64,000 nt of DNA from Nitrosopumilus sp. (GTDB lineage Archaea; Thermoproteota; Nitrososphaeria; Nitrososphaerales; Nitrosopumilaceae): contig OZ245040.1 of the NCBI GenBank assembly GCA_965224195.1, positions 768,001 to 832,000 of the forward strand, in the 5' to 3' direction. Below, one piece after another: positions 1 through 64,000 of the stretch. The notes under the pieces are model-generated. The model saw nothing but the letters and a program-made list of their open reading frames with translations. It was not told where the DNA came from and searched no databases. The first letter of the stretch is position 1, and the number at the start of each line of letters is the position of its first letter. The position numbers and the translations under genes were made by a program.

Positions 1-554
<554 letters not shown>

Positions 555-611
555 CTATTTCTAATTTCCTTCTTATTTTATTATTTAAAAAAAGTTAGAG
601 TTTTGTCAATT

Positions 612-1136
612 CTACTTTACTGTAACTACTCCAACTCTCCATGGATGAAATAAACAATAGTAGTTGTATACGGCAGATTCATCAAATGTAAATTCAAATC
701 TATCTCCTGTGTTTAATGGAGGACTATTGAACAAGTCAATTACACTTCCAAATTCATCTTGACTTTGGATATTATGTGGAACCGAATCCTCATTTGCCCA
801 TGTTACTTTGGTATTTGTATTAATTTCAAGATTCAATGGCAAGTAAAACCCACTACCAGAAATATCAAAATTTCCATTGGGAATGATTATTTGAGATTCC
901 ATCATTTCTGAAATAATAATGGTATCTAGTACAATAACTCCCGTGTCAATCAAGAATTTAATGGCATTAAAAAATTCTGATTCTGAAATGTCTCCTTGAC
1001 TATACCATAGTGCGTTATTTTTAACCCATTCTGGAACTGATTCTGCAACTGCATCGTTGATGGTAAATGAAACTAAAAGAATTGAAAATATTGTAGTTAA
1101 AATTGATATTTTTACTAAATTTTGTTTCATACGCAC
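612..1136 (-). CDS. Secreted cupredoxin/plastocyanin-like protein with thaumarchaeal 'VPEWVKNNA' domain
   Basis: Signal peptide; VPEWVKNNALW motif; PHNI...YYCLFHPW copper-ligand pattern (axial Met position is Arg). Confidence 0.85.
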   Translation of the reverse strand: MRMKQNLVKISILTTIFSILLVSFTINDAVAESVPEWVKNNALWYSQGDISESEFFNAIKFLIDTGVIVLDTIIISEMMESQIIIPNGNFDISGSGFYLPLNLEINTNTKVTWANEDSVPHNIQSQDEFGSVIDLFNSPPLNTGDRFEFTFDESAVYNYYCLFHPWRVGVVTVK

Positions 1137-1224
1137 ATGTCATTTTTGAGCATTTATCAAATGTGTATGCACTGCAAGACAGTGCAGTCTTGTAAATTAT
1201 ATCTAATTTTGGTCTTTTCTAATT

Positions 1225-1566
1225 ATGCAAGAATTAATCCAAACTCAAAAAATAATTGATGATTAAAGAAAACAAATTATTTTAGAAATGCTTGCTGACA
1301 AATACTGTAAGTCAATTCTACATACTATTCTAGAAAAACCAAAATCTGCAATGGAGATATCTATTGAAAAAAAAATTCCTATTAGTACTGTCTATAGAAG
1401 ATTACAAACTCTCTATGATGCAAAATTACTTGCAATTTCAGGTTCAATTAATCAAGATGGCAAGAAATATTTTTTATATAAAAGTAAAATCAAATCTATT
1501 TCAGTTCAATGTGATCTAAATGTTATATCCATTGAAATTGTTCCAAATTTGATACGTTTGGCTTAG
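1225..1566 (+). pseudogene. Winged-helix (ArsR-like) regulator, probable premature stop
   Basis: ATG 1225 is in frame with ORF 1288-1566 but interrupted by TAA at 1264-1266. HTH motif KSAMEISIEKKIPISTVYRRL. May still be expressed from ATG 1288. Confidence 0.6.
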
Positions 1567-1599
1567 AATTGGTTAATATCATATGGAATTCAAATTATA

Positions 1600-2198
1600 A
1601 TGAAAGAAAATTTGGTTGCATCAAAAAGACAAATACATTCTTCAAAAAAAGAAACAACTCGAAGTATAACTTATCGTCTTCCTGAAAAATTAGTTAATGA
1701 ATTAGAAACTGAAGTTACCCAAAAAGTATTTCTCAAAATGTTTTGGTGAGGCAAATTCTTGATAAGTATGTTCAATGGGATAGATTTTCAAATAAGATAG
1801 ATATGATTCCAGTTCCAAAAGGAATTTTGGAATTTTTAGGTGAAGAATTGGATGGTAGAGATATTGATGAAATAATAAATATTGTATTCCCAATGATTAA
1901 AGATTCTGTTATGTTTGTTAAAGGTGGATATGATTTGAAAAGATGTATTGAAACTCTTGAGGATTACATGAAAGCCTCTGGTATGAATTCAGATCATAGG
2001 GTAGAAGGTGATGTACACTCATTTCTTATTCAACATGATTTGGGAATGAAGTGGTCTGTTTTTACAGAACAATTACTTTCTCAAGTTTTTCGTAGTTTTT
2101 TACCGGATAAAGATCTTAAATTCCAAACCACTGATTCTACTGTAATTCTATCCGTATCATTAGGTTCTGATTTTAATGAACATGATTATCAAAACTGA
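1600..2198 (+). pseudogene. RHH-domain thaumarchaeal regulator-like protein, frameshifted
   Basis: ATG 1600 gives ...RSITYRLPEKLVNELETE (RHH-like). A one-base shift near 1720-1726 joins it to SISQNVLVRQILDKYVQW of ORF 1743-2198. Confidence 0.7.
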
Positions 2199-2243
2199 AA
2201 TTCAATTTATCATTTGAAATACTCCTTTTCGTATTATTATTCA

Positions 2244-2644
2244 ATGAATTCCCCTGAGCATACTCAACAAAAAATAATGGTCAAACATGTCATGACTAAT
2301 TCTGTTGTATCGATTGATTCAACTGCAACTGCTACTGACGCAGCCAAGATGATGGAATATGTTGGAGTTGGGGCAATTGTAGTTTTACAAAATAATTCAC
2401 CTGTTGGAATTATTACTGATAGATATTTTACAATAAAAATTACTGCTCATTCTTATCCTATTGATACCCTTGTTAAACGAATAATGTCTCTCCTTTGATC
2501 TCAATTGATCCTAATTCCGATTTATGGGCTGCATCAGATCTTATGTCTACTCAAAATGTTAGAAAATTACCTGTTATTGAATATGACAAAGTTGTTGGAA
2601 TATTAACTTTAAGTGATTTAGTCAAGCATATTACAGATCACTGA
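2244..2644 (+). pseudogene. CBS-pair domain protein, frameshifted
   Basis: VKHVMTNSVVSID...VGAIVV...VGIITDR; after a frameshift at ~2488 it continues PLISIDPNSDLWAASDLM...VRKLPVI...VVGILTLSDLV to TGA 2642-2644. Confidence 0.8.
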
Positions 2645-2734
2645 AAATACTGTAGATAATCTCTAATTCAGTAAACTACTACTATATCAGGTGGGAAAAG
2701 ATTATTATAATTTGAATCAGCATTTTTATTCATA

Positions 2735-3085
2735 ATGGCAACTGAGCAAACACAAAAGATGGTCACAGTTACCGCAAAAGCAGCTGAAAAAATTCATGAA
2801 TTCATGAAAGAAGAAGCAGAATCACCTGAATACCTTAGAGTATATGTTCAAGGCGGTGGTTGTTCTGGTCTATCTTATGGAATGGGTTTTGAAAAAGTAC
2901 CAGAAGAAGATGACATTGTCTTAGAAGAGAATGGAGTCAAACTTCTTGTTGACAGCTACAGTGTTGATCATCTGCAAGGTGCAAACGTAGACTATATTGA
3001 AAGCCTAATGGGCTCAGGATTTAAAATTAACAATCCAAATGTTACAAAATCCTGTTCATGTGGTTCCTCATTTAGCACTGAATAA
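2735..3085 (+). CDS. iscA: HesB/IscA Fe-S cluster assembly carrier
   Basis: GGGCSGLSY and CSCGSSF motifs. Confidence 0.93.
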   Translation: MATEQTQKMVTVTAKAAEKIHEFMKEEAESPEYLRVYVQGGGCSGLSYGMGFEKVPEEDDIVLEENGVKLLVDSYSVDHLQGANVDYIESLMGSGFKINNPNVTKSCSCGSSFSTE

Positions 3086-3242
3086 ACAAAAGCATTATTT
3101 TTCATTTTTAGATTTTTCTATAGCGTTTGCTGTACTGGATAAATTTTTGAAAAATTTTATATTTTTTAAACTATTTTTTGCGATACCCTCATATATCGCA
3201 GGTAGAGACTCAAATTATGATAATAAAGGAGATGAATAGTTT

Positions 3243-4385
3243 ATGCCTCAATCAGGAATTGTCAAATATCACGTTAAACTTTCCTATGAAGTCGATGGAC
3301 TCGTTGAAAGAGCAGATATAATCGGAGCCATCTTTGGCCAAACAGAAGGACTGTTAGGCCCAGAGATGAATTTGAATGAGCTGCAACGAGTTTCTAAAGT
3401 AGGTCGTATTGAAGTTAATGCAAAATCTACTTCTAACACCACTAGTGGTGATGCATTAATCCCAATGAGTACTGATATTGATACTTGTGCATTAATTGCC
3501 GCTGGTATCGAAAGCATTGACAAAGTAGGTCCATTTGATTGTAAATTCAAATTAGAAGCTATTGATGATGTACGAGCTGCAAAGAAAGATGATATTGTAA
3601 GACGTGCAAAAGAGATCAAACAAAAATGGGCAACTAAGACTGTTAGTGAAGGTGAAACTATGCTAAATGATGTTCACCAAGGAGATACTGGAAAACTATC
3701 TAAATATGGACCATCAAAATTAACATGTAGTTCAGGTGTTTTTGATTCTAATTGGGTGATTCTAGTTGAAGGAAGAGCAGATGTAATCAATCTCCTAAGA
3801 GCAGGCTATGACAATGTACTTGCAATTGAAGGTGCAAAAATAGATGAATCAATCAAAGAACTATGTGGCAAGAAAGACACTGTTGTTGCATTTTTAGATG
3901 GTGATAGAGCAGGCGGATTTATTCTTAAAGAACTCAAATCTGTTGTTACTTTAGATTATGAACTTCAAGCAGACACCGGTGTTGAAGTTGAAGAATTAAC
4001 TCCAGCAAGAATTGATGAAATTTTAAGTCCAATTGCTACTGAGATTAAAGATGGAAAACTTGCACCAGAGATAAAAAATGAAGATGATAAGCCTGTTGCA
4101 GACATGGCAGCAAAAGTATTTCCAAATCTAAATGAAACACTTGAAGCAATTGCATTAGATGGCGATCAAAATGAAATTTTCAAAGTTCCAATCAGCGAAG
4201 TCGTAAGTAAACTATCTTCACAATCTGGAATCAAATATCTTCTATTGGATGGAATTATTACTCAGAGACTTTTAGAAGGTGCCAAAAATGCTGGTGTTGA
4301 ATGTGTAATTGGACACAGAGTTGCAAAATTATCAAACTCTGATGGAATGACACTTAAAACATTCAGTGATTTGGGCATATCTTAG
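3243..4385 (+). CDS. dnaG: Archaeal DnaG (TOPRIM; exosome-associated)
   Basis: GAIFGQTEGLLG, ILVEGRADV and FLDGDRAG motifs. Confidence 0.95.
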   Translation: MPQSGIVKYHVKLSYEVDGLVERADIIGAIFGQTEGLLGPEMNLNELQRVSKVGRIEVNAKSTSNTTSGDALIPMSTDIDTCALIAAGIESIDKVGPFDCKFKLEAIDDVRAAKKDDIVRRAKEIKQKWATKTVSEGETMLNDVHQGDTGKLSKYGPSKLTCSSGVFDSNWVILVEGRADVINLLRAGYDNVLAIEGAKIDESIKELCGKKDTVVAFLDGDRAGGFILKELKSVVTLDYELQADTGVEVEELTPARIDEILSPIATEIKDGKLAPEIKNEDDKPVADMAAKVFPNLNETLEAIALDGDQNEIFKVPISEVVSKLSSQSGIKYLLLDGIITQRLLEGAKNAGVECVIGHRVAKLSNSDGMTLKTFSDLGIS

Positions 4386-4390
4386 AATAG

Positions 4391-5074
4391 ATGACTGAGC
4401 TAAAGATTCAGCACATCCTAACTCTTTCATATTTACTTTCAAAAGGAGCCAAATACAACTATGTTTCAATCACTACTTCTTCTCTAGGAAAGAATATCAA
4501 AAAATCACAACAGGCAGCCTCAAAACATCTTTTAGAATTAGAACAAAATCAATTCATTGAGAGAATAATTAGTGGTCGAAATATTTCTGTAAAAATTACT
4601 TCAAAAGGGTATTCTGAAATGGTAAAACTTTCAGCAATATTACAAAAAAGTCTTGATTCTTCTCCCTCTCATGTTGAACTAAAAGGAACCTTGGTTTCTG
4701 GAATGGGTGAAGGAGCATACTATATGGGATTAAAGGGATATACAAAACAATTCCAGTCTAAAATTGGATATATTCCCTATCCTGGAACTCTTAATGTTAG
4801 ATTAGATCAAAAAATTCATCAAGAAGCAATAAAACAATTTGAAACTTTGAATGGTGTAAAAATTAAGAGCTTTTCAGATGGAAAGAGAACTTATGGTTGG
4901 GTAAAATGCTTTACTGCAAAACTTAACAATTCTACAAATTGTGAATTAATCATTCTTGAACGTACTCATCATGATGATTCAATAATAGAATTAATTTCAA
5001 AATCCTGTATACGAAAAACTGCAAAATTAAAAGATGGTTCTAAAGTTTCTATTAAAATTCCAATAAATTCCTAA
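4391..5074 (+). CDS. ribK: CTP-dependent riboflavin kinase with N-terminal HTH
   Basis: SQQAASKHL HTH; GTLVSGMGEGAYY; PYPGTLN. Confidence 0.92.
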   Translation: MTELKIQHILTLSYLLSKGAKYNYVSITTSSLGKNIKKSQQAASKHLLELEQNQFIERIISGRNISVKITSKGYSEMVKLSAILQKSLDSSPSHVELKGTLVSGMGEGAYYMGLKGYTKQFQSKIGYIPYPGTLNVRLDQKIHQEAIKQFETLNGVKIKSFSDGKRTYGWVKCFTAKLNNSTNCELIILERTHHDDSIIELISKSCIRKTAKLKDGSKVSIKIPINS

Positions 5075-5736
5075 ATTCCGTGAATAGATTCACCATATTC
5101 TTTTTGAATTTTTGAACTGGAACTTTCAGGTATTGGGGATTGTAATCTTGCGACTTTTGCATCAAGTTCTATTTTTTTACATCCTTCTGTGATAAATTTT
5201 TCTTGGTGAATTTGATCATATCCTAATGCAATTATTTGCGGTTTTACGTGGTTTACCGTTTTGAATATGTCATCTTCTTGTCCAATTAAACAAAGATCTA
5301 CTATAGATAATGAATTTACTAATTCTTGTCTTTGTTCTTGCGCATGAAGTGGTCTTCTTTTTTTCATTTTAATTGCTGTATTGTCAGTTGCAACTACCAC
5401 AACTAAAACATCTCCTAGTTCTTTTGCTGCATTTAATGTGTGAATGTGTCCTGGATGAATAATATCAAAAACCCCTCCTGCTAATACAACACATAGAGAA
5501 TTCCTTCCTTTTTCAGTAAGAGACTTTCTATCTTCATTAACTAATTGAGTTTTAATTAAATTATCCATTTCTAAATTTATGATATCTTCAGATAGCATAG
5601 TTTTTTTCTTGAGTATTTCAAATGATTCTTTTCCTTCAATTTGACAGACATACATGATAGATAGTATGGTTTTTTGATTTTGTTCCAATGTTTTTTCTAT
5701 TTTTGACCCTCTCTTTAATTCATCGTTAAAAATCAC
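5071..5736 (-). CDS. ribL: FAD synthetase (cytidylyltransferase family)
   Basis: GGVFDIIHPGH (HxGH), ALGYDQ; adjacent to ribK. Confidence 0.85.
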   Translation of the reverse strand: MIFNDELKRGSKIEKTLEQNQKTILSIMYVCQIEGKESFEILKKKTMLSEDIINLEMDNLIKTQLVNEDRKSLTEKGRNSLCVVLAGGVFDIIHPGHIHTLNAAKELGDVLVVVVATDNTAIKMKKRRPLHAQEQRQELVNSLSIVDLCLIGQEDDIFKTVNHVKPQIIALGYDQIHQEKFITEGCKKIELDAKVARLQSPIPESSSSKIQKEYGESIHGI

Positions 5737-6770
5737 ATCTTTGGATCAAGGCCTTTTGCTAATCTTAATGCATCAACAAGACCATCTGCATATCCTATAC
5801 TCAATATTGCTACTTCATCTTGACCATCTTCTAGAAATTTTTCTGCATCTTTGACATACAATTCAGCATTTTCTAAAATCCCTTGAAATTCTTTTTGATT
5901 TTTGTATAGTGGCTCAACTTCCTCTAATGCTTCTCTAACCATAGGCACATATTTTTTCATCATCTGAATGGAAATTTTCTTTGTTTTTTCTGTATTATCA
6001 AATGGTTCATCAATACACTGTCCAAATAATTTCAAAGCATCTGATTCCGTAAAGTGCAATCTACCTGGAATAATTACAGTGTGTGGAGGCTTACCAAAAT
6101 CAATTTTTTTCAAACTTGATATTTTACCTGAAATAATTTTTTCATCTTTGAATCCTATTCTTGATGCAACAATTACATACGTTGATGGACTAATGACATT
6201 TCTTATTTGACCTTTTTCAGTTTCTAATAATCCATTTAATGCATCCTTAGGATCTAAGAAGAAATCTTTGTCTTGATTATATTCTAAAAGAAGTACTGTA
6301 TGGTTGCCTTCGATGATATTTTTGTATATTACATAATATGGAGTTGTTAGTGATTTCATCTCACTCATTATCGTTGCAATTCTTCCTATTTTGTAAAAAT
6401 GCAAACCGCATTCTCCTATCATTGACGTTAGTGAGGATGCAGCATGAATTGAATGTGTTTTAATTTTATCTTCAATTGCTCTTGTTCGTAATTCGATATG
6501 AGTTGTTGCGATGTAAGGATCTCCATATGCCAATAAAACAACTTTCTTTTTCTTTGCATTTTTTAAAATTTCACTACCATCTTCAACTAACCATCTTTTT
6601 GCAAGTTTGAATTTCCCTTTTGTTGCATTTTTGATTTTTGTTAAATCTGATTTTCCTATTGGACTGGTAAATTGTTCTAAATACACGATATCTGCTTTTG
6701 ACAACACATCTAATGCCTCACTAGGAATAGATTTGTATCCAGAAATCCCTAACCCGATAAACCACAGCAT
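5733..6770 (-). CDS. dph5: Diphthine synthase with C-terminal DUF357-like extension
   Basis: MLWFIGLGI, GDPYIATTH, GLHFYKIG, LHFTE; C-terminal AILSIGYADGLVDA. Confidence 0.92.
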   Translation of the reverse strand: MLWFIGLGISGYKSIPSEALDVLSKADIVYLEQFTSPIGKSDLTKIKNATKGKFKLAKRWLVEDGSEILKNAKKKKVVLLAYGDPYIATTHIELRTRAIEDKIKTHSIHAASSLTSMIGECGLHFYKIGRIATIMSEMKSLTTPYYVIYKNIIEGNHTVLLLEYNQDKDFFLDPKDALNGLLETEKGQIRNVISPSTYVIVASRIGFKDEKIISGKISSLKKIDFGKPPHTVIIPGRLHFTESDALKLFGQCIDEPFDNTEKTKKISIQMMKKYVPMVREALEEVEPLYKNQKEFQGILENAELYVKDAEKFLEDGQDEVAILSIGYADGLVDALRLAKGLDPKM

Positions 6771-7897
6771 TATTGAATATTTTTATCGTGAAGTCTTTTT
6801 AAATGCTGTAGTGTTTTCTTGAGAATTTCTATTCCTCTGAGATATTCATCTACTGAAACTTTCTCATCAATTGTATGGGCTTCATGAGGATCTCCTGGTC
6901 CATAAGTTACAACTGGGATTCCCCATTGATTTCCAAGTACATTCATGTCTCCTGTACCTGTTTTTCTAATCAACATAGGTCGTGAGTGCTCAGTTTCCAT
7001 TATGCCAAGCGTAAATGCTCTAACTAGCGGTGAATTGTGGGGCGCTTCAAATGGTTCAGTCTCATCTAAAATTGAATAAAATGCTTCTACTTCTCTTTCT
7101 TGAGATATTTCTTTAACAAGTGTTGCAATTTTTTGTTCAATTGTTTTACAATTCATATCTACTGGAATCCTAATATCAAAAGTTGTTTCACAATCTTTTG
7201 GTGTTACATTGTGACTTGTTCCACCTTTCACTTCTGTCATTGTAGCAGTCAATAGCATTCCTTTTGTTTTATCTTCTTGATTTGCTTCTAGTTTTTCTTT
7301 TAACTCTCTTGCAAATATCATAGATTCTACAATTGCATTTTTTGATAGCCATGGTGCACTTGCATGAGAACTATCTTCAACACTAATTTTGAGATTTATT
7401 GCTAATCTTCCCTTGTATGCAATTGTTACTTTTTTAATTCCACTTGGTTCCCCAAAAACTGCGTAATCAATATCCATTTTTTTCTTGACTAAATTTTTAA
7501 TTCCTGTTGCATTTCCTTCTTCATCTACTGCCCCGACAAAAATTATTGTTCCGTTATTGTTTTGAATTGAAGCTGCAGCAAATAACATTGCCATTAATGG
7601 TGCCTTTGCATCCGATGCCCCTCTACCATAAAGTGAATCCCCTTCTTTTCGAACTTTGACTTTTCCTGGTACTACATCCATGTGTCCACATAACATAATT
7701 CTTGGAGAGCCAGAACCTTTCTTTGCAATTACATTGCCAACTTCATCTATCTGTATATCTTCAAATCCCAAATCGTCACATTTATCAGCTAAAAACTCAG
7801 CCATTGGTTTTTCACTTAAAGACGGTGTGTACAATCTAAGTGCTTTCTCTAGCATCTTGACCGCAAATCTTGGGGTTACTGTAAAATGTGTGTCCAA
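6770..7897 (-). CDS. lysK: [LysW]-lysine/ornithine hydrolase (M20 peptidase)
   Basis: GHMDVV, GRGASDAK, DEE, GTGDMN, AHT; located in the lysW-lysX cluster. Confidence 0.9.
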   Translation of the reverse strand: MDTHFTVTPRFAVKMLEKALRLYTPSLSEKPMAEFLADKCDDLGFEDIQIDEVGNVIAKKGSGSPRIMLCGHMDVVPGKVKVRKEGDSLYGRGASDAKAPLMAMLFAAASIQNNNGTIIFVGAVDEEGNATGIKNLVKKKMDIDYAVFGEPSGIKKVTIAYKGRLAINLKISVEDSSHASAPWLSKNAIVESMIFARELKEKLEANQEDKTKGMLLTATMTEVKGGTSHNVTPKDCETTFDIRIPVDMNCKTIEQKIATLVKEISQEREVEAFYSILDETEPFEAPHNSPLVRAFTLGIMETEHSRPMLIRKTGTGDMNVLGNQWGIPVVTYGPGDPHEAHTIDEKVSVDEYLRGIEILKKTLQHLKRLHDKNIQ

Positions 7898-7900
7898 TTC

Positions 7901-8743
7901 TTACTTTTCTACCTTCAGTGCATAATCTAGCATTAAGGAAGGAATGTCCACTTCACATACTCTAACTGTGTTTTTGTATTCCGTTGTATTGTTTACCTCG
8001 TGTACAACTAGTCCTTTCTCGTCACTTTCCATTAAATCCACACCTACGATATCTCCTTGAATTGCGTGTTTTGCTTTAATACACATTTCTTCCATTTCTT
8101 GTGTTACTTCGCATGGCTCTGCCACTCCACCTAACGCCATGTTTGTTTTCCAATGTTTTGAGGATCTGTAAATTACTGCAACTATTTTATCACCTACCAT
8201 GATTGCTCGAATGTCTCTTGGTGGTCTTTTTACAAATTCTTCTAAATAATGAACTTGATAAATTGGATACATGTTTTCTCTACTTTCAATAACTCCTTCA
8301 GCAGCATCTCTATCATTTAATTTTGAGATTAATCTTCCCCAACTACCTACTGTTGGCTTGATCACCCTTGGATATCCTTGTGAATCTAATGCTTCTAGTG
8401 CTGCATCTTTTGAAAAAGCTACAGTTGCATCTGGTGTTGGTACGCCAAATTTTTTTAATAACATATGTGTAAATAATTTATTTCCTGCATACACTCCTGT
8501 GTTAAGACAATTGATTACTTTAACACCTAATCCTTCAAGAGCTGCTGTTGAATGTAAATTTCTATAGTAACTTACACATCTTTGAATAACTACCCCATAA
8601 TCTTCTGGTTTTTTTTCTAAGTTTATTGCCAATTTTTTACAATCGACCATCTGAATGTTGATGTTCTTTTTTTTACCTGCTTCTAGCAGAGCTTTTTCTT
8701 CCCAACGGATGGAATCGTAAAGAATGGTAACATCAGGATTCAC
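7901..8743 (-). CDS. lysX: Alpha-aminoadipate--LysW ligase (ATP-grasp)
   Basis: KPTVGSWGR, WKTN, EVNNTTEYKN. The GTG start at 8743 overlaps the lysW stop. Confidence 0.88.
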   Translation of the reverse strand: MNPDVTILYDSIRWEEKALLEAGKKKNINIQMVDCKKLAINLEKKPEDYGVVIQRCVSYYRNLHSTAALEGLGVKVINCLNTGVYAGNKLFTHMLLKKFGVPTPDATVAFSKDAALEALDSQGYPRVIKPTVGSWGRLISKLNDRDAAEGVIESRENMYPIYQVHYLEEFVKRPPRDIRAIMVGDKIVAVIYRSSKHWKTNMALGGVAEPCEVTQEMEEMCIKAKHAIQGDIVGVDLMESDEKGLVVHEVNNTTEYKNTVRVCEVDIPSLMLDYALKVEK

Positions 8744-8907
8744 TGTCCCCAATCCTCGCCAACCGTTTGGGCCGGCTTTAGATCGAAACCATTTGAACTT
8801 TTAGATAATTCAAAACTTGCGCCACATTCTGGACATGTTACAATTTCTCCTTCAAGTGCATCACTTGGAATGGAAATATCTGCATCACATTCTTCACATT
8901 TTGACAT
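8740..8907 (-). CDS. lysW: LysW carrier protein, 55 aa, ending EDWGQ (absent from ORF track)
   Basis: Manual translation MSKCEECDADISIPSDALEGEIVTCPECGASFELSKSSNGFDLKPAQTVGEDWGQ; two CxxC motifs. Confidence 0.93.
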   Translation of the reverse strand: MSKCEECDADISIPSDALEGEIVTCPECGASFELSKSSNGFDLKPAQTVGEDWGQ

Positions 8908-8936
8908 ATTTTCTCTTCATTACTCCTCTTTATTTA

Positions 8937-8951
8937 TCATTAATTATCTTT
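8937..8951. repeat. Left att core TCATTAATTATCTTT
   Basis: Identical to 49111-49125. On the minus strand it is followed by the displaced native 3' end of homocitrate synthase (..KIINDK-TAA). Confidence 0.9.
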
Positions 8952-9208
8952 CATACCCTTGATTATGTGTTAATTTTGTTATTGATTTATTGGTATTTGC
9001 CATGAAAAAACTCTATTTTTCTATACAATTCACTCATAATTAAATTAATTAAATATTTCGTTGATTTGATACTGTGTAATCTGAGTGACCCATCCTATCC
9101 TGGCTATTTTGGTGACCTGTTTTATTCACTTGATCGTTTGGTATTTTGAAAACACACGATTTTCAATATGGTACTTTTAGAATCACAAATCAAACTAAAA
9201 GCAAAAGA

Positions 9209-9290
9209 CAGTCATTGCAAACCAGGCAGAGCAGCTAGAAATAATGCAAGACGAGCTAGAGCGGGTCAACAGATGGATTGCAAGCAAAAG
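9209..9290 (+). repeat. Relic copy of integrase 3' end
   Basis: 82 bp matching 10223-10304 with 4 mismatches (VIANQAEQLEIMQDELERVNRWI.SKS); also similar to the tail of the right-end integrase. Confidence 0.85.
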
Positions 9291-9468
9291 TGATCAAAAA
9301 TAACTATCAATAACAACTAGGATTTAAAAGCAGACATCAAGTGACGACCCGTAATATCAGACAAAGCAGAATCAATTTCACAAACACCATCATCAAGTAA
9401 TTTCATCAAACCACTTTGAGATTTGACAACATCGAAAAGAGTTTTAGAACCATCAGTAAGAGTTTCAA

Positions 9469-10308
9469 AATAACAGGAAACTTTGGCATAGAGAGCTAGT
9501 TAGAGGCGGCATTTCTAGAGATAAGGGAAAGCCTGGCGGTGAACTTCCCATTGAGGATACTGAACTGCAATCTGTTTATTTTGGAACTTCTGATTTGAGA
9601 AAAAGATGCATTATTTCTATTCTTAGCTCTCTTGGGATTAGACCTGGTGCACTGATTGATCCTGTCCTTTGTTTCAAACATCTTATTCCTATTGAAGATT
9701 GTTATGCTGTGAAAATTTATGATGAATCTCTGTCTGGATATTGGGGGTTTTTAATACCTGAAGCTAGACAAGACGTAGATAATTACAGATCTGAAAGGGA
9801 GTCTATGGGTGAAAAAATTACTGATGATTCTCCTATTCTGGCTACATTGAATTCCAGATGGAATGCCAAAAATAAATTCATGACTAATGACAATCTCAAA
9901 GAAATTTTATTAAAGTTAATCAAAGGCAAGGTAAGGCGGAAAAAAAATGGCAACAGATATGACAAGGCCCTGGCAACCATGTTTAGAAAAAGATTCAACA
10001 CTAAATTAAAACTAAATAATGCAGTAAATTCCAATATTGCAGAACTGGCCATGGCCCACAAGCTGCCCGGATCTCAGGGGAACTATACAAAACCTACCAT
10101 GGAGGAATGTTTTAAGGAAATGAAAAAAGCAATACCCGAACTAACCATTGATCCCACCGCACGTCAGAAATTGAAGATAAGCAAACAACAAGAACAGATA
10201 GTAAAACTAGAAAAGCAGGAGGCAGTCATTGCAAACCAGGCAGAGCAGCTAGAAATAATGCAAGACGAGCTTGAAAGGGTCAACAGATGGATTACAAGCA
10301 AAAGCTAG
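9469..10308 (+). pseudogene. N-terminally truncated tyrosine integrase, paralog of 47900-49078
   Basis: GIRPGALIDPVL, TMFRKRF, AMAH, GNY. Homology extends upstream to ~9469 (KLWH...DKGKPGG) and is cut by in-frame TAA 9457-9459; N-terminal domain missing. Confidence 0.85.
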
Positions 10309-10316
10309 TAATATTA

Positions 10317-11603
10317 CTATTTTCTGTTTTTGATACTGGATATTAATGGTCGCACATGTGTCTCAACTTCTTTAGAAGATATACTGTATTTTTCAAAAGT
10401 TTGAACCAATTCCATTGCAAGATCTCGAATCACTTTTTGCTCATCATCAGTAATTGCAGGAGCAGTTAGAAGACCAGAGTCCATCTTGGATGTAATTTCA
10501 ACAAGTCTTAAAGTATTACCTGTATTGTTTGCAATAATATCATCTACAATATCAGAAAGTATGACGGATGCCTTTAGTGGTAGTTCTATAGAAGGATCAT
10601 CCCCAAAGACTTTAATCCAAAACATTGAAGGAATGATCTTATCTAACATTGCATCAAACTGACCCTTTTCATATCTTACAGATGTTAAAACATCCAAAGT
10701 CTTGGAATCGTTAAAATCCTCATTGATATCCAAAAGTGACAAAAACACAGAAAGATCAATTTTTGGGTCATTCCTGATATAACCAATATACTCAAAGAGT
10801 AGTGGAAAGTAATCATAAACAGAGTTGATGCTTTTCAATACACCAAAATCATTTTTTTGATAAGAATAATCTTCATCAGCCTCTCTGCGCATAATATCGA
10901 TCAGCAGTTCAAACAGTTCCTCTCTCGTACAGCTAACGTTGCGGATTGATGCCGCCAAAGATGTGGGGTAGGCCTTTCTTTCAAGGTCATACAGGCCCTC
11001 TTTCTCCTTACAGCGAATGTTGCTGAGTGCCGACAAAGATGTGGGGTAGGCCTTTCTTTCAAGGTCATACGGGTCCTCTTTCTCACTGTAAAACTGGTGG
11101 AATTGATCAAAAGTAATAGGGACCTTTCTTTCAAGTTTATGCATGCCCTCTTTCTCACTGTAAAATTTGGGACTAGCAGTATGACGCTTTTTATTAGCAA
11201 CAACATTCTGAATTTCAAAGAATATGTGAATTGTAAACAAAAGACCAAAATGACTAAGTTTGTATTTCCTATTTTCTTTGATAACTAAACCTTTGGTTCG
11301 TAAACTTACAACATCACCTTCATCTGAGCCATTTAGAATTCTGCGTAAAATGTTGTATGTATTTCTATAGGATTTTTTATTTTCAGCTTTCATATACTCC
11401 AAGGTCAAATCCTTCAAAGACTGTTCCCCAGATTCCAAAAGCTCCCATAATATCCATCTAAAATTAAACTTTGCTTGACTTGTATTATCTTCTGAGATTA
11501 ATGATGTATTCTTTTTTGTAATGTATATGTTAGTTCTAAGGTCACTAAACAGATTCCCTGTAAACACAAGACCCGCATTTCTATATTGTTTAGAAACAGG
11601 CAT
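10317..11603 (-). CDS. Hypothetical protein, wHTH-like N-terminus, internal ~25-aa repeats
   Basis: 428-aa ORF; three (S/K)EKE..Y/H.LERK repeats; divergent from the small-gene operon. Confidence 0.65.
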   Translation of the reverse strand: MPVSKQYRNAGLVFTGNLFSDLRTNIYITKKNTSLISEDNTSQAKFNFRWILWELLESGEQSLKDLTLEYMKAENKKSYRNTYNILRRILNGSDEGDVVSLRTKGLVIKENRKYKLSHFGLLFTIHIFFEIQNVVANKKRHTASPKFYSEKEGMHKLERKVPITFDQFHQFYSEKEDPYDLERKAYPTSLSALSNIRCKEKEGLYDLERKAYPTSLAASIRNVSCTREELFELLIDIMRREADEDYSYQKNDFGVLKSINSVYDYFPLLFEYIGYIRNDPKIDLSVFLSLLDINEDFNDSKTLDVLTSVRYEKGQFDAMLDKIIPSMFWIKVFGDDPSIELPLKASVILSDIVDDIIANNTGNTLRLVEITSKMDSGLLTAPAITDDEQKVIRDLAMELVQTFEKYSISSKEVETHVRPLISSIKNRK

Positions 11604-11699
11604 ACTGTATTATTACTTACTAATAACTAATAACTGTTGTGAATTCAGCATAACAAATCTGGATTTCGTACAGTTGATATGTTTTAATACAGCTTAGCC

Positions 11700-11894
11700 A
11701 TGGCTAATATGTTGAAAAAATCTATTGGCAGGCCACCGATAAAGGATCCTTGTAAACAACGGGCTGTGTTTATGCCCCAAAGTCTAGAAAAATTAATACT
11801 AAAAAATTCAGAGGGGATCTCTGAAAGATATCGATTTCTGATTCAGTTAGGATTTCAGGCAGAGCAAAGTGGGATGAAACTTGACTCCAGATAA
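11700..11894 (+). CDS. Small RHH-like DNA-binding protein
   Basis: IGRPPIKDPCKQRAVFMPQSL pattern typical of viral/plasmid RHH proteins. Confidence 0.6.
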   Translation: MANMLKKSIGRPPIKDPCKQRAVFMPQSLEKLILKNSEGISERYRFLIQLGFQAEQSGMKLDSR

Positions 11895-12099
11895 ACTGTG
11901 CTGCAACACAAAACATGATGATCTATGCTTTGAGATTACATTTGTCAATGGCAAAACATATTTAGTTTGCAACAAGTGCTCATCTACGCTCAAGTGCTAC
12001 TCCAGGCACATTTCAACTAAGAAGAAAATTCTTGCAGCGAGTAATGAATTACCTTTAGTGTCAGCGGACTCACATAAAAGTGGTGACAAGCAGCAGTGA
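11881..12099 (+). CDS. Small Cys-rich hypothetical protein
   Basis: CC...CNKC; overlaps its neighbours operon-style. Confidence 0.55.
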   Translation: MTPDKLCCNTKHDDLCFEITFVNGKTYLVCNKCSSTLKCYSRHISTKKKILAASNELPLVSADSHKSGDKQQ

Positions 12100-12317
12100 T
12101 TCTTAGTCCAGATGATGAATTATTCATTTGCTGGGCTCTGGCAACTGAAGGTTACAGGTGCATCAAATGTAAGCGGACAGTACAACAACTAATTAAATTA
12201 TATGGCAACACCGAGCCAGTCCTGAAAGTTTTCTATAAGTATAATGGGCTAGCTTGTCTGACGTGCATTAACAGCAGCCATCTTGCAGCAGCAAATTTGG
12301 AGAATAATGGCAGGTAG
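12096..12317 (+). CDS. Small Zn-finger protein (degenerate HNH-like)
   Basis: CIKC...CLTC; GTGA overlap with the upstream gene. Confidence 0.55.
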   Translation: MILSPDDELFICWALATEGYRCIKCKRTVQQLIKLYGNTEPVLKVFYKYNGLACLTCINSSHLAAANLENNGR

Positions 12318-13550
12318 ATGAACTTGTATGAAAATAAAGATGCTAAATCATTAACGCCAGAGTCAAAAGACCTCGTTACATTTGCAGACATGTTAGATTT
12401 GAATGAATCTATAGATAATATAAAGGATGTGGCGATTGCCCAAGAGCAAGTGTCCGTTGAGACAACTCAAAATGACAAGATTAACGTTCAAGATATTGAT
12501 ATCGATATTTACTCAAAGCATTCAGTACGAGAAGAACTAATAATTAATGATTCAACTGATTCTGAAAACAAACAAGATATTCTTAATGCACCAACTCCAA
12601 ATGTCAGCAAAAGATCCAGCCGCATGTCAGGATATACAGTACAAGAAGAACCAATAATTGATGATTTCACCAAACCTGAAAATGACATTGCGTTAAAAAA
12701 TGACTCTCCAATAATGCGCGAAAATACGACTCAACAGATTTTGCCATACGAAAGAAAGTACCATTCTCTATCAAAACTTCAACGTGATAGGCTGAGAAAA
12801 AAAATGGATGCCGCAGGAATTCCACACAGGTGCGCCAACCCTAAATGCAAGAATAAAAATAATAAATCTATAAAAATACTCATACACCACATTAATGGCA
12901 ACGAACTGCAGTGTGATGGAGATGATGGAACAGAATGTGGAAATTTACAGTACCTCTGCTACAGTTGCCATCAATTATATGGCATAAAAAAGCGCGTATA
13001 TAATCTAAACCCGAATGATCAGATTGGAATAGATCCATCAAAGGCATTGTCTTACGAATCCACAGTAAAAACTCTTGCAAGGCCCAGATGTTTGGAGAAT
13101 ATAGACAAAGCGATAGACGATAATGGCCACCATTTTTGTGAATCTGTTTTAAATGAAGCTCCAGAAATATTAACTGCAGGTGTATCTAAAATTAAATTTA
13201 ATGAATATTATACTCAGAATACACAAAAATTTGGCATAGACAATGCAAGATACCATAGGTTTCGAATAGCACCATATATGTGCGGGAATACTGAAAATTG
13301 CAGCGGGATTCATGTGACTCGTGTAAATAATGTAAAACCTATGGTATTGATTTCTAAAGAAAAGATCTTCTTGCAAGGTGAGTATGACAAACATATAGAA
13401 TCCATAAAAAAAAATAATGCGATAAAGAATGCATCAAACGAGGCATTAACTCCCGAGTTATCATTTGAACAATACTCTGAAGAACGCTCAAAGTTGGCAC
13501 AGCATGATTTTACCAAATATTCCTCTCTTGATGATGATCCTTCTGATTAA
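12318..13550 (+). CDS. HNH-endonuclease-domain protein
   Basis: RCANPKC...IHHINGN...NLQYLCYSCH (Zn-binding HNH) after an acidic low-complexity N-terminus. Confidence 0.7.
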   Translation: MNLYENKDAKSLTPESKDLVTFADMLDLNESIDNIKDVAIAQEQVSVETTQNDKINVQDIDIDIYSKHSVREELIINDSTDSENKQDILNAPTPNVSKRSSRMSGYTVQEEPIIDDFTKPENDIALKNDSPIMRENTTQQILPYERKYHSLSKLQRDRLRKKMDAAGIPHRCANPKCKNKNNKSIKILIHHINGNELQCDGDDGTECGNLQYLCYSCHQLYGIKKRVYNLNPNDQIGIDPSKALSYESTVKTLARPRCLENIDKAIDDNGHHFCESVLNEAPEILTAGVSKIKFNEYYTQNTQKFGIDNARYHRFRIAPYMCGNTENCSGIHVTRVNNVKPMVLISKEKIFLQGEYDKHIESIKKNNAIKNASNEALTPELSFEQYSEERSKLAQHDFTKYSSLDDDPSD

Positions 13551-13670
13551 CTAAATATCTAACAATAATTATCTCTAAACAACAAATCCTACATTATAAA
13601 ATTAATCCAAATAAACCTAATTCTATTTTATGGTACCAAAGTGTTTAACTTTACATATTAGATATTTCAT

Positions 13671-14032
13671 GTCTGAAGGGTCTGACGTGTCTGAAGGGTC
13701 TGACGTGTCTGAAGGGTCTGACGTGTCTGAAGGTTACCTTCAGACATTTTACTGATTTTTACTGATCGCTTTTGCGTCTGAAGGGTACCCTTCAGACGCT
13801 CTGGGGAGAGGGTGAAAAATATGTTGGTTCTAAGACTTGATACTCTACCTCCAAAAATATACCTAATTTTTGTATAATATACAAGTTAATCATACCACTA
13901 ATTACATGAATCAGACATTTTAGACATATGATCCTGACCAAAAAATAGACAATTTCAATTTTGCGTCTGAAGGGTCTGAAGGGTCTGAAGGTTACCTTCA
14001 GACATTTTACTGATCGCTTTTGCGTCTGAAGG
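13671..14032. repeat. Iteron/palindrome cluster built on GTCTGAAGG (candidate origin or protein-binding array)
   Basis: 18-bp tandem units at 13671, 13689, 13707, 13725; perfect 26-bp palindrome 13774-13799; 9-bp tandem units at 13965-13991; AT-rich tract on the left. Confidence 0.85.
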
Positions 14033-14938
14033 TCTAACACTCGACGCCTGGAGAGAGAAAATGAAAAAGAGAAAGAGAGTATGAAAGTACATGAAAGAGT
14101 ATGAAGATATAAGAGCAAGCATGAGAATACAGGTATGAATGAGGCATAATTTCATCTATCTGATCCTATCCACGCCTAAAATCTGTGACTGACACCTAAC
14201 AAATTGTGCAAATTGCACATTATCAAGCACGTCTCACTGTGCAAAACACCACCCCCCCTACCCTCTAAAAAAATTAGCTTGGAAATTTTTTAAAAAATAT
14301 ATATAAAAAATATAAAATTTTCATAAAACAGCAATGCATACCAAAAATATCACATCTATATCAAAACCAATTAATCATTTTGGCAAGATTTTAACAGAGT
14401 AAAAAACCAAAGATTGGCAATAGAGTCACACCCAAGTTCTCAATCAAAGTAATTTTTTACAAATCATCATTTCTTATTTACTGGCAAGTTTGAAGTTAAG
14501 CTCCAATCAAAGTTATGATTGCAACGGAAATTATTACATGAAATAATGTCAAGGTATGGTCAAACGGCTCTGCCTTGTAAATTGCAATATCCGGATCAAG
14601 CAGCCACAAGTTGAGCTTGAAACATCATCTTTTAATTCTGTCAACCCGTTTTGACTGCTGCGGTGCAAAGGCATCTGATCGGTCTTTGCTTTCAGTTCAG
14701 ATGCGGGGACTGCTTTGAAAGCCTGCCTTTTAGACTCTGAATTAATACAGAACAGAAATTGATGAAAGGAACACCTCTCTTAACATGGCAACAATTCATA
14801 AAAAATAATTTCAGCAACTGGCAACTCTTGTCTTGCATTGACAGCCTGGCATTGACATTTTATATTAATATCATATATCAATATCATGTATTCATATTTG
14901 ATACGACATCATTTTAAATATTTTTAAGGTGATTGGAT

Positions 14939-15828
14939 ATCTACTGCCCCTAGATTATTATGGAATAATTTTCAACAATGTTGGATGGACTTTGTATCAT
15001 TTGCAAAAATAATCTCTGATGAATCATTGCCAATACAATTCCTAGAATCAAAATACACTAAGAATATTTCCTGTCCTTTCTGCAAAAGCAAAACTCTCTA
15101 CACCATGAAAAGCAGAGACAGAATGAGATGCACAAAATGTCAGAAAGATTTCAAACCGCTTTCTGCATCAAAGTTCCCTTTGATTAGAATTTCCATATTC
15201 CACATGGCTCTCACTAGTCAAGCTCTTTGAGCTGTCAGTTTCTGCAAAGACTGCATCAGAACAGGTACGTCCAAGCTACAAGACCACCTTGAAAGCATTT
15301 GATAAATCAGGTATTCAATACTTGAGGAACTGGCAAAGACAGACAAGGTTCTGAAAGGAAAAATTGAGGCTGATGAGGCGTATTTTGGAGGCAGAAGAAA
15401 GGGAAATCGTGGCAGAGGTGACAAAAACAAGACAATTGTATTTGGAATTTTAGAGAGAAATGGCAAGGTACATGTTGAGATTGTAAATAACGTCAAAGCC
15501 AAAACTCTTCTGAAAAGTACGATTAGAAAAGTCAAGAAAGGCAGCATCGTGTATACTGACAAGTGGAAGGGATATGACTCGCTTGTATTCAGCGGCTGCA
15601 AACGTCTCGCAATAGATCAACAGCAAGATGTTTGGAAAAGGTGACGCATACATCATCAACGGCATTGAGGGGTTTTGGAGTTTTGCAAAAGAGAATATGG
15701 CAAAGCATCACGGAGCAAGTCCAAGAAAGTTTTTGCTGTACATCAAAGAAATGGAATGGAGATACAACAACAGAGATTGTAAATTGTTTGATCTGTTGTT
15801 AAAGTATTGCTAGGGGCGGGCAGTAGAT
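14939..15828 (+). mobile_element. IS1595-family insertion sequence, degenerate
   Basis: Imperfect inverted ends ATCTACTGCCCCTAG / CTAGGGGCGGGCAGTAGAT. Frameshifted transposase 14985-15813 with CPFC..CTKC ribbon, EADEAYFGG, YTDKWKGY, NGIEGFW. Confidence 0.88.
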
Positions 15829-15865
15829 GCATAATCGCCAATCTTAATTACGCCAGCAAAGAAGG

Positions 15866-17041
15866 ATGATGGGCAAAGTGTCAGTTGCAAAATTAATTAA
15901 AGAATTAAGCTGGACAGAAAAAGAACTGCCACAAAGAGAGAGAACAAAACACGTTCACAGTTTACACCAATATGTCGGTAAGTTTGTACCTCAGCTTGTA
16001 GATTATTTCCTACAACGTGACCTTAAAAATTCTAAATTAATCTGTGACCCATTCATGGGTTCCGGAACTACACTTGTAGAATCAAATGTCAAAGGGATTC
16101 CATCCATAGGGTTGGACATTGGCAAATTTAACGTAATGCTGTGCAATATAAAGACAAAGAGCTATGACGTTACAAGTTTGAAAAGAGAGACAAAATCAAT
16201 TCTTGAGGAAACATTACTCAATGCCTCAAAGACCAGTCTTGATAATTTTGTCTCAAGCAGACAAAAAAGAAAGCTAGGCATTACAGATTCAGAATATCTA
16301 AACGCCTGGTATCATGCAGAAGCGTTGCATCCATTACTTGTATTTAGGGACCTGATACCACAGCACAAATATCAAGATGTTCTAAAGATAATTTTGTCTC
16401 GTTCTGCACGTTCTTCAAGAATGATAGCTCATTATGAGACAGACTATCCAAAAAAACCACAAAAAGATGATTACTATTGTCTCAAACATGATAGAACTTG
16501 CCACCCAACCAAGAACTCTATGGCTTTTCTTAAAAGATACTGTAATGATGTTGTTAAGAGAATAAACCAATTTCAACAGATTAGAAATGACGTACACACA
16601 AAAGCCATACATGGAGATTCAAGCAAGTTTGACTTTACAGATTCCAAAATCAATGATGTTTTCACATCACCGCCATACATAGGACTCATTGATTACCACG
16701 ACCAACATAGATACGCCTATGAATTATTGGGTTTACAAGATAATAGTAATTCTGAGATAGGTAGAAGAAAGAATGGTTCTAGTAAATTGGCAATATCCAA
16801 CTATAAGAAAAGCATTACAAAAACTATCAAAAATATTACAGAATCATCATTTGATAGGAAAAATGGAGTGTTCATAATTGTGGTAAATGACAAACTAGAC
16901 CTTTATGATGAAATTGTATCAAATGCTGGAATGATAGTAAAAAAGAGACTGTGCAGAAATGTTAACCGCAGGTCCGGAAGAAGGGCAACAAGTTTTAATG
17001 AAAATATTCTGATTTGTAAATCAGATGGTTCTATCAGATAG
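15866..17041 (+). CDS. DNA amino-methyltransferase (N4-C/N6-A), motif I before motif IV
   Basis: DPFMGSGTT near the N-terminus, TSPPY near the C-terminus. Confidence 0.9.
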   Translation: MMGKVSVAKLIKELSWTEKELPQRERTKHVHSLHQYVGKFVPQLVDYFLQRDLKNSKLICDPFMGSGTTLVESNVKGIPSIGLDIGKFNVMLCNIKTKSYDVTSLKRETKSILEETLLNASKTSLDNFVSSRQKRKLGITDSEYLNAWYHAEALHPLLVFRDLIPQHKYQDVLKIILSRSARSSRMIAHYETDYPKKPQKDDYYCLKHDRTCHPTKNSMAFLKRYCNDVVKRINQFQQIRNDVHTKAIHGDSSKFDFTDSKINDVFTSPPYIGLIDYHDQHRYAYELLGLQDNSNSEIGRRKNGSSKLAISNYKKSITKTIKNITESSFDRKNGVFIIVVNDKLDLYDEIVSNAGMIVKKRLCRNVNRRSGRRATSFNENILICKSDGSIR

Positions 17042-17190
17042 CGTAAAAAAAGAGACAGAAGAATATCTTTGTAAATGGGTTGAAAAACTCACAAAGAGAA
17101 AAATCATGAATATTTGATATATTTTTGGAATAATTTAGGAAACAAAAATTTGCCTACATCCCCGGTGAAAATTATGCCATTTAAAAAATT
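17025..17190 (+). pseudogene. Possible remnant of the cognate restriction endonuclease gene
   Basis: Short ORF overlapping the MTase stop (MVLSDSVKKETEEYLCKWVEKL...) that ends after 30 aa; a 'PGEIMPF' fragment follows. Assignment is positional only. Confidence 0.3.
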
Positions 17191-17319
17191 GAATGTTACA
17201 CCTTGCAAGAATTGTCTCAACTATTTTGTATCTTTAGATTGATCTTAGAAAATTAACTTGTTTTGATGAGTATAAAATAATCAAAAAAAAAACCTATAAG
17301 AGATAATCTTAGTCAAAAA

Positions 17320-18204
17320 TTGAACAATTTGTTAAAATCAACTCAAAGACTTGATGTAATTTATCGTAGTGACTGCTTAAACAAATTAAAAAAATTGGAT
17401 TCTAATTCTATAGATTTTATTATTACTTCTCCTCCGTATGCAGATAGCAGAAAGAAAACATACGAAGGCGCTTCTGCAGATAAATATGTGGACTGGTTTT
17501 TACCTATTTCAAAAGAACTTAAGCGTGTTTTAAAACCTAGAGGCTCTTTTATTTTAAATATCAAAGAAAGGGTTGTTGATTCTGAGCGTAGTACATATGT
17601 TCTAGAATTAATTCTAGAGATGCGAAAACAAGGATGGCTGTGGACTGAGGAATATCTTTGGCATAAAAAAAATTCTTTTCCTGGAAAATGGCCAAATAGA
17701 TTCCGAGATGGGTGGGAAAGATGCTTGCATTTTACAAAACAGAAAAAATTCAAAATGTATCAAAAATCAGTCATGGTGTCTAAGGGAAAATGGGCAGAGT
17801 CCAGACTCAAAAATCTTTCTGAGACTGATATGGAACGTGCTAAATCTCGCGTGATGAGCGGATTTAGTAAAAATGTATCCAATTGGTTGGATAGGGATCT
17901 GGCATACCCATCTAATGTCATTCATATGGCAACTGAATGTTCTAATGTAAGTCATAGTGCCGCATTTCCTGTATCTTTACCTGAATGGTTTATCAAATTA
18001 TTTACAAAAGATGAGGATGTTGTATTGGATCCTTTTATGGGGAGTGGCACTACTGCTGTAGCTGCAACAAAATTAAATCGTAATTATATTGGAATGGAAA
18101 AAAATACGTTATATCATAAATATGCAAATAAAAGAATTAGAATTTTTAAGAAAGAACTTGAAGCAAATTTAAAATCTAAAAATAAATTAAAAATTTCTAG
18201 ATAG
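17320..18204 (+). CDS. DNA amino-methyltransferase, beta-class order
   Basis: ITSPPY first, then HSAAFP and DPFMGSGTT. Confidence 0.92.
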   Translation: MNNLLKSTQRLDVIYRSDCLNKLKKLDSNSIDFIITSPPYADSRKKTYEGASADKYVDWFLPISKELKRVLKPRGSFILNIKERVVDSERSTYVLELILEMRKQGWLWTEEYLWHKKNSFPGKWPNRFRDGWERCLHFTKQKKFKMYQKSVMVSKGKWAESRLKNLSETDMERAKSRVMSGFSKNVSNWLDRDLAYPSNVIHMATECSNVSHSAAFPVSLPEWFIKLFTKDEDVVLDPFMGSGTTAVAATKLNRNYIGMEKNTLYHKYANKRIRIFKKELEANLKSKNKLKISR

Positions 18205-18235
18205 CTTTTTTAAAAATAACGCCAAAGCAATAGAT

Positions 18236-18472
18236 TTGCAAATGATTGCACCCCAAATATCATCTCTAATAGATGACTGGCATTCAAAAGGGAAAATCAT
18301 GCTATCAGGTCCATTTGATAGCGATGTATCGTCAATGGCAGTTTTTGAAGGGACTGAAGAGGAAGCACATGAGTTTTACAAGAAATATCAAGACATATGC
18401 TCAGATATTTTGACGTATGAGTTATACCAATGGGATGCATTACCTATTCTTTCAATTTTAAATAAAAATTGA
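18236..18472 (+). CDS. YCII-like small protein, possibly 5'-truncated
   Basis: GKIMLSGPF...MAVFE...EEA pattern. Confidence 0.55.
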   Translation: MQMIAPQISSLIDDWHSKGKIMLSGPFDSDVSSMAVFEGTEEEAHEFYKKYQDICSDILTYELYQWDALPILSILNKN

Positions 18473-18815
18473 AATTTTTTTAAAAACAATTTAATTTGTA
18501 ATCCTGTTCTCATTCTATAGACTTGTAGTAGTAACATAGAAAAATGTGCACTGTTAAGTAATCATTGAATAAAATTATGGTAATGGCTCATGTCCTCTTT
18601 TATATCCTGAAAATTTACGATATTCGTAATCAGTCAGTGGTGTTTGACATCCACATTTACAAAATATTTTCATGATTTTGATAAATTGCACACATACAAA
18701 AAGTTTAGGAAACTAGGGTTCTGTGAAGTTATAGGCACCTGAAATATGGATCTTCTTCAAATTGAATTTTAGGCATGAAGTTTTTTATCAACTCAAATAG
18801 TAGTCATTAGCGTTT

Positions 18816-19373
18816 TTGTTTATGGGTAAAAAAGAGTTACAAGAAAGAGACATTTGGCAAGATAGAAGTGGTGTAAGAGGGGAAGTTGCAGAAGCTAAAT
18901 TTGAGATAGTTTTTCTAAGAGAATTTGAAAAATTAAATTATGATGTAAGAAAAAAACCAAAAGAACTTCAAGATATTTATTCAAAGGAACCAAAACATGG
19001 AGTAGTTATCGATTATGCAATAACCAATACAGACACCAAAAAAACACTATACGTGGAAATCAAAAGACAGGATGGCTATGTTCCGGGGGAAACTGAACCT
19101 AATGCAGGTAGAGGAAATGCACATGAAAGATCATGTAAGTATTTTACACCCGGATTACTGAAAATCATGAGAAAATTTGGAAATTTAGGCGATGATGTAC
19201 TTCCTTTTTGGGTTGTATATCAAGGTCGTATTGCACGTGATAAAAAACGAACTAACGAAATAACATATTGGTTTGATAATTATAAACCACATTTTTTCTT
19301 GTGGAAAAATCAATCAAATGCAAAACCACTAGTCAACCATTTTAACAATAATTTGAAATCCCTCTTAGATTAG
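18816..19373 (+). CDS. MunI-family type II restriction endonuclease
   Basis: VEIKRQDG...AGRGNAHERSCKYFTPGL closely matches the MunI catalytic/recognition region. Confidence 0.85.
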   Translation: MFMGKKELQERDIWQDRSGVRGEVAEAKFEIVFLREFEKLNYDVRKKPKELQDIYSKEPKHGVVIDYAITNTDTKKTLYVEIKRQDGYVPGETEPNAGRGNAHERSCKYFTPGLLKIMRKFGNLGDDVLPFWVVYQGRIARDKKRTNEITYWFDNYKPHFFLWKNQSNAKPLVNHFNNNLKSLLD

Positions 19374-20023
19374 GCATTATTCATTATTACATCTAATCCC
19401 CATGAAGCCCAACCTCTAGCTCTCTTTCGTGCAAATAGCTCTATTCTTTTTTGTTCAGGGAACATCTTCTCTATTCCTTGCATGACTTCTATTGGTTTTT
19501 CACTATGTCCTTTTCTTGGAGTTTTTACTAGCTGTTTTACATTCCTTGCCCCTCTTGGATTTGGTATTCTACCGTGTTTAAATAACAAACATAGTTCGCA
19601 ATTTGAGAGGGTGTATTTTCCGGGATTATGATTCATCTTATCCCATACAAAAGCCACTGTTCTATACTTAAAACCCCATGCCTTGCCTAATTCTATGGCT
19701 TGTGATAAGTGAGGGTTTGTAGTCCACATGAACAATAAACAATCATCAGCTACTATTCCATCTATGGGAATATCTGACATTTCACTAGTCTTCATAGTAG
19801 GATATTTGAAACTAGCAGTGCTAATGTAGAGGCTTTTTGATGTATCGTATTGTAATTTCTTATTATAATCCCAAGGTGGATCAGCATAGATTATATCAAA
19901 TTTCTTATTTGGTAATTTTGGGTATGCCATTTCATTTGATAATGGATTGTGTTTTGTTCGTCTCTTAACATCTTCGTTGTAGATTGAATACCCACTACGC
20001 TTTTTTGTTAATTGTTTACTCAT
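19370..20023 (-). CDS. MT-A70-family adenine methyltransferase (M.MunI-like)
   Basis: IIYADPPW, LFMWTT, WGFKY, HSEKP, IELFAR. Confidence 0.9.
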   Translation of the reverse strand: MSKQLTKKRSGYSIYNEDVKRRTKHNPLSNEMAYPKLPNKKFDIIYADPPWDYNKKLQYDTSKSLYISTASFKYPTMKTSEMSDIPIDGIVADDCLLFMWTTNPHLSQAIELGKAWGFKYRTVAFVWDKMNHNPGKYTLSNCELCLLFKHGRIPNPRGARNVKQLVKTPRKGHSEKPIEVMQGIEKMFPEQKRIELFARKRARGWASWGLDVIMNNA

Positions 20024-20199
20024 TTTGAATTTCTTCCTTCTATTGTAATTTTACCTTTTTTCCTGATCTCAAATTCAATTCTTTCTGGATTATCTAACTC
20101 TTCTAAAACGGGTTTGGGAATAACAGCAAAACATCCTCTTCGTTCATTATAATCTAATTTAACAGAAAACTTTGTTATGTCTTTTTTCCACTGAGCCAT
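20020..20199 (-). CDS. AbrB/MazE-like DNA-binding protein, 59 aa (absent from ORF track)
   Basis: Manual translation MAQWKKDITKFSVKLDYNERRGCFAVIPKPVLEELDNPERIEFEIRKKGKITIEGRNSK; ATGA overlap with the MTase start. Confidence 0.75.
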   Translation of the reverse strand: MAQWKKDITKFSVKLDYNERRGCFAVIPKPVLEELDNPERIEFEIRKKGKITIEGRNSK

Positions 20200-20236
20200 A
20201 CACTAAATTATTTTATGCCATACTTAAAACTTTTCT

Positions 20237-20277
20237 CGATCCTCGAGGATCGTAATATTGATATAATCCTCGAGGAT
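20237..20277. promoter_or_regulatory. Paired palindromic operators (ATCCTCGAGGAT) in a divergent promoter
   Basis: CGATCCTCGAGGATCG at 20237-20252 and ATCCTCGAGGAT at 20266-20277, between the abrB-like gene and the transposase. Confidence 0.7.
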
Positions 20278-20288
20278 AATATAATTAC

Positions 20289-21423
20289 ATGAATGCAAGA
20301 AAACAACGAGCTCAAATTATGATGGAAACTAAAGGTCATTGTTCACAGATTGACCAGAACTCCTTTAGAGTTAGATCTCAGTCAAATCCAAATAATTTCT
20401 ATATTGTATCAAAAACAGAAAACGGATTAAAATGTCAATGTAAGGATCATAATTGTAGGAAATCTGACTGCAAGCATATCAAGATAGTTTTAGAGATTAT
20501 CAAAAATAACAATTGTCGTAGAGACAATACATTTAGAATTATGGAACGCTCTAAACTAAAACTATGCAAATTCTGTGATTCAGGCAAAATTATCAAAAAA
20601 GGAATCAAGAAAAATAAATCAGGTAATCTTCAAAAATTCAAATGTAAAGATTGTAAAAGAGGATTCACTGCAAATTTTGGTTTTGAGAAAATGAGACATA
20701 AACCAGTTCTAATCACTAGAGCATTGCAGATGTATTATTCAGGAATGTCAGTTAGAGACATTGCAGACTGCTTTGAGCAAGAAGAAATAGAAATATCATA
20801 TAGGGCAGTTTACGACTGGGTTAAAAAAATACTCCAGAATGACACACAATTATCTAAAGGGGATTGTACCAAGGGTATCAGAAACATGGAGAACAGATGA
20901 AATTTTTATGAAAATTAGTGGTGAGCAGAAGCTACAATATTCAATGCTTGATCATGAGACCCGATTCATGATTACTCAATATATGGCAAACACAAAAGGC
21001 ACTGAAAACGTTACACCAATGTTTAGAGAAGCCATGATGATTACAGATAAGATACCAACAACATTAATTTCTGATGGTGCTCCTAATTTCCATAAGGCAT
21101 GGAAAGAGAATTACAAGGCAAAGAATTTTCTTTGGAAAGATACTGAACATATACGTCACATTCACATGAAGGGTGATAAAAATAACAACAGAATGGAGAG
21201 GTTAAACGGAACCATAAGAGACAGGGAAGTTTCATACAGAGGGATAAAAAAGATGAACAGTCCATTATTTGACGGATTCCAAATTTACTATAATTTCTCA
21301 AAAAAACACGGTGGAATTGGTAATAAGACACCAGCTGAGATGGCAAAGATAGAAGTAGACGGTGCTAACAAATGGAAGACCATAATTCAAAATGCCAGTC
21401 TCTACAGGGAAAATTCAATTTGA
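20289..21423 (+). pseudogene. IS6-like DDE transposase with N-terminal SWIM and Zn-ribbon domains, split by one extra A
   Basis: CQCKDH..CKH (SWIM), CKFC..CKDC, HTH, then WRTDE, LISDG, NNNRMER. Frameshift in the A7 run 20823-20829. Confidence 0.85.
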
Positions 21424-21601
21424 AGAAGATCCATATTTCAGGTGCCTATAACTTCACAGAACCTTGATTTTATCTTCCTTTTTATTTGCATGTGTTGTTA
21501 TATTTATGATCGTTACGCCTTATGATCATTATGTCCCATCAAAATCTGATGATTCTCTGACCCATTCTGAATAGCTTGAAGCTATTGATTTTAAACTATA
21601 A

Positions 21602-22117
21602 TCAATAACCCACAATCAAAATTCCTTTCAATGGAAGTTTAATTCGCTGACTTGCATACAACGTATCAAAAAAAGATATTACTGCTTTGAAATCCTTAAA
21701 AGTTTTTAGATAGATTTTACGAATGGCAATTACCAAGTAATCTGTATTTAACATCATACATGCCTGAAACAAATCTTTTAGAAATTGATAATTTGTTACT
21801 CCTCGTCCAGCTTCTACTTCGATAACCGTTTTAGTATTTTTGTCAAATGCATCTGCATCAAATGTTTTCTCTAGTTTACCATTTATCCCAAACAACACAG
21901 GAATTTTTATCTTGTCTATTCTTCTTTTAGATTTTTCTACTTCATATCCAATATCTAAAAAATCATTTCTTAATTTTAAAAGAACCTGATCACTTTTTAA
22001 TTCTTTAGTTGACGATGTAATTTCTTTTTCATTTTGTTCAAAAACTTTTACAACTTTAGATAGGTGCTCTGGAATTTTTTCAGATTTTGGATAATATTGC
22101 CAAGAAATAGAATTCAA
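21602..22117 (-). CDS. Putative PD-(D/E)xK restriction-endonuclease-like protein
   Basis: FDADAFD...VIEVEAGR...FLKDLFQAC; defence-gene context. Confidence 0.55.
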   Translation of the reverse strand: MNSISWQYYPKSEKIPEHLSKVVKVFEQNEKEITSSTKELKSDQVLLKLRNDFLDIGYEVEKSKRRIDKIKIPVLFGINGKLEKTFDADAFDKNTKTVIEVEAGRGVTNYQFLKDLFQACMMLNTDYLVIAIRKIYLKTFKDFKAVISFFDTLYASQRIKLPLKGILIVGY

Positions 22118-22129
22118 TGAACATTTATA

Positions 22130-22336
22130 ATGATGTTAAGTTATAATGTTTTTTACAAATATGTTTCAAAAAAGAATACAATTAAACTATTTGACCTATA
22201 TTGCACATTGTCTCAAGATGCAGAATTAGAACATATGCTTCATCTCAAACATAGAATAAGGGGTAGTTTATTCAGTTTAAAAAAAAGTGGTAGAATTAAA
22301 CGAGTATCTGATGCAACATACAAAATTTTAGACTGA
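22130..22336 (+). CDS. Short wHTH-like hypothetical protein or gene remnant
   Basis: 68-aa ORF ending HRIRGSLFSLKKSGRIKRV. Confidence 0.35.
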   Translation: MMLSYNVFYKYVSKKNTIKLFDLYCTLSQDAELEHMLHLKHRIRGSLFSLKKSGRIKRVSDATYKILD

Positions 22337-22360
22337 AATTCAATCTAAGCTCCCAAAGAT

Positions 22361-22608
22361 GTTACAGAATCCTTTAAAGCAAGATTGAAACATGCCGCCA
22401 TATGCAGGTCAATCATGCAAATATTCCGTATTGTTGTTACGGCCCCATTGAAGCAAAATATTGAAGCTAGAGCAGACAGGCAAGCAAGCAAACATGCATG
22501 CTCATAATTTCCTCACCTCCTGGTGAGGCCGCCCCATTAAAACAAAATAGAAGACGGAGCTTTTGCAAAAGAAAGCCAGTTTGAATCGAACTTTCATAGG
22601 ATAAACAA
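22361..22608 (+). ncRNA. Cassette R1 copy 1: chain of four different CRISPR-repeat-like units (putative ncRNA)
   Basis: Three units end ATTGAAAC, ATTGAAGC and ATTAAAAC; the fourth starts GTTTGAATCGAAC. About 228 bp duplicated at 25507-25732. Confidence 0.5.
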
Positions 22609-22659
22609 CTGCTGATCCCAAAAATTCAGTCAGATTTCAGGTGTGGCAAACAATATCCC

Positions 22660-25194
22660 ATGGCAACGAATCTTAAAATAGCAAGTTCCGAAACCTACCG
22701 TGACTTGGATTCTGATGCTCTTGAAGACATAGAGGAACTCATCAGGCTTGGCATGGGCGACACGCAAAGGCTCAATCATATGAAATCAATGCTCCAAAAG
22801 GGCAGGGTCCTGTACAATTCAGACAGAGCATACGTAGAGAAGCTGAAAAAGTTTCTGGAAGATGACAATGACAGCATCGATGACCAGCCACCAAAAGCAG
22901 GATTACAAGCTCCTGATACGCCATCGCCACCTGAAACAGACACCGTGCCACCATCAACCATTGAAACAGCTGCCAATAGTGCAAAAGACAACGACAAGAT
23001 CGTCCTCATGGTAAACCAATCACCCGGGTCAAGTGCTGCCTGGTATCTCTTGCCATTATTTTTTTCTATAATAGGCGGTGCCATATCTTACATGTGTATC
23101 AAAAGAGAGGATCCTACAAGGGCCCGCAGGACGCTCATACTTGGTGTCTGCCTGTTTGCAGTGCAAGCGTGCATGATTATAGGAATTTTCCTGATTGCCT
23201 ATGAGGACACAGGCGTACCGACAACTGACATGTCAGACAATCAGATAAGAAAGGATGCCGTGACCATCCCATACGATTCCCTGATGGATGAAAGCCACCT
23301 GTACGAGGGAAAGGCAGTATATTACAAGGGCAGGGTGCTGCAGGCATTTGACAATTTCTTTGGTTCGTATACAATGAGGATGAACATATTAAACAATGAC
23401 ACATTATTCGAGTCCGATAGCATTATGCTCAACTTTGAGCCAAGCACTGATGAGGAGAAACAGTGGGTTGAGAACATCAGGAGAAACCCAGACATATTTG
23501 GGTTAGACTCTCATGATGCTCAGATATGGGGAATATATCGCGGATTTATTGAATACGAGACCCTTTTCGGAGGTATCAATACAATACCTGAAGTTGATGT
23601 GCATATGCTGGAGATCAACATGCCGGATCCTAAAACTGAAGAGATAGCGAAAGACAGGATGCTTGTACTACCTGGAATTGATCCTGGTACTGATACTCCA
23701 GAACTTACTGTAACTGGAACACCTGCAGATAATTTCCCCGATGAACAACGTTCTCAATTTTGTGGTTCAAGTGATGCAAAGTCTACAGATTTTGTTCAAG
23801 AATTTTCAATTCCAACCTTGTGTACAAATCCTCTTGCAATTGTAACTGATTATGATGGAAACGTATGGTTTGCTGAAACTAATACTGGTAAAATTACTAA
23901 ATTTGATCCTGCTTCTGAAACATTCACTGAATATGAAAATTCATTGTGGCCTCCAGGTGGACGTTCAATGATTTGGGGAATGGATTATGCGCCCGATGGT
24001 TCTATATGGTTTACTGACGAATCCTATGATTCCATATGGAAATTCTCAACTATTGATGAGACCTATGATAGATTATCATATCCTTCTGAAGGAGATTCTT
24101 TACCTCAAAAACTTCTAGTTGATGGTTCTCAAATAATAATAAATGATTTTACTGGAAACAAACTCACATTTTTAGATCCTAATCAATCTGGTGAGGAAGT
24201 AAATTATCTTAGTATTCCATCCCCTACTGATGACTCTGTAACTGCAGACTTTGCAGTGGATGCAAACGATAATGTCTGGTACACTAATTGGTTATATCAG
24301 CAAGGAGGAGTTTTAGTAAAATTTGATCAAAATGATTATCTTAATTCTGTTGCAAATTCCGGAGAGCAATATCTTCCATTAATTGACTTTATCGAACTCT
24401 ATCGATTACCTATGACCCTTCTAACTCCTAACGGTATTACTGTGGCAGATGATGGTAATATTTGGATGGCTGATACAACATCTTCATCATTCTTTCATTT
24501 TGATCCGATAACTGAAAATTTTGTACAATATGTAACATCTGATCCTATATTGAGCACATATGGTAATCAGACAGGCGTTGTAAAAACTCCAATATCCAGA
24601 CCCTATTGGATTGAATCTGATGATCAAGGTAGAATTATTTTCAATGAACAAACTGCAAATAATATTTCTGTAATGGATCCAAAGTCTCAATCCCTTGTTG
24701 AATATCATGTTCCTTCAAAGAACCCCAACTGGGCTGATTGTGATCCTGGAACAGGCATGATGTTGGCTGATTGTGGTGTTGCTCAAATCTTTGATTTCAC
24801 TGTTGATGGTGAAAAAATCTGGTTTACTGAATGGGCAGAAAATAATATTGGGGTAGTTGATACATCTATTCCGTTACCTTTGGAAATACAACTAACATCA
24901 ACTTCTTTAACAACTACGACTGGAAATTCAAAGCCAATTGACTTTGTAGTGTCATCTTTATCTCAAAAAGACCTACTTGATGTTTCATTAATTTTATCTT
25001 CAACACATGATTTTTTAAATATTGGATTAGTTGATTCACCTGAAACATTCCAACTTGATTTTGATGCCCCTCGTCCGATCTCTCTTATCATTAATACTAC
25101 TGAAGATGCAATTCCTGGTACATACAAAGTTCTACTTGGTGCACAATTATCTGATGTTGCAATTAGCAAATATGTAACAGTGACAATAGAGTGA
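22660..25194 (+). CDS. Chimeric membrane protein: foreign N-terminal part fused to a thaumarchaeal Vgb-lyase-like beta-propeller
   Basis: Two TM helices (AAWYLLPLFFSIIGG), OB-like region, then P..I..D.DGNVWF repeats. Base composition shifts near 23670. Confidence 0.8.
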   Translation: MATNLKIASSETYRDLDSDALEDIEELIRLGMGDTQRLNHMKSMLQKGRVLYNSDRAYVEKLKKFLEDDNDSIDDQPPKAGLQAPDTPSPPETDTVPPSTIETAANSAKDNDKIVLMVNQSPGSSAAWYLLPLFFSIIGGAISYMCIKREDPTRARRTLILGVCLFAVQACMIIGIFLIAYEDTGVPTTDMSDNQIRKDAVTIPYDSLMDESHLYEGKAVYYKGRVLQAFDNFFGSYTMRMNILNNDTLFESDSIMLNFEPSTDEEKQWVENIRRNPDIFGLDSHDAQIWGIYRGFIEYETLFGGINTIPEVDVHMLEINMPDPKTEEIAKDRMLVLPGIDPGTDTPELTVTGTPADNFPDEQRSQFCGSSDAKSTDFVQEFSIPTLCTNPLAIVTDYDGNVWFAETNTGKITKFDPASETFTEYENSLWPPGGRSMIWGMDYAPDGSIWFTDESYDSIWKFSTIDETYDRLSYPSEGDSLPQKLLVDGSQIIINDFTGNKLTFLDPNQSGEEVNYLSIPSPTDDSVTADFAVDANDNVWYTNWLYQQGGVLVKFDQNDYLNSVANSGEQYLPLIDFIELYRLPMTLLTPNGITVADDGNIWMADTTSSSFFHFDPITENFVQYVTSDPILSTYGNQTGVVKTPISRPYWIESDDQGRIIFNEQTANNISVMDPKSQSLVEYHVPSKNPNWADCDPGTGMMLADCGVAQIFDFTVDGEKIWFTEWAENNIGVVDTSIPLPLEIQLTSTSLTTTTGNSKPIDFVVSSLSQKDLLDVSLILSSTHDFLNIGLVDSPETFQLDFDAPRPISLIINTTEDAIPGTYKVLLGAQLSDVAISKYVTVTIE

Positions 25195-25436
25195 TACCTG
25201 ACTTAGATTCTCAAATTGGGATTTCAGTTTACAATACTAAATTCCCTGGTATAGGGGGTAAAATTAGAATTGAACCTGAAGATTTCCAAGTTAGTGAATT
25301 AATTTCTGAAAAATCTAAAAAATCAATTAATGATCAACATGGATATGCTGTGTATAAATTAAAAAAGAAAAAAATTGACACCAATCATGCACTATCTGGG
25401 ATTTTTAGACAAAAAGGTATCGATTCAAAATTCTAG
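25191..25436 (+). pseudogene. truD: 5' fragment of tRNA pseudouridine(13) synthase
   Basis: GIGGKIRIEPEDFQVSE...YKLKKKKIDT N-terminus, cut after ~76 codons by an IS6-end-like sequence. Confidence 0.8.
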
Positions 25437-25474
25437 TCCATGCAAGGAAAATTCAATTTGAAGAAGATCCGTAT
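25423..25474 (+). mobile_element. Relic right end of a related IS6-like element
   Basis: ATTCAAAAT..AGTC...GGAAAATTCAATTTGAAGAAGATCC matches the transposase 3' end and inner inverted repeat at 21385-21432. Confidence 0.7.
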
Positions 25475-25506
25475 CTTCATGTTATCCCTCGACGATTACG
25501 CAGACC

Positions 25507-25732
25507 CCTTTAAAGCAAGATTGAAACATGCCGCCATATGCAGGTCAATCATGCAAATATTTCGTATTGTTGTTACGGCCCCATTGAAGTAAAATATTGA
25601 AGCTAGAGCAGACAGGCAAGCAAGCAAACATGCATGCTCATAATTTCCTCACCTCCTGGTGAGGCCCCATTAAAACAAAATAGAAGACGGAGCTTTTGCA
25701 AAAGAAAGCCAGTTTGAATCGAACTTTCATAG
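25507..25732 (+). repeat. Cassette R1 copy 2
   Basis: Direct repeat of 22371-22599 with two substitutions and a 3-bp indel. Confidence 0.92.
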
Positions 25733-25849
25733 AAGAGATTATAAGATTTTATGAATGTTAAAAAAGAAGAAGGCTCGGGAAATGATTCAGATCATTTTTT
25801 AAAATGAGGAGAATCAAAAGTCACGGCTCTCATCATCGCCTTTTATTTT

Positions 25850-25969
25850 TTATGCGTTGAAATAATGCTTGCACTTTGTGCATTGTAGCGGCCTTCCCAG
25901 TTCTTTTCTTGTGGCCATTTCATACTTGCATTTTTCACATTTTACTATTCTTATGCCCATATGATTCAT
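25850..25969 (-). CDS. 39-aa Zn-ribbon protein (absent from ORF track)
   Basis: Manual translation MNHMGIRIVKCEKCKYEMATRKELGRPLQCTKCKHYFNA. Confidence 0.65.
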   Translation of the reverse strand: MNHMGIRIVKCEKCKYEMATRKELGRPLQCTKCKHYFNA

Positions 25970-25983
25970 TATTCAGCCCCATA

Positions 25984-26044
25984 TTTATTATTATACACGT
26001 GTAAAATAACAACACTTTTATTATTATACCCGTGTAAAATAACA
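25984..26044. promoter_or_regulatory. Tandem 28-bp operator-like repeats
   Basis: TTTATTATTATAC(A/C)CGTGTAAAATAACA twice, with palindromic core TACACGTGTA, between divergent genes. Confidence 0.7.
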
Positions 26045-26733
26045 TGAATCAAATACAAATTCAGCAGGAAAAAATAGTTTGCCACGATGAGAATGATTTT
26101 CGATATTACTCATTTGGTGATCAAGTATATGCATCAGCTACCACCTTGCTTGATGCTATGCAGGACAAGTCCTGGATGCAATATGTGAATCTGTCGCAAG
26201 AAGCATTAAATGACAGACGAAACAATGCGGCAAAAATTGGAACAGCAGTACATCAGGCTCTCTATGAAAAACTTTCAGGACTAAATGTGACAAAGCTGGG
26301 CCTGGTCGCATCAGCACACGTGTCACAGATTTCAGAACATCTCAATAAAATATCCGATGTTCGGGGACTGGAAAAAATTATGAAGTCTGACACCCTCAAG
26401 GTGGCCGGAACTGCAGATGTCATTGCAGCATATGATGGCGTCTCATCCGTCATTGATTTTAAGACGACACGAAAGCCTCGCTACGGCAAACGACGGGACG
26501 TGTGGTATCTGCAGGCTGCAATGTATGCCTTTATGCATTATGAGGAGACAAATTTTATTGCAAGTCAAATCGTCATCATAGAGTCATGTGAGGACGGAAA
26601 GTGCCGCATACACAAGGTAAAGTTTGCAGACTATGCAGATGAGATGCTTGAGACAATCCAAATGTTTTATTTGCCTGAATCAACTGACAACTCGCCAACA
26701 AAATATCTAGAGTTTTTGAGGAGGATAAACTAA
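26044..26733 (+). CDS. Viral-type PD-(D/E)xK exonuclease
   Basis: SATTLL, GTAVH, AGTADVI, IDFKT, LQAAMY. Confidence 0.85.
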   Translation: MNQIQIQQEKIVCHDENDFRYYSFGDQVYASATTLLDAMQDKSWMQYVNLSQEALNDRRNNAAKIGTAVHQALYEKLSGLNVTKLGLVASAHVSQISEHLNKISDVRGLEKIMKSDTLKVAGTADVIAAYDGVSSVIDFKTTRKPRYGKRRDVWYLQAAMYAFMHYEETNFIASQIVIIESCEDGKCRIHKVKFADYADEMLETIQMFYLPESTDNSPTKYLEFLRRIN

Positions 26734-27125
26734 TGTCTGTCATATCCATGGCCTCAAGGTTTGACAGCACCTGCAAGGTCTGCAGTGCACAAATCAGAGC
26801 CGGTGATGCCATATACAAAGTAAATGATCACTGGTGCAAAGACCAGAGCTGTGGCAAGTCTGACAACCAGGTTCACATGGAGAAGAGACGCATTGATCTT
26901 GAGAATAAAACTCCGCCTGGCGACTTGGATTCTGAGACGTGCAGTGTCATTGATGCAAATGCCGTGCTCTTGTACAAAATTAATCAGAGGGTCTTGCATG
27001 CCCTCAAGAAATATGACGAGGCCCCAAACCCTGCAATGGTTGGGCAGTTTACAAAAATCATATATGACAAGCTAGGGCCGTCATCCTCTTCTTCCTCTTC
27101 CTCTTCTTCCTCCTCCTCCTCCTGA
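26733..27125 (+). CDS. Virus-like Zn-finger protein with poly-Ser tail
   Basis: SRFDSTCKVC..IRAGD..WC...C; TAATG overlap with the exonuclease. Confidence 0.65.
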   Translation: MSVISMASRFDSTCKVCSAQIRAGDAIYKVNDHWCKDQSCGKSDNQVHMEKRRIDLENKTPPGDLDSETCSVIDANAVLLYKINQRVLHALKKYDEAPNPAMVGQFTKIIYDKLGPSSSSSSSSSSSSSS

Positions 27126-27254
27126 CAGGACCTTATGCCAAATTCTGCTGAGCATTTTGTAAATGCCTGGCATGAGATGCATCTGCAAGAATAGCGTGTG
27201 GCCGCGTCCAACGTTTTATTGTGGGGGGGCGTGTAACGGACTGAGCGTTCACTC

Positions 27255-27423
27255 ACTTGTCATTTGAAAGACTTTTATCTATTTTTTAGTTTGAGACATG
27301 TGTGGATGCACCACGTTTGAATCGAACCTTTATGGGATTAAAAAATATTAAGCATGTGTACACAGTGCATCCACTGCCTTCTTCACCCTACCTTTATGAT
27401 GTTCATACACCTTCGATTGAAGG
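27255..27423 (+). ncRNA. Cassette R2 copy 1: promoter-like box plus stem-enclosed CRISPR-repeat-like unit
   Basis: AAAGACTTTTATCT box; GTGGATGCAC/GTGCATCCAC stem around GTTTGAATCGAACCTTTATGGGATTAAAAA; ends ATTGAAGG; duplicated at 28464-28637. Confidence 0.5.
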
Positions 27424-27538
27424 ATTTCCAAAATGCCTCAAAAACTCCCGATTACTTGACATGAAGAAAATTTTGATCTCATCTCCGGACTGCCTGACAG
27501 AACATAAATAAGTAAGGCATGCCAGTGTTGTTCAATAT

Positions 27539-28378
27539 ATGAAAAAGACAATAATCTTTGCAATAATATTTACAATAATAGCTGGGATCTCAGTTTTGGT
27601 ATTGGGATCCTTTGAAACATCTCATGTAGATACCATAGAGATGACGGGTGTGGATGCCATAGAGATGACAGATGCAGAAAAGATGTGGCTTGAGACAAGA
27701 CAAACCATAAGGGTGGCATATGATCCTGCCTGGTATCCGTTTGAGTACATGGACAAAGAGTCCGGCAAGATAGGGGGACTTTCAGGCAAGTACTTTGCAG
27801 AGATAGAATCATCTACAGGAGCAGACCTTGTTACAATAGAGATATCTGACTGGGCAGATGCATTAGAGTCAGTTAAAGACGGCAGGGCAGACATGTTGCT
27901 CATGGCAGCTGACACTGAGCAGAGAAGGGAGTTTTTGGGATTTACAGAACCGCACAGCAGAATATCCGTGGACATGATCACAGTTGGAACTCAGACACTT
28001 GACGTAAAAGATCTGGCAGAGCTCAGAGTTGCCACCGTAAGGGATTATGCAGTAGAGTCATGGCTTGATCAGAACAGGCCAGAGGTAATGTATGCATCAT
28101 TTGAAAATGCCGCTGCTGCACTAGATGCATTAGAGGCAAAGAGCATGGATGTCTTTCTTGAAAATGAGCACGTGGCATCAATTACAGCCAAAAAGGCAGG
28201 CATAAGCGGAGGAGTGTTTAATGCAGGCCCGTCAGGATACGAGTATGTTCTGTCCATAGGCTTTGCAAAAGAGTCCGGTGAGCTTGGCACCATACTGCAA
28301 AAGGCCATTGATGCAATTCCGCAAGATCAAAAAGCACAGATGCTCAAAGACGTACTGGCAGAGAACGACGGCATCTGA
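27539..28378 (+). CDS. Membrane-anchored solute-binding protein family 3 (like PBP domains of bacterial sensor kinases)
   Basis: IRVAYDPAWYPFEY, WADALESVKDGRAD, RREFLGFTEPH. Confidence 0.85.
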   Translation: MKKTIIFAIIFTIIAGISVLVLGSFETSHVDTIEMTGVDAIEMTDAEKMWLETRQTIRVAYDPAWYPFEYMDKESGKIGGLSGKYFAEIESSTGADLVTIEISDWADALESVKDGRADMLLMAADTEQRREFLGFTEPHSRISVDMITVGTQTLDVKDLAELRVATVRDYAVESWLDQNRPEVMYASFENAAAALDALEAKSMDVFLENEHVASITAKKAGISGGVFNAGPSGYEYVLSIGFAKESGELGTILQKAIDAIPQDQKAQMLKDVLAENDGI

Positions 28379-28463
28379 GCGCAGAGACAACTACTGCAGA
28401 GATTTGTATGAAAGGCAGCTTGTTGCAGGTTTGATGCCCGCACACACATACAGCTGACAAACT

Positions 28464-28637
28464 ACTTGTCCATTTTCAAAAGACTTTTATCTATTTTTTA
28501 GTTTGAGACATGTGTGGATGCACCACGTTTGAATCGAACTATATTATAGGATTAAAAAACATCAAGCATCTGTACACAGTGCATCCACTGCCTTCTTCAC
28601 CTTACCTTTATGATGTTCATACACCTTCGATTGAAGG
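28464..28637 (+). repeat. Cassette R2 copy 2
   Basis: Direct repeat of 27255-27423; differences are concentrated inside the loop. Confidence 0.9.
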
Positions 28638-28771
28638 CTTTTAAAATTGATCATTTATTTTAACCAATTCTCAATCTTGATAATATTTAAAAAAATCATA
28701 ATTTACACAATATTGATTTGTATGGAAATTATAGAATAAACTCTTTTTAACTTAATCCATATTGCTCTAGT

Positions 28772-29645
28772 ATGCATTATCCAGATTTGTTTCAGTCAGG
28801 TCAAATAGATCTAGAAAATTCAGAAAAACAATTTGAAGAAGAAGAATACATGCTGTCAGCATTTTTAGCACAACAAGCACCTAGAAAAACATGTTAAGAC
28901 ATATCTATTAAAAAATGATATTTTTGATAACATCAAAAAGTTGGGACATTTACCCATATCTGCAATGATCAATAGACTCATGGATCATTATGAAGAAACA
29001 ACCAATAAACCAGGTGGATTATACAGTGAAAGTTCCATGAAACTTTTTGAGCATATCTCAGAATATTTGTTAAAACTGGAGAGAGAAGACAGTCTAAAAA
29101 TCATCACATGGAAAAAATCACTTGGAATTCCTTTGACTAAGGATGAATCAAATAAAGAACAAGGATCATCTGTTAAATTTGATCAAATTGCTTCTGAATT
29201 AGAAACATCCATGCCAGATTTAGCTAGTCAACTTAAAAATCAAGCACAACTTGATCAACTGAACCAAGGTGATACATCACAATTAGATGATAAAGTACAG
29301 TCACTCATAAAATACTTAAACAAAACTTATGATGTACTTGCAAAAAAATCTACATTCACATGTGAAGATATCGAACACATAATTCATGATATAGGGTATG
29401 GTTCTGGAAAAAATTCGTTAGCAGAAATTGACACAAACAAAATTAAAGAATTCATAAAAATTTTCAAATCTCTACAATGGATGAATGAAATAATGAATTC
29501 ATATCCACATCAAACATTAGCAAGATATCCTTTTAAAATTGATGGTAAAACAAATCATGATTGGTATATCGAATACAAAGATAATCTTAAAGAATTAATC
29601 ACTAAAATAAAAACTACATGTGAAGATATACGTAAAACAGAATAA
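28772..29645 (+). pseudogene. HEPN-domain protein, frameshifted
   Basis: ATG 28772: DLENSEKQF..EYMLSAFLAQQA / LEKHVKTYL..KLGH, and C-terminal ARYP; extra C at ~28880. Confidence 0.7.
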
Positions 29646-30164
29646 TTTTAAAAAAATAAACCTGTAATTGTAAGGCATACAACCAAAGAATTTTTAAAAC
29701 CATATGACCAAAAGGCAAAGCATATGGGATGGTCACTATCAGGGATAAAAACAATACAAATGCAACGCTGCATATCATAGCGTCTGATACGTTAGCAAAC
29801 ATATGCAACCGCATCTGAATCTGCTGCTGCATGTGCCTTTTATGAAAACCATTTCTGTCTGATGCGCAAAAGTCATGCCCCAGTACATTGCACAGACGTC
29901 CATCCAAAATAGTTAAATCACGCATACGGATCATCCCAAGACATGATGTGTGATATATGCCAAAAGGAGATAGGCGGGGAAGCACTGCAATTTTACATCC
30001 ACCTTACTAACAAGAAGGATGGCATGCATAATCTGCCAAAACAAGAAGTAAAAAAGATTATGAAGCGCAAGTTTCCCAATGATCCATTCACTAAAAACTT
30101 ATGACTGCAGTACGTAAAACAGTCTGGAGTTGTACTTTCTGCTCCACATTATGAATGCACTATA

Positions 30165-30566
30165 TTGGACAAGCTTGATGCAAAGATTGAAAGAGAATTT
30201 TCATTATCTTATGTTGGCGACAAGTACAAACAGACTGCAGGCGGGCTCTGCTCAAGCCATTTGATATCAGAAAAGTGCCAAGACATGCAGCAGAGAAGCA
30301 ATGTCATCTATCTATTCTGCCCCCCCGCATTAGATGCCAGATCATGGACTGCCGGTATAATTTTTTTTGGAAGCAATGTCATCTATCTATTCTGCCCCCC
30401 CGCATTAGATGCTTTTGATTGCATTAGACCATGGACCATATGGATTGTGCCCTCGCCGTCAAGCAAGCTGCAAAACCCGGAGATACTTGATGCAATGAAA
30501 CTGGAGGAAGCAAAGGCAATGAGCTATTTGCAGCATACAGTACGCGCAGACATGTCGCGCAAATGA
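30165..30566 (+). pseudogene. Degenerate ORF with 43-bp internal duplication
   Basis: 30295-30337 is identical to 30370-30412 (SNVIYLFCPPALDA twice). Confidence 0.45.
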
Positions 30567-30693
30567 TATCCCGTATTTTTTGAATGTTATGTTATCTGAT
30601 ACTTTGGTCAAAACTAGGCCGGATTTTCAACTGATGGTAAATTCGGGTGGACAGAGTGGTTCAGTTAGGGTGATGGTAAAATTATTGGCATGA

Positions 30694-31143
30694 TCATTTT
30701 TTATCATCATCTAATAATTTTTTCAAACCATAGCCTGCTATGACTGATAATACCCCTACAATGGCAAGTCCAAATGCATGTGTTGGATTATCTGGTTTTT
30801 TGATTTTTCTGTCCAAGCATGTGTTTGGTATTGGATTTATAATATCATATTCAATTTTTGCTTTGCGTAAAACTTTTTCTGTTTCTTGATGTGCAGGATA
30901 ACTATGCTCTTGATTTAGATGTGCTGCAGGATATGCAGGTGGCGGTTCCATTTCTGATTCAATATTGCCATCAGGCATTACTTTGATATGATGTTGAAGT
31001 TTATCTTCAACTCTTAATGCGTAGCCATAAACCTGTCCGTGATTTTCTTGAAATCCATCTTTAAATCCTAAATCCAAAAGAATATCTTTAAACTCTTGAA
31101 TACTTTTAATAGAAAGGCATTTGCAATGATGTGGATCTTCCAT
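30694..31143 (-). CDS. Hypothetical protein with C-terminal TM anchor
   Basis: 149-aa ORF, His-rich, hydrophobic C-terminal helix. Confidence 0.65.
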   Translation of the reverse strand: MEDPHHCKCLSIKSIQEFKDILLDLGFKDGFQENHGQVYGYALRVEDKLQHHIKVMPDGNIESEMEPPPAYPAAHLNQEHSYPAHQETEKVLRKAKIEYDIINPIPNTCLDRKIKKPDNPTHAFGLAIVGVLSVIAGYGLKKLLDDDKK

Positions 31144-31495
31144 TAAACTGAATTAAATTCAGAGTTAATAAAACTGTTCACGTTTAAAAAAAATTCAAGA
31201 TAATAATTTCATCCAGCTACAAATGAGTGAAATCTTGATGACTTCTAGAAATTTTGCGGTGATGTCCTCAACTACAGGCATGCCAGGATTTTCAGAATGC
31301 ATCTGGCGTGCTGTAACACAATCATCAACAGCAAACCTGAACCGGTCTAAAAAACAACATATAGTGAGATTCCTGTAATCTGAAAAACTATCCGGATACG
31401 CCAGAGATTGACATTTGGAATACTGCATGTTCATAACAGATGCAACAGCACCTGCAATCTCAAAGTCTTTGCCACCAACAGATGCAAAAATAGCA

Positions 31496-31596
31496 GCAGA
31501 TACAGTCTCGTAAATATATGCCGTATAATTTTGAAACTCTGCACCGCATGCAGAAACGCATTACCAAGTCATTTATTTTTTTATTATGAATGTCAT
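31496..31596. repeat. 101-bp direct repeat, partner at 47735-47835
   Basis: GCAGATACAGTCTCGTAAATATATGCCG...GAATGTCAT is near-identical at both sites. Confidence 0.9.
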
Positions 31597-31815
31597 TGCA
31601 ATGCGGCATTTATTTGCAAACCCGTCACAGTTCAATTGTGACAGTCTGCTGTTTCATATGCGCTTATGCCTTGCCCTGGATTGGGCAGCATATGCTCCAG
31701 TGTAAAATACTGAACGCTTGGACTGTTGTTCCAGTCCACCTTTCAAGAATTTAAGACAAGCCCCGACAATCTGGCAGAACCCAAGAATAGGAACTATTAT
31801 TTACTGTAAAAATTA

Positions 31816-34800
31816 GTGTTTGATGTGAACTGCCCTTATTTTTTTATCCTTGGCATAATTACATTGGCTCTAGTCGGCGGAGTCTCATCTGTGGCATATG
31901 CTGACAATGCTGATGCTGCCGGCGACATCCTAGTTGCAGACTCGGGCAACCACCGCATCCAGGTGTTCAATCCTGACCATTCCTTCAAGTTCCAGTTTGG
32001 CAGTTCCGGCTCTGGTGACGGCCAGTTTAATACGCCCTGGAGCACGGCAATAGCACAAAACGGCGACATACTGGTAGTAGATCAGGGCAACCACCGCATC
32101 CAGATATTCAACTCTGATGGCACATACAAGGCAAAGATTGGCAGCAGCACTTCTGGTGCTGCAGGCAGTAGTAGTGCCAACGGCGAGTTTGACAGCCCCC
32201 GAAGCATAACTATAACATCAGGCGGCGACATTCTAGTTGCAGACACGGGCAACAACCGCATCCAGGTGTTCAATCCTGACTATTCCTACAAGTCCAAGTT
32301 TGGCAGTACAGGCAGCGGCAACGGCCAGCTCAACTCTCCTCGTGCTATAACGGTAGCAGCATCAAGCGGCGACATTCTAGTTTCAGATTATCTCAACAAA
32401 CGCATTCATATTTTTGACTCTAGCTATGCCTACAAGGCAAAGTTTGATAATAAACCAATTCTGTTTTTACCCGCATCAGGTGCCAGTGCCATAGCAGTAG
32501 GGGCTGATGGCGATATCCTCGCTAGTACGGACTATAAGAATATCGCTGTTTATGACTCTGCCACCTACGCCGTAAAATCAGTCTTTGCTAGTACCGTCAA
32601 CCAGATTCGTGGCGTCACTCACGGCATAGCTGTCGCTCTAAATGGTGACATTCTCTTTACAGATTCAGGAATACACCACGTACAGGTATTCGGCTCTGAC
32701 TATGCCTACAAGGCAGTTTTTGGCAGCTCAGGCTCTGGTGACGGCCAGTTTAACACCCCTTACGGCATAACAGTCGTCACTGTTGACAATACCCCGCCAA
32801 AATTTGATTCAGCCGCACTGGATGAGGAAACCGGAGTCTTGGCAATAACTTTTAATGAGATAATTGCAAACGAGGGCTTGTCTACTGCCCCCTTTGACCT
32901 ATCCAAACTGTTCATCAGTGAGTCGGGAAGTGCCAGCGGCAGCAGCGGCGTTCAACTGAGCGGTGCCAGCATTGAAACTGTCGGCAACAGCACCTCCATA
33001 GAGATCAAGCTGACCGAGGATCAAAGGCAGTCAGTCATTTTATTGACTGTCCCGGAACTGGACATCCTAGAAGCGGCAGTATTTGATGTTTCAGGCAATC
33101 AAATAGTTGCAGCACCAGACAATGTCATTGTAGTAACTGCCGATAATACCCCGCCAAAATTTCGTTCAGCAACACTAGATGAGGAAACCGGAGTCCTGGC
33201 AATAACTTTTGATGAGATAATAGCTGCCTCAGGCTTTGACTTGTCTATTGCCGCACATGAACGCGCTCTCTCAGTATCCTCACAGGACGCAAGTTTAGAA
33301 GGCGTGGCATTTAGCACAGATGGAACAAAGATGTTTGTTGTAGGTTATTCCAGTGAGAATATCTACGAGTACACATTAACTGCCCCCTTTGACATATCAG
33401 ATTCCACCCACACTGACACTTTCTCAGTAAGTTTACAGGACACGGATCCAAAAGATGTAGCATTTAGCACAGATGGAACAAAGATGTTTGTTGTAGGTTA
33501 TGCCAGTGAAAAAATCTACGAGTACACATTAACTGCCCCCTTTAACATATCTGCCCCCAACCACACTGACACTTTCTCAGTAGGTTTACAGGACGGCTCT
33601 CTAGAAGGTATGGCATTCAACCCAGCTGGAACAAAGATGTTTGTTGTAAGTACTAGTAATGATAATGTCAGCGAGTACACATTAACTGCCCCCTTTAACA
33701 TATCTGCCCCCATCCATGCAGGCACTTTCTCAGTATCTTCACAGGACACATCTCCGACAGATGTGGCATTCAACCCTGCTGGAACAAAGATGTTTGTTGT
33801 AGGTACTAGTAATGATAATGTCAACGAGTACACATTAACTGCCCCCTTTAACATATCTGCCCCCATCCATGCAGGCACTTTCTCAGTAGCTTTACAGGAG
33901 GATTCTCCAAGAGGCGTGGCATTCAACCCTGCTGGAACAAAGATGTTTGTTGTAGGTACTGGCAGTTATAATGTCAACGAGTATACATTAGCCACTCCAG
34001 CTTACCTGTCCAAACTGTTCATCAGCGAGTCGGGAAGTGCCAGCGGCAGCAGCAGCGGCGTTCAACTGAGCGGTGCCAGCATTGAAACTGTCGGCAACAG
34101 CATCTCCATAGAGATCAAGATGACCGAGGATCAAAGGCAGTCAGTCATTTTATTGACTACTCCAGAACTGGACATCCTAGAAGCGGCAGTATTTGATGTT
34201 TCAGGCAATCAAATAGTTGCAGCACCAGACAATGTCATTGTAGTAACTAACAGTGTACAGCCGCCACCACTTGCTGCTCCAACTGGCCTTTTATGGTCAG
34301 TATCTGGCACCACAGCTACCCTCATTTGGACTGCACCTGCAATACCTGCCAATTTATTCTATGATATTAGTAACGTATCCTATATCGTGAATGTCACTGA
34401 TGTTGCTGCTGGCACCACCGTACCGTATACCATATCTGACAGCACCATCACCACGTATGCGGTAACAAACCTGACACCGGGCAAATCTTATCAGATAACC
34501 GTAAAGGCACAAGCCTTGTTGACAGATTTACCCGTTCTGAACTCCCCACATACTGCAGTTGTATCCTTTGCTGTGCCTGCTGTGTCACCAGTGCCATCAT
34601 CACAACCATCTGCTGACAATACCCCGCCAAAATTAAAGTCAGCCGCACTAAATGAGAGAACCGGAGTCTTGGCAGTAACTTTTGATGAGATAATTGCAAA
34701 CGAGGACTTTGACTTGTCTACTGCTGACTATACAGACAACTCTTTCTCAGTATCTTCACAGGACACGTCTCCACAAGGCGTGGCATTTAACCCGGCTGGA

Positions 34801-37800
34801 ACAAAGATGTTTGTTGCAGGTGCCAGCAGTGGTGCCATCCACGAGTACACATTAACTGCCCCCTTTGACATGTCCAATTTCTCCCATGAACGACATTTCT
34901 CAGTATCTTCACAGGACACGCTTCCAACAGATGTGGAATTTAGCACAGACGGAACAAAGATGTTTGTTGTGGGTGCCAGCAGCAAGAATATCTACGAGTA
35001 CACATTAACTACTCCCTTTAACCTGGATACTGCCTCCTATACAAACAGCTCTTTCTCAGTATCTTCACAGGAGAGGTCTCCGACAGGCGTGGCATTTAGC
35101 ACAGACGGAACAAAGATGTTTGTTGTAGGTCTTCGTGACAATGTCAACGAGTACACATTAACTGCCCCCTTTGACATATCTGCCCCCTCTCACACCGACA
35201 CTTTCTCAGTATCTTCACAGGACACGTCTCCACAAGATGTGACATTCAACCCAGACGGAACAAGGATGTTTGTTACAGGTACCAGCAGTGATGCCATCCA
35301 CAAGTACGCATTAACTGCCCCCTTTGACATATCTGCTCCCATCCATGCAGACAACTCTTTCTCAGTAGCTTTACAGGAAAGGGATCCGACAGGCGTGGCA
35401 TTTAGCACAGACGGAACAAAGATGTTTGTTGTAGGTCTTGGCAGTGACAGTATCCACGAGTACGCATTAACCAATCCAGTTGATTTATCTAAACTGCTCA
35501 TCAGTGAGTCGGGAAGTGCCAGCGGCAGCGGCGTTCAACTGAGCGGTGCCAGCATTGAAACTGTCGGCAACAGTGATTTCATAGAGATTGAGCTGACCGA
35601 GGATCAAAGGCTGACAGTCATTGCATTAAATACCCCAGAACTGGACATCCTAGAAGCGGCAGTATTTGATGTTTCAGGCAATCAAATAGTTGCAGCACCA
35701 GACAATGTCATTGTAGTAATTGACAGCACCCCGCCAACATTTGAGTCAGCCACACTAAATGAGAGAACCGGAGTCTTGGCAGTAACTTTTGATGAGATAA
35801 TTGCAAACGAGGGCTTTGATCTGTCTACTGCCTTCTATACATCACGCTCCTTCTCAGTAGGTATGCAGGAAACGAATCCAACAGGCATGGCATTTAGCAC
35901 AGACGGAACAAAGATGTTTGTTGTAGGTGTTGGCAGCGAGAGTATACGCGAGTACGCACTGTCTGCCCCCTTTGACATATCTAACCCCACCTATACAGAC
36001 AACTCTTTCTCAGTAGCTTTACAGGAAAGGGATCCGTCAGGCGTGGCATTTAGCACAGACGGAACAAAGATGTTTGTTGTAGGTACTGGCAGTGGGAATA
36101 TCAACGAGTACGCATTAACTGCCCCCTTTGACATATCTGCTCCCATCCATGCAGACAACTCTTTCTCAGTATCTTCACAGGACACGTCTCCACAAGATGT
36201 GACATTCAACCCAGCTGGAACAAAGATGTTTGTTGCAGGTGCTGCTGGTGATGCCATCTACGAGTACGCATTAACTGCCCCCTTTGACATATCTAACCCC
36301 ACCTATACAGACAACCCTTTCTCAGTAGCTTCACAGGACACGTCTCCGTCAGGTGTGGCATTCAACCCAGCTGGAACAAAGATGTTTGTTGCAGACATGA
36401 CTGGCCTGGCTATCAACGAGTACACGCTGTCTGCCCCCTTTGACATATCTGATCCCTCTCACACCGACACTTTCTCAGTATCTTCACAGGACGAGTATCC
36501 AGAAGGCATGGCATTTAACCCAGCTGGAACAAAGATGTTTGTTGTAGGTGCTGACAATTGGAGTATCTACGAGTACGCATTAACCACTCCAGTTGACCTA
36601 TCCAAACTGTTCATCAGTGAGTCAGAAAGTGCCAATGATATTTCACTGACTGGTGCCAGAATTGCAACTGTAGGCAACAGTGATTCCATAGAGATTGAGC
36701 TAACCGAACCCCAAAGGCAGTCAGTCATTGCATTGATTACTCCGGAACTGGACATCCTGGCAGGAGCTGTATCTGATGTTTCAGGCAACGCAATAGTTCT
36801 GGCATCAGACAACCACATTGCAGTAACTGCCGATAATACCCCGCCAACATTTCGTTCAGCCGCACTAAATGAGGAAACCGGAGTTCTGGCAGTAACCTGG
36901 GATGAAACAATAACGGACTTTGATCTGTCTACTGCCTTCTATACATCACGCTCCTTCTCAGTATCTTCACAGGACACGTCTCCGTCAGGCGTGGCATTCA
37001 ACCCAGACGGAACAAGAATGTTTGTTGCAGGTGCCAGCAGTGATGCCATCCACGAGTACGAATTATCTGCCCCCTTTGACATATCTGCCCCCTCCTTTGT
37101 ACGGGACTTTTCAGTACTTGGACAGGACTATGCTCCAACAGATGTGGCATTCAACCCAGCTGGAACAAAGATGTTTGTTACAGGTCTTATTGGTGACAAT
37201 GTCTACGAGTACACGCTGTCTGCCCCCTTTGACATATCCCATACTACTACTACCCATACAGGCACTTTCTCAGTATCTGCACATGAAACGAATCCAAGAG
37301 GCATGGCATTTAGCACAGATGGAACAAAGATGTTTGTTACAGGCACCAGCAGTGACAGCATACACGAGTACGCACTGTCTGCCCCCTTTGACATATCTGC
37401 CCCCATCCATGCAGGCACCTTCCCAGTATCCGAACAGGACACCAGTCCAGCAGACGTGGCATTTAGCACAGACGGAACAAGGATGTTTGTTGCAGGCATG
37501 AACAGTGGTGCCATCCACGAGTACGCATTAACTGCCCCCTTTGACATATCTGATCCCTTCCATGCAGACAACTCTTTCTCAGTATCTTCACAGGACACGT
37601 CTCCAAGAGGCGTGGCATTCAACCCGGCTGGAACAAGGATGTTTGTTGCAGGTGCTGACAGTGGCAGTATCTACGAGTATGCATTAGAGAATGCCTCCCC
37701 CACTGATTTATCAAAACTGCTCATCAGCGAGTCAGGAAGTGCCAGCGGCAGCGGCGTTCAACTGAGCGGCGCCAGCATTGCAACTGTAGGCAACAGTGAT

Positions 37801-40800
37801 TTCATAGAAATTCAGCTAACCGAATCCCAAAGGCTGTCAGTCATTGCACTGACTACCCCAGAACTGGACATCCTGGCAGGAGCTGTATCTGATGTTTCAG
37901 GCAATCAAATAGGTGCAGCACCAAACAACCCCATTGCAGTGACTGCCGATAATACCCCTCCAAAATTTGAGTCAGCCACGTTAGATGAGGGAACAGGAGT
38001 CCTAACAATATCTTGGGATGAGACAGTAGACAACATGTCAACTGGTGATGTAGATTTATTAAAACTGCTCATCAGTGAGTCGGGAAGTGGCAGCGGCAGC
38101 GGCGTTCAACTGAGCGGCGCCAGCATTGCAACTGTCGGCAACAGTGATTTCATAGAGATTGAGCTGACCGAACCCCAAAGGGAATCAGTCATTGCACTGA
38201 CTACCCCAGAACTGGACATCCTGGCAGGAGCTGTATCTGATGTTTCAGGCAATCAAATAGGTGCAGCACCAAACAACCCCATTGCAGTGACTGCCGATAA
38301 TACCCCTCCAAAATTTGAGTCAGCCACGTTAGATGAGGGAACAGGAGTTTTGGCAGTAACCTGGGATGAAACAATAGCAAACGAGGGCTTTGACATATCC
38401 ACTGCCGCCCATGCAGGCTCTTTCTCAGTATCTTCACAGGACACGTCTCCACAAGGCGTGGCATTCAACCCAGACGGAACAAAGATGTTTGTTGCAGATG
38501 CTGACAGTAATGCCATCTACGAGTACGAATTATCTGTCCCCTTTGACATATCCAGCCTCTCCTCCCTCCATACAGGCTATTTCTCAGTATTTTTACAGGA
38601 CGACAGTCCAACAGGCGTGGCATTTAACCCGGCTGGAACAAAGATGTTTGTTGCAGGTGCTACCAGCAGTGATGCCATCCACGAGTACAAATTATCTGAC
38701 CCCTTTAGCGTATCTACTGCCTTCTATACACGCTCCTTCTCAGTATCCGACCAGGAAAGGGATCCAAGAGACGTGGCATTTAACCCGGCTGGAACAAAGA
38801 TGTTTGTTGCAGGTGCTGACAGTAATGCCATCCACGAGTACGCACTGTCTGACCCCTTTGACGTGTCCAGTTCTTCACATACACGCTCCTTCTCAGTATC
38901 TTCACAGGACAGGTTTCCAACAGGCGTGGCATTTAACTCAGATGGAACAAGGATGTTTGTTGCAGGCATGACTGGCCTGGCTATCAACGAGTACACGCTG
39001 TCTGCCCCCTTTGACATATCTGCCCCCATCCATGCAGACAACTCTTTCTCAGTAGCTTCACATACAACGAGTCCAACAGGCGTGGCATTCAACCCTGCCG
39101 GAACAAAGATGTTTGTTGTAGGTGCTGCTGGCACCGGCAGTATCCACGTGTACGCATTAACCACTCCAGTTGATTTATCTAAACTGCTCATCAGTGAGTC
39201 GGGAAGTGCCAGCGGCAGCGGCGTTCAACTGAGCGGTGCCAGCATTGAAACTGTCGGCAGCAGTACTTCAATAGAGATCAAGCTTACTGCACTCCAATTA
39301 CAGTCAGCCCTTGCATTGGATACCCCAGAACTGGACATCCTAGAAGCAGCAGTATTTGATGATTCAGGCAACGCAATAGCTGCGGCACTAAACAATGTCA
39401 TTGAAGTAACTAACAATGTAGTGCCGCCACTACTTGATGCGCCAACTGACCTTTCAGTGGCAGTATCTGGCACCACAGCTACCATCACTTGGACTGCACC
39501 TGCAATATCTGCCAATTCATTCTATGACATTAGTGACGTATCCTATATCGTGTATGTCGTTGATGTTGCTGCTGGTAGCGCCGTACAGTATACCATATCT
39601 GATGGCACCATCACCACGTATACGGCAACAAACCTGACACCTGACAAATCTTATCAGGTAACCGTAAAGGCACAAGCCTTGTTGACAGATTTAACCATTC
39701 TATCCTCCCAACCTACCGCAGCTGTATCCTTTGCTGTGTCTGAACCACCATCACTTGATGCGCCAACTAACCTTTTAGTCAATGTCATAAACGGCACCAC
39801 AGCTACTATCACTTGGACTGCACCTACAGTGGATGCCAATTCATTCTATACTATTGATGATATATCATATACCGTGGAGGTCTATAATCCTGGTATCTAT
39901 GATCGTATATCTGAACACGACGGTCGTACGACTGACACCTCATATACGATAACAGGCCTGACATCAGGTGAGTCATACCGCATAGTTGTATATGCAGTTG
40001 TCACTGTAGCAAACTATGATAGTTTAGAGTCTTTTGAACATGTCCTCTTTAATATGCCTGTTGACAGCATCCCGCCAAAATTAGAGTCAGCCGCACTAAA
40101 TAAGGGAACAGGAGTCTTGGCAGTAACTTTTGATGAGATAATAACAAACGAGGGCTTTGACTTGTCTACTGCCGTCCATACAGACAGATCTTTCTCAGTA
40201 GGTACGCAGGAAACTAGTCCAACAGGCATGGCATTTAGCACAGATGGAATAAAGATGTTTGTTGCAGGTGCTGCTGGTAAGGATATCAACGAGTACACAC
40301 TGTCTGACCCCTTTGACGTATCTACTCTCACCTTTGTAGTAGATCCTTTCTCAGTATCTGCACAGGATGCAACTCCGGCAGATGTAGCATTTAACACAGA
40401 CGGAACAAAGATGTTTGTTGTAGGTAATGCTGGTGGAGAGATCCACGAGTACGCATTATCTGACCCCTTTGACGTATCCTCCTCCGTCTTTGCAGATGAC
40501 TCTTTCTCAGTATCTGACCGGGTAGCTAGTCCAACAGGCATGGCATTTAGCACAGATGGAACAAAGATGTTTGTTATAAGTGCTCAACATGATCGTGTCT
40601 ACGAGTATGCATTATCTGACCCCTTTGACGTATCCTCCTCCGTCTTTGCAGATGTCTCTTTCTCAGTATCTGACCAGGATACAACTCCGGCAGATGTAGC
40701 ATTTAACACAGATGGAACAAAGATGTTTGTTGTAGGTAATGCTGGTGATGCCATCCACGAGTACGCCCTGTCTGCCCCCTTTGACATATCTGCCCCCACC

Positions 40801-43800
40801 CATGCAGGCACTTTCTCAGTAGCTTTACAGGAGGATTCTCCAAGAGGCGTGGCATTCAACCCTGCTGGAACAAAGATGTTTGTTGTAGGTAATGCTGGTG
40901 GAGAAATCCACGAGTACGCATTGGCTTCCTCTCTTGATCTATCCAAATTATTCATCAGTGAGTCGGGAAGTGCCAGCGGCAGCGGCGTTCAACTGAGCGG
41001 TGCCAGCATTGAAACTGTCGGCAGCAGTACTTCAATAGAGATCAAGCTTACTGCACTCCAATTACAGTCAGCCCTTGCATTGGATACCCCACAACTGGAC
41101 ATCCTGAAAGGAGCAGTATCTGATGTTTCAGGCAATCAAATAGGTGCAGCACCAAACAATGTCATTGAAGTAACTAGCAATGTAGTGCCGCCACTAGATG
41201 CGCCAACTGACCTTTCAGTGGCAGTATCTGGCACCACAGCTACCATCACCTGGACTGCACCTGCAATATCTGCCAATTCATTCTATGACATTAGTGACGT
41301 ATCCTATATCGTGAATGTTACTGATGTTGCTGCTGATAGCGTCGTACAGTATACCATATCTGATGGCACCACTACCACACATACGGCAACAAACCTGACA
41401 CCTGACACATCTTATCAGGTAACCGTAGAGGCACAAGCCTTGTTGTCAGATTCAACCATTCTATCCTCCCAACCTACCGCAGCTGTATCCTTTGCTGTGT
41501 CTGAACCACCATCACTTGATGCGCCAACTAACCTTTTAGTCAATGTCATAAACGGCACCACAGCTACTATCACTTGGACTGCACCTACAGTGGATATCAA
41601 TGACTTCTATACCATTAATGATGTGACTTATCAAGTGAATGTATTTGATTCTATCAATGCTCCTACTGCATCAAGTCGTTCTATAACTGACACCTCATAT
41701 ACGGCAACAGGCCTGACACCGGGTGAGTCATACAACGTATTTGTATCTGCAGATGCCGCCGTTGGATCAAGCTATATTGTGCAATCAGTTGGGGTATCTG
41801 CCCCCTTTGATATGCCTGCAGCAGATGCTATAGTTCCTGCACCAGTTGTTGTAACAGTAAATGCTGCAATGTATAACAGCACTGCAATCTTACTGACATG
41901 GACCCAGCCGCCATCATTAGAGGTAACTGGCTATAATTTATCATGGGTATCAACTGATGCTAATGGTTTCCCACATACTAGTGATAACATATCACTTGAC
42001 GTTGTAATGGGTGATACATTAGAATCCCACATATTTAATAATGTTAATCCTGGAGAGACATACTACTTTACATTGGATGTACTTTTCAATGTAGAAGGTT
42101 TTCCACAGCGTTTTGGCTCTTATGATGTGATATATACAGTACCTGTTGACAGCATCCCGCCAAAATTAGAGTTAGCCGCACTAAATGAGGGAACAAGAGT
42201 CTTGGCAATAACTTTTGATGAGATAATTGCAAACGAGGGCTTTGACATATCCACTGCCGCATATATAGACAATTTCCCAGTAGGTACACAGGACACTACT
42301 CCAGCAGGCATGGCATTTAACACAAATGGAACAAAGATGTTTGTTGCAGGCCTTGACACTAAGAGTATCTACGAGTACACATTAACTACTCCATTTGACG
42401 TATCCTCCTCCTCCTATATAGACCGCTCTTTCCCAGTATCCGATCCGGATTTGAATCCAAGAGATGTGGCATTTAACACAAATGGAACAAAGATGTTTGT
42501 TGTAGATTTTTCTGGTGGTGGTGTCTACGAGTATGCATTAACTACTCCATTTGACTTATCCACTGCCTCCTATGCAAACAGCTCTGTCTCAGTATCTTCA
42601 CAGGATGCAAATCCAACAGGTGTGGCATTTAACCCAGCTGGAACAAAGATGTTTGTTGTAGGTACTAATAATGATACTGTCTACGAGTATACATTAGGCA
42701 CTCCATTTGACTTATCCATTGCCGCCTATGCAAACAGCTCTTTCTTAGTATCTGATGAGGAAACGACTCCAACAGATGTGGCATTTAACACAGACGGAAC
42801 AAGGATGTTTGTTGCAGGCACCATCAGTGGTGCCATTCACGAGTATAAATTAACTGCCCCCTTTGACATATCTAATCCCTCCCATGCAGGCATCTTCCAA
42901 GTATCCAACCAGGATGAGTCTCCACATGGCGTGGCATTTAACACAGACGGAACAAAGATGTTTGTTGTAGGTGCCAGCAACAAAAATATCTACGAGTACA
43001 AATTAGCCACTCCAGTTGACCTATCCAAACTGTTCATCAGTGAGTCAGGAAGTGTTAATGAGATTTCACTGACTGGTGCCAGCATTGAAACTGTCGGCAA
43101 CAGTGCTTCAATAGAAATCAAGCTGACTGCACCTCAATTACAGTCAGCCCTTGAATTGACTACTCCAGAACTGGACATTATGCAGGCTGCAGTATCTGAT
43201 GTCTCAGACAATCAAATAGATGCAGCACCAAACAATCACATTACCATTATTACAGGAACTGGCCGTAGTTCTGGAGGAGGTAGCAGTAGCAGCAGTACCG
43301 AGTCCACTCCGCCTTCATTCCCCACCACCTCCTTTGATGGGAAAACTGACACCATATTCATCGGAACAGTGGGAATATCTCCAGAGCCATCCCGATTAGA
43401 TTACACACTAGACAACCCCGTCCTAGTACAGACAGGCCAATCAATCCCGATATCATTGACAATGCATGATAACATATCATGGGAGAGCATCTCTCATGTT
43501 GAGCTGTGTCTGAACAAGCAAATATCAAACAACCAAATATGTGACAGTGACACAAAACTAGTCTGGGACAAAAAATACAATGATGGCAACAACAACAATA
43601 ATAACAGCAACTCCCTGAAAATAATTGATCCAAACGGACTAATTGAGAATGCGTCTGTCAGTATTGCCAAAGTTGATGTACGCGTTGCAACATGGGACTA
43701 TTCTGTAACCTTTGGCAAAGCAATGGATACCTCTGACATTCAAATATATGCATGGGATGACAGGCGAAATGCCCTGACATTTACCATTCATAATGCCCTG

Positions 43801-44363
43801 ACTGTAACAGCACAGAATAATGCGCAAGGCTCTTCATCATCATCTGACACTGCTTCTTCTGACACCGCATCATCATCAGGCGGCAGTTCCTCTTCATCAT
43901 CAGGCGGCAGTTCCTCTTCTTCTTCTTCTTCTGACACTATCACATCATCATGTGATGCAGGCAAATTGTTGCTGGATAATGGCTTATGTATGGACCCTGA
44001 ACCTGGAACCTTTGCATGTCTGTCTGAGCAGGTGATGAATCATGACGGAACATGCCTTGATGCATCAAAGACAGCCATCGCCCAAGATGATGACATGATT
44101 AAACTGCTACCACCATCATCTGACACCCAGAGCACTGATGCCATCAAAAAGCAAAATGAGATGATAAAGAGATGGGCAGGATACTCTGAATTCTCTGCAA
44201 CTGATGCTGAGCTGATAAAGTCACTTGGCATTACAAATGACCTGCCACCTGACGTATCATTGCCAAAATGGATAAAGAAACACCTTGGAGAGATGGTATA
44301 TAAAAATCAGATTTCAGTAGAGCAGCTAAAGACAGTCTTGTCTTACATGGTGGGCGTCTTAAA

Positions 44364-44367
<4 letters not shown>
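31816..44367 (+). CDS. Giant 4183-aa surface protein: NHL propeller, 9 Ig-like scaffold modules, 7 five-repeat propellers, ~6 FN3-like domains, thaumarchaeal C-terminal domain
   Basis: Signal peptide; GSGDGQFNTP NHL repeats; 35 'P.GVAF...GTKMFV' repeats; APT.L...TATITWTAP FN3 motifs; LPKWIK tail. Confidence 0.92.
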
Positions 44368-45380
<1,013 letters not shown>

Positions 45381-45396
45381 TTGTCAATTATTTGCC

Positions 45397-45502
45397 ACTA
45401 GCAGGTACATTCTACCATCTAGTTGAAGGCCTACAATCTCCAGGCAAATAAAATATTTGTAGTCTGACTGGCAGGTACATTTTACCATCTAGTTGAAGGC
45501 CT
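45397..45502 (+). CRISPR. Putative CRISPR mini-array (2 x 36-bp repeat, 34-bp spacer)
   Basis: ACTRGCAGGTACATTYTACCATCTAGTTGAAGGCCT at 45397 and 45467 (period 70); hairpin-forming; unique spacer; no cas gene nearby. Confidence 0.45.
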
Positions 45503-45584
45503 GGAACCTATGCACTGCGTCTTACAGCATTGTAAATGTCAGTAAAGACTTGCACACATCAGACAGAACATGGTTTCATAAAAT

Positions 45585-45810
45585 ACTTTGTCAAACAAAC
45601 AACAATCTGATCAACTTTATTTCATAACAATATCTTTGGATCTCACATTCTGCTATTCATGGTACAATGGAGTCAATACAATGAAAATAGTCAGAAGAGG
45701 TGAAATTATGTCATTGAGTACTACTGGCATAAAGAACTGGAGGTCATGAATCACAACAAAAGAGGTAGAAAGTCCAGGCTATCCTGAAAAACCCCAATGC
45801 ACTGGCCTAC
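45585..45810 (+). pseudogene. Relic of IS5-family (IS903-like) transposase 5' end
   Basis: From ATG 45659: MVQWSQYNEN / VRRGEI / YWHKELEVMNHNKRGRK across frameshifts, resembling the NW..YN..LVRRGE N-terminus. Confidence 0.5.
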
Positions 45811-45983
45811 TTTCCAGATAATCCTTAGATGATTTTGGATAATTCTGACGTTCCTAGCTGGTTCTGGAATTTATCATAACCAAGAGAGCAGCAGCAGCAG
45901 AAAAAATATAATTATGCCAAAAGCGGGAGCGAAGAGGAGGAGGAGGACGAATTAAAATCAAGTTAAGTGAAGGCAGAAAATGT

Positions 45984-46701
45984 GTGACATGTATGAGGAT
46001 GTTCAGGTGCAGTACAACTGCATCAAGGCAAAAGAACTGCTCGCCTGCGTGCAGTGAAAAATATCAAAAGGAATACAGCCAGCCCCGAGACAAAGGAGAG
46101 GATAAAAAAATACAACCAGAAACCCGAGGTAAAGGAATACAGAAAAAAATACTATCAGAAACCTGAGACAAAGGAGAGGCTAAAAAAATACTATCAGAAA
46201 CCCGAGACAAAGGAGAGGATGAGAAGATACCGTCAGAAACCCGAGACAAAGGAGAGGATAAAAAGATACAACCAGCTACCCGAGACAAAGGAGAAGATAA
46301 AAAGATACAACCAGCTACCCGAGACAAAGGAATACAGAAAAAAATACTATCAGAAACCCGAGACAAAGGAGAGGATAAAAAAATACAACCAGAAACCTGA
46401 GGTAAAGGAGAGGCTAAAAAAATACTATCAGAAACCTGAGGTAAAGGAGAGAATAAAAAAATACGGCCAGCTACCCGAGACAAAGGAGAGGATAAAAAAA
46501 TACAGCCAGCTACCCGAGACAAAGGAGATGGTGAGAAGATACTATCAGAAACCTGAGACAAAGGAGAGGGTGAGAAGGTACCGTCAGAAACCCGAGACAA
46601 AGGAGAGGATAAAAAAATACGACCAGCGCCGAAAAGAAGAGGCAGCAAAATTTATCTCCTCTGCATCTGCTGCGGCCCCGGCAAATGCCAGTGATCTTTG
46701 A
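45984..46701 (+). pseudogene. Zn-finger + 14 x 13-aa repeat protein, copy 1 (frameshift at ~46083)
   Basis: Lacks 2 nt relative to copy 2 at the finger/repeat junction; 39-bp tandem units. Confidence 0.8.
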
Positions 46702-46906
46702 TAAACCCAAGCCCTGGCCATTTCCCCATTTCTTGGATTGATCCAGAACCAGCTAGGAACGTCAGAATTGTCCAAAATTATCTAAGGACCATCTGGAATT
46801 TATCATAACCAAGAGAGCAGCAGCAGAAAAAATATAATTATGCCAAAAGCGGGAGCGAAGAGGAGGAGGGCGAATTAAAATCAAGTTAAGAGAAGGCAGA
46901 AAGTGT

Positions 46907-47662
46907 GTGACATGTATGAGGATGTTCAGGTGCACCACTGCATCAAGGCAAAAGAACTGCTCGCCTGCGTGCAGTGAAAAATATCAAAAGGAATACAGCC
47001 AGCGCCCCGAGACAAAGGAGAAGATAAAAAAATACAACCAGCGACCCGAAGCAAAGGAATACAGAAAAAAATACTATCAGAAACCCGAGACAAAGGAGAG
47101 GTTAAAAAGATACAACCAGCTACCCGAGACAAAGGAGAGGTTAAAAAGATACAACCAGCTACCCGAGACAAAGGAGAGGTTAAAAAAATACAACCAGAAA
47201 CCCGAGACAAAGGAGAGGCTAAAAAAATACAACCAGAAACCCGAGGTAAAGAAATACAGAAAAAAATACTATCAGAAACCCGAGATAAAGGAGAGGTTAA
47301 AAAGATACAACCAGCTACCCGAGACAAAGGAGAGGCTAAAAAGATACCGCCAGAAACCCGAGACAAAGGAGAGGCTAAAAAAATACAACCAGAAACCCGA
47401 GACAAAGGAATACAGAAAAAAATACAACCAGAAACCCGAGACAAAGGAGAGGCTAAAAAGATACCGCCAGCTACCCGAGACAAAGGAGAGGATAAAAAAA
47501 TACAGCCAGAAACCCGAGGTAAAGGAATACAGAAAAAAATACAGCCAGCTACCCGAGACAAAGGAGCGCAGAAAAAAATACGACCAGCGCAAAAAAGAAG
47601 AGGCAGCAAAATTGGCCTCCTCTGCATCTACTGCGGCTCCGGCAAATGCCAGTGATCTTTGA
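46907..47662 (+). CDS. Zn-finger + 15 x 13-aa basic repeat protein, copy 2
   Basis: (KCV)TC..F......RQKNCSPAC then [KLR]PE[TV]KE.[LIR]K[KR]Y.Q x15. Confidence 0.75.
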   Translation: MTCMRMFRCTTASRQKNCSPACSEKYQKEYSQRPETKEKIKKYNQRPEAKEYRKKYYQKPETKERLKRYNQLPETKERLKRYNQLPETKERLKKYNQKPETKERLKKYNQKPEVKKYRKKYYQKPEIKERLKRYNQLPETKERLKRYRQKPETKERLKKYNQKPETKEYRKKYNQKPETKERLKRYRQLPETKERIKKYSQKPEVKEYRKKYSQLPETKERRKKYDQRKKEEAAKLASSASTAAPANASDL

Positions 47663-47734
47663 TAAACCCAAGCCCTGGCCATTTCTCCATTTCCTGGATT
47701 AATCCAGAACCCCTGATTGAGACAAATATCCCGG

Positions 47735-47835
47735 GCAGATACAGTCTCGTAAATATATGCCGTATAATTCTGAAACTCTGCACCGCATGCAGAAACGCAT
47801 TGCAAGGTCATTTATTTTCTCATTGTGAATGTCAT
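47735..47835. repeat. 101-bp direct repeat, partner at 31496-31596
   Basis: See partner. Confidence 0.9.
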
Positions 47836-47899
47836 ATCTAATTTTGCACTTTCTGCCAAAGTACTCAAGGTTCAATCTGTAATTTTTATTTGCTGCCGC

Positions 47900-49078
47900 T
47901 TATGAATTTGTTGGGGGATCATGTCTTACTTCTTTGCTTGCAATCCATCTGTTGACTCGCTCCAGCTCGTCTTTTAATACTTCAATCTCTTCAGTTTGCT
48001 TTGTCTCAAGTGTCATAAGGTCAGACTCTGCCTTTTCAGCTCTCACCCTCTCACGTTCTGCATCATCGATGGTCAGATACGGGATTGCCTTTACAAATTC
48101 AGCATAGCATTCCTCTCTAGTAGGTTCTAGATATATTCCATCTAATCCTTTTTTATGAGCCATTAATTTTTCTGCAATGTTGGAATTTACAGAATTTTCA
48201 AGCTTTAAAATTTTGTTAAAACGTTTTCTAAACATATAGACAATGGCTTTATCGTATCTGTATTTTGAGACTTTGACTCGTTTAACCCCTCCTTTTTTAA
48301 TTAATTCTTCTAGTCTATATCTTACGTTTTTGTCTGTCATGTGTTCATTTTTGGCACTTCTGCTATCTACAATTCTAAAAATCGGACTTTCATCATCAAG
48401 TTTTTCATTTTGTAATTTTCGCCATTCAAAATAATCATCTAAAGCTTTTACTGCTTCAGGAGTTAGAAAAACCCAATAACCCTCTTTTGATTCATCATAA
48501 ATCTTAATTGCATAACAATATTTCTTAATTGATTTATCCGTTGGATGAGGCATGGATACCAAATGCTTCATTTTTAATACAGGATCAATTAATGCTCCAG
48601 GTCTAATTCCCGTTGAGGCCAAAAAGTGGACTATTGCTTTTTGTCTTAAAGTTGTTGAGGCCTCAATCATTCGTTTAACTTCATCATCAGTAATTGGCGT
48701 TTTACCTCCGGGTATCCCTTTATCTGATTTGATCTCTTTTTTGATCCTTTTATCATGCCAAATACAATCATTCATAATCAAAAATAATTCGACTCCTGCA
48801 ATGCTGGTCTTTATTGTGCGTCCCTTAGTGCCTCTCTGTTCAATTGAATCAACATAATCTTCTAATAAAATATCAATTTTCTTAGTATCTAATGAAGCTA
48901 ATTTATCATAATCAGTAAGATTATGAAATTTCATAAAATTAAACAAATGCTTCGTATATGCGGCCTTGGTTATCTCTGTGTTAGTCCCTTTCAAAAAACG
49001 CCTATATGATCTAAATTTTTGTGCCTGTTCTTGTGGATATTCAAGCGGAAATAGTCTTTGAACCATTACTTTATTCAA
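47900..49078 (-). CDS. Tyrosine recombinase/integrase, intact
   Basis: STGIRPG (R), YMFRKRF (HxxR variant), LMAH, GIY (Y); adjacent to the att repeat. Confidence 0.92.
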   Translation of the reverse strand: MNKVMVQRLFPLEYPQEQAQKFRSYRRFLKGTNTEITKAAYTKHLFNFMKFHNLTDYDKLASLDTKKIDILLEDYVDSIEQRGTKGRTIKTSIAGVELFLIMNDCIWHDKRIKKEIKSDKGIPGGKTPITDDEVKRMIEASTTLRQKAIVHFLASTGIRPGALIDPVLKMKHLVSMPHPTDKSIKKYCYAIKIYDESKEGYWVFLTPEAVKALDDYFEWRKLQNEKLDDESPIFRIVDSRSAKNEHMTDKNVRYRLEELIKKGGVKRVKVSKYRYDKAIVYMFRKRFNKILKLENSVNSNIAEKLMAHKKGLDGIYLEPTREECYAEFVKAIPYLTIDDAERERVRAEKAESDLMTLETKQTEEIEVLKDELERVNRWIASKEVRHDPPTNS

Positions 49079-49091
49079 ACACTAATAATAT

Positions 49092-50270
49092 TTAATACAT
49101 ACTATCAGTGTCATTAATTATCTTTTTTTCAAGTCTGTCCTCTAGAGGGATCTCTATGAGATCACCCATTCTTAGATTCTTTAATCCTGCAGCAACGGCT
49201 TTTGCACCTTCATCGTTTTTCTTTAATCCTAGAAGAGACATTAAATACGCAGCACCTGTTTTACCTGCTAGTTCCCCAAATACTATCCTTCGTCTATTTC
49301 CAACTGCTCTAGGGGGGATTGGTTCATAGGCTGCAGGATTTTTTAGAATTGCTGCAAGGTGGGTTCCTGCTTTGTGCTTATAAGCTGATGAACCTACAAT
49401 TGGTTTAGAATCATATGGTTTGATTGATGTGTAATCCTCAATTAGTCTGGATAAATCAAGTAACATGTCTAATCTGAAATCGTTAGGTGATTTGTAAAGA
49501 TACGTTAATGCAACTGCAATTTCTGCAAGAGGAGGAATTCCTGTTCTTTCTCCAATTCCGTCAATCGTAGTATGAATTTGATCTACTCCTGCATCACATG
49601 CCGAAAATGCATTTGCAACTGCAAAACCGATATCATTATGAACATGTGCATCTAATGGAACATCTACAACTTCTCTTACTTTTTTTACAAAATTGTACAT
49701 TCCAATTGGACGTAAAATCCCTACAGTGTCTGGTAAACTGATTCTATCAACACCTGCTTCTTCTATTGCTTTACAAACTTTTAGTAAGAATTCTGGTTCT
49801 GCTCTACTTCCATCTTCAACTGTGAATCTAATTTTCAGTCCATGTGATTTTGCATATTCTACAGTTCCCACTGCTCTTTCAAGTGCTTCTTCTCTTGTGA
49901 TTCTTAATTTATCTTTTAGATGAATATCTGAAATTCCTAAATATGCTGCACACCATTTTGCATCACAATCTAATGAAATGTCTATATCTGATTTGAGTGC
50001 ACGTCCGTGAGAAACAATGTCTGCCTTTAATCCTTGTTTGATGATTGTTTTAGTTGCTTCTTTGTGATCACTTGAAACTATTGGAGAAATTTCAATTTGA
50101 TCAACACCAAAGTAATCTAACATCCATGCAATTTGGATTCTTTGTTTATTTGTAAATGAAACACCTGGGTGCTGTTCACCTTCTCTTAGAGTACTATCCA
50201 ATATTCTAATTTTCTTTGGATTTTTTTCATATGTGTTGTATATGTTTGCATAGTGATTCGGATCTTTCAT
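49092..50270 (-). CDS. Homocitrate synthase (LeuA/AksA family); last residues supplied by the element
   Basis: LDSTLREGEQ, HVHND, GIGERTG, HKAGTH; located in the lysine cluster. Confidence 0.88.
   Translation of the reverse strand: MKDPNHYANIYNTYEKNPKKIRILDSTLREGEQHPGVSFTNKQRIQIAWMLDYFGVDQIEISPIVSSDHKEATKTIIKQGLKADIVSHGRALKSDIDISLDCDAKWCAAYLGISDIHLKDKLRITREEALERAVGTVEYAKSHGLKIRFTVEDGSRAEPEFLLKVCKAIEEAGVDRISLPDTVGILRPIGMYNFVKKVREVVDVPLDAHVHNDIGFAVANAFSACDAGVDQIHTTIDGIGERTGIPPLAEIAVALTYLYKSPNDFRLDMLLDLSRLIEDYTSIKPYDSKPIVGSSAYKHKAGTHLAAILKNPAAYEPIPPRAVGNRRRIVFGELAGKTGAAYLMSLLGLKKNDEGAKAVAAGLKNLRMGDLIEIPLEDRLEKKIINDTDSMY
49111..49125. repeat. Right att core TCATTAATTATCTTT
   Basis: Identical to 8937-8951; lies within the last codons of homocitrate synthase. 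Confidence 0.9.
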
Positions 50271-50387
50271 TACTAATATCGCTGATATAAATTGATGATA
50301 TAAACATATTCGTACTAAGTTCGTTGATAAATAGTAGAAATGATCCTAAATTAGTTTTGAAATTAAATTTTGAAACGAAAGTCGTAA

Positions 50388-50807
50388 TTAGATAATTTTT
50401 CTTAAAATGATGACTGTGTTAGTGTCTACTACCCCTGGAATTTTCCTTAGAGCATCAATGGTGTTATTAATTTCTGCAATGTTTGATGCACTCATTATTG
50501 TTGTAATGTCATATTGACCTGTAATCTCATAAACTGTTTTCACTCCTTCAAGCTTTGCAAGTTTTAATGATACTTTGGATGTCTCTGTTGTAGAATCTAC
50601 TGAAACTAAAACAATTGCGCTAGTTGAATTCTCTTCTCCAAGTTCCAAAGTAAATTTCTTAATTGTTCCACTGTCTACTAAATTCCTAACTCGTCTTCTA
50701 ACTGCAGACTCTGAAAGTTTTAATTTTTTACCAATATCTACAAATGATTCTCTAGAATCCTCTTTCAAATAACCAATAATTTTTTCATCTACTTTGTCTT
50801 TATACAT
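50388..50807 (-). CDS. lysM: Lrp/AsnC regulator LysM
   Basis: LSESAVRRRV HTH, YEITGQYDI; lys cluster. Confidence 0.85.
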   Translation of the reverse strand: MYKDKVDEKIIGYLKEDSRESFVDIGKKLKLSESAVRRRVRNLVDSGTIKKFTLELGEENSTSAIVLVSVDSTTETSKVSLKLAKLEGVKTVYEITGQYDITTIMSASNIAEINNTIDALRKIPGVVDTNTVIILRKII

Positions 50808-51975
50808 TTCTTTTTTCTTCCTCTTCTGTTAGTACAGAATCAAGAGCATGTAAAACTTTTGTTACGTCATCTTCTGATATTACTAATGGGGGGAGAATTC
50901 TGAGAATGTTTCTTCCAGAGTAGAGCATTAAAACTCCTTTTTTAATTAATCCCATCAAAATATCTTTAACTTCAAATTTCATCTCAATTCCTATCATGAG
51001 ACCTTTACCTCTAATCTCCCTAATCATGGAATGTTTCTCTTTTAATTTTTCTAAGCCTTCTCTGAATAGCTTCCCCATCTTATCTGAATTTTCAATTAAA
51101 CCCTCTTCTGTAATTGCTTTAAGAGCTGCGGTTCCTGCTGCACAAGATATTGGATTACCTCCAAATGTTGATGAATGTTCACCTTTACTAATTGAATCTA
51201 AAATATCTGGTCTTACAAGCGTTGCACCCATTGGTACCCCTCCTGCAATTCCTTTTGCAAGACATAGAATATCTGGTGCAGTATTCCAATGATCACAAGC
51301 CCATAATCGTCCTGTTCTACCTAAACCAGCTTGTATTTCGTCAAAAATTAGCACAATCCCTTTTTCATCGCAAAGTTTTCTAACTTCTTGTAAAAATCCT
51401 TCAGGCGCGACAATAATCCCACTTTCACCTTGAATCGGTTCTAAAATTACAAATGCAGTATCATCATCAATTACTGAACGTAATGATTCTATGTCTCCAT
51501 ATGATGCAAAAGAAACTTTCTCTACTAGTGGTGCAAATGCCTTTCTATATTTTGGACTAAATGTTATTGATAATGCCCCAAATGATTTTCCGTGATATGA
51601 TCCTTTCATTGCAACCATTCCTTTTTTTCCTGTAAATTTCCTTGCAAATTTCATTGCAGCTTCAATAGCTTCAGCACCACTGTTGTTAAGATGGACTTGT
51701 GTCAAACCTTTTGGCGCTAAACCAATAAGGAGTGTCAAAAACTCTTCTCTGGTTTTATTGTATAGAGAGCTATGAACTGTAATTATTTTATCAATCTGTT
51801 CTTTGATTGCATCATTCACTCTTTGATTTTTATGACCTACTAATGCTACTCCGTATCCGCCCATACAATCGATGTATTCTTTTCCATCAACATCCCATAC
51901 GTGTGCCCCTACACCTTTTTCAATTGTTACTGGAAATCTCTGATATAGATTTCCCATAAATTGGTCTTCACTCAT
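50800..51975 (-). CDS. lysJ: [LysW]-aminoadipate/glutamate semialdehyde aminotransferase
   Basis: NSGAEAIE, EPIQGESG, FDEIQAGLGRTG, AKG. Confidence 0.9.
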   Translation of the reverse strand: MSEDQFMGNLYQRFPVTIEKGVGAHVWDVDGKEYIDCMGGYGVALVGHKNQRVNDAIKEQIDKIITVHSSLYNKTREEFLTLLIGLAPKGLTQVHLNNSGAEAIEAAMKFARKFTGKKGMVAMKGSYHGKSFGALSITFSPKYRKAFAPLVEKVSFASYGDIESLRSVIDDDTAFVILEPIQGESGIIVAPEGFLQEVRKLCDEKGIVLIFDEIQAGLGRTGRLWACDHWNTAPDILCLAKGIAGGVPMGATLVRPDILDSISKGEHSSTFGGNPISCAAGTAALKAITEEGLIENSDKMGKLFREGLEKLKEKHSMIREIRGKGLMIGIEMKFEVKDILMGLIKKGVLMLYSGRNILRILPPLVISEDDVTKVLHALDSVLTEEEEKRNV

Positions 51976-52771
51976 GTTCAATTACCGTACAATTATCATG
52001 TGCAATTGCTGAAGAAATTGGGTTTTCTCTTTGTCCATTTCCAATCAATGCCTCTTTCACTCCCATATCTAATGCTTCAGTTGATGCCAAAATCTTTTTT
52101 TCCATTCCTGGACCAATTTTTGGTCTAATTTCTTTTGCTTCTACTAATGTTAGTTTTGGAACAACTTTGTCATCCATTAATAGTCCATCAACATTTGTGA
52201 TGAATAATACTTTATCACAACCAACTTTACCTGCAACATACGCTGCAGCCCTATCTCCATCAATATTCAAAAATTCTGATTCTTCACTCATTGCTATGGG
52301 TGAGATGACTGGTGTTAGACCTTGCTCTAAAAGTGATATGATAAATTTTGAATTAACTTCTCTAATTTTACCTGTATATCCACCATCAATTGCTTGTTTT
52401 CTGCCTTTTTCATTCATAATGAGTAGTTTCTTTTTCCTATCTGCCTTGATGAGTTTTGCATCTACTCCTGAAAGTCCAATTGCATTAATCCCATTTTTTT
52501 GAAGCATCTGAACAATTGTTTTATTGATTCTGCCTGACATTACCATGGTGAAAATCTCTGCAGTCTCTTTGTCTGTATATCTACTCTTAATTCCACTTGG
52601 TGATGTTACAAATTTTGGTTCTTTCCCAAGTTGTTTACACATTTTGGTAACTTCTTTTCCTCCGCCATGAACAATAATAACTCCTTCACTTTCTGCTGTT
52701 TTTTTAATATCTAGAATTGTTGATGGATGTAAATCGTCTACTACACTTCCTCCAATTTTGATTGTGATCAT
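51968..52771 (-). CDS. lysZ: [LysW]-aminoadipate/glutamate kinase
   Basis: IKIGGS, VHGGG, NIDGDRAA. Confidence 0.9.
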   Translation of the reverse strand: MITIKIGGSVVDDLHPSTILDIKKTAESEGVIIVHGGGKEVTKMCKQLGKEPKFVTSPSGIKSRYTDKETAEIFTMVMSGRINKTIVQMLQKNGINAIGLSGVDAKLIKADRKKKLLIMNEKGRKQAIDGGYTGKIREVNSKFIISLLEQGLTPVISPIAMSEESEFLNIDGDRAAAYVAGKVGCDKVLFITNVDGLLMDDKVVPKLTLVEAKEIRPKIGPGMEKKILASTEALDMGVKEALIGNGQRENPISSAIAHDNCTVIEHE

Positions 52772-52773
52772 TT

Positions 52774-53820
52774 CTAAACAGGAGTTAATGGTGTATATCT
52801 TAGTCCTTCCATTTCATCAAAACCACTCATTACATTCATGTTTTGAATGGCAGAACCGGCTGCACCTTTCATTAAATTGTCTGATGCAGAAAGTGCAATC
52901 AATCTATTGTTATCTTCATCTAAATCAAATCCAATGTCACAAAAGTTTGAACCTACTAAGAATTTTGGATCTGGGAATTTGTACAATCCTTTCTTATCTC
53001 TGATTAATCTAACAAATCTTTCTTCACCGTATGCTTGACGATATATTTTCCATAGTTCTTTTTCTTCAATATCTTTTTTCAAGAATGTGTGATTTGTACA
53101 CAAGATACCTCTAACTACATCTACTGCATGTGGACTCATTGATACACGAATTTTATGTCCTGCAACTTCACTAAGCTCCTGTTCAATTTCACCTGTGTGT
53201 CTATGTTTTGCTGGCTTGTATGGTCTGATTACTCCTGCTCTCATTGCATGAGCTGTTCCTGAACCTGAACCTGCTCCTGATGAACCTATTTTTGAATCAA
53301 CAATAATGTGCTCTTCATCAATAAGATTATTTTTGATTAATGGTGCAAGTGCAAGCATTGATGTAACTGCCATACATCCTGGACAAGAAACTAGTTGTGC
53401 TTTTTTTATTTCCTCTCTATGTAATTCTGGTACTCCAAAAACTGATTTTTCTAAATAGTCTGGATGTGGATGTTCCCAACCATACCATTTGTCATATGCC
53501 TCTTGGTTATGCAATCTATAATCAGCACTCAAATCAATTACCTTGACTCCTCTATCATAGAGTGTTTTTACAATTTCAGTTGCAGTTCCATGAGGTACTG
53601 CGGTAAACACAACATCACATTTGTCTGTTAATTTATCATAATCTAATTCTGAAAATGTCAGATCGGTAAACCCTTTCAAACTTGGTTGGATTCTATGTAG
53701 ATATTCTCCGACATGCTGTCTTGAGGTGACCATTGCGATCTCTACTTTTGGATGATTTACTAAAAGACGAAGTGTCTCCCCACCTACATATCCTGATGCT
53801 CCTACAACTCCTACTTTCAT
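52774..53820 (-). CDS. lysY: [LysW]-aminoadipyl/glutamyl-phosphate reductase (ArgC family)
   Basis: GASGYVG, DLSADYR, PGC, DNLMKGAAG. Confidence 0.9.
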   Translation of the reverse strand: MKVGVVGASGYVGGETLRLLVNHPKVEIAMVTSRQHVGEYLHRIQPSLKGFTDLTFSELDYDKLTDKCDVVFTAVPHGTATEIVKTLYDRGVKVIDLSADYRLHNQEAYDKWYGWEHPHPDYLEKSVFGVPELHREEIKKAQLVSCPGCMAVTSMLALAPLIKNNLIDEEHIIVDSKIGSSGAGSGSGTAHAMRAGVIRPYKPAKHRHTGEIEQELSEVAGHKIRVSMSPHAVDVVRGILCTNHTFLKKDIEEKELWKIYRQAYGEERFVRLIRDKKGLYKFPDPKFLVGSNFCDIGFDLDEDNNRLIALSASDNLMKGAAGSAIQNMNVMSGFDEMEGLRYTPLTPV

Positions 53821-53848
53821 GATAAGACACCTCCTAAAGGAGTATAAT

Positions 53849-54706
53849 TTATTTTCTTACGTAGTTTAGCGCAAATTCTATCATTTCTTTTGGTATATTT
53901 CGTTGTGCAACTCTTGCCAATCCTTTGAATTCTACTGTATTGTTTACCTCATGTACAACTAGGCCTTTTTCTTCATCTTCCATCATATCAATTCCTAAAA
54001 TTCCACCACCCATGGCTTTTGCTGCTTTTACTGCCATATCCTCCATTTCTTTTGTGATCTCACAAATCTCTGGATCTGCCCCTAAGGCGATATTTGTTTT
54101 GAACCCTCCTGAAGATTTTCTATACATGGCTGCAATAGGATCATCTCCTACTGTGATTATTCTGATATCTCTTGGTGGTCTTTGGATTAATTCTTGTAAA
54201 TAGTAAATTCTATCATGCGGACTGTCTGTAATGTCTCTTATTTCAAAAACTGCTTCCATGGTATCTTTGTCTTTTAATGGCATGACTCCTCTTCCCCAAC
54301 TTCCAATTACTGGCTTGATTACAAGGGGAAATCCTACTTTTTCTAAATTTTCCGCAGCACTCTCACTTGAAAATGAAAAATATGTTTTAGGTGTTGGAAT
54401 ATTATTTTTTTTCAAAAGTAATGTCATAAACATTTTATTTCCACAAATATTTGCAACTTCAAACTTGTTTAGTACTGGAATATCCATAAATTCTAGACTA
54501 GCCGTAAAATGAAGTCCTCTAAAATAACTAACACATCTTTCTAAAACAACATCTCCTAAATCAAAATCTTCTTTTTTACTGTCTGTATTGACTTGAGTGA
54601 TTTTTGCATCTAACATCAATGCATCATGTCCTAGTTCGGTCGCTTCTTTTTGAAGCATCTTTTCTTCTGCTCTTAAGCGGTCAAAAACGATACAAACTTT
54701 TGACAT
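53849..54706 (-). CDS. argX: Glutamate--LysW ligase (ATP-grasp)
   Basis: KPVIGSWGR, EVNNTVEFKG; follows argG-lysW. ArgX versus LysX assignment is inferred from context. Confidence 0.78.
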   Translation of the reverse strand: MSKVCIVFDRLRAEEKMLQKEATELGHDALMLDAKITQVNTDSKKEDFDLGDVVLERCVSYFRGLHFTASLEFMDIPVLNKFEVANICGNKMFMTLLLKKNNIPTPKTYFSFSSESAAENLEKVGFPLVIKPVIGSWGRGVMPLKDKDTMEAVFEIRDITDSPHDRIYYLQELIQRPPRDIRIITVGDDPIAAMYRKSSGGFKTNIALGADPEICEITKEMEDMAVKAAKAMGGGILGIDMMEDEEKGLVVHEVNNTVEFKGLARVAQRNIPKEMIEFALNYVRK

Positions 54707-54873
54707 TACTCTCCCCAATCTTCGCCTACGGTTTCTGCTTGTTTAAGCTCGGCATTTGATCCATCTTTTTTTGAGATTTCAAAGTCAGCGCCACAATCAG
54801 GGCAGGAAACAATTTCTCCTACTGAGGCATCGTCTGGGATGTTTAATTTTGCATCACATTCTGGGCAGTTCAT
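54706..54873 (-). CDS. lysW: Second LysW/ArgW carrier, 55 aa, canonical EDWGE end (absent from ORF track)
   Basis: Manual translation MNCPECDAKLNIPDDASVGEIVSCPDCGADFEISKKDGSNAELKQAETVGEDWGE. Confidence 0.93.
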   Translation of the reverse strand: MNCPECDAKLNIPDDASVGEIVSCPDCGADFEISKKDGSNAELKQAETVGEDWGE

Positions 54874-56069
54874 GTTTTTGTAGACCTTTTCTTTTGTAAT
54901 TTATTAGCTTCTGTTGACTGCATTCCCCATAATTCGACAAATCCTTTGGCTAGTCTTTGATCAAATGTAGATTCTACTCCATATGTTGCAATATCGTGAC
55001 TATACAATGAATTACTGGATTTTCTTCCAACTACTCTTAGACTTCCTTTGTACAGTTTTAGTTTCACAGTTCCAGATACTGGCTTCTGGGATGCTTCGAC
55101 AAAACCATCTAGATCTGTTTTTAGAGGATCTTGCCATAATCCTGAATACACCAAATATGCCCATTCATCATCAATCATTGATTTGAATTTGTTTTCATGT
55201 TTGGTATGAACCATTTTTTCTAAATCTGAATGAGCTTCAATTAGACAAGTTGCTGCTGGAGTTTCATATACTTCACGGGATTTAATTCCGACAACTCTAT
55301 CTTCAATATGATCAACTATTCCAACACCTGCATTCCCTGCTTTTTTGTTAATGTATTCAATTAGTTTTAGCGGTTCCATTATTTTACTGTCCACTCCAAC
55401 TGGTATTCCTTTATTGAATTTAATTTCCAAGTATGTTGGTTTGTCAGACAAGTTTTTTGTTTTAACCCAAATGAACGCATCATCTGGAGGTTCGTTGTAT
55501 GGATCTTCTAACACTCCCCCTTCTATTGCACGTCCCCACAAATTTTGATCAATACTAAATTTTTTTGCTACAGTATCAATTTCAATCCCATGTTTTTTTG
55601 CAAATTTCAATTCTGTATCCCTATCCAAATTTTTATCCCTTATTGGTGCTATAATTGGAAGGTCAGAACCTGAACGTAGTGTAATATCAAATCGTACTTG
55701 ATCATTTCCTTTTCCAGAACAACCATGAGCTAATGATGTAACTTTTTCTTTCTTTGCAATCTCTAAAACTTTTTCTGCAATTAATGGTCTGGCAAGTGCT
55801 GTTGCAAGACAATATTTTTTTTGATAAAGTGCATTTGCTTTAATTGAAGGAAAAATGTAATCTTTGACAAATTCTTTTCTTGCATCAATATTGTAATGTT
55901 TTTTTACACCCAGTTTTTTTGCTTTGGCTGCAATTTTTTTCCAATCATCGCCTTGCCCAACATCTACTGTGACGGTAATGACATCCATATCATGCTCATC
56001 TTGTAGATACTTTACAACAACTGAAGTATCTAGTCCACCAGAAAATGCAAGAATTCCTTTTTGAGTCAT
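54870..56069 (-). CDS. argG: Argininosuccinate synthase
   Basis: AFSGGLDTS, HGCSGKGNDQVRF, GIKSREVYE. Confidence 0.96.
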   Translation of the reverse strand: MTQKGILAFSGGLDTSVVVKYLQDEHDMDVITVTVDVGQGDDWKKIAAKAKKLGVKKHYNIDARKEFVKDYIFPSIKANALYQKKYCLATALARPLIAEKVLEIAKKEKVTSLAHGCSGKGNDQVRFDITLRSGSDLPIIAPIRDKNLDRDTELKFAKKHGIEIDTVAKKFSIDQNLWGRAIEGGVLEDPYNEPPDDAFIWVKTKNLSDKPTYLEIKFNKGIPVGVDSKIMEPLKLIEYINKKAGNAGVGIVDHIEDRVVGIKSREVYETPAATCLIEAHSDLEKMVHTKHENKFKSMIDDEWAYLVYSGLWQDPLKTDLDGFVEASQKPVSGTVKLKLYKGSLRVVGRKSSNSLYSHDIATYGVESTFDQRLAKGFVELWGMQSTEANKLQKKRSTKT

Positions 56070-56201
56070 AAAACATCTTTTTCGTCATATTTTGGAATTT
56101 ATCTTTTGTGATGGGCTCAAATCAAATTATTTTTAAAAAATTTCTGACTAGCTTGAGCTAAAATTCGATGATTATTTAACCGCCAATTATAACGCTGTTT
56201 T

Positions 56202-57230
56202 ATGAAAACCCGATCGATAATTTCTGCAAGCATTGTGGGCATCGTTTTGTTATCTGTATTGGGAGTATCTCTTAGTTCTACTTCTGAGTCAAATGAGAAT
56301 AAAATCCGTATTGCTTACTTTCCTAATATTGGTCATGCCATCCCAATTGTAGGGATGGAAAAAGAATTCTTTGAAACAAGTATGGGAAATACAACTAAAA
56401 TTGAAACTCGTGTTTTTGATAGCGGTCCTCAGGCTATAGAATCTCTATTTGCAAATTCAATTGATTTGGCATATGTTGGCCCTGGACCTGCGATTAATGG
56501 ATTTTTAAATTCTGAAAACTATAACGTAAAGATTCTTGCAGGAGCTGCAAGTGGTGGGGCAAGCTTTATCGTTCATCCTGAATCTGAAATAAATTCTGTA
56601 TCTGATTTTGCTGGAAAAAAAATTGCTGCTCCTCAAATTGGTAACACTCAAGATGTATCATTACGACATTATCTATCTGAAAATGGATTAAAAACTGCTG
56701 ATAAAGGAGGTTCTGTCATTGTTTACAATATATCAAATCCTGATATCTATACATTATTTGTTAAAGGTGATATTGATGGTGCATGGGTTGCAGAACCATG
56801 GGCTACTATTTTAGAATCTGAATTAAATGGAAAACGACTATTTCATGAAGAAGAGTTATGGCCAAATCATGAATTTGCATCTGTTCTTTTAATTGCAAAT
56901 GCAGATTATGTAGAAAAAAACCCCGTCATCGTTTCTAATTTTTTAGATTCTCATTATCAAACAATAACATGGATTAATCAAAATCCTGCTGACACTAGAA
57001 TTATTTTCAACAATTTTTTGAATTCTCACTTAGGTCAATCACTATCTGATGATGTTGTAGATGTTGCATTATCTAATCTTGTAATAACTGGTGATCCTTT
57101 ACCTGATTCTATTCATTCATTTGCAGAAAAGGCAGATACATTAGGATATCTTGGAAGAAATGGATATGATTTGTCTGGTATTTTTTACTACTTTGATACA
57201 AATTCTATTGAAGGAGAAAATAACACATGA
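56202..57230 (+). CDS. Sulfonate/nitrate-type ABC transporter substrate-binding protein
   Basis: YVGPGPAIN, PQIGNTQD, EPW; SsuA-like. Confidence 0.88.
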   Translation: MKTRSIISASIVGIVLLSVLGVSLSSTSESNENKIRIAYFPNIGHAIPIVGMEKEFFETSMGNTTKIETRVFDSGPQAIESLFANSIDLAYVGPGPAINGFLNSENYNVKILAGAASGGASFIVHPESEINSVSDFAGKKIAAPQIGNTQDVSLRHYLSENGLKTADKGGSVIVYNISNPDIYTLFVKGDIDGAWVAEPWATILESELNGKRLFHEEELWPNHEFASVLLIANADYVEKNPVIVSNFLDSHYQTITWINQNPADTRIIFNNFLNSHLGQSLSDDVVDVALSNLVITGDPLPDSIHSFAEKADTLGYLGRNGYDLSGIFYYFDTNSIEGENNT

Positions 57231-57991
57231 CCAAACTTGAGGCAAAAAATATTGTAAAATATTTCAGTCATGATTCTCACAAACTCAAAGCCCTTGGGGG
57301 TGTAAATCTCAAAGTTGAGGCAGGGGATTTTGTATGTCTAGTTGGTCCTTCGGGATGTGGGAAATCTACCTTTTTGCGCATAGTTGCAGGTCTGGAAAAA
57401 CCCGATGAGGGACAAATTTTGTTTGATGGTAGAAATGTCACTGAAACCAGTCCTGAAAGGATTATGGTGTTTCAGGAGGGTGCATTATTTCCGTGGCTTA
57501 AGGTTCAAGATAATGTAGAATTTGGATTAAAGATGGCTGGTATTCCAAAAGAAGAACGAGCTAAAATATCTCATCGATATTTGGACATGATGCAATTAAC
57601 CAAATTTGTAGATTCATACGTTTACCAACTTTCAACTGGGATGAAGCAACGTGTAGCTATTGCAAGAGCTCTTGTAATGGATCCTGACGTATTGTTAATG
57701 GATGAACCATTTGCTGCGCTTGATCCCCAGACTCGTGACTTGTTGCTAGTTGAGATGCAGCTAATTTGGGAAAAAACAAAAAAGACAATTTTGTTTGTGA
57801 CTCACAATGTTGCAGAAGCTGCAGTACTTGGAACCAAAGTGGCAATTTTCAGTAATCGTCCCTCAGTAATTAAAAAAGAAGTTGACAATAATTTCCCACG
57901 ACCTAGAGTTACTGAAGATAAAGAATTATTACAATTTCAACAAGATATTTTAGCAGAACTTAGACCTGAGGTAAAGAAGAGTAAAGAGTGA
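57227..57991 (+). CDS. ABC transporter ATP-binding protein (SsuB/TauB-like)
   Basis: GPSGCGKST, LLMDEPF. Confidence 0.92.
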   Translation: MTKLEAKNIVKYFSHDSHKLKALGGVNLKVEAGDFVCLVGPSGCGKSTFLRIVAGLEKPDEGQILFDGRNVTETSPERIMVFQEGALFPWLKVQDNVEFGLKMAGIPKEERAKISHRYLDMMQLTKFVDSYVYQLSTGMKQRVAIARALVMDPDVLLMDEPFAALDPQTRDLLLVEMQLIWEKTKKTILFVTHNVAEAAVLGTKVAIFSNRPSVIKKEVDNNFPRPRVTEDKELLQFQQDILAELRPEVKKSKE

Positions 57992-58755
57992 TAATTATGA
58001 CAAAAAATTTTACCCTCTATAGAATTGTATTTTACATTGGAATTGTTGTTGCATGGCAAGTAATTGCAATGGCTGGAGTATGGTCTGATAATATCTTCCC
58101 ATCTCCATATGAGGTAGCTGAAGACTTGGCATATGGTGTAGTCGATGGTAGTTTGTTATATGGGATAGCAACTAGTATGTGGAGATTATCTATTGGATTG
58201 GCCATTGCAATTACTGGTGGTGTTATTTTAGGAATCTTTATGGCACGAATTGAAGTTATCAATCAAACTGTAGGCTCTCTGGTTTTAGGATTACAATCAA
58301 TTCCTTCAATTGCTTGGGTGCCATTAGCAATACTTTGGTTTGGCTTGACTGATGGTGGAATAATTTTTGTCACTGCCATTGGTGCAATTTTTGCAGTTAC
58401 TATAAACACCTACACCGGAGTCAAAAATATAGATCCTCATTTTATTGAGGCTGCCCGAAATATGGGTGCAAAGGGCACTCAGCTAATCACTGCCGTATTG
58501 ATTCCTGCGGCATTTCCTTACATGATTTCCGGATTCAAACAAGGCTGGGCTTTTGCTTGGAGAGGTGTAATTGGTGCAGAAATACTATTTTCATTCTTAG
58601 GATTGGGGTTCTTGCTTAATGCAGGTCGTTCTCTAACTGACGTCTCCCAAGTTATTGGAATAATGGTTGTGATCATGGGAATTGGTCTTGCAGTTGATGG
58701 TGTAATTTTCAAAAGACTAGAAAACAAAGTAATGTCTCGTTGGGGATTAAGGTAA
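57988..58755 (+). CDS. ABC transporter permease (SsuC-like)
   Basis: QSIPSIAW, EAARNMGA. Confidence 0.9.
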   Translation: MIIMTKNFTLYRIVFYIGIVVAWQVIAMAGVWSDNIFPSPYEVAEDLAYGVVDGSLLYGIATSMWRLSIGLAIAITGGVILGIFMARIEVINQTVGSLVLGLQSIPSIAWVPLAILWFGLTDGGIIFVTAIGAIFAVTINTYTGVKNIDPHFIEAARNMGAKGTQLITAVLIPAAFPYMISGFKQGWAFAWRGVIGAEILFSFLGLGFLLNAGRSLTDVSQVIGIMVVIMGIGLAVDGVIFKRLENKVMSRWGLR

Positions 58756-58759
58756 TTTT

Positions 58760-59860
58760 TTACTTTTTAATTTTTAACGATACTACAAATGCGCATACAA
58801 TAATTGCAATTGCAAAATACATTACTGCAGCATAATCAAATGTAAATGCAATGACTCCTGCAATTACAGGTCCGATAACTGTTGCAATGGATAATGTAGA
58901 ACTAAATATCCCCGTTGATGTGGAACGTGGATTATTTTCCATTAGATGAAAGTTTCCGCCAATAAATAAAAATGCCCAAGTTCCTCCAACTAGTGCCATA
59001 AATGGCATAGCCATCCACCAATCTGTGACAAATACTAATCCTACAAATACAAATGTTGTAAACCCAATACCTATTTTGAATTTAGTTACATTTGATAGGT
59101 TGATTTTACTTGCCATCACATTCATCAAAATAAATGCAGTCAATGTGTTTGCAACATATACAATTGATATATGATAAAGTTCAGCTCCCCATCTTTCCAT
59201 TAACATTATGGGGAGAATAGTCCATACAGCTGCTGCACCAATATGTCTTAACAATAATGATAGAAAGAGAAATTTATTTTTCGAAATTACTTTTTTTGTT
59301 GTTCCTGGCTGTGTTTCTTTTAGTTGTTCAGGGTTTGGTAGTTTAATTGTAAAGAGTAACCCAATAACAAATGAAATGGAACTAATTAAAAATATAAGTT
59401 TAAGATCATTTGCAAATCCTGCAGCAGCAATCCCTGCTAACCATCCTAATGCATGAAATGAAATTACTGTTGCTGCTCGTTTCTTGTCAATATTTACCTC
59501 ATAGGTATATGCTATCATTGCAGGAATCATAATTCCACTTGCAACTCCCGCCAGAATTCTTACTAGAAAGAACATGGAAAGATCATCTGCAAAATAATGT
59601 AGTCCAAATGCTACGGCACATCCAATAAAGCCAATTCTGATAAATTTGAGCCTAGTTCCTTTCTTGTCTGAGTGTCTTCCAAAATAAATTTCAGATAAAA
59701 TCTGAGCAAAACTAAATGATGCTACCAAAAGTCCAATTTCAAAGATTGATTCAGTAACTCCTTTTGCAATTATAGGCATGAAAACAAAGACGATTGAAAT
59801 TCCAGCATGTTGAAAAAAGGTTGCACTACGAACTAGATTATTTACTTGAAGATTTACCAT
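58760..59860 (-). CDS. MFS transporter
   Basis: About 12 hydrophobic segments; GRHSDKKG motif A. Confidence 0.88.
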   Translation of the reverse strand: MVNLQVNNLVRSATFFQHAGISIVFVFMPIIAKGVTESIFEIGLLVASFSFAQILSEIYFGRHSDKKGTRLKFIRIGFIGCAVAFGLHYFADDLSMFFLVRILAGVASGIMIPAMIAYTYEVNIDKKRAATVISFHALGWLAGIAAAGFANDLKLIFLISSISFVIGLLFTIKLPNPEQLKETQPGTTKKVISKNKFLFLSLLLRHIGAAAVWTILPIMLMERWGAELYHISIVYVANTLTAFILMNVMASKINLSNVTKFKIGIGFTTFVFVGLVFVTDWWMAMPFMALVGGTWAFLFIGGNFHLMENNPRSTSTGIFSSTLSIATVIGPVIAGVIAFTFDYAAVMYFAIAIIVCAFVVSLKIKK

Positions 59861-59972
59861 TAATGTACATCAGATCTGGTTTCACCTAATTTCAATATAC
59901 GTATCATTACTACATCTCTTTGTGGTTTTTTCTGAAAAGAGTTAAACTGTCCTAGAACATTTTGAAATTAAA

Positions 59973-60935
59973 TTGACTGGAAAAGAACCATTTCTTGATG
60001 CAATGAAAAATCGTGTATTGCTATTTGATGGTGCAATGGGAACTGAAATTCAAAGACATGACCCACAACCAGAAGACTTTCCTAACAATCAAGATGGTTT
60101 TAATGATGGATTAGTAGTAACACATCCTGAATGGATTAAAGAAATTCACAGAAATTATTTAGATGCTGGGTCTGATTGTGTTGAAACAAATTCTTTTGGT
60201 TCAAATAAAATCAAACTTGCTGAATATGGTTTTGGAGATCAAACAATTGAATTTAATAAAAAAATTGCCTCACTTGCATCTGAAGTTTGTGCAGAATATT
60301 CTGATAAACCACGATATGTAATTGGGTCAATGGGTCCAACTGGCTATCTTCCAAGTTCTAATGATCCTGATCTTGGTCAAATACCACTAGATGAAATACG
60401 TGAAGCATTTGAGTTACAAGCTGAAGGATTAATTCTTGGTGGTGTTGACGCATTACTAATTGAAACAAGTCAAGATCTGTTAGAAATCAAACTTGTCATT
60501 GAGGCATGTCATAATGCGATAAAAAAAACTGGTAAAAAAGTTCCAATCATTGCAAATACCACATTGGATCAATACGGCAAAATGCTACTTGGCACAAATG
60601 TCCAAGCTGCATACACAACTGTTTCTGATATGGGAATTGATGTTTTTGGATTAAATTGTTCCACTGGCCCTATTGAGATGAATCCTAGTGTTCAGTGGTT
60701 AGATGAGCAAGATGACCACAGCATATTGGTTGTTCCAAATGCAGGTATGCCTGAAAACGATGGAGGACAAGCAGTTTACAAAATGACTCCTGAGAAAATG
60801 GGTAAGGCCTTGGGTGACTTCCTTAATGACTACAAAAAAGTTCGAATTATTGGTGGTTGTTGTGGAACAAATCCTGAACACATCAAGGCCTTGAGAAAAG
60901 TAATTGACGAAAAAGCCAGTTCTATCGAGAGTTAA
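59973..60935 (+). CDS. metH: Methionine synthase, homocysteine-binding subunit
   Basis: DGAMGT, GLNCSTGP, GGCCGT. Confidence 0.9.
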   Translation: MTGKEPFLDAMKNRVLLFDGAMGTEIQRHDPQPEDFPNNQDGFNDGLVVTHPEWIKEIHRNYLDAGSDCVETNSFGSNKIKLAEYGFGDQTIEFNKKIASLASEVCAEYSDKPRYVIGSMGPTGYLPSSNDPDLGQIPLDEIREAFELQAEGLILGGVDALLIETSQDLLEIKLVIEACHNAIKKTGKKVPIIANTTLDQYGKMLLGTNVQAAYTTVSDMGIDVFGLNCSTGPIEMNPSVQWLDEQDDHSILVVPNAGMPENDGGQAVYKMTPEKMGKALGDFLNDYKKVRIIGGCCGTNPEHIKALRKVIDEKASSIES

Positions 60936-60967
60936 GTATTTACAAAAACAGATATGATTTTATAATA

Positions 60968-63466
60968 TTGACAGTTCCAAGAATAAGTTCAGCATTGAAA
61001 GCCGTTGATCTAAAACAAATCCCTGCACCTATGATTATTGGTGAGCGAATTAATACTCAAGGTTCTCGTAAAGCAAAGAAAATGGTTCTTGAAGATGATT
61101 ATGAGGGCTTGGTTGATTTGGGTCGAATACAAGTTGAGGATGGTGCACACTGTCTTGATGTTTGTGTTGCAACTACAGAACGAGCAGATGAAAAAGCATT
61201 CATGTTAAATTTAGTAAAACGATTAAGCTTGGAAATTGATGCACCACTAGTAATTGACTCTACAGATCCTGAAGTCATTGAAGCGTCTGTAACTCAAATT
61301 CCTGGAAGACCAATAATTAATTCAATAAATCTCGAAGGGGATGGAAGTAGGTTTGAAAAACTGGCTCCTATCATGGCAAAGTATGGCTTACCTGCGATTG
61401 CTTTGTGTATTGGACCAGAAGGAATGGCTAAAACTCCTCAACAAAAAGTCGATACTGCAGAATTACTTTATGAAACAGGAAAAAAATATGGATTAAAAAT
61501 TGAACAGTTTATTTTTGATGTTCTTACATTTACTTTGGCAACTGGTGAGGATGAATTCCTTGATGCAGGAAAAAATACTCTGGAAGGAATTAGACTAGTT
61601 AAAGAGAAATTTCCAAACTGTTTCACAACTTTGGGTCTTAGTAACATCAGCTTTGGTCTTGCACCGTATGCTAGAAAAGTTCTAAATTCAGCATTCTTGT
61701 ATCATGCAGTTAAAGCTGGTCTTGATTCTGCAATAGTTAATGCAAAAGAGATCATTCCTTATGGTGAAATTGATGAAAAGGAGAAAAAACTCGTAGATGA
61801 TCTAATCTTTAACCGACATCCTGATGCATTATCTGATTCGATTGCCTATTTTGAGAATGTAGGATCTAAAGTTGGTACTACTTCAAAGAAGGTCGATGTT
61901 GATCCTTCCTGGCCTGCAGGAAAACGTGCGAATTTTAGAATTGTAAATAGACTCAAAGATGGAATTCAAAATGATGTTGTATCTGCAATTGCCGAGAAAC
62001 TAGAAAAAAATGATATTATCAAAGATACTGATGGAATTTTTTCCCTTGATGCTCCAAAAGAAGTTACACATGACAGTGCCATTAGGACTCTCAATGAAGA
62101 TTTACTTCCTGCAATGAAAGAGGTTGGTGATAAATTTGGTTCAGGAGAACTAATCTTACCTTTTGTTCTAAAGTCTGCAGAATGTATGAAAGCTTCAGTT
62201 GGTGAACTGGAAAAATATCTAGTAAAAGAGGAAGGGACAAGTAAAGGTGTACTTGTTTTAGGTACTGTTTATGGTGACGTTCATGATATTGGTAAAAATC
62301 TTGTAAAGACAATTTTTCAAAATAATGGATATACCGTACATGATTTGGGAAAACAAGTTCCATTACAAAAATTCCTTGAAAAAATCGATGAAACAAAACC
62401 TGACGCAATTGGATTGTCTGCATTATTAGTCTCTACTTCAAAACAAATGAAATTCTTTGTGGAATATGCTAGGAAAAACAATATGACTATTCCAATTCTT
62501 TGTGGTGGTGCTGCAATTAACACCAACTACATTAACAGAATAGCAAAAGAAGATGGCATTTACGAACCTGGACTATTTTATTGCAATACTATGTTTGAGG
62601 GTCTCAAAACAATGGATGTTTTAGTTTCTGATGAAAAACCAAAACTTTTAGCTGATTGGAAAGAAAAGTTGGAGAACTGGAAAGAAAAATCTACTACAAT
62701 TGTAGATCCTGACACACTTCCAAAAAGCGATGTCAAACCAGTTCAATCTTCCACTCCAAAAGTAATTGGAGAGCCTATTCGTTTAAAATTAGATCAAATC
62801 AACATGGCCGAAGTTTGGACTATGATTGATAAAAAATCATTATTCAAATTATCTTGGGGGTTGAGAGGAAAAGCTGGTTCTGAATCTGAAGAAGAACATG
62901 AACAATTGTTAACTGAATGGAAAATGAGGATAATTCGAGATAAACTCTTTGAGCCTGAAATTGTTTATGGGTATTTCAAATGTCATAATAAAGATAGAAA
63001 ATTACTAGTTGAGAATCCTCATGGCAATGACGTTGAATTGGAATTTCCTCGTTCAACAAAACCAGATCATTTGTGTCTGACTGATTATTTTGGTGATCAA
63101 GATATTGTTGCATTTCAATCTGTAACTGTAGGAAATAAGGTGGCAGATATTATTGAACTATGGAATAAAGAGGACAAATACACTGATGCCTATTATCTTC
63201 ATGGGTTGGCAGTTGAAGTTGCAGAAGCTTTAGCTGAATGGGTAAATCAGAAAATCAAAACTGAATTGAATTTACAAAAAGGTGGTTTAAGGTATAGTTG
63301 GGGATTTCCTAGCTGTCCTGATGTTTTACAACATCATCTGGTATGGAAATTATTAGAACCTGAAAAATCTGGAATGACTTTAACTGAATCTGGTCAAATT
63401 ATTCCTGAACAATCAACTGCAGCAATTGTGGTTCATCATCCTGATGCAAAATATTTTGTACTTTAA
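60968..63466 (+). CDS. metH: Methionine synthase, pterin/B12-binding/activation subunit
   Basis: IIGERIN, GDVHDIGKN, RYSWGFPSCP. Confidence 0.92.
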   Translation: MTVPRISSALKAVDLKQIPAPMIIGERINTQGSRKAKKMVLEDDYEGLVDLGRIQVEDGAHCLDVCVATTERADEKAFMLNLVKRLSLEIDAPLVIDSTDPEVIEASVTQIPGRPIINSINLEGDGSRFEKLAPIMAKYGLPAIALCIGPEGMAKTPQQKVDTAELLYETGKKYGLKIEQFIFDVLTFTLATGEDEFLDAGKNTLEGIRLVKEKFPNCFTTLGLSNISFGLAPYARKVLNSAFLYHAVKAGLDSAIVNAKEIIPYGEIDEKEKKLVDDLIFNRHPDALSDSIAYFENVGSKVGTTSKKVDVDPSWPAGKRANFRIVNRLKDGIQNDVVSAIAEKLEKNDIIKDTDGIFSLDAPKEVTHDSAIRTLNEDLLPAMKEVGDKFGSGELILPFVLKSAECMKASVGELEKYLVKEEGTSKGVLVLGTVYGDVHDIGKNLVKTIFQNNGYTVHDLGKQVPLQKFLEKIDETKPDAIGLSALLVSTSKQMKFFVEYARKNNMTIPILCGGAAINTNYINRIAKEDGIYEPGLFYCNTMFEGLKTMDVLVSDEKPKLLADWKEKLENWKEKSTTIVDPDTLPKSDVKPVQSSTPKVIGEPIRLKLDQINMAEVWTMIDKKSLFKLSWGLRGKAGSESEEEHEQLLTEWKMRIIRDKLFEPEIVYGYFKCHNKDRKLLVENPHGNDVELEFPRSTKPDHLCLTDYFGDQDIVAFQSVTVGNKVADIIELWNKEDKYTDAYYLHGLAVEVAEALAEWVNQKIKTELNLQKGGLRYSWGFPSCPDVLQHHLVWKLLEPEKSGMTLTESGQIIPEQSTAAIVVHHPDAKYFVL

Positions 63467-64000
63467 TTATTTGATTTTTCTAGATATTCATTCAATCCAC
63501 TAAAGTCACTTGGTGATGTGATTAGTATGTCTCCTGTAATTTCGTGTACCTCTTTTACAAATTCGTCAAACCTTTGACTATATTTTACCCAATCAATATC
63601 CAGAAATGTTGCTGATTTTTCATTTTTACGTGATGGGAATAAAAGTATTGGAATGATTGAAAATCCTTTGAGATTATCTGATAATTCTTGAACTTGTTGG
63701 ATATTTTGAATCACTTGAGTCATGAATCCTTTGGGCTTTGCATCTAGTTTCTTTCCAATTTTTGAAAAATTAGGCTTGTTTGATATTGAAAGATACAAAT
63801 CAATTTTCAAATTCACTTCTTGCTCTCTTAATCTCTTGACTGTCAAACTTGGAATCTGTCCTGAATCTTCCTTTCCTGTTTGTGAAGGATCTCCCATTAA
63901 TACCAAAATCCCTGAAAACCCTATGGAAATACATTTCTCTACAAATTCTAAAATCTCTTTTTCACTTTTATCTCTAACTCTGAGACTAACAGTAATTGGC
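63463..64000 (-). CDS. Methylenetetrahydrofolate reductase-like protein, 5'-partial
   Basis: GILVLMGDP, KKLDAKPKGFMTQ; adjacent to metH; frame runs off the window end. Confidence 0.7.
   Translation of the reverse strand, partial: PITVSLRVRDKSEKEILEFVEKCISIGFSGILVLMGDPSQTGKEDSGQIPSLTVKRLREQEVNLKIDLYLSISNKPNFSKIGKKLDAKPKGFMTQVIQNIQQVQELSDNLKGFSIIPILLFPSRKNEKSATFLDIDWVKYSQRFDEFVKEVHEITGDILITSPSDFSGLNEYLEKSNN

What the first reader, a model, noticed from the sequence alone, without database searches (positions are those of the whole stretch)
22361..22608. Cas-less chimeric CRISPR-like cassette: four different repeat families in one duplicated non-coding unit (candidate multi-subtype RNA anti-CRISPR)
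Seen: a ~230-bp non-coding unit, present twice (also 25507-25732), laid out like an array but with a different repeat at each position. A 22361-22391 GTTACAGAATCCTTTAAAGCAAGATTGAAAC. B 22421-22454 ATATTCCGTATTGTTGTTACGGCCCCATTGAAGC (stem CCGTA/TACGG). C 22507-22543 ATTTCCTCACCTCCTGGTGAGG(CCG)CCCCATTAAAAC (stem CCTCACC/GGTGAGG). D from 22579 GTTTGAATCGAACTTTCATAGG. Gaps are 29, 52 and 35 nt. B and C share ATTTCC-stem-GGCCCCATT.AA.C architecture with unrelated stems. Known: ATTGAAAC/ATTGAAGC is the 8-nt crRNA 5' handle left by Cas6-type processing. A resembles the ...ATCCACTAAAACAAGGATTGAAAC family, B and C resemble type I-G (I-U) repeats, D resembles 30-nt I-B-like repeats. Solitary repeat units on mobile elements can act as RNA anti-CRISPRs (Racrs). 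Inference: a polycistronic decoy or regulatory RNA addressing several CRISPR subtypes, carried by an archaeal integrated element with no cas gene in the window.
Basis: partly seen in the sequence, partly recalled or inferred. Interest (0 to 1): 0.88.

Follow-up and report, generated by a model that had tools for sequence, protein, structure and literature searches.

The report
Chimeric mini-array mimicking three host CRISPRs
A 230-base non-coding cassette, present four times in this ammonia-oxidising archaeon, strings together look-alikes of the repeats of the cell's own three CRISPR systems plus a fourth, and is most likely a decoy or guide RNA array that meddles with all of them at once.

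Summary
The window has no cas gene. The same genome (Nitrosopumilaceae, 2.07 Mb) has three complete type I CRISPR-Cas loci elsewhere: I-G (90 repeats), I-B (69) and a second I-B with Cas6b (132).

- Unit B shares its last 20 nt with the I-G repeat.
- Unit D matches 22 of the first 24 nt of the first I-B repeat, then decays like a terminal repeat.
- Unit C has the I-G shape (tail, 7-bp stem, 12-nt tail) with a wholly different stem. It matches no array found anywhere.
- Unit A is weak: the 8-nt handle plus a few bases, in one copy only.

Outside the arrays, the best genome-wide matches to the I-G and first I-B repeats are these cassettes and two further solitary D-type units in the window.

The cassette has four copies. 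Three lie upstream of a multi-copy Cas4-like exonuclease, in a GC-rich island with IS elements and restriction-modification genes.

The pseudo-spacers have no convincing target. No RNA data exist.

Best reading (about 0.4): a mobile-element RNA anti-CRISPR or dummy-crRNA array spanning several subtypes, a new variant of Racr/Cracr arrays. Rivals are a guide array, a decayed relic and a recombination site.

The parts
22361..22391 (+). Unit A: weak mimic of the host's second I-B (Cas6b) array repeat. Only its last 19 nt (22373-22391, ending in the handle ATTGAAAC) are shared by copies 1-3. TTTAAAG at 22373-22379 could equally be an archaeal TATA box.
   Evidence: rank 4 of 269 ATTGAAAC sites in copy 1; ranks 259 and 161 in copies 2 and 3; no stable fold. 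The TATA reading is my inference.
22392..22420 (+). Pseudo-spacer S1 (29 nt)
   Evidence: Identical in copies 1-3. No match above chance in the own genome. Its 24-nt core gives 0 hits in IMG/VR.
22421..22454 (+). Unit B: type I-G repeat mimic. The last 20 nt are identical to the host I-G array repeat. The stem is shortened to 5 bp.
   Evidence: 20/20, E 4e-5; fold -4.9 kcal/mol; Rfam CRISPR-DR16, 21.2 bits, E 0.3, below the gathering score of 35.
22455..22506 (+). Pseudo-spacer S2 (52 nt; 48 in copy 3, 36 in copy 4). The first 20 nt are invariant in all four copies and hold a second ATTGAAGC. The middle is a variable CAAG/CAGG-rich run.
   Evidence: The best partial matches elsewhere lie inside long ORFs.
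22507..22543 (+). Unit C: I-G-shaped repeat with a 4-nt 5' tail, the 7-bp stem CCTCACC/GGTGAGG, a 4-nt loop and the 12-nt tail CCCCATTAAAAC. Copy 1 carries a 3-nt CCG insertion.
   Evidence: -12.4 kcal/mol. 34/34 identical between copy 2 and the divergent copy 4. No array with it was found: 0 in genome contigs, viral contigs and metagenome contigs, and 0 of 400 family genomes at up to 3 mismatches.
22544..22578 (+). Pseudo-spacer S3 (35 nt)
   Evidence: 27/35 identical between copy 2 and copy 4. Its first 22 nt match 18/22 at C1:723465(-), 408 nt upstream of the first I-G cas gene. This is one of only 2 non-cassette sites in the genome at 18/22 or better.
22579..22608 (+). Unit D: mimic of the host I-B array repeat. 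It matches 22 of the first 24 nt, then diverges, so the 8-nt handle is missing, as in the array's own terminal repeat.
   Evidence: E 0.007; the terminal array repeat also decays after nt 24.
25501..25732 (+). Second copy of the cassette (B 25557-25590, C 25643-25676, D 25712-25733). Its D is cut after nt 21. B carries two changes, one in the stem and one at the last handle base.
25423..25507 (+). Remnant of an IS end that abuts copy 2 and replaces the 5' part of unit A
   Evidence: 85-87% identical to IS ends at window 21385-21443 and at C1:1447920-1448003.
25853..25963 (-). Small ORF (36 aa) with two CxxC pairs, which I read as a zinc ribbon. It is transcribed away from the exonuclease gene.
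   Evidence: Read from the sequence. No PHROG family.
26044..26733 (+). Multi-copy PD-(D/E)XK exonuclease, distantly Cas4-like. Of its 7 genomic copies (3 of them fragments), 3 follow a cassette.
   Evidence: PDDEXK_1; phrog_298, E 1e-32; cas4 TIGR00372, 26 bits against a cut-off of 65; 7 copies.
26733..27125 (+). 130-aa ORF with a Cys-rich N-terminus and a poly-Ser tail. It is duplicated together with the exonuclease.
   Evidence: No Pfam or NCBIfam family.
27315..27344 (+). Solitary D-type (I-B) repeat unit, inside the 180-nt direct repeat 27255-27435
28527..28558 (+). Solitary D-type (I-B) repeat unit (27 nt at 93% to the array repeat), inside the direct repeat 28464-28649. This repeat and the previous one flank a copied solute-binding-protein gene.

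Best explanation
The cassette is a small, separately transcribed, chimeric mini-array of CRISPR-repeat mimics. It travels with a mobile gene module: a small zinc-ribbon-like ORF, a Cas4-like exonuclease and a 130-aa ORF.

Read left to right, it has this layout:
1. The 3' handle-bearing end of one repeat (A, or in copy 4 a 3' half of a I-G repeat).
2. A full I-G-type hairpin repeat (B).
3. A second I-G-shaped hairpin of another specificity (C).
4. The 5' two-thirds of a I-B repeat (D).
The elements are separated by spacer-length stretches.

Inferred mechanism: the transcript is cut by the host's repeat-processing enzymes, Csb2 of the I-G system and Cas6/Cas6b of the two I-B systems. This yields crRNA-like molecules that carry near-universal ATTGAA-type 5' handles but no useful guide. 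These occupy the processing enzymes and Cascade subunits of all three host systems. Immunity against the element that carries the cassette is thereby dampened, as with an RNA anti-CRISPR of the Racr or dummy-crRNA kind.

Shown: the sequence and structure mimicry, the match to the host's inventory, the copy number, the linkage to the exonuclease module, and the absence of convincing targets.

Inferred: transcription, its direction, processing, and any effect on immunity.
For: 1. The host has exactly the systems that the units mimic: I-G, I-B and a second I-B with Cas6b, each with cas1 and a long array of identical repeats.

2. Outside the arrays, the best genome-wide matches to the I-G and first I-B repeats are the cassettes and two solitary D units.

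3. B, the copy-4 variant B' and C keep the I-G repeat shape. C does so through a completely different stem. Real I-G arrays of 8 family genomes show the same pattern of a constant tail and co-varying stems.

4. The layout is what a minimal array needs: the first element keeps only the handle end, and the last keeps only the 5' part.

5. C is 34/34 identical between copy 2 and the roughly 82%-identical copy 4, while S3 is 27/35 and S2 36/52. The hairpin is thus better kept than the 'spacers', as expected for a protein-binding decoy.

6. B' of copy 4 is closer to the I-G repeat of two other genera (34/36) than to the host's (32/36). This suggests a cassette that has moved between hosts or addresses variants.

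7. Three of four copies sit upstream of a multi-copy exonuclease that matches a phage protein family and is distantly Cas4-like, in a region of raised G+C with an IS element and restriction-modification genes. In one preprint, a viral Cas4 abolished spacer uptake in Sulfolobus (10.1101/486738, passages read).

8. No pseudo-spacer has a convincing target in the genome, in the phage or plasmid collections, or in IMG/VR (core 23-24-mers of two pseudo-spacers only).

9. The Racr paper reports that a non-targeting crRNA also lowers interference (PMC10651486, passage).
Against: - No expression data exist, so strand, ends and processing are unknown.
- The whole-unit fold is no better than shuffles (z -0.96).
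- A is barely a repeat and may just be the promoter.
- Copies carry changes that should matter if the RNA is used. B has a shortened stem in copies 1-3 and two further changes in copy 2. Copy 1 has a CCG insertion and copy 3 an AA insertion in the tail of C. S2 varies in length.
- The cassette is chromosomal, and no integrase, virus hallmark gene or element border was found among the neighbours tested.
- It was not found elsewhere: 0 of 200 family genomes for the whole unit, and none in the phage, plasmid, IMG/VR or JGI metagenome searches. There is therefore no comparative support.
- The host arrays show no spacer against the module, so there is no sign of a conflict that a decoy would resolve.
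- 68 IMG/VR loci with distant homologues of the exonuclease carry no such repeat motifs.
Confidence: 0.4

Rival explanations
1. Guide-producing mini-array. The three pseudo-spacers are real guides loaded into host Cascades. They would either attack competing mobile elements, as virus-borne mini-CRISPR arrays do, or bind partly matching promoters to repress cas or defence genes, as Cre-type crlRNAs and viral 'Cracr' arrays do.
For: - The layout is handle, spacer-length stretch, next repeat. In copy 4 the spacing is 38, 36 and 35 nt, like the host arrays (modal spacer lengths 36-37).
- The B handle plus the first 20 nt of S2 are invariant in all four copies.
- The first 22 nt of S3 match 18/22 on the operon strand 408 nt upstream of the first I-G cas gene. 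Only 2 non-cassette sites in 4.1 million positions reach 18/22. My rough estimate is p about 0.01 after allowing for the spacers and loci tried.
- Viral Cracr arrays of 2-3 pseudo-spacers are described in preprint 10.1101/2024.10.29.618823 (sections 7 and 8 read).
Against: - No seed-plus-extension match at any cas promoter or next to the cassettes.
- The 18/22 site lies in a transposase-like remnant, not at the TATA-like motif beside the cas gene.
- The seed of S3 differs between copies at positions 4, 8 and 10.
- S2's best matches are inside long ORFs.
- No match in the phage or plasmid collections, and none in IMG/VR for the cores of two pseudo-spacers.
- Per the preprint, Cracr arrays always address variants of one type. 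This cassette mixes subtypes.
Confidence: 0.2
2. Inert relic. The cassette is the decayed, recombined stump of arrays once carried by a mobile element or an earlier host. It now hitch-hikes in a segment that was multiplied by IS activity and homologous recombination.
For: - The region is a patchwork of duplications: window 23659-25429 copies C1:873163-874934, window 27429-28479 copies C1:922080-923105, and there are IS ends and 7 exonuclease copies of which 3 are fragments.
- D ends like a terminal repeat, and the copy-4 cassette starts with a half repeat.
- Copies show indels in the repeat tails and a microsatellite-like S2.
- No targets, no relatives and no expression data.
Against: - Spacer-length joints between unrelated repeat families are not what decay of ordinary arrays gives. 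Array collapse leaves identical repeats.
- C is invariant across the most diverged pair (34/34 where about 82% is the norm; roughly 0.82^34 = 0.001).
- The units match precisely the three systems of the present host.
- Two cassette forms with different first modules keep the same logic.
Confidence: 0.25
3. DNA-level role. The repeat mimics act as recombination or integration sites. They would let a circular element recombine with resident cassettes or with the host's arrays, or capture gene cassettes.
For: - Twice in the window, a segment copied from elsewhere in the chromosome is bracketed by direct repeats that contain CRISPR-repeat mimics. The 230-nt cassettes bracket 22600-25500, and the 180-nt repeats with D-type units bracket the solute-binding gene. 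This is the product expected from single-crossover integration of a circle.
- All D-type units point the same way, at 22579, 25712, 27315 and 28527.
- The Racr paper's introduction notes that integration into arrays has been suggested for solitary repeat units (PMC10651486, passage).
Against: - Identity to the real arrays is only 20 nt (B) and 14 nt (D) in a row, which is short for homologous recombination.
- No cassette-derived sequence occurs in or beside the three arrays.
- No recombinase gene was found nearby.
- An IS6-type element in the region can explain such duplications without any role for the mimics.
Confidence: 0.1

Closest known systems
RNA anti-CRISPRs (Racrs), i.e. solitary repeat units on viruses and plasmids (Camara-Wilpert et al., Nature 2023, PMC10651486; abstract, section 9 and passages read)
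   Same: Non-coding repeat mimics away from cas genes that match the subtype of the host's own CRISPR-Cas (83% of such units do, per the paper). The hairpin is kept. The proposed action is titration of Cas6 and Cascade subunits. The paper reports them often next to anti-CRISPR genes; here the neighbour is a Cas4-like nuclease.
   Different: [quoted passage not shown] Here four different mimics sit at array spacing in one cassette and span two subtypes and three host systems. The carrier is not shown to be a virus or plasmid. The host is an archaeon, and the I-G subtype is involved. Nothing is tested.
Viral crRNA-like regulators and 'Cracr arrays' (preprint 10.1101/2024.10.29.618823; abstract and sections 7-8 read)
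   Same: Multiplexed units of degenerate repeats and pseudo-spacers on mobile elements. The outer repeats are degenerate. [quoted passage not shown]
   Different: Cracr pseudo-spacers match cas or toxin promoters (at least 9 PAM-proximal bp). Here no such match was found, apart from one doubtful 18/22 site. [quoted passage not shown] This cassette mixes I-G and I-B repeats. The preprint lists I-B, I-C, I-E, I-F and V-A in bacteria, with no I-G and no archaea.
Host Cre-type mini-arrays (CreTA/CreR) and CRISPR-supervised defence genes (preprint 10.1101/2024.12.27.630466, passages read)
   Same: A degenerate repeat, a pseudo-spacer and a degenerate repeat, with conservation concentrated in the handle-forming ends. 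The cassette is chromosomal and near defence genes.
   Different: Those elements lie inside cas operons and target a promoter right beside them. This cassette is 45 kb or more from any cas locus, and no nearby target was found.
Virus-borne mini-CRISPR arrays (Medvedeva et al. 2019, PMC6858448; search listing and start of abstract only) and stand-alone arrays on thaumarchaeal integrated elements (Krupovic et al. 2019, PMC6563490; passages read)
   Same: Short Cas-less arrays on archaeal mobile elements that rely on host Cas proteins.
   Different: For the thaumarchaeal elements, the passages I read describe one repeat type per array, identical or nearly identical to a host array. I recall the same for the virus-borne mini-arrays, whose text I did not read. 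Their spacers match rival elements. Here every position has a different, diverged repeat, and no spacer target is known.

Membership tests
Ordinary CRISPR array | Three or more (near-)identical direct repeats | tested here: not met
   Each position holds a different repeat. Only copy 4 has the same type twice, and one of those is a 3' half. The host arrays have 90, 68 of 69, and 132 identical repeats.
Ordinary CRISPR array | Regular spacing by unique spacers of about 30-40 nt | tested here: inconclusive
   29, 52 and 35 nt in copies 1-2. 38, 36 and 35 nt in copy 4. Host spacers are mostly 35-38 nt.
Solitary repeat unit / Racr | Sequence and fold resemble the CRISPR repeat of the host's own subtype | tested here: met
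   - B: 20/20 to the host I-G repeat.
- B' (copy 4): 32/36 to the host and 34/36 to two other genera.
- D: 22/24 to the host I-B repeat.
- C: same shape only.
- A: weak.

Solitary repeat unit / Racr | Solitary: not associated with other full or partial repeats (search criterion in PMC10651486, section 9) | tested here: not met
   Four mimics lie within 248 nt. The two D-type units at 27315 and 28527 are solitary.
Solitary repeat unit / Racr | Encoded on a virus, provirus or plasmid | tested here: inconclusive
   For: raised G+C, an IS element, restriction-modification genes, and a multi-copy exonuclease that matches a phage protein family. Against: no integrase, capsid gene or element borders among the ORFs tested, and no tRNA in the window.
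Solitary repeat unit / Racr | Expressed as a small RNA from its own promoter, and inhibits CRISPR interference | not testable with these tools
   No RNA run holds the locus. A TATA-like TTTAAAG at the shared 5' edge and T-runs about 60-95 nt after D in copies 2-4 are read from the sequence only.
Cre-type / Cracr crRNA-like regulator | Degenerate repeat, pseudo-spacer, degenerate repeat, keeping the handle-forming ends | tested here: met
   The first element keeps the 3' handle end. The last keeps the 5' part and lacks the handle.
Cre-type / Cracr crRNA-like regulator | Pseudo-spacer partly complementary (PAM-proximal, at least about 9 bp) to a cas, toxin or defence promoter | tested here: inconclusive
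   No such match in the three cas loci or within about 1.5 kb of the cassettes. One 18/22 match of S3 lies 408 nt upstream of the I-G operon, but inside a transposase-like remnant. The PAMs of these systems are unknown.
Cre-type / Cracr crRNA-like regulator | All units of one array belong to one CRISPR type (as stated in the preprint) | tested here: not met
   I-G-type (B, C) and I-B-type (D, and weakly A) mimics share one cassette.
   The ends of the shared block are not inverted copies of each other, and the flanks of the four copies show no duplication (read by eye). Only copy 2 abuts an IS-end remnant at 25423-25507.

The most novel reading that the evidence does not exclude
A polyvalent RNA anti-CRISPR. 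One short transcript carries mimics of the repeats of every CRISPR system in its host (I-G and two I-B), plus a I-G variant of another lineage. It is cut by three different repeat-processing enzymes into chimeric dummy crRNAs, each with the 5' handle of one system and the 3' end of another. All three Cascades are thereby titrated at once. It is paired with a Cas4-like nuclease that could blunt spacer uptake. This would be the first cross-subtype multiplexed RNA inhibitor, the first for type I-G, and the first in ammonia-oxidising archaea.
Probability: 0.3. Interest if true: 0.85.

Novelty: new variant of a known kind. Interest (0 to 1): 0.68.

Why it matters
RNA mimics of CRISPR repeats are a recently recognised way for mobile elements to disarm immunity. 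Known cases are solitary units, or arrays aimed at variants of a single type. A cassette that combines mimics of all three systems of its host would show that such RNAs can be stacked across subtypes. That bears on why cells keep several CRISPR systems, and on how elements answer that redundancy.

It also points to a blind spot. The published search for solitary units discarded hits that lie near other repeats, so mixed clusters like this one would have been missed.

The case sits in a cultivable-type marine or soil nitrifier lineage whose viruses and counter-defences are almost unknown. It gives concrete, short RNAs and three Cas6-family enzymes to test.

Tried and rejected
- **RNA evidence.** The look-up of sequencing runs listed no RNA holder. 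Laying the four contig-only runs gave no starts, ends or strand. Summed contig depth was higher over the cassette and the exonuclease than over the flanks, but that is not a copy number.
- **tRNA and Rfam.** No tRNA in the window and no Rfam family at gathering score. At E up to 5, only B gave a sub-threshold CRISPR-DR16 hit.
- **Bacterial promoter/terminator scan.** Not informative for an archaeon.
- **An array for unit C.** None found.
- **An array for unit A.** The one Nitrosopumilaceae hit lies at the end of a coding stretch.
- **The whole cassette elsewhere.** 0 of 200 family genomes; hits there were ordinary arrays, plus one solitary unit in G014. Nothing in phages or plasmids. The 19-nt I-G tail gave 0 in IMG/VR. 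The B-S2 junction gave 0 in JGI metagenomes.
- **Self-targeting.** None of 288 array spacers matches the genome beyond 15-18-nt chance hits.
- **Homology between S2 and S3.** I suspected it, but it is not significant: 667 of 2000 shuffles score as well.
- **Apparent S1 matches.** They lie inside paralogous coding regions.
- **Close relatives of the exonuclease.** Other family genomes have only about 30-38%-identical, mostly single-copy homologues (150 of 401 genomes with a match; the count includes the unpublished genome G260). 68 IMG/VR loci with distant homologues hold no I-G or I-B repeat motif.
- **Neighbourhoods of copy 3 and of the 282-kb exonuclease copy.** No integrase or virus hallmark among the 10 ORFs tested.
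- **Technical.** A fuzzy-regex genome scan timed out and was replaced by BLAST.
Full report
**What is there**

The unit is repeated at 25501-25732 (98-100% identity in two blocks). It has two more copies in the genome:
- C1:1512865-1513087(-), 94% identical;
- C1:1626085-1626242(-), 82% identical, a variant.

The window is C1:768001-832000 of a 2.07-Mb, 33.6% G+C genome in two contigs. A record title among the hits places the family as Nitrosopumilaceae. The window holds no tRNA and no Rfam family at gathering score.

**The host's CRISPR inventory**

A k-mer scan and inspection found three true arrays.

| Array | Position | Repeats | Repeat sequence | Neighbouring genes |
|---|---|---|---|---|
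| CR1 | C1:707144-713741 | 90 identical | ATTTCCGTAACCAAAATGTTACGGCCCCATTGAAGC | Type I-G set: Cas4g/Cas1g fusion, Csb2, Cas3g, Csb1 |
| CR2 | C1:941996-946530 | 69; the last decays after nt 24 | GTTTGAATCGAACTATTATAGGATTGAAAT | Type I-B set: Cas6, Cas7, Cas5b, Cas3, Cas4, Cas1b, Cas2 |
| CR3 | C1:1457180-1466785 | 132 identical | GTCAAAATGACAAATCCATCATAACAAGGATTGAAAC | Second I-B-like set: Cas7/Csh2, Cas5b, Cas3, Cas6b, Cas1, Cas2, Cas4 |

The cas1 family hits exactly these three places and none in the window. The window is Cas-less, but the cell is not.

**How the units match the arrays**

- **B.** BLAST of the array repeats against the whole genome gives, outside the arrays, the cassettes as the top hits. 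The CR1 repeat matches the full B' of copy 4 over 35 nt at 91% (E 6e-7) and B of copy 1 over 20/20 nt (E 4e-5). The best unrelated hit is 14 nt (E 0.15).
- **D.** The CR2 repeat matches D of copy 1 over 24 nt at 92% and a further unit at window 28527 over 27 nt at 93% (both E 0.007). The best unrelated hit has E 0.11. D diverges after nt 24, exactly where CR2's own terminal repeat diverges.
- **C.** It has no array in this genome or anywhere I could search: 0 hits for its core pattern in genome contigs, viral contigs and metagenome contigs, and 0 of 400 family genomes at up to 3 mismatches. It folds like the I-G repeat, with a 4-nt tail, a 7-bp stem and a 12-nt tail, but the stem sequence is entirely different and the handle is ATTAAAAC. 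I-G arrays of eight family genomes show the same rule of a constant CGGCCCCATTGAAGC tail and co-varying stems. C is more deviant than any of them.
- **A.** It is weak. Copies 1-3 share only its last 19 nt. Among 269 ATTGAAAC sites outside CR3, the copy-1 upstream part ranks 4th for likeness to the CR3 repeat, and copies 2 and 3 rank 259th and 161st. Its TTTAAAG may simply be the TATA box of the unit (my inference).
- **Rfam.** Rfam's CRISPR families give only a sub-threshold hit, exactly on B.

**Anatomy and variants**

Copy 4 reads as follows:
1. the 3' half of a I-G repeat;
2. 38 nt;
3. a full I-G repeat, B';
4. 36 nt;
5. C;
6. 35 nt;
7. D.

B' is 34/36 identical to the array repeat of two other genera (G014, G016) and 32/36 to the host's CR1. 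Copies 1-3 replace the first module by A plus S1 and carry a B with a shortened stem.

In both forms the first element keeps only the handle-bearing 3' end and the last keeps only the 5' part. This is the economy seen in Cre-type mini-arrays.

Between copy 2 and the diverged copy 4, C is 34/34 identical, S3 27/35, S2 36/52, and the 3' part of B 17/18. The first 20 nt of S2 are invariant in all four copies.

Copies also carry blemishes: a CCG insertion (copy 1) and an AA insertion (copy 3) in the tail of C, two changes in B of copy 2, and a length-variable S2.

**Context**

Three of the four copies lie a few hundred bases upstream of a 229-aa PD-(D/E)XK exonuclease. It matches Pfam PDDEXK_1 and phrog_298 (E 1e-32), and its only NCBIfam hit is Cas4, below the cut-off. 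The gene has 7 copies in this genome, 3 of them fragments. In 400 other family genomes it has only about 30-38%-identical, mostly single-copy relatives.

The window around the cassettes holds:
- DNA methylases, a MunI-type restriction enzyme and an IS6-type transposase between perfect 54-nt inverted repeats;
- an IS-end remnant abutting copy 2;
- raised G+C, 0.40-0.43 against 0.34 for the genome;
- two segments copied from elsewhere in the chromosome, each bracketed by direct repeats that contain repeat mimics.

I found no integrase or virus hallmark gene among the ORFs tested.

**Tests of function**

- No RNA run holds the locus, and the contig runs give no ends.
- The pseudo-spacers have no match above chance in the genome, none near the cassettes, and no seed-type match at cas promoters.
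- There is one exception. The first 22 nt of S3 match 18/22 at C1:723465(-), 408 nt upstream of the first I-G gene and on its strand. Only two non-cassette sites in the genome reach that score. But it lies in a transposase-like remnant, away from the TATA-like motif next to the gene.
- No array spacer targets the genome.
- The cassette and its parts were not found in the phage, plasmid, IMG/VR or JGI metagenome collections, nor in 200 family genomes.

**Reading**

Three observations argue for a selected, RNA-level interaction with Cas proteins rather than chance or plain decay:
- mimicry of precisely the host's three systems;
- a hairpin kept through a compensatory stem and invariant between diverged copies;
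- array-like economy at both ends.

With no targets found, the simplest mechanism is competition. The transcript would be processed by Csb2, Cas6 and Cas6b into dummy crRNAs with near-universal ATTGAA-type handles, and these would occupy the effector proteins. The Racr paper reports that both a Racr and a non-targeting crRNA lower interference (PMC10651486, passage).

I put this at about 0.4. The rivals are a true guide array (0.2), an inert relic (0.25) and a DNA-level recombination site (0.1).

**Comparison and novelty**

The closest known kinds are Racrs (solitary repeat units) and the 'Cracr arrays' of a 2026 preprint version.
- The Racr search kept only units not associated with other repeats.
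- The preprint states that RNAs within one array always address variants of the same type.
- My literature searches found no report of a mixed-subtype cassette, of a I-G mimic, or of either in Nitrosopumilaceae. Supplementary tables were not available to me.

If functional, this is a new variant of a known kind. If not, it is a curious fossil.

**Limits**

All functional statements are inference. Comparative support is nil, because the cassette is so far unique to this genome. The strand of transcription is assumed from the orientation of the handles.

Noticed in passing
window 27255-27435 and 28464-28649: A 180-nt direct repeat (91% identical) brackets a solute-binding-protein gene that is itself a 90% copy of C1:922080-923105. 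Each repeat carries a solitary mimic of the I-B (CR2) repeat, set between short inverted repeats (GTGGATGCAC / GTGCATCCAC).
   Followed up: partly
window 22600-25500: The segment between cassette copies 1 and 2 is a mosaic. It has an 844-aa ORF whose last two-thirds, plus a truncated truD start (81 aa), copy C1:873163-874934 at 96.7%. It ends at an IS-end remnant. The layout looks like integration of a circle by single crossover, or an IS6-type cointegrate.
   Followed up: partly
window 18717-21463: Perfect 54-nt inverted repeats enclose a MunI-type restriction enzyme, an MT-A70 methylase, an HTH protein and an IS240/IS6-type DDE transposase. This is a restriction-modification pair riding inside a transposon-like unit.
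   Followed up: no
G000 C1:1663750-1663786 (+): A solitary unit resembling the CR3 repeat: AATCCA, then 9 nt, then the last 15 nt AACAAGGATTGAAAC exact (E 0.039). It is about 2 kb from a giant repetitive gene.
   Followed up: no
L016 (G014 C1:1393064-1393091, minus strand): Another genus of the family has a chromosomal solitary I-G repeat unit, 34/36 identical to its own array repeat and about 320 kb from that array. It lies about 80 nt upstream of an AAA-ATPase plus HTH gene with a weak BrxC/D-like match.
   Followed up: partly
G000 C1:1447920-1450330: An IS transposase sits directly upstream of the CR3 cas genes. No large-subunit (Cas8) gene was recognised there, only a 111-aa ORF without a family. 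The effector of this locus may be incomplete.
   Followed up: no
G000 C1:723058-724480: The I-G locus is preceded by transposase-like remnants and a tRNA-like sequence at about 724225-724300. The anticodon loop reads as GTT by eye, and the tRNA finder was not run there. This suggests that the I-G locus itself lies on an inserted island. A 1040-aa UvrD-type helicase fused to a Cas4-like domain flanks the far end of the array.
   Followed up: no
window 31816-44367 and 45850-47700: A 4183-aa ORF is built of about 1.1-kb internal repeats, with many paralogues across the genome and G+C up to 0.48. Next to it is a tandem array of short coding repeats.
   Followed up: no
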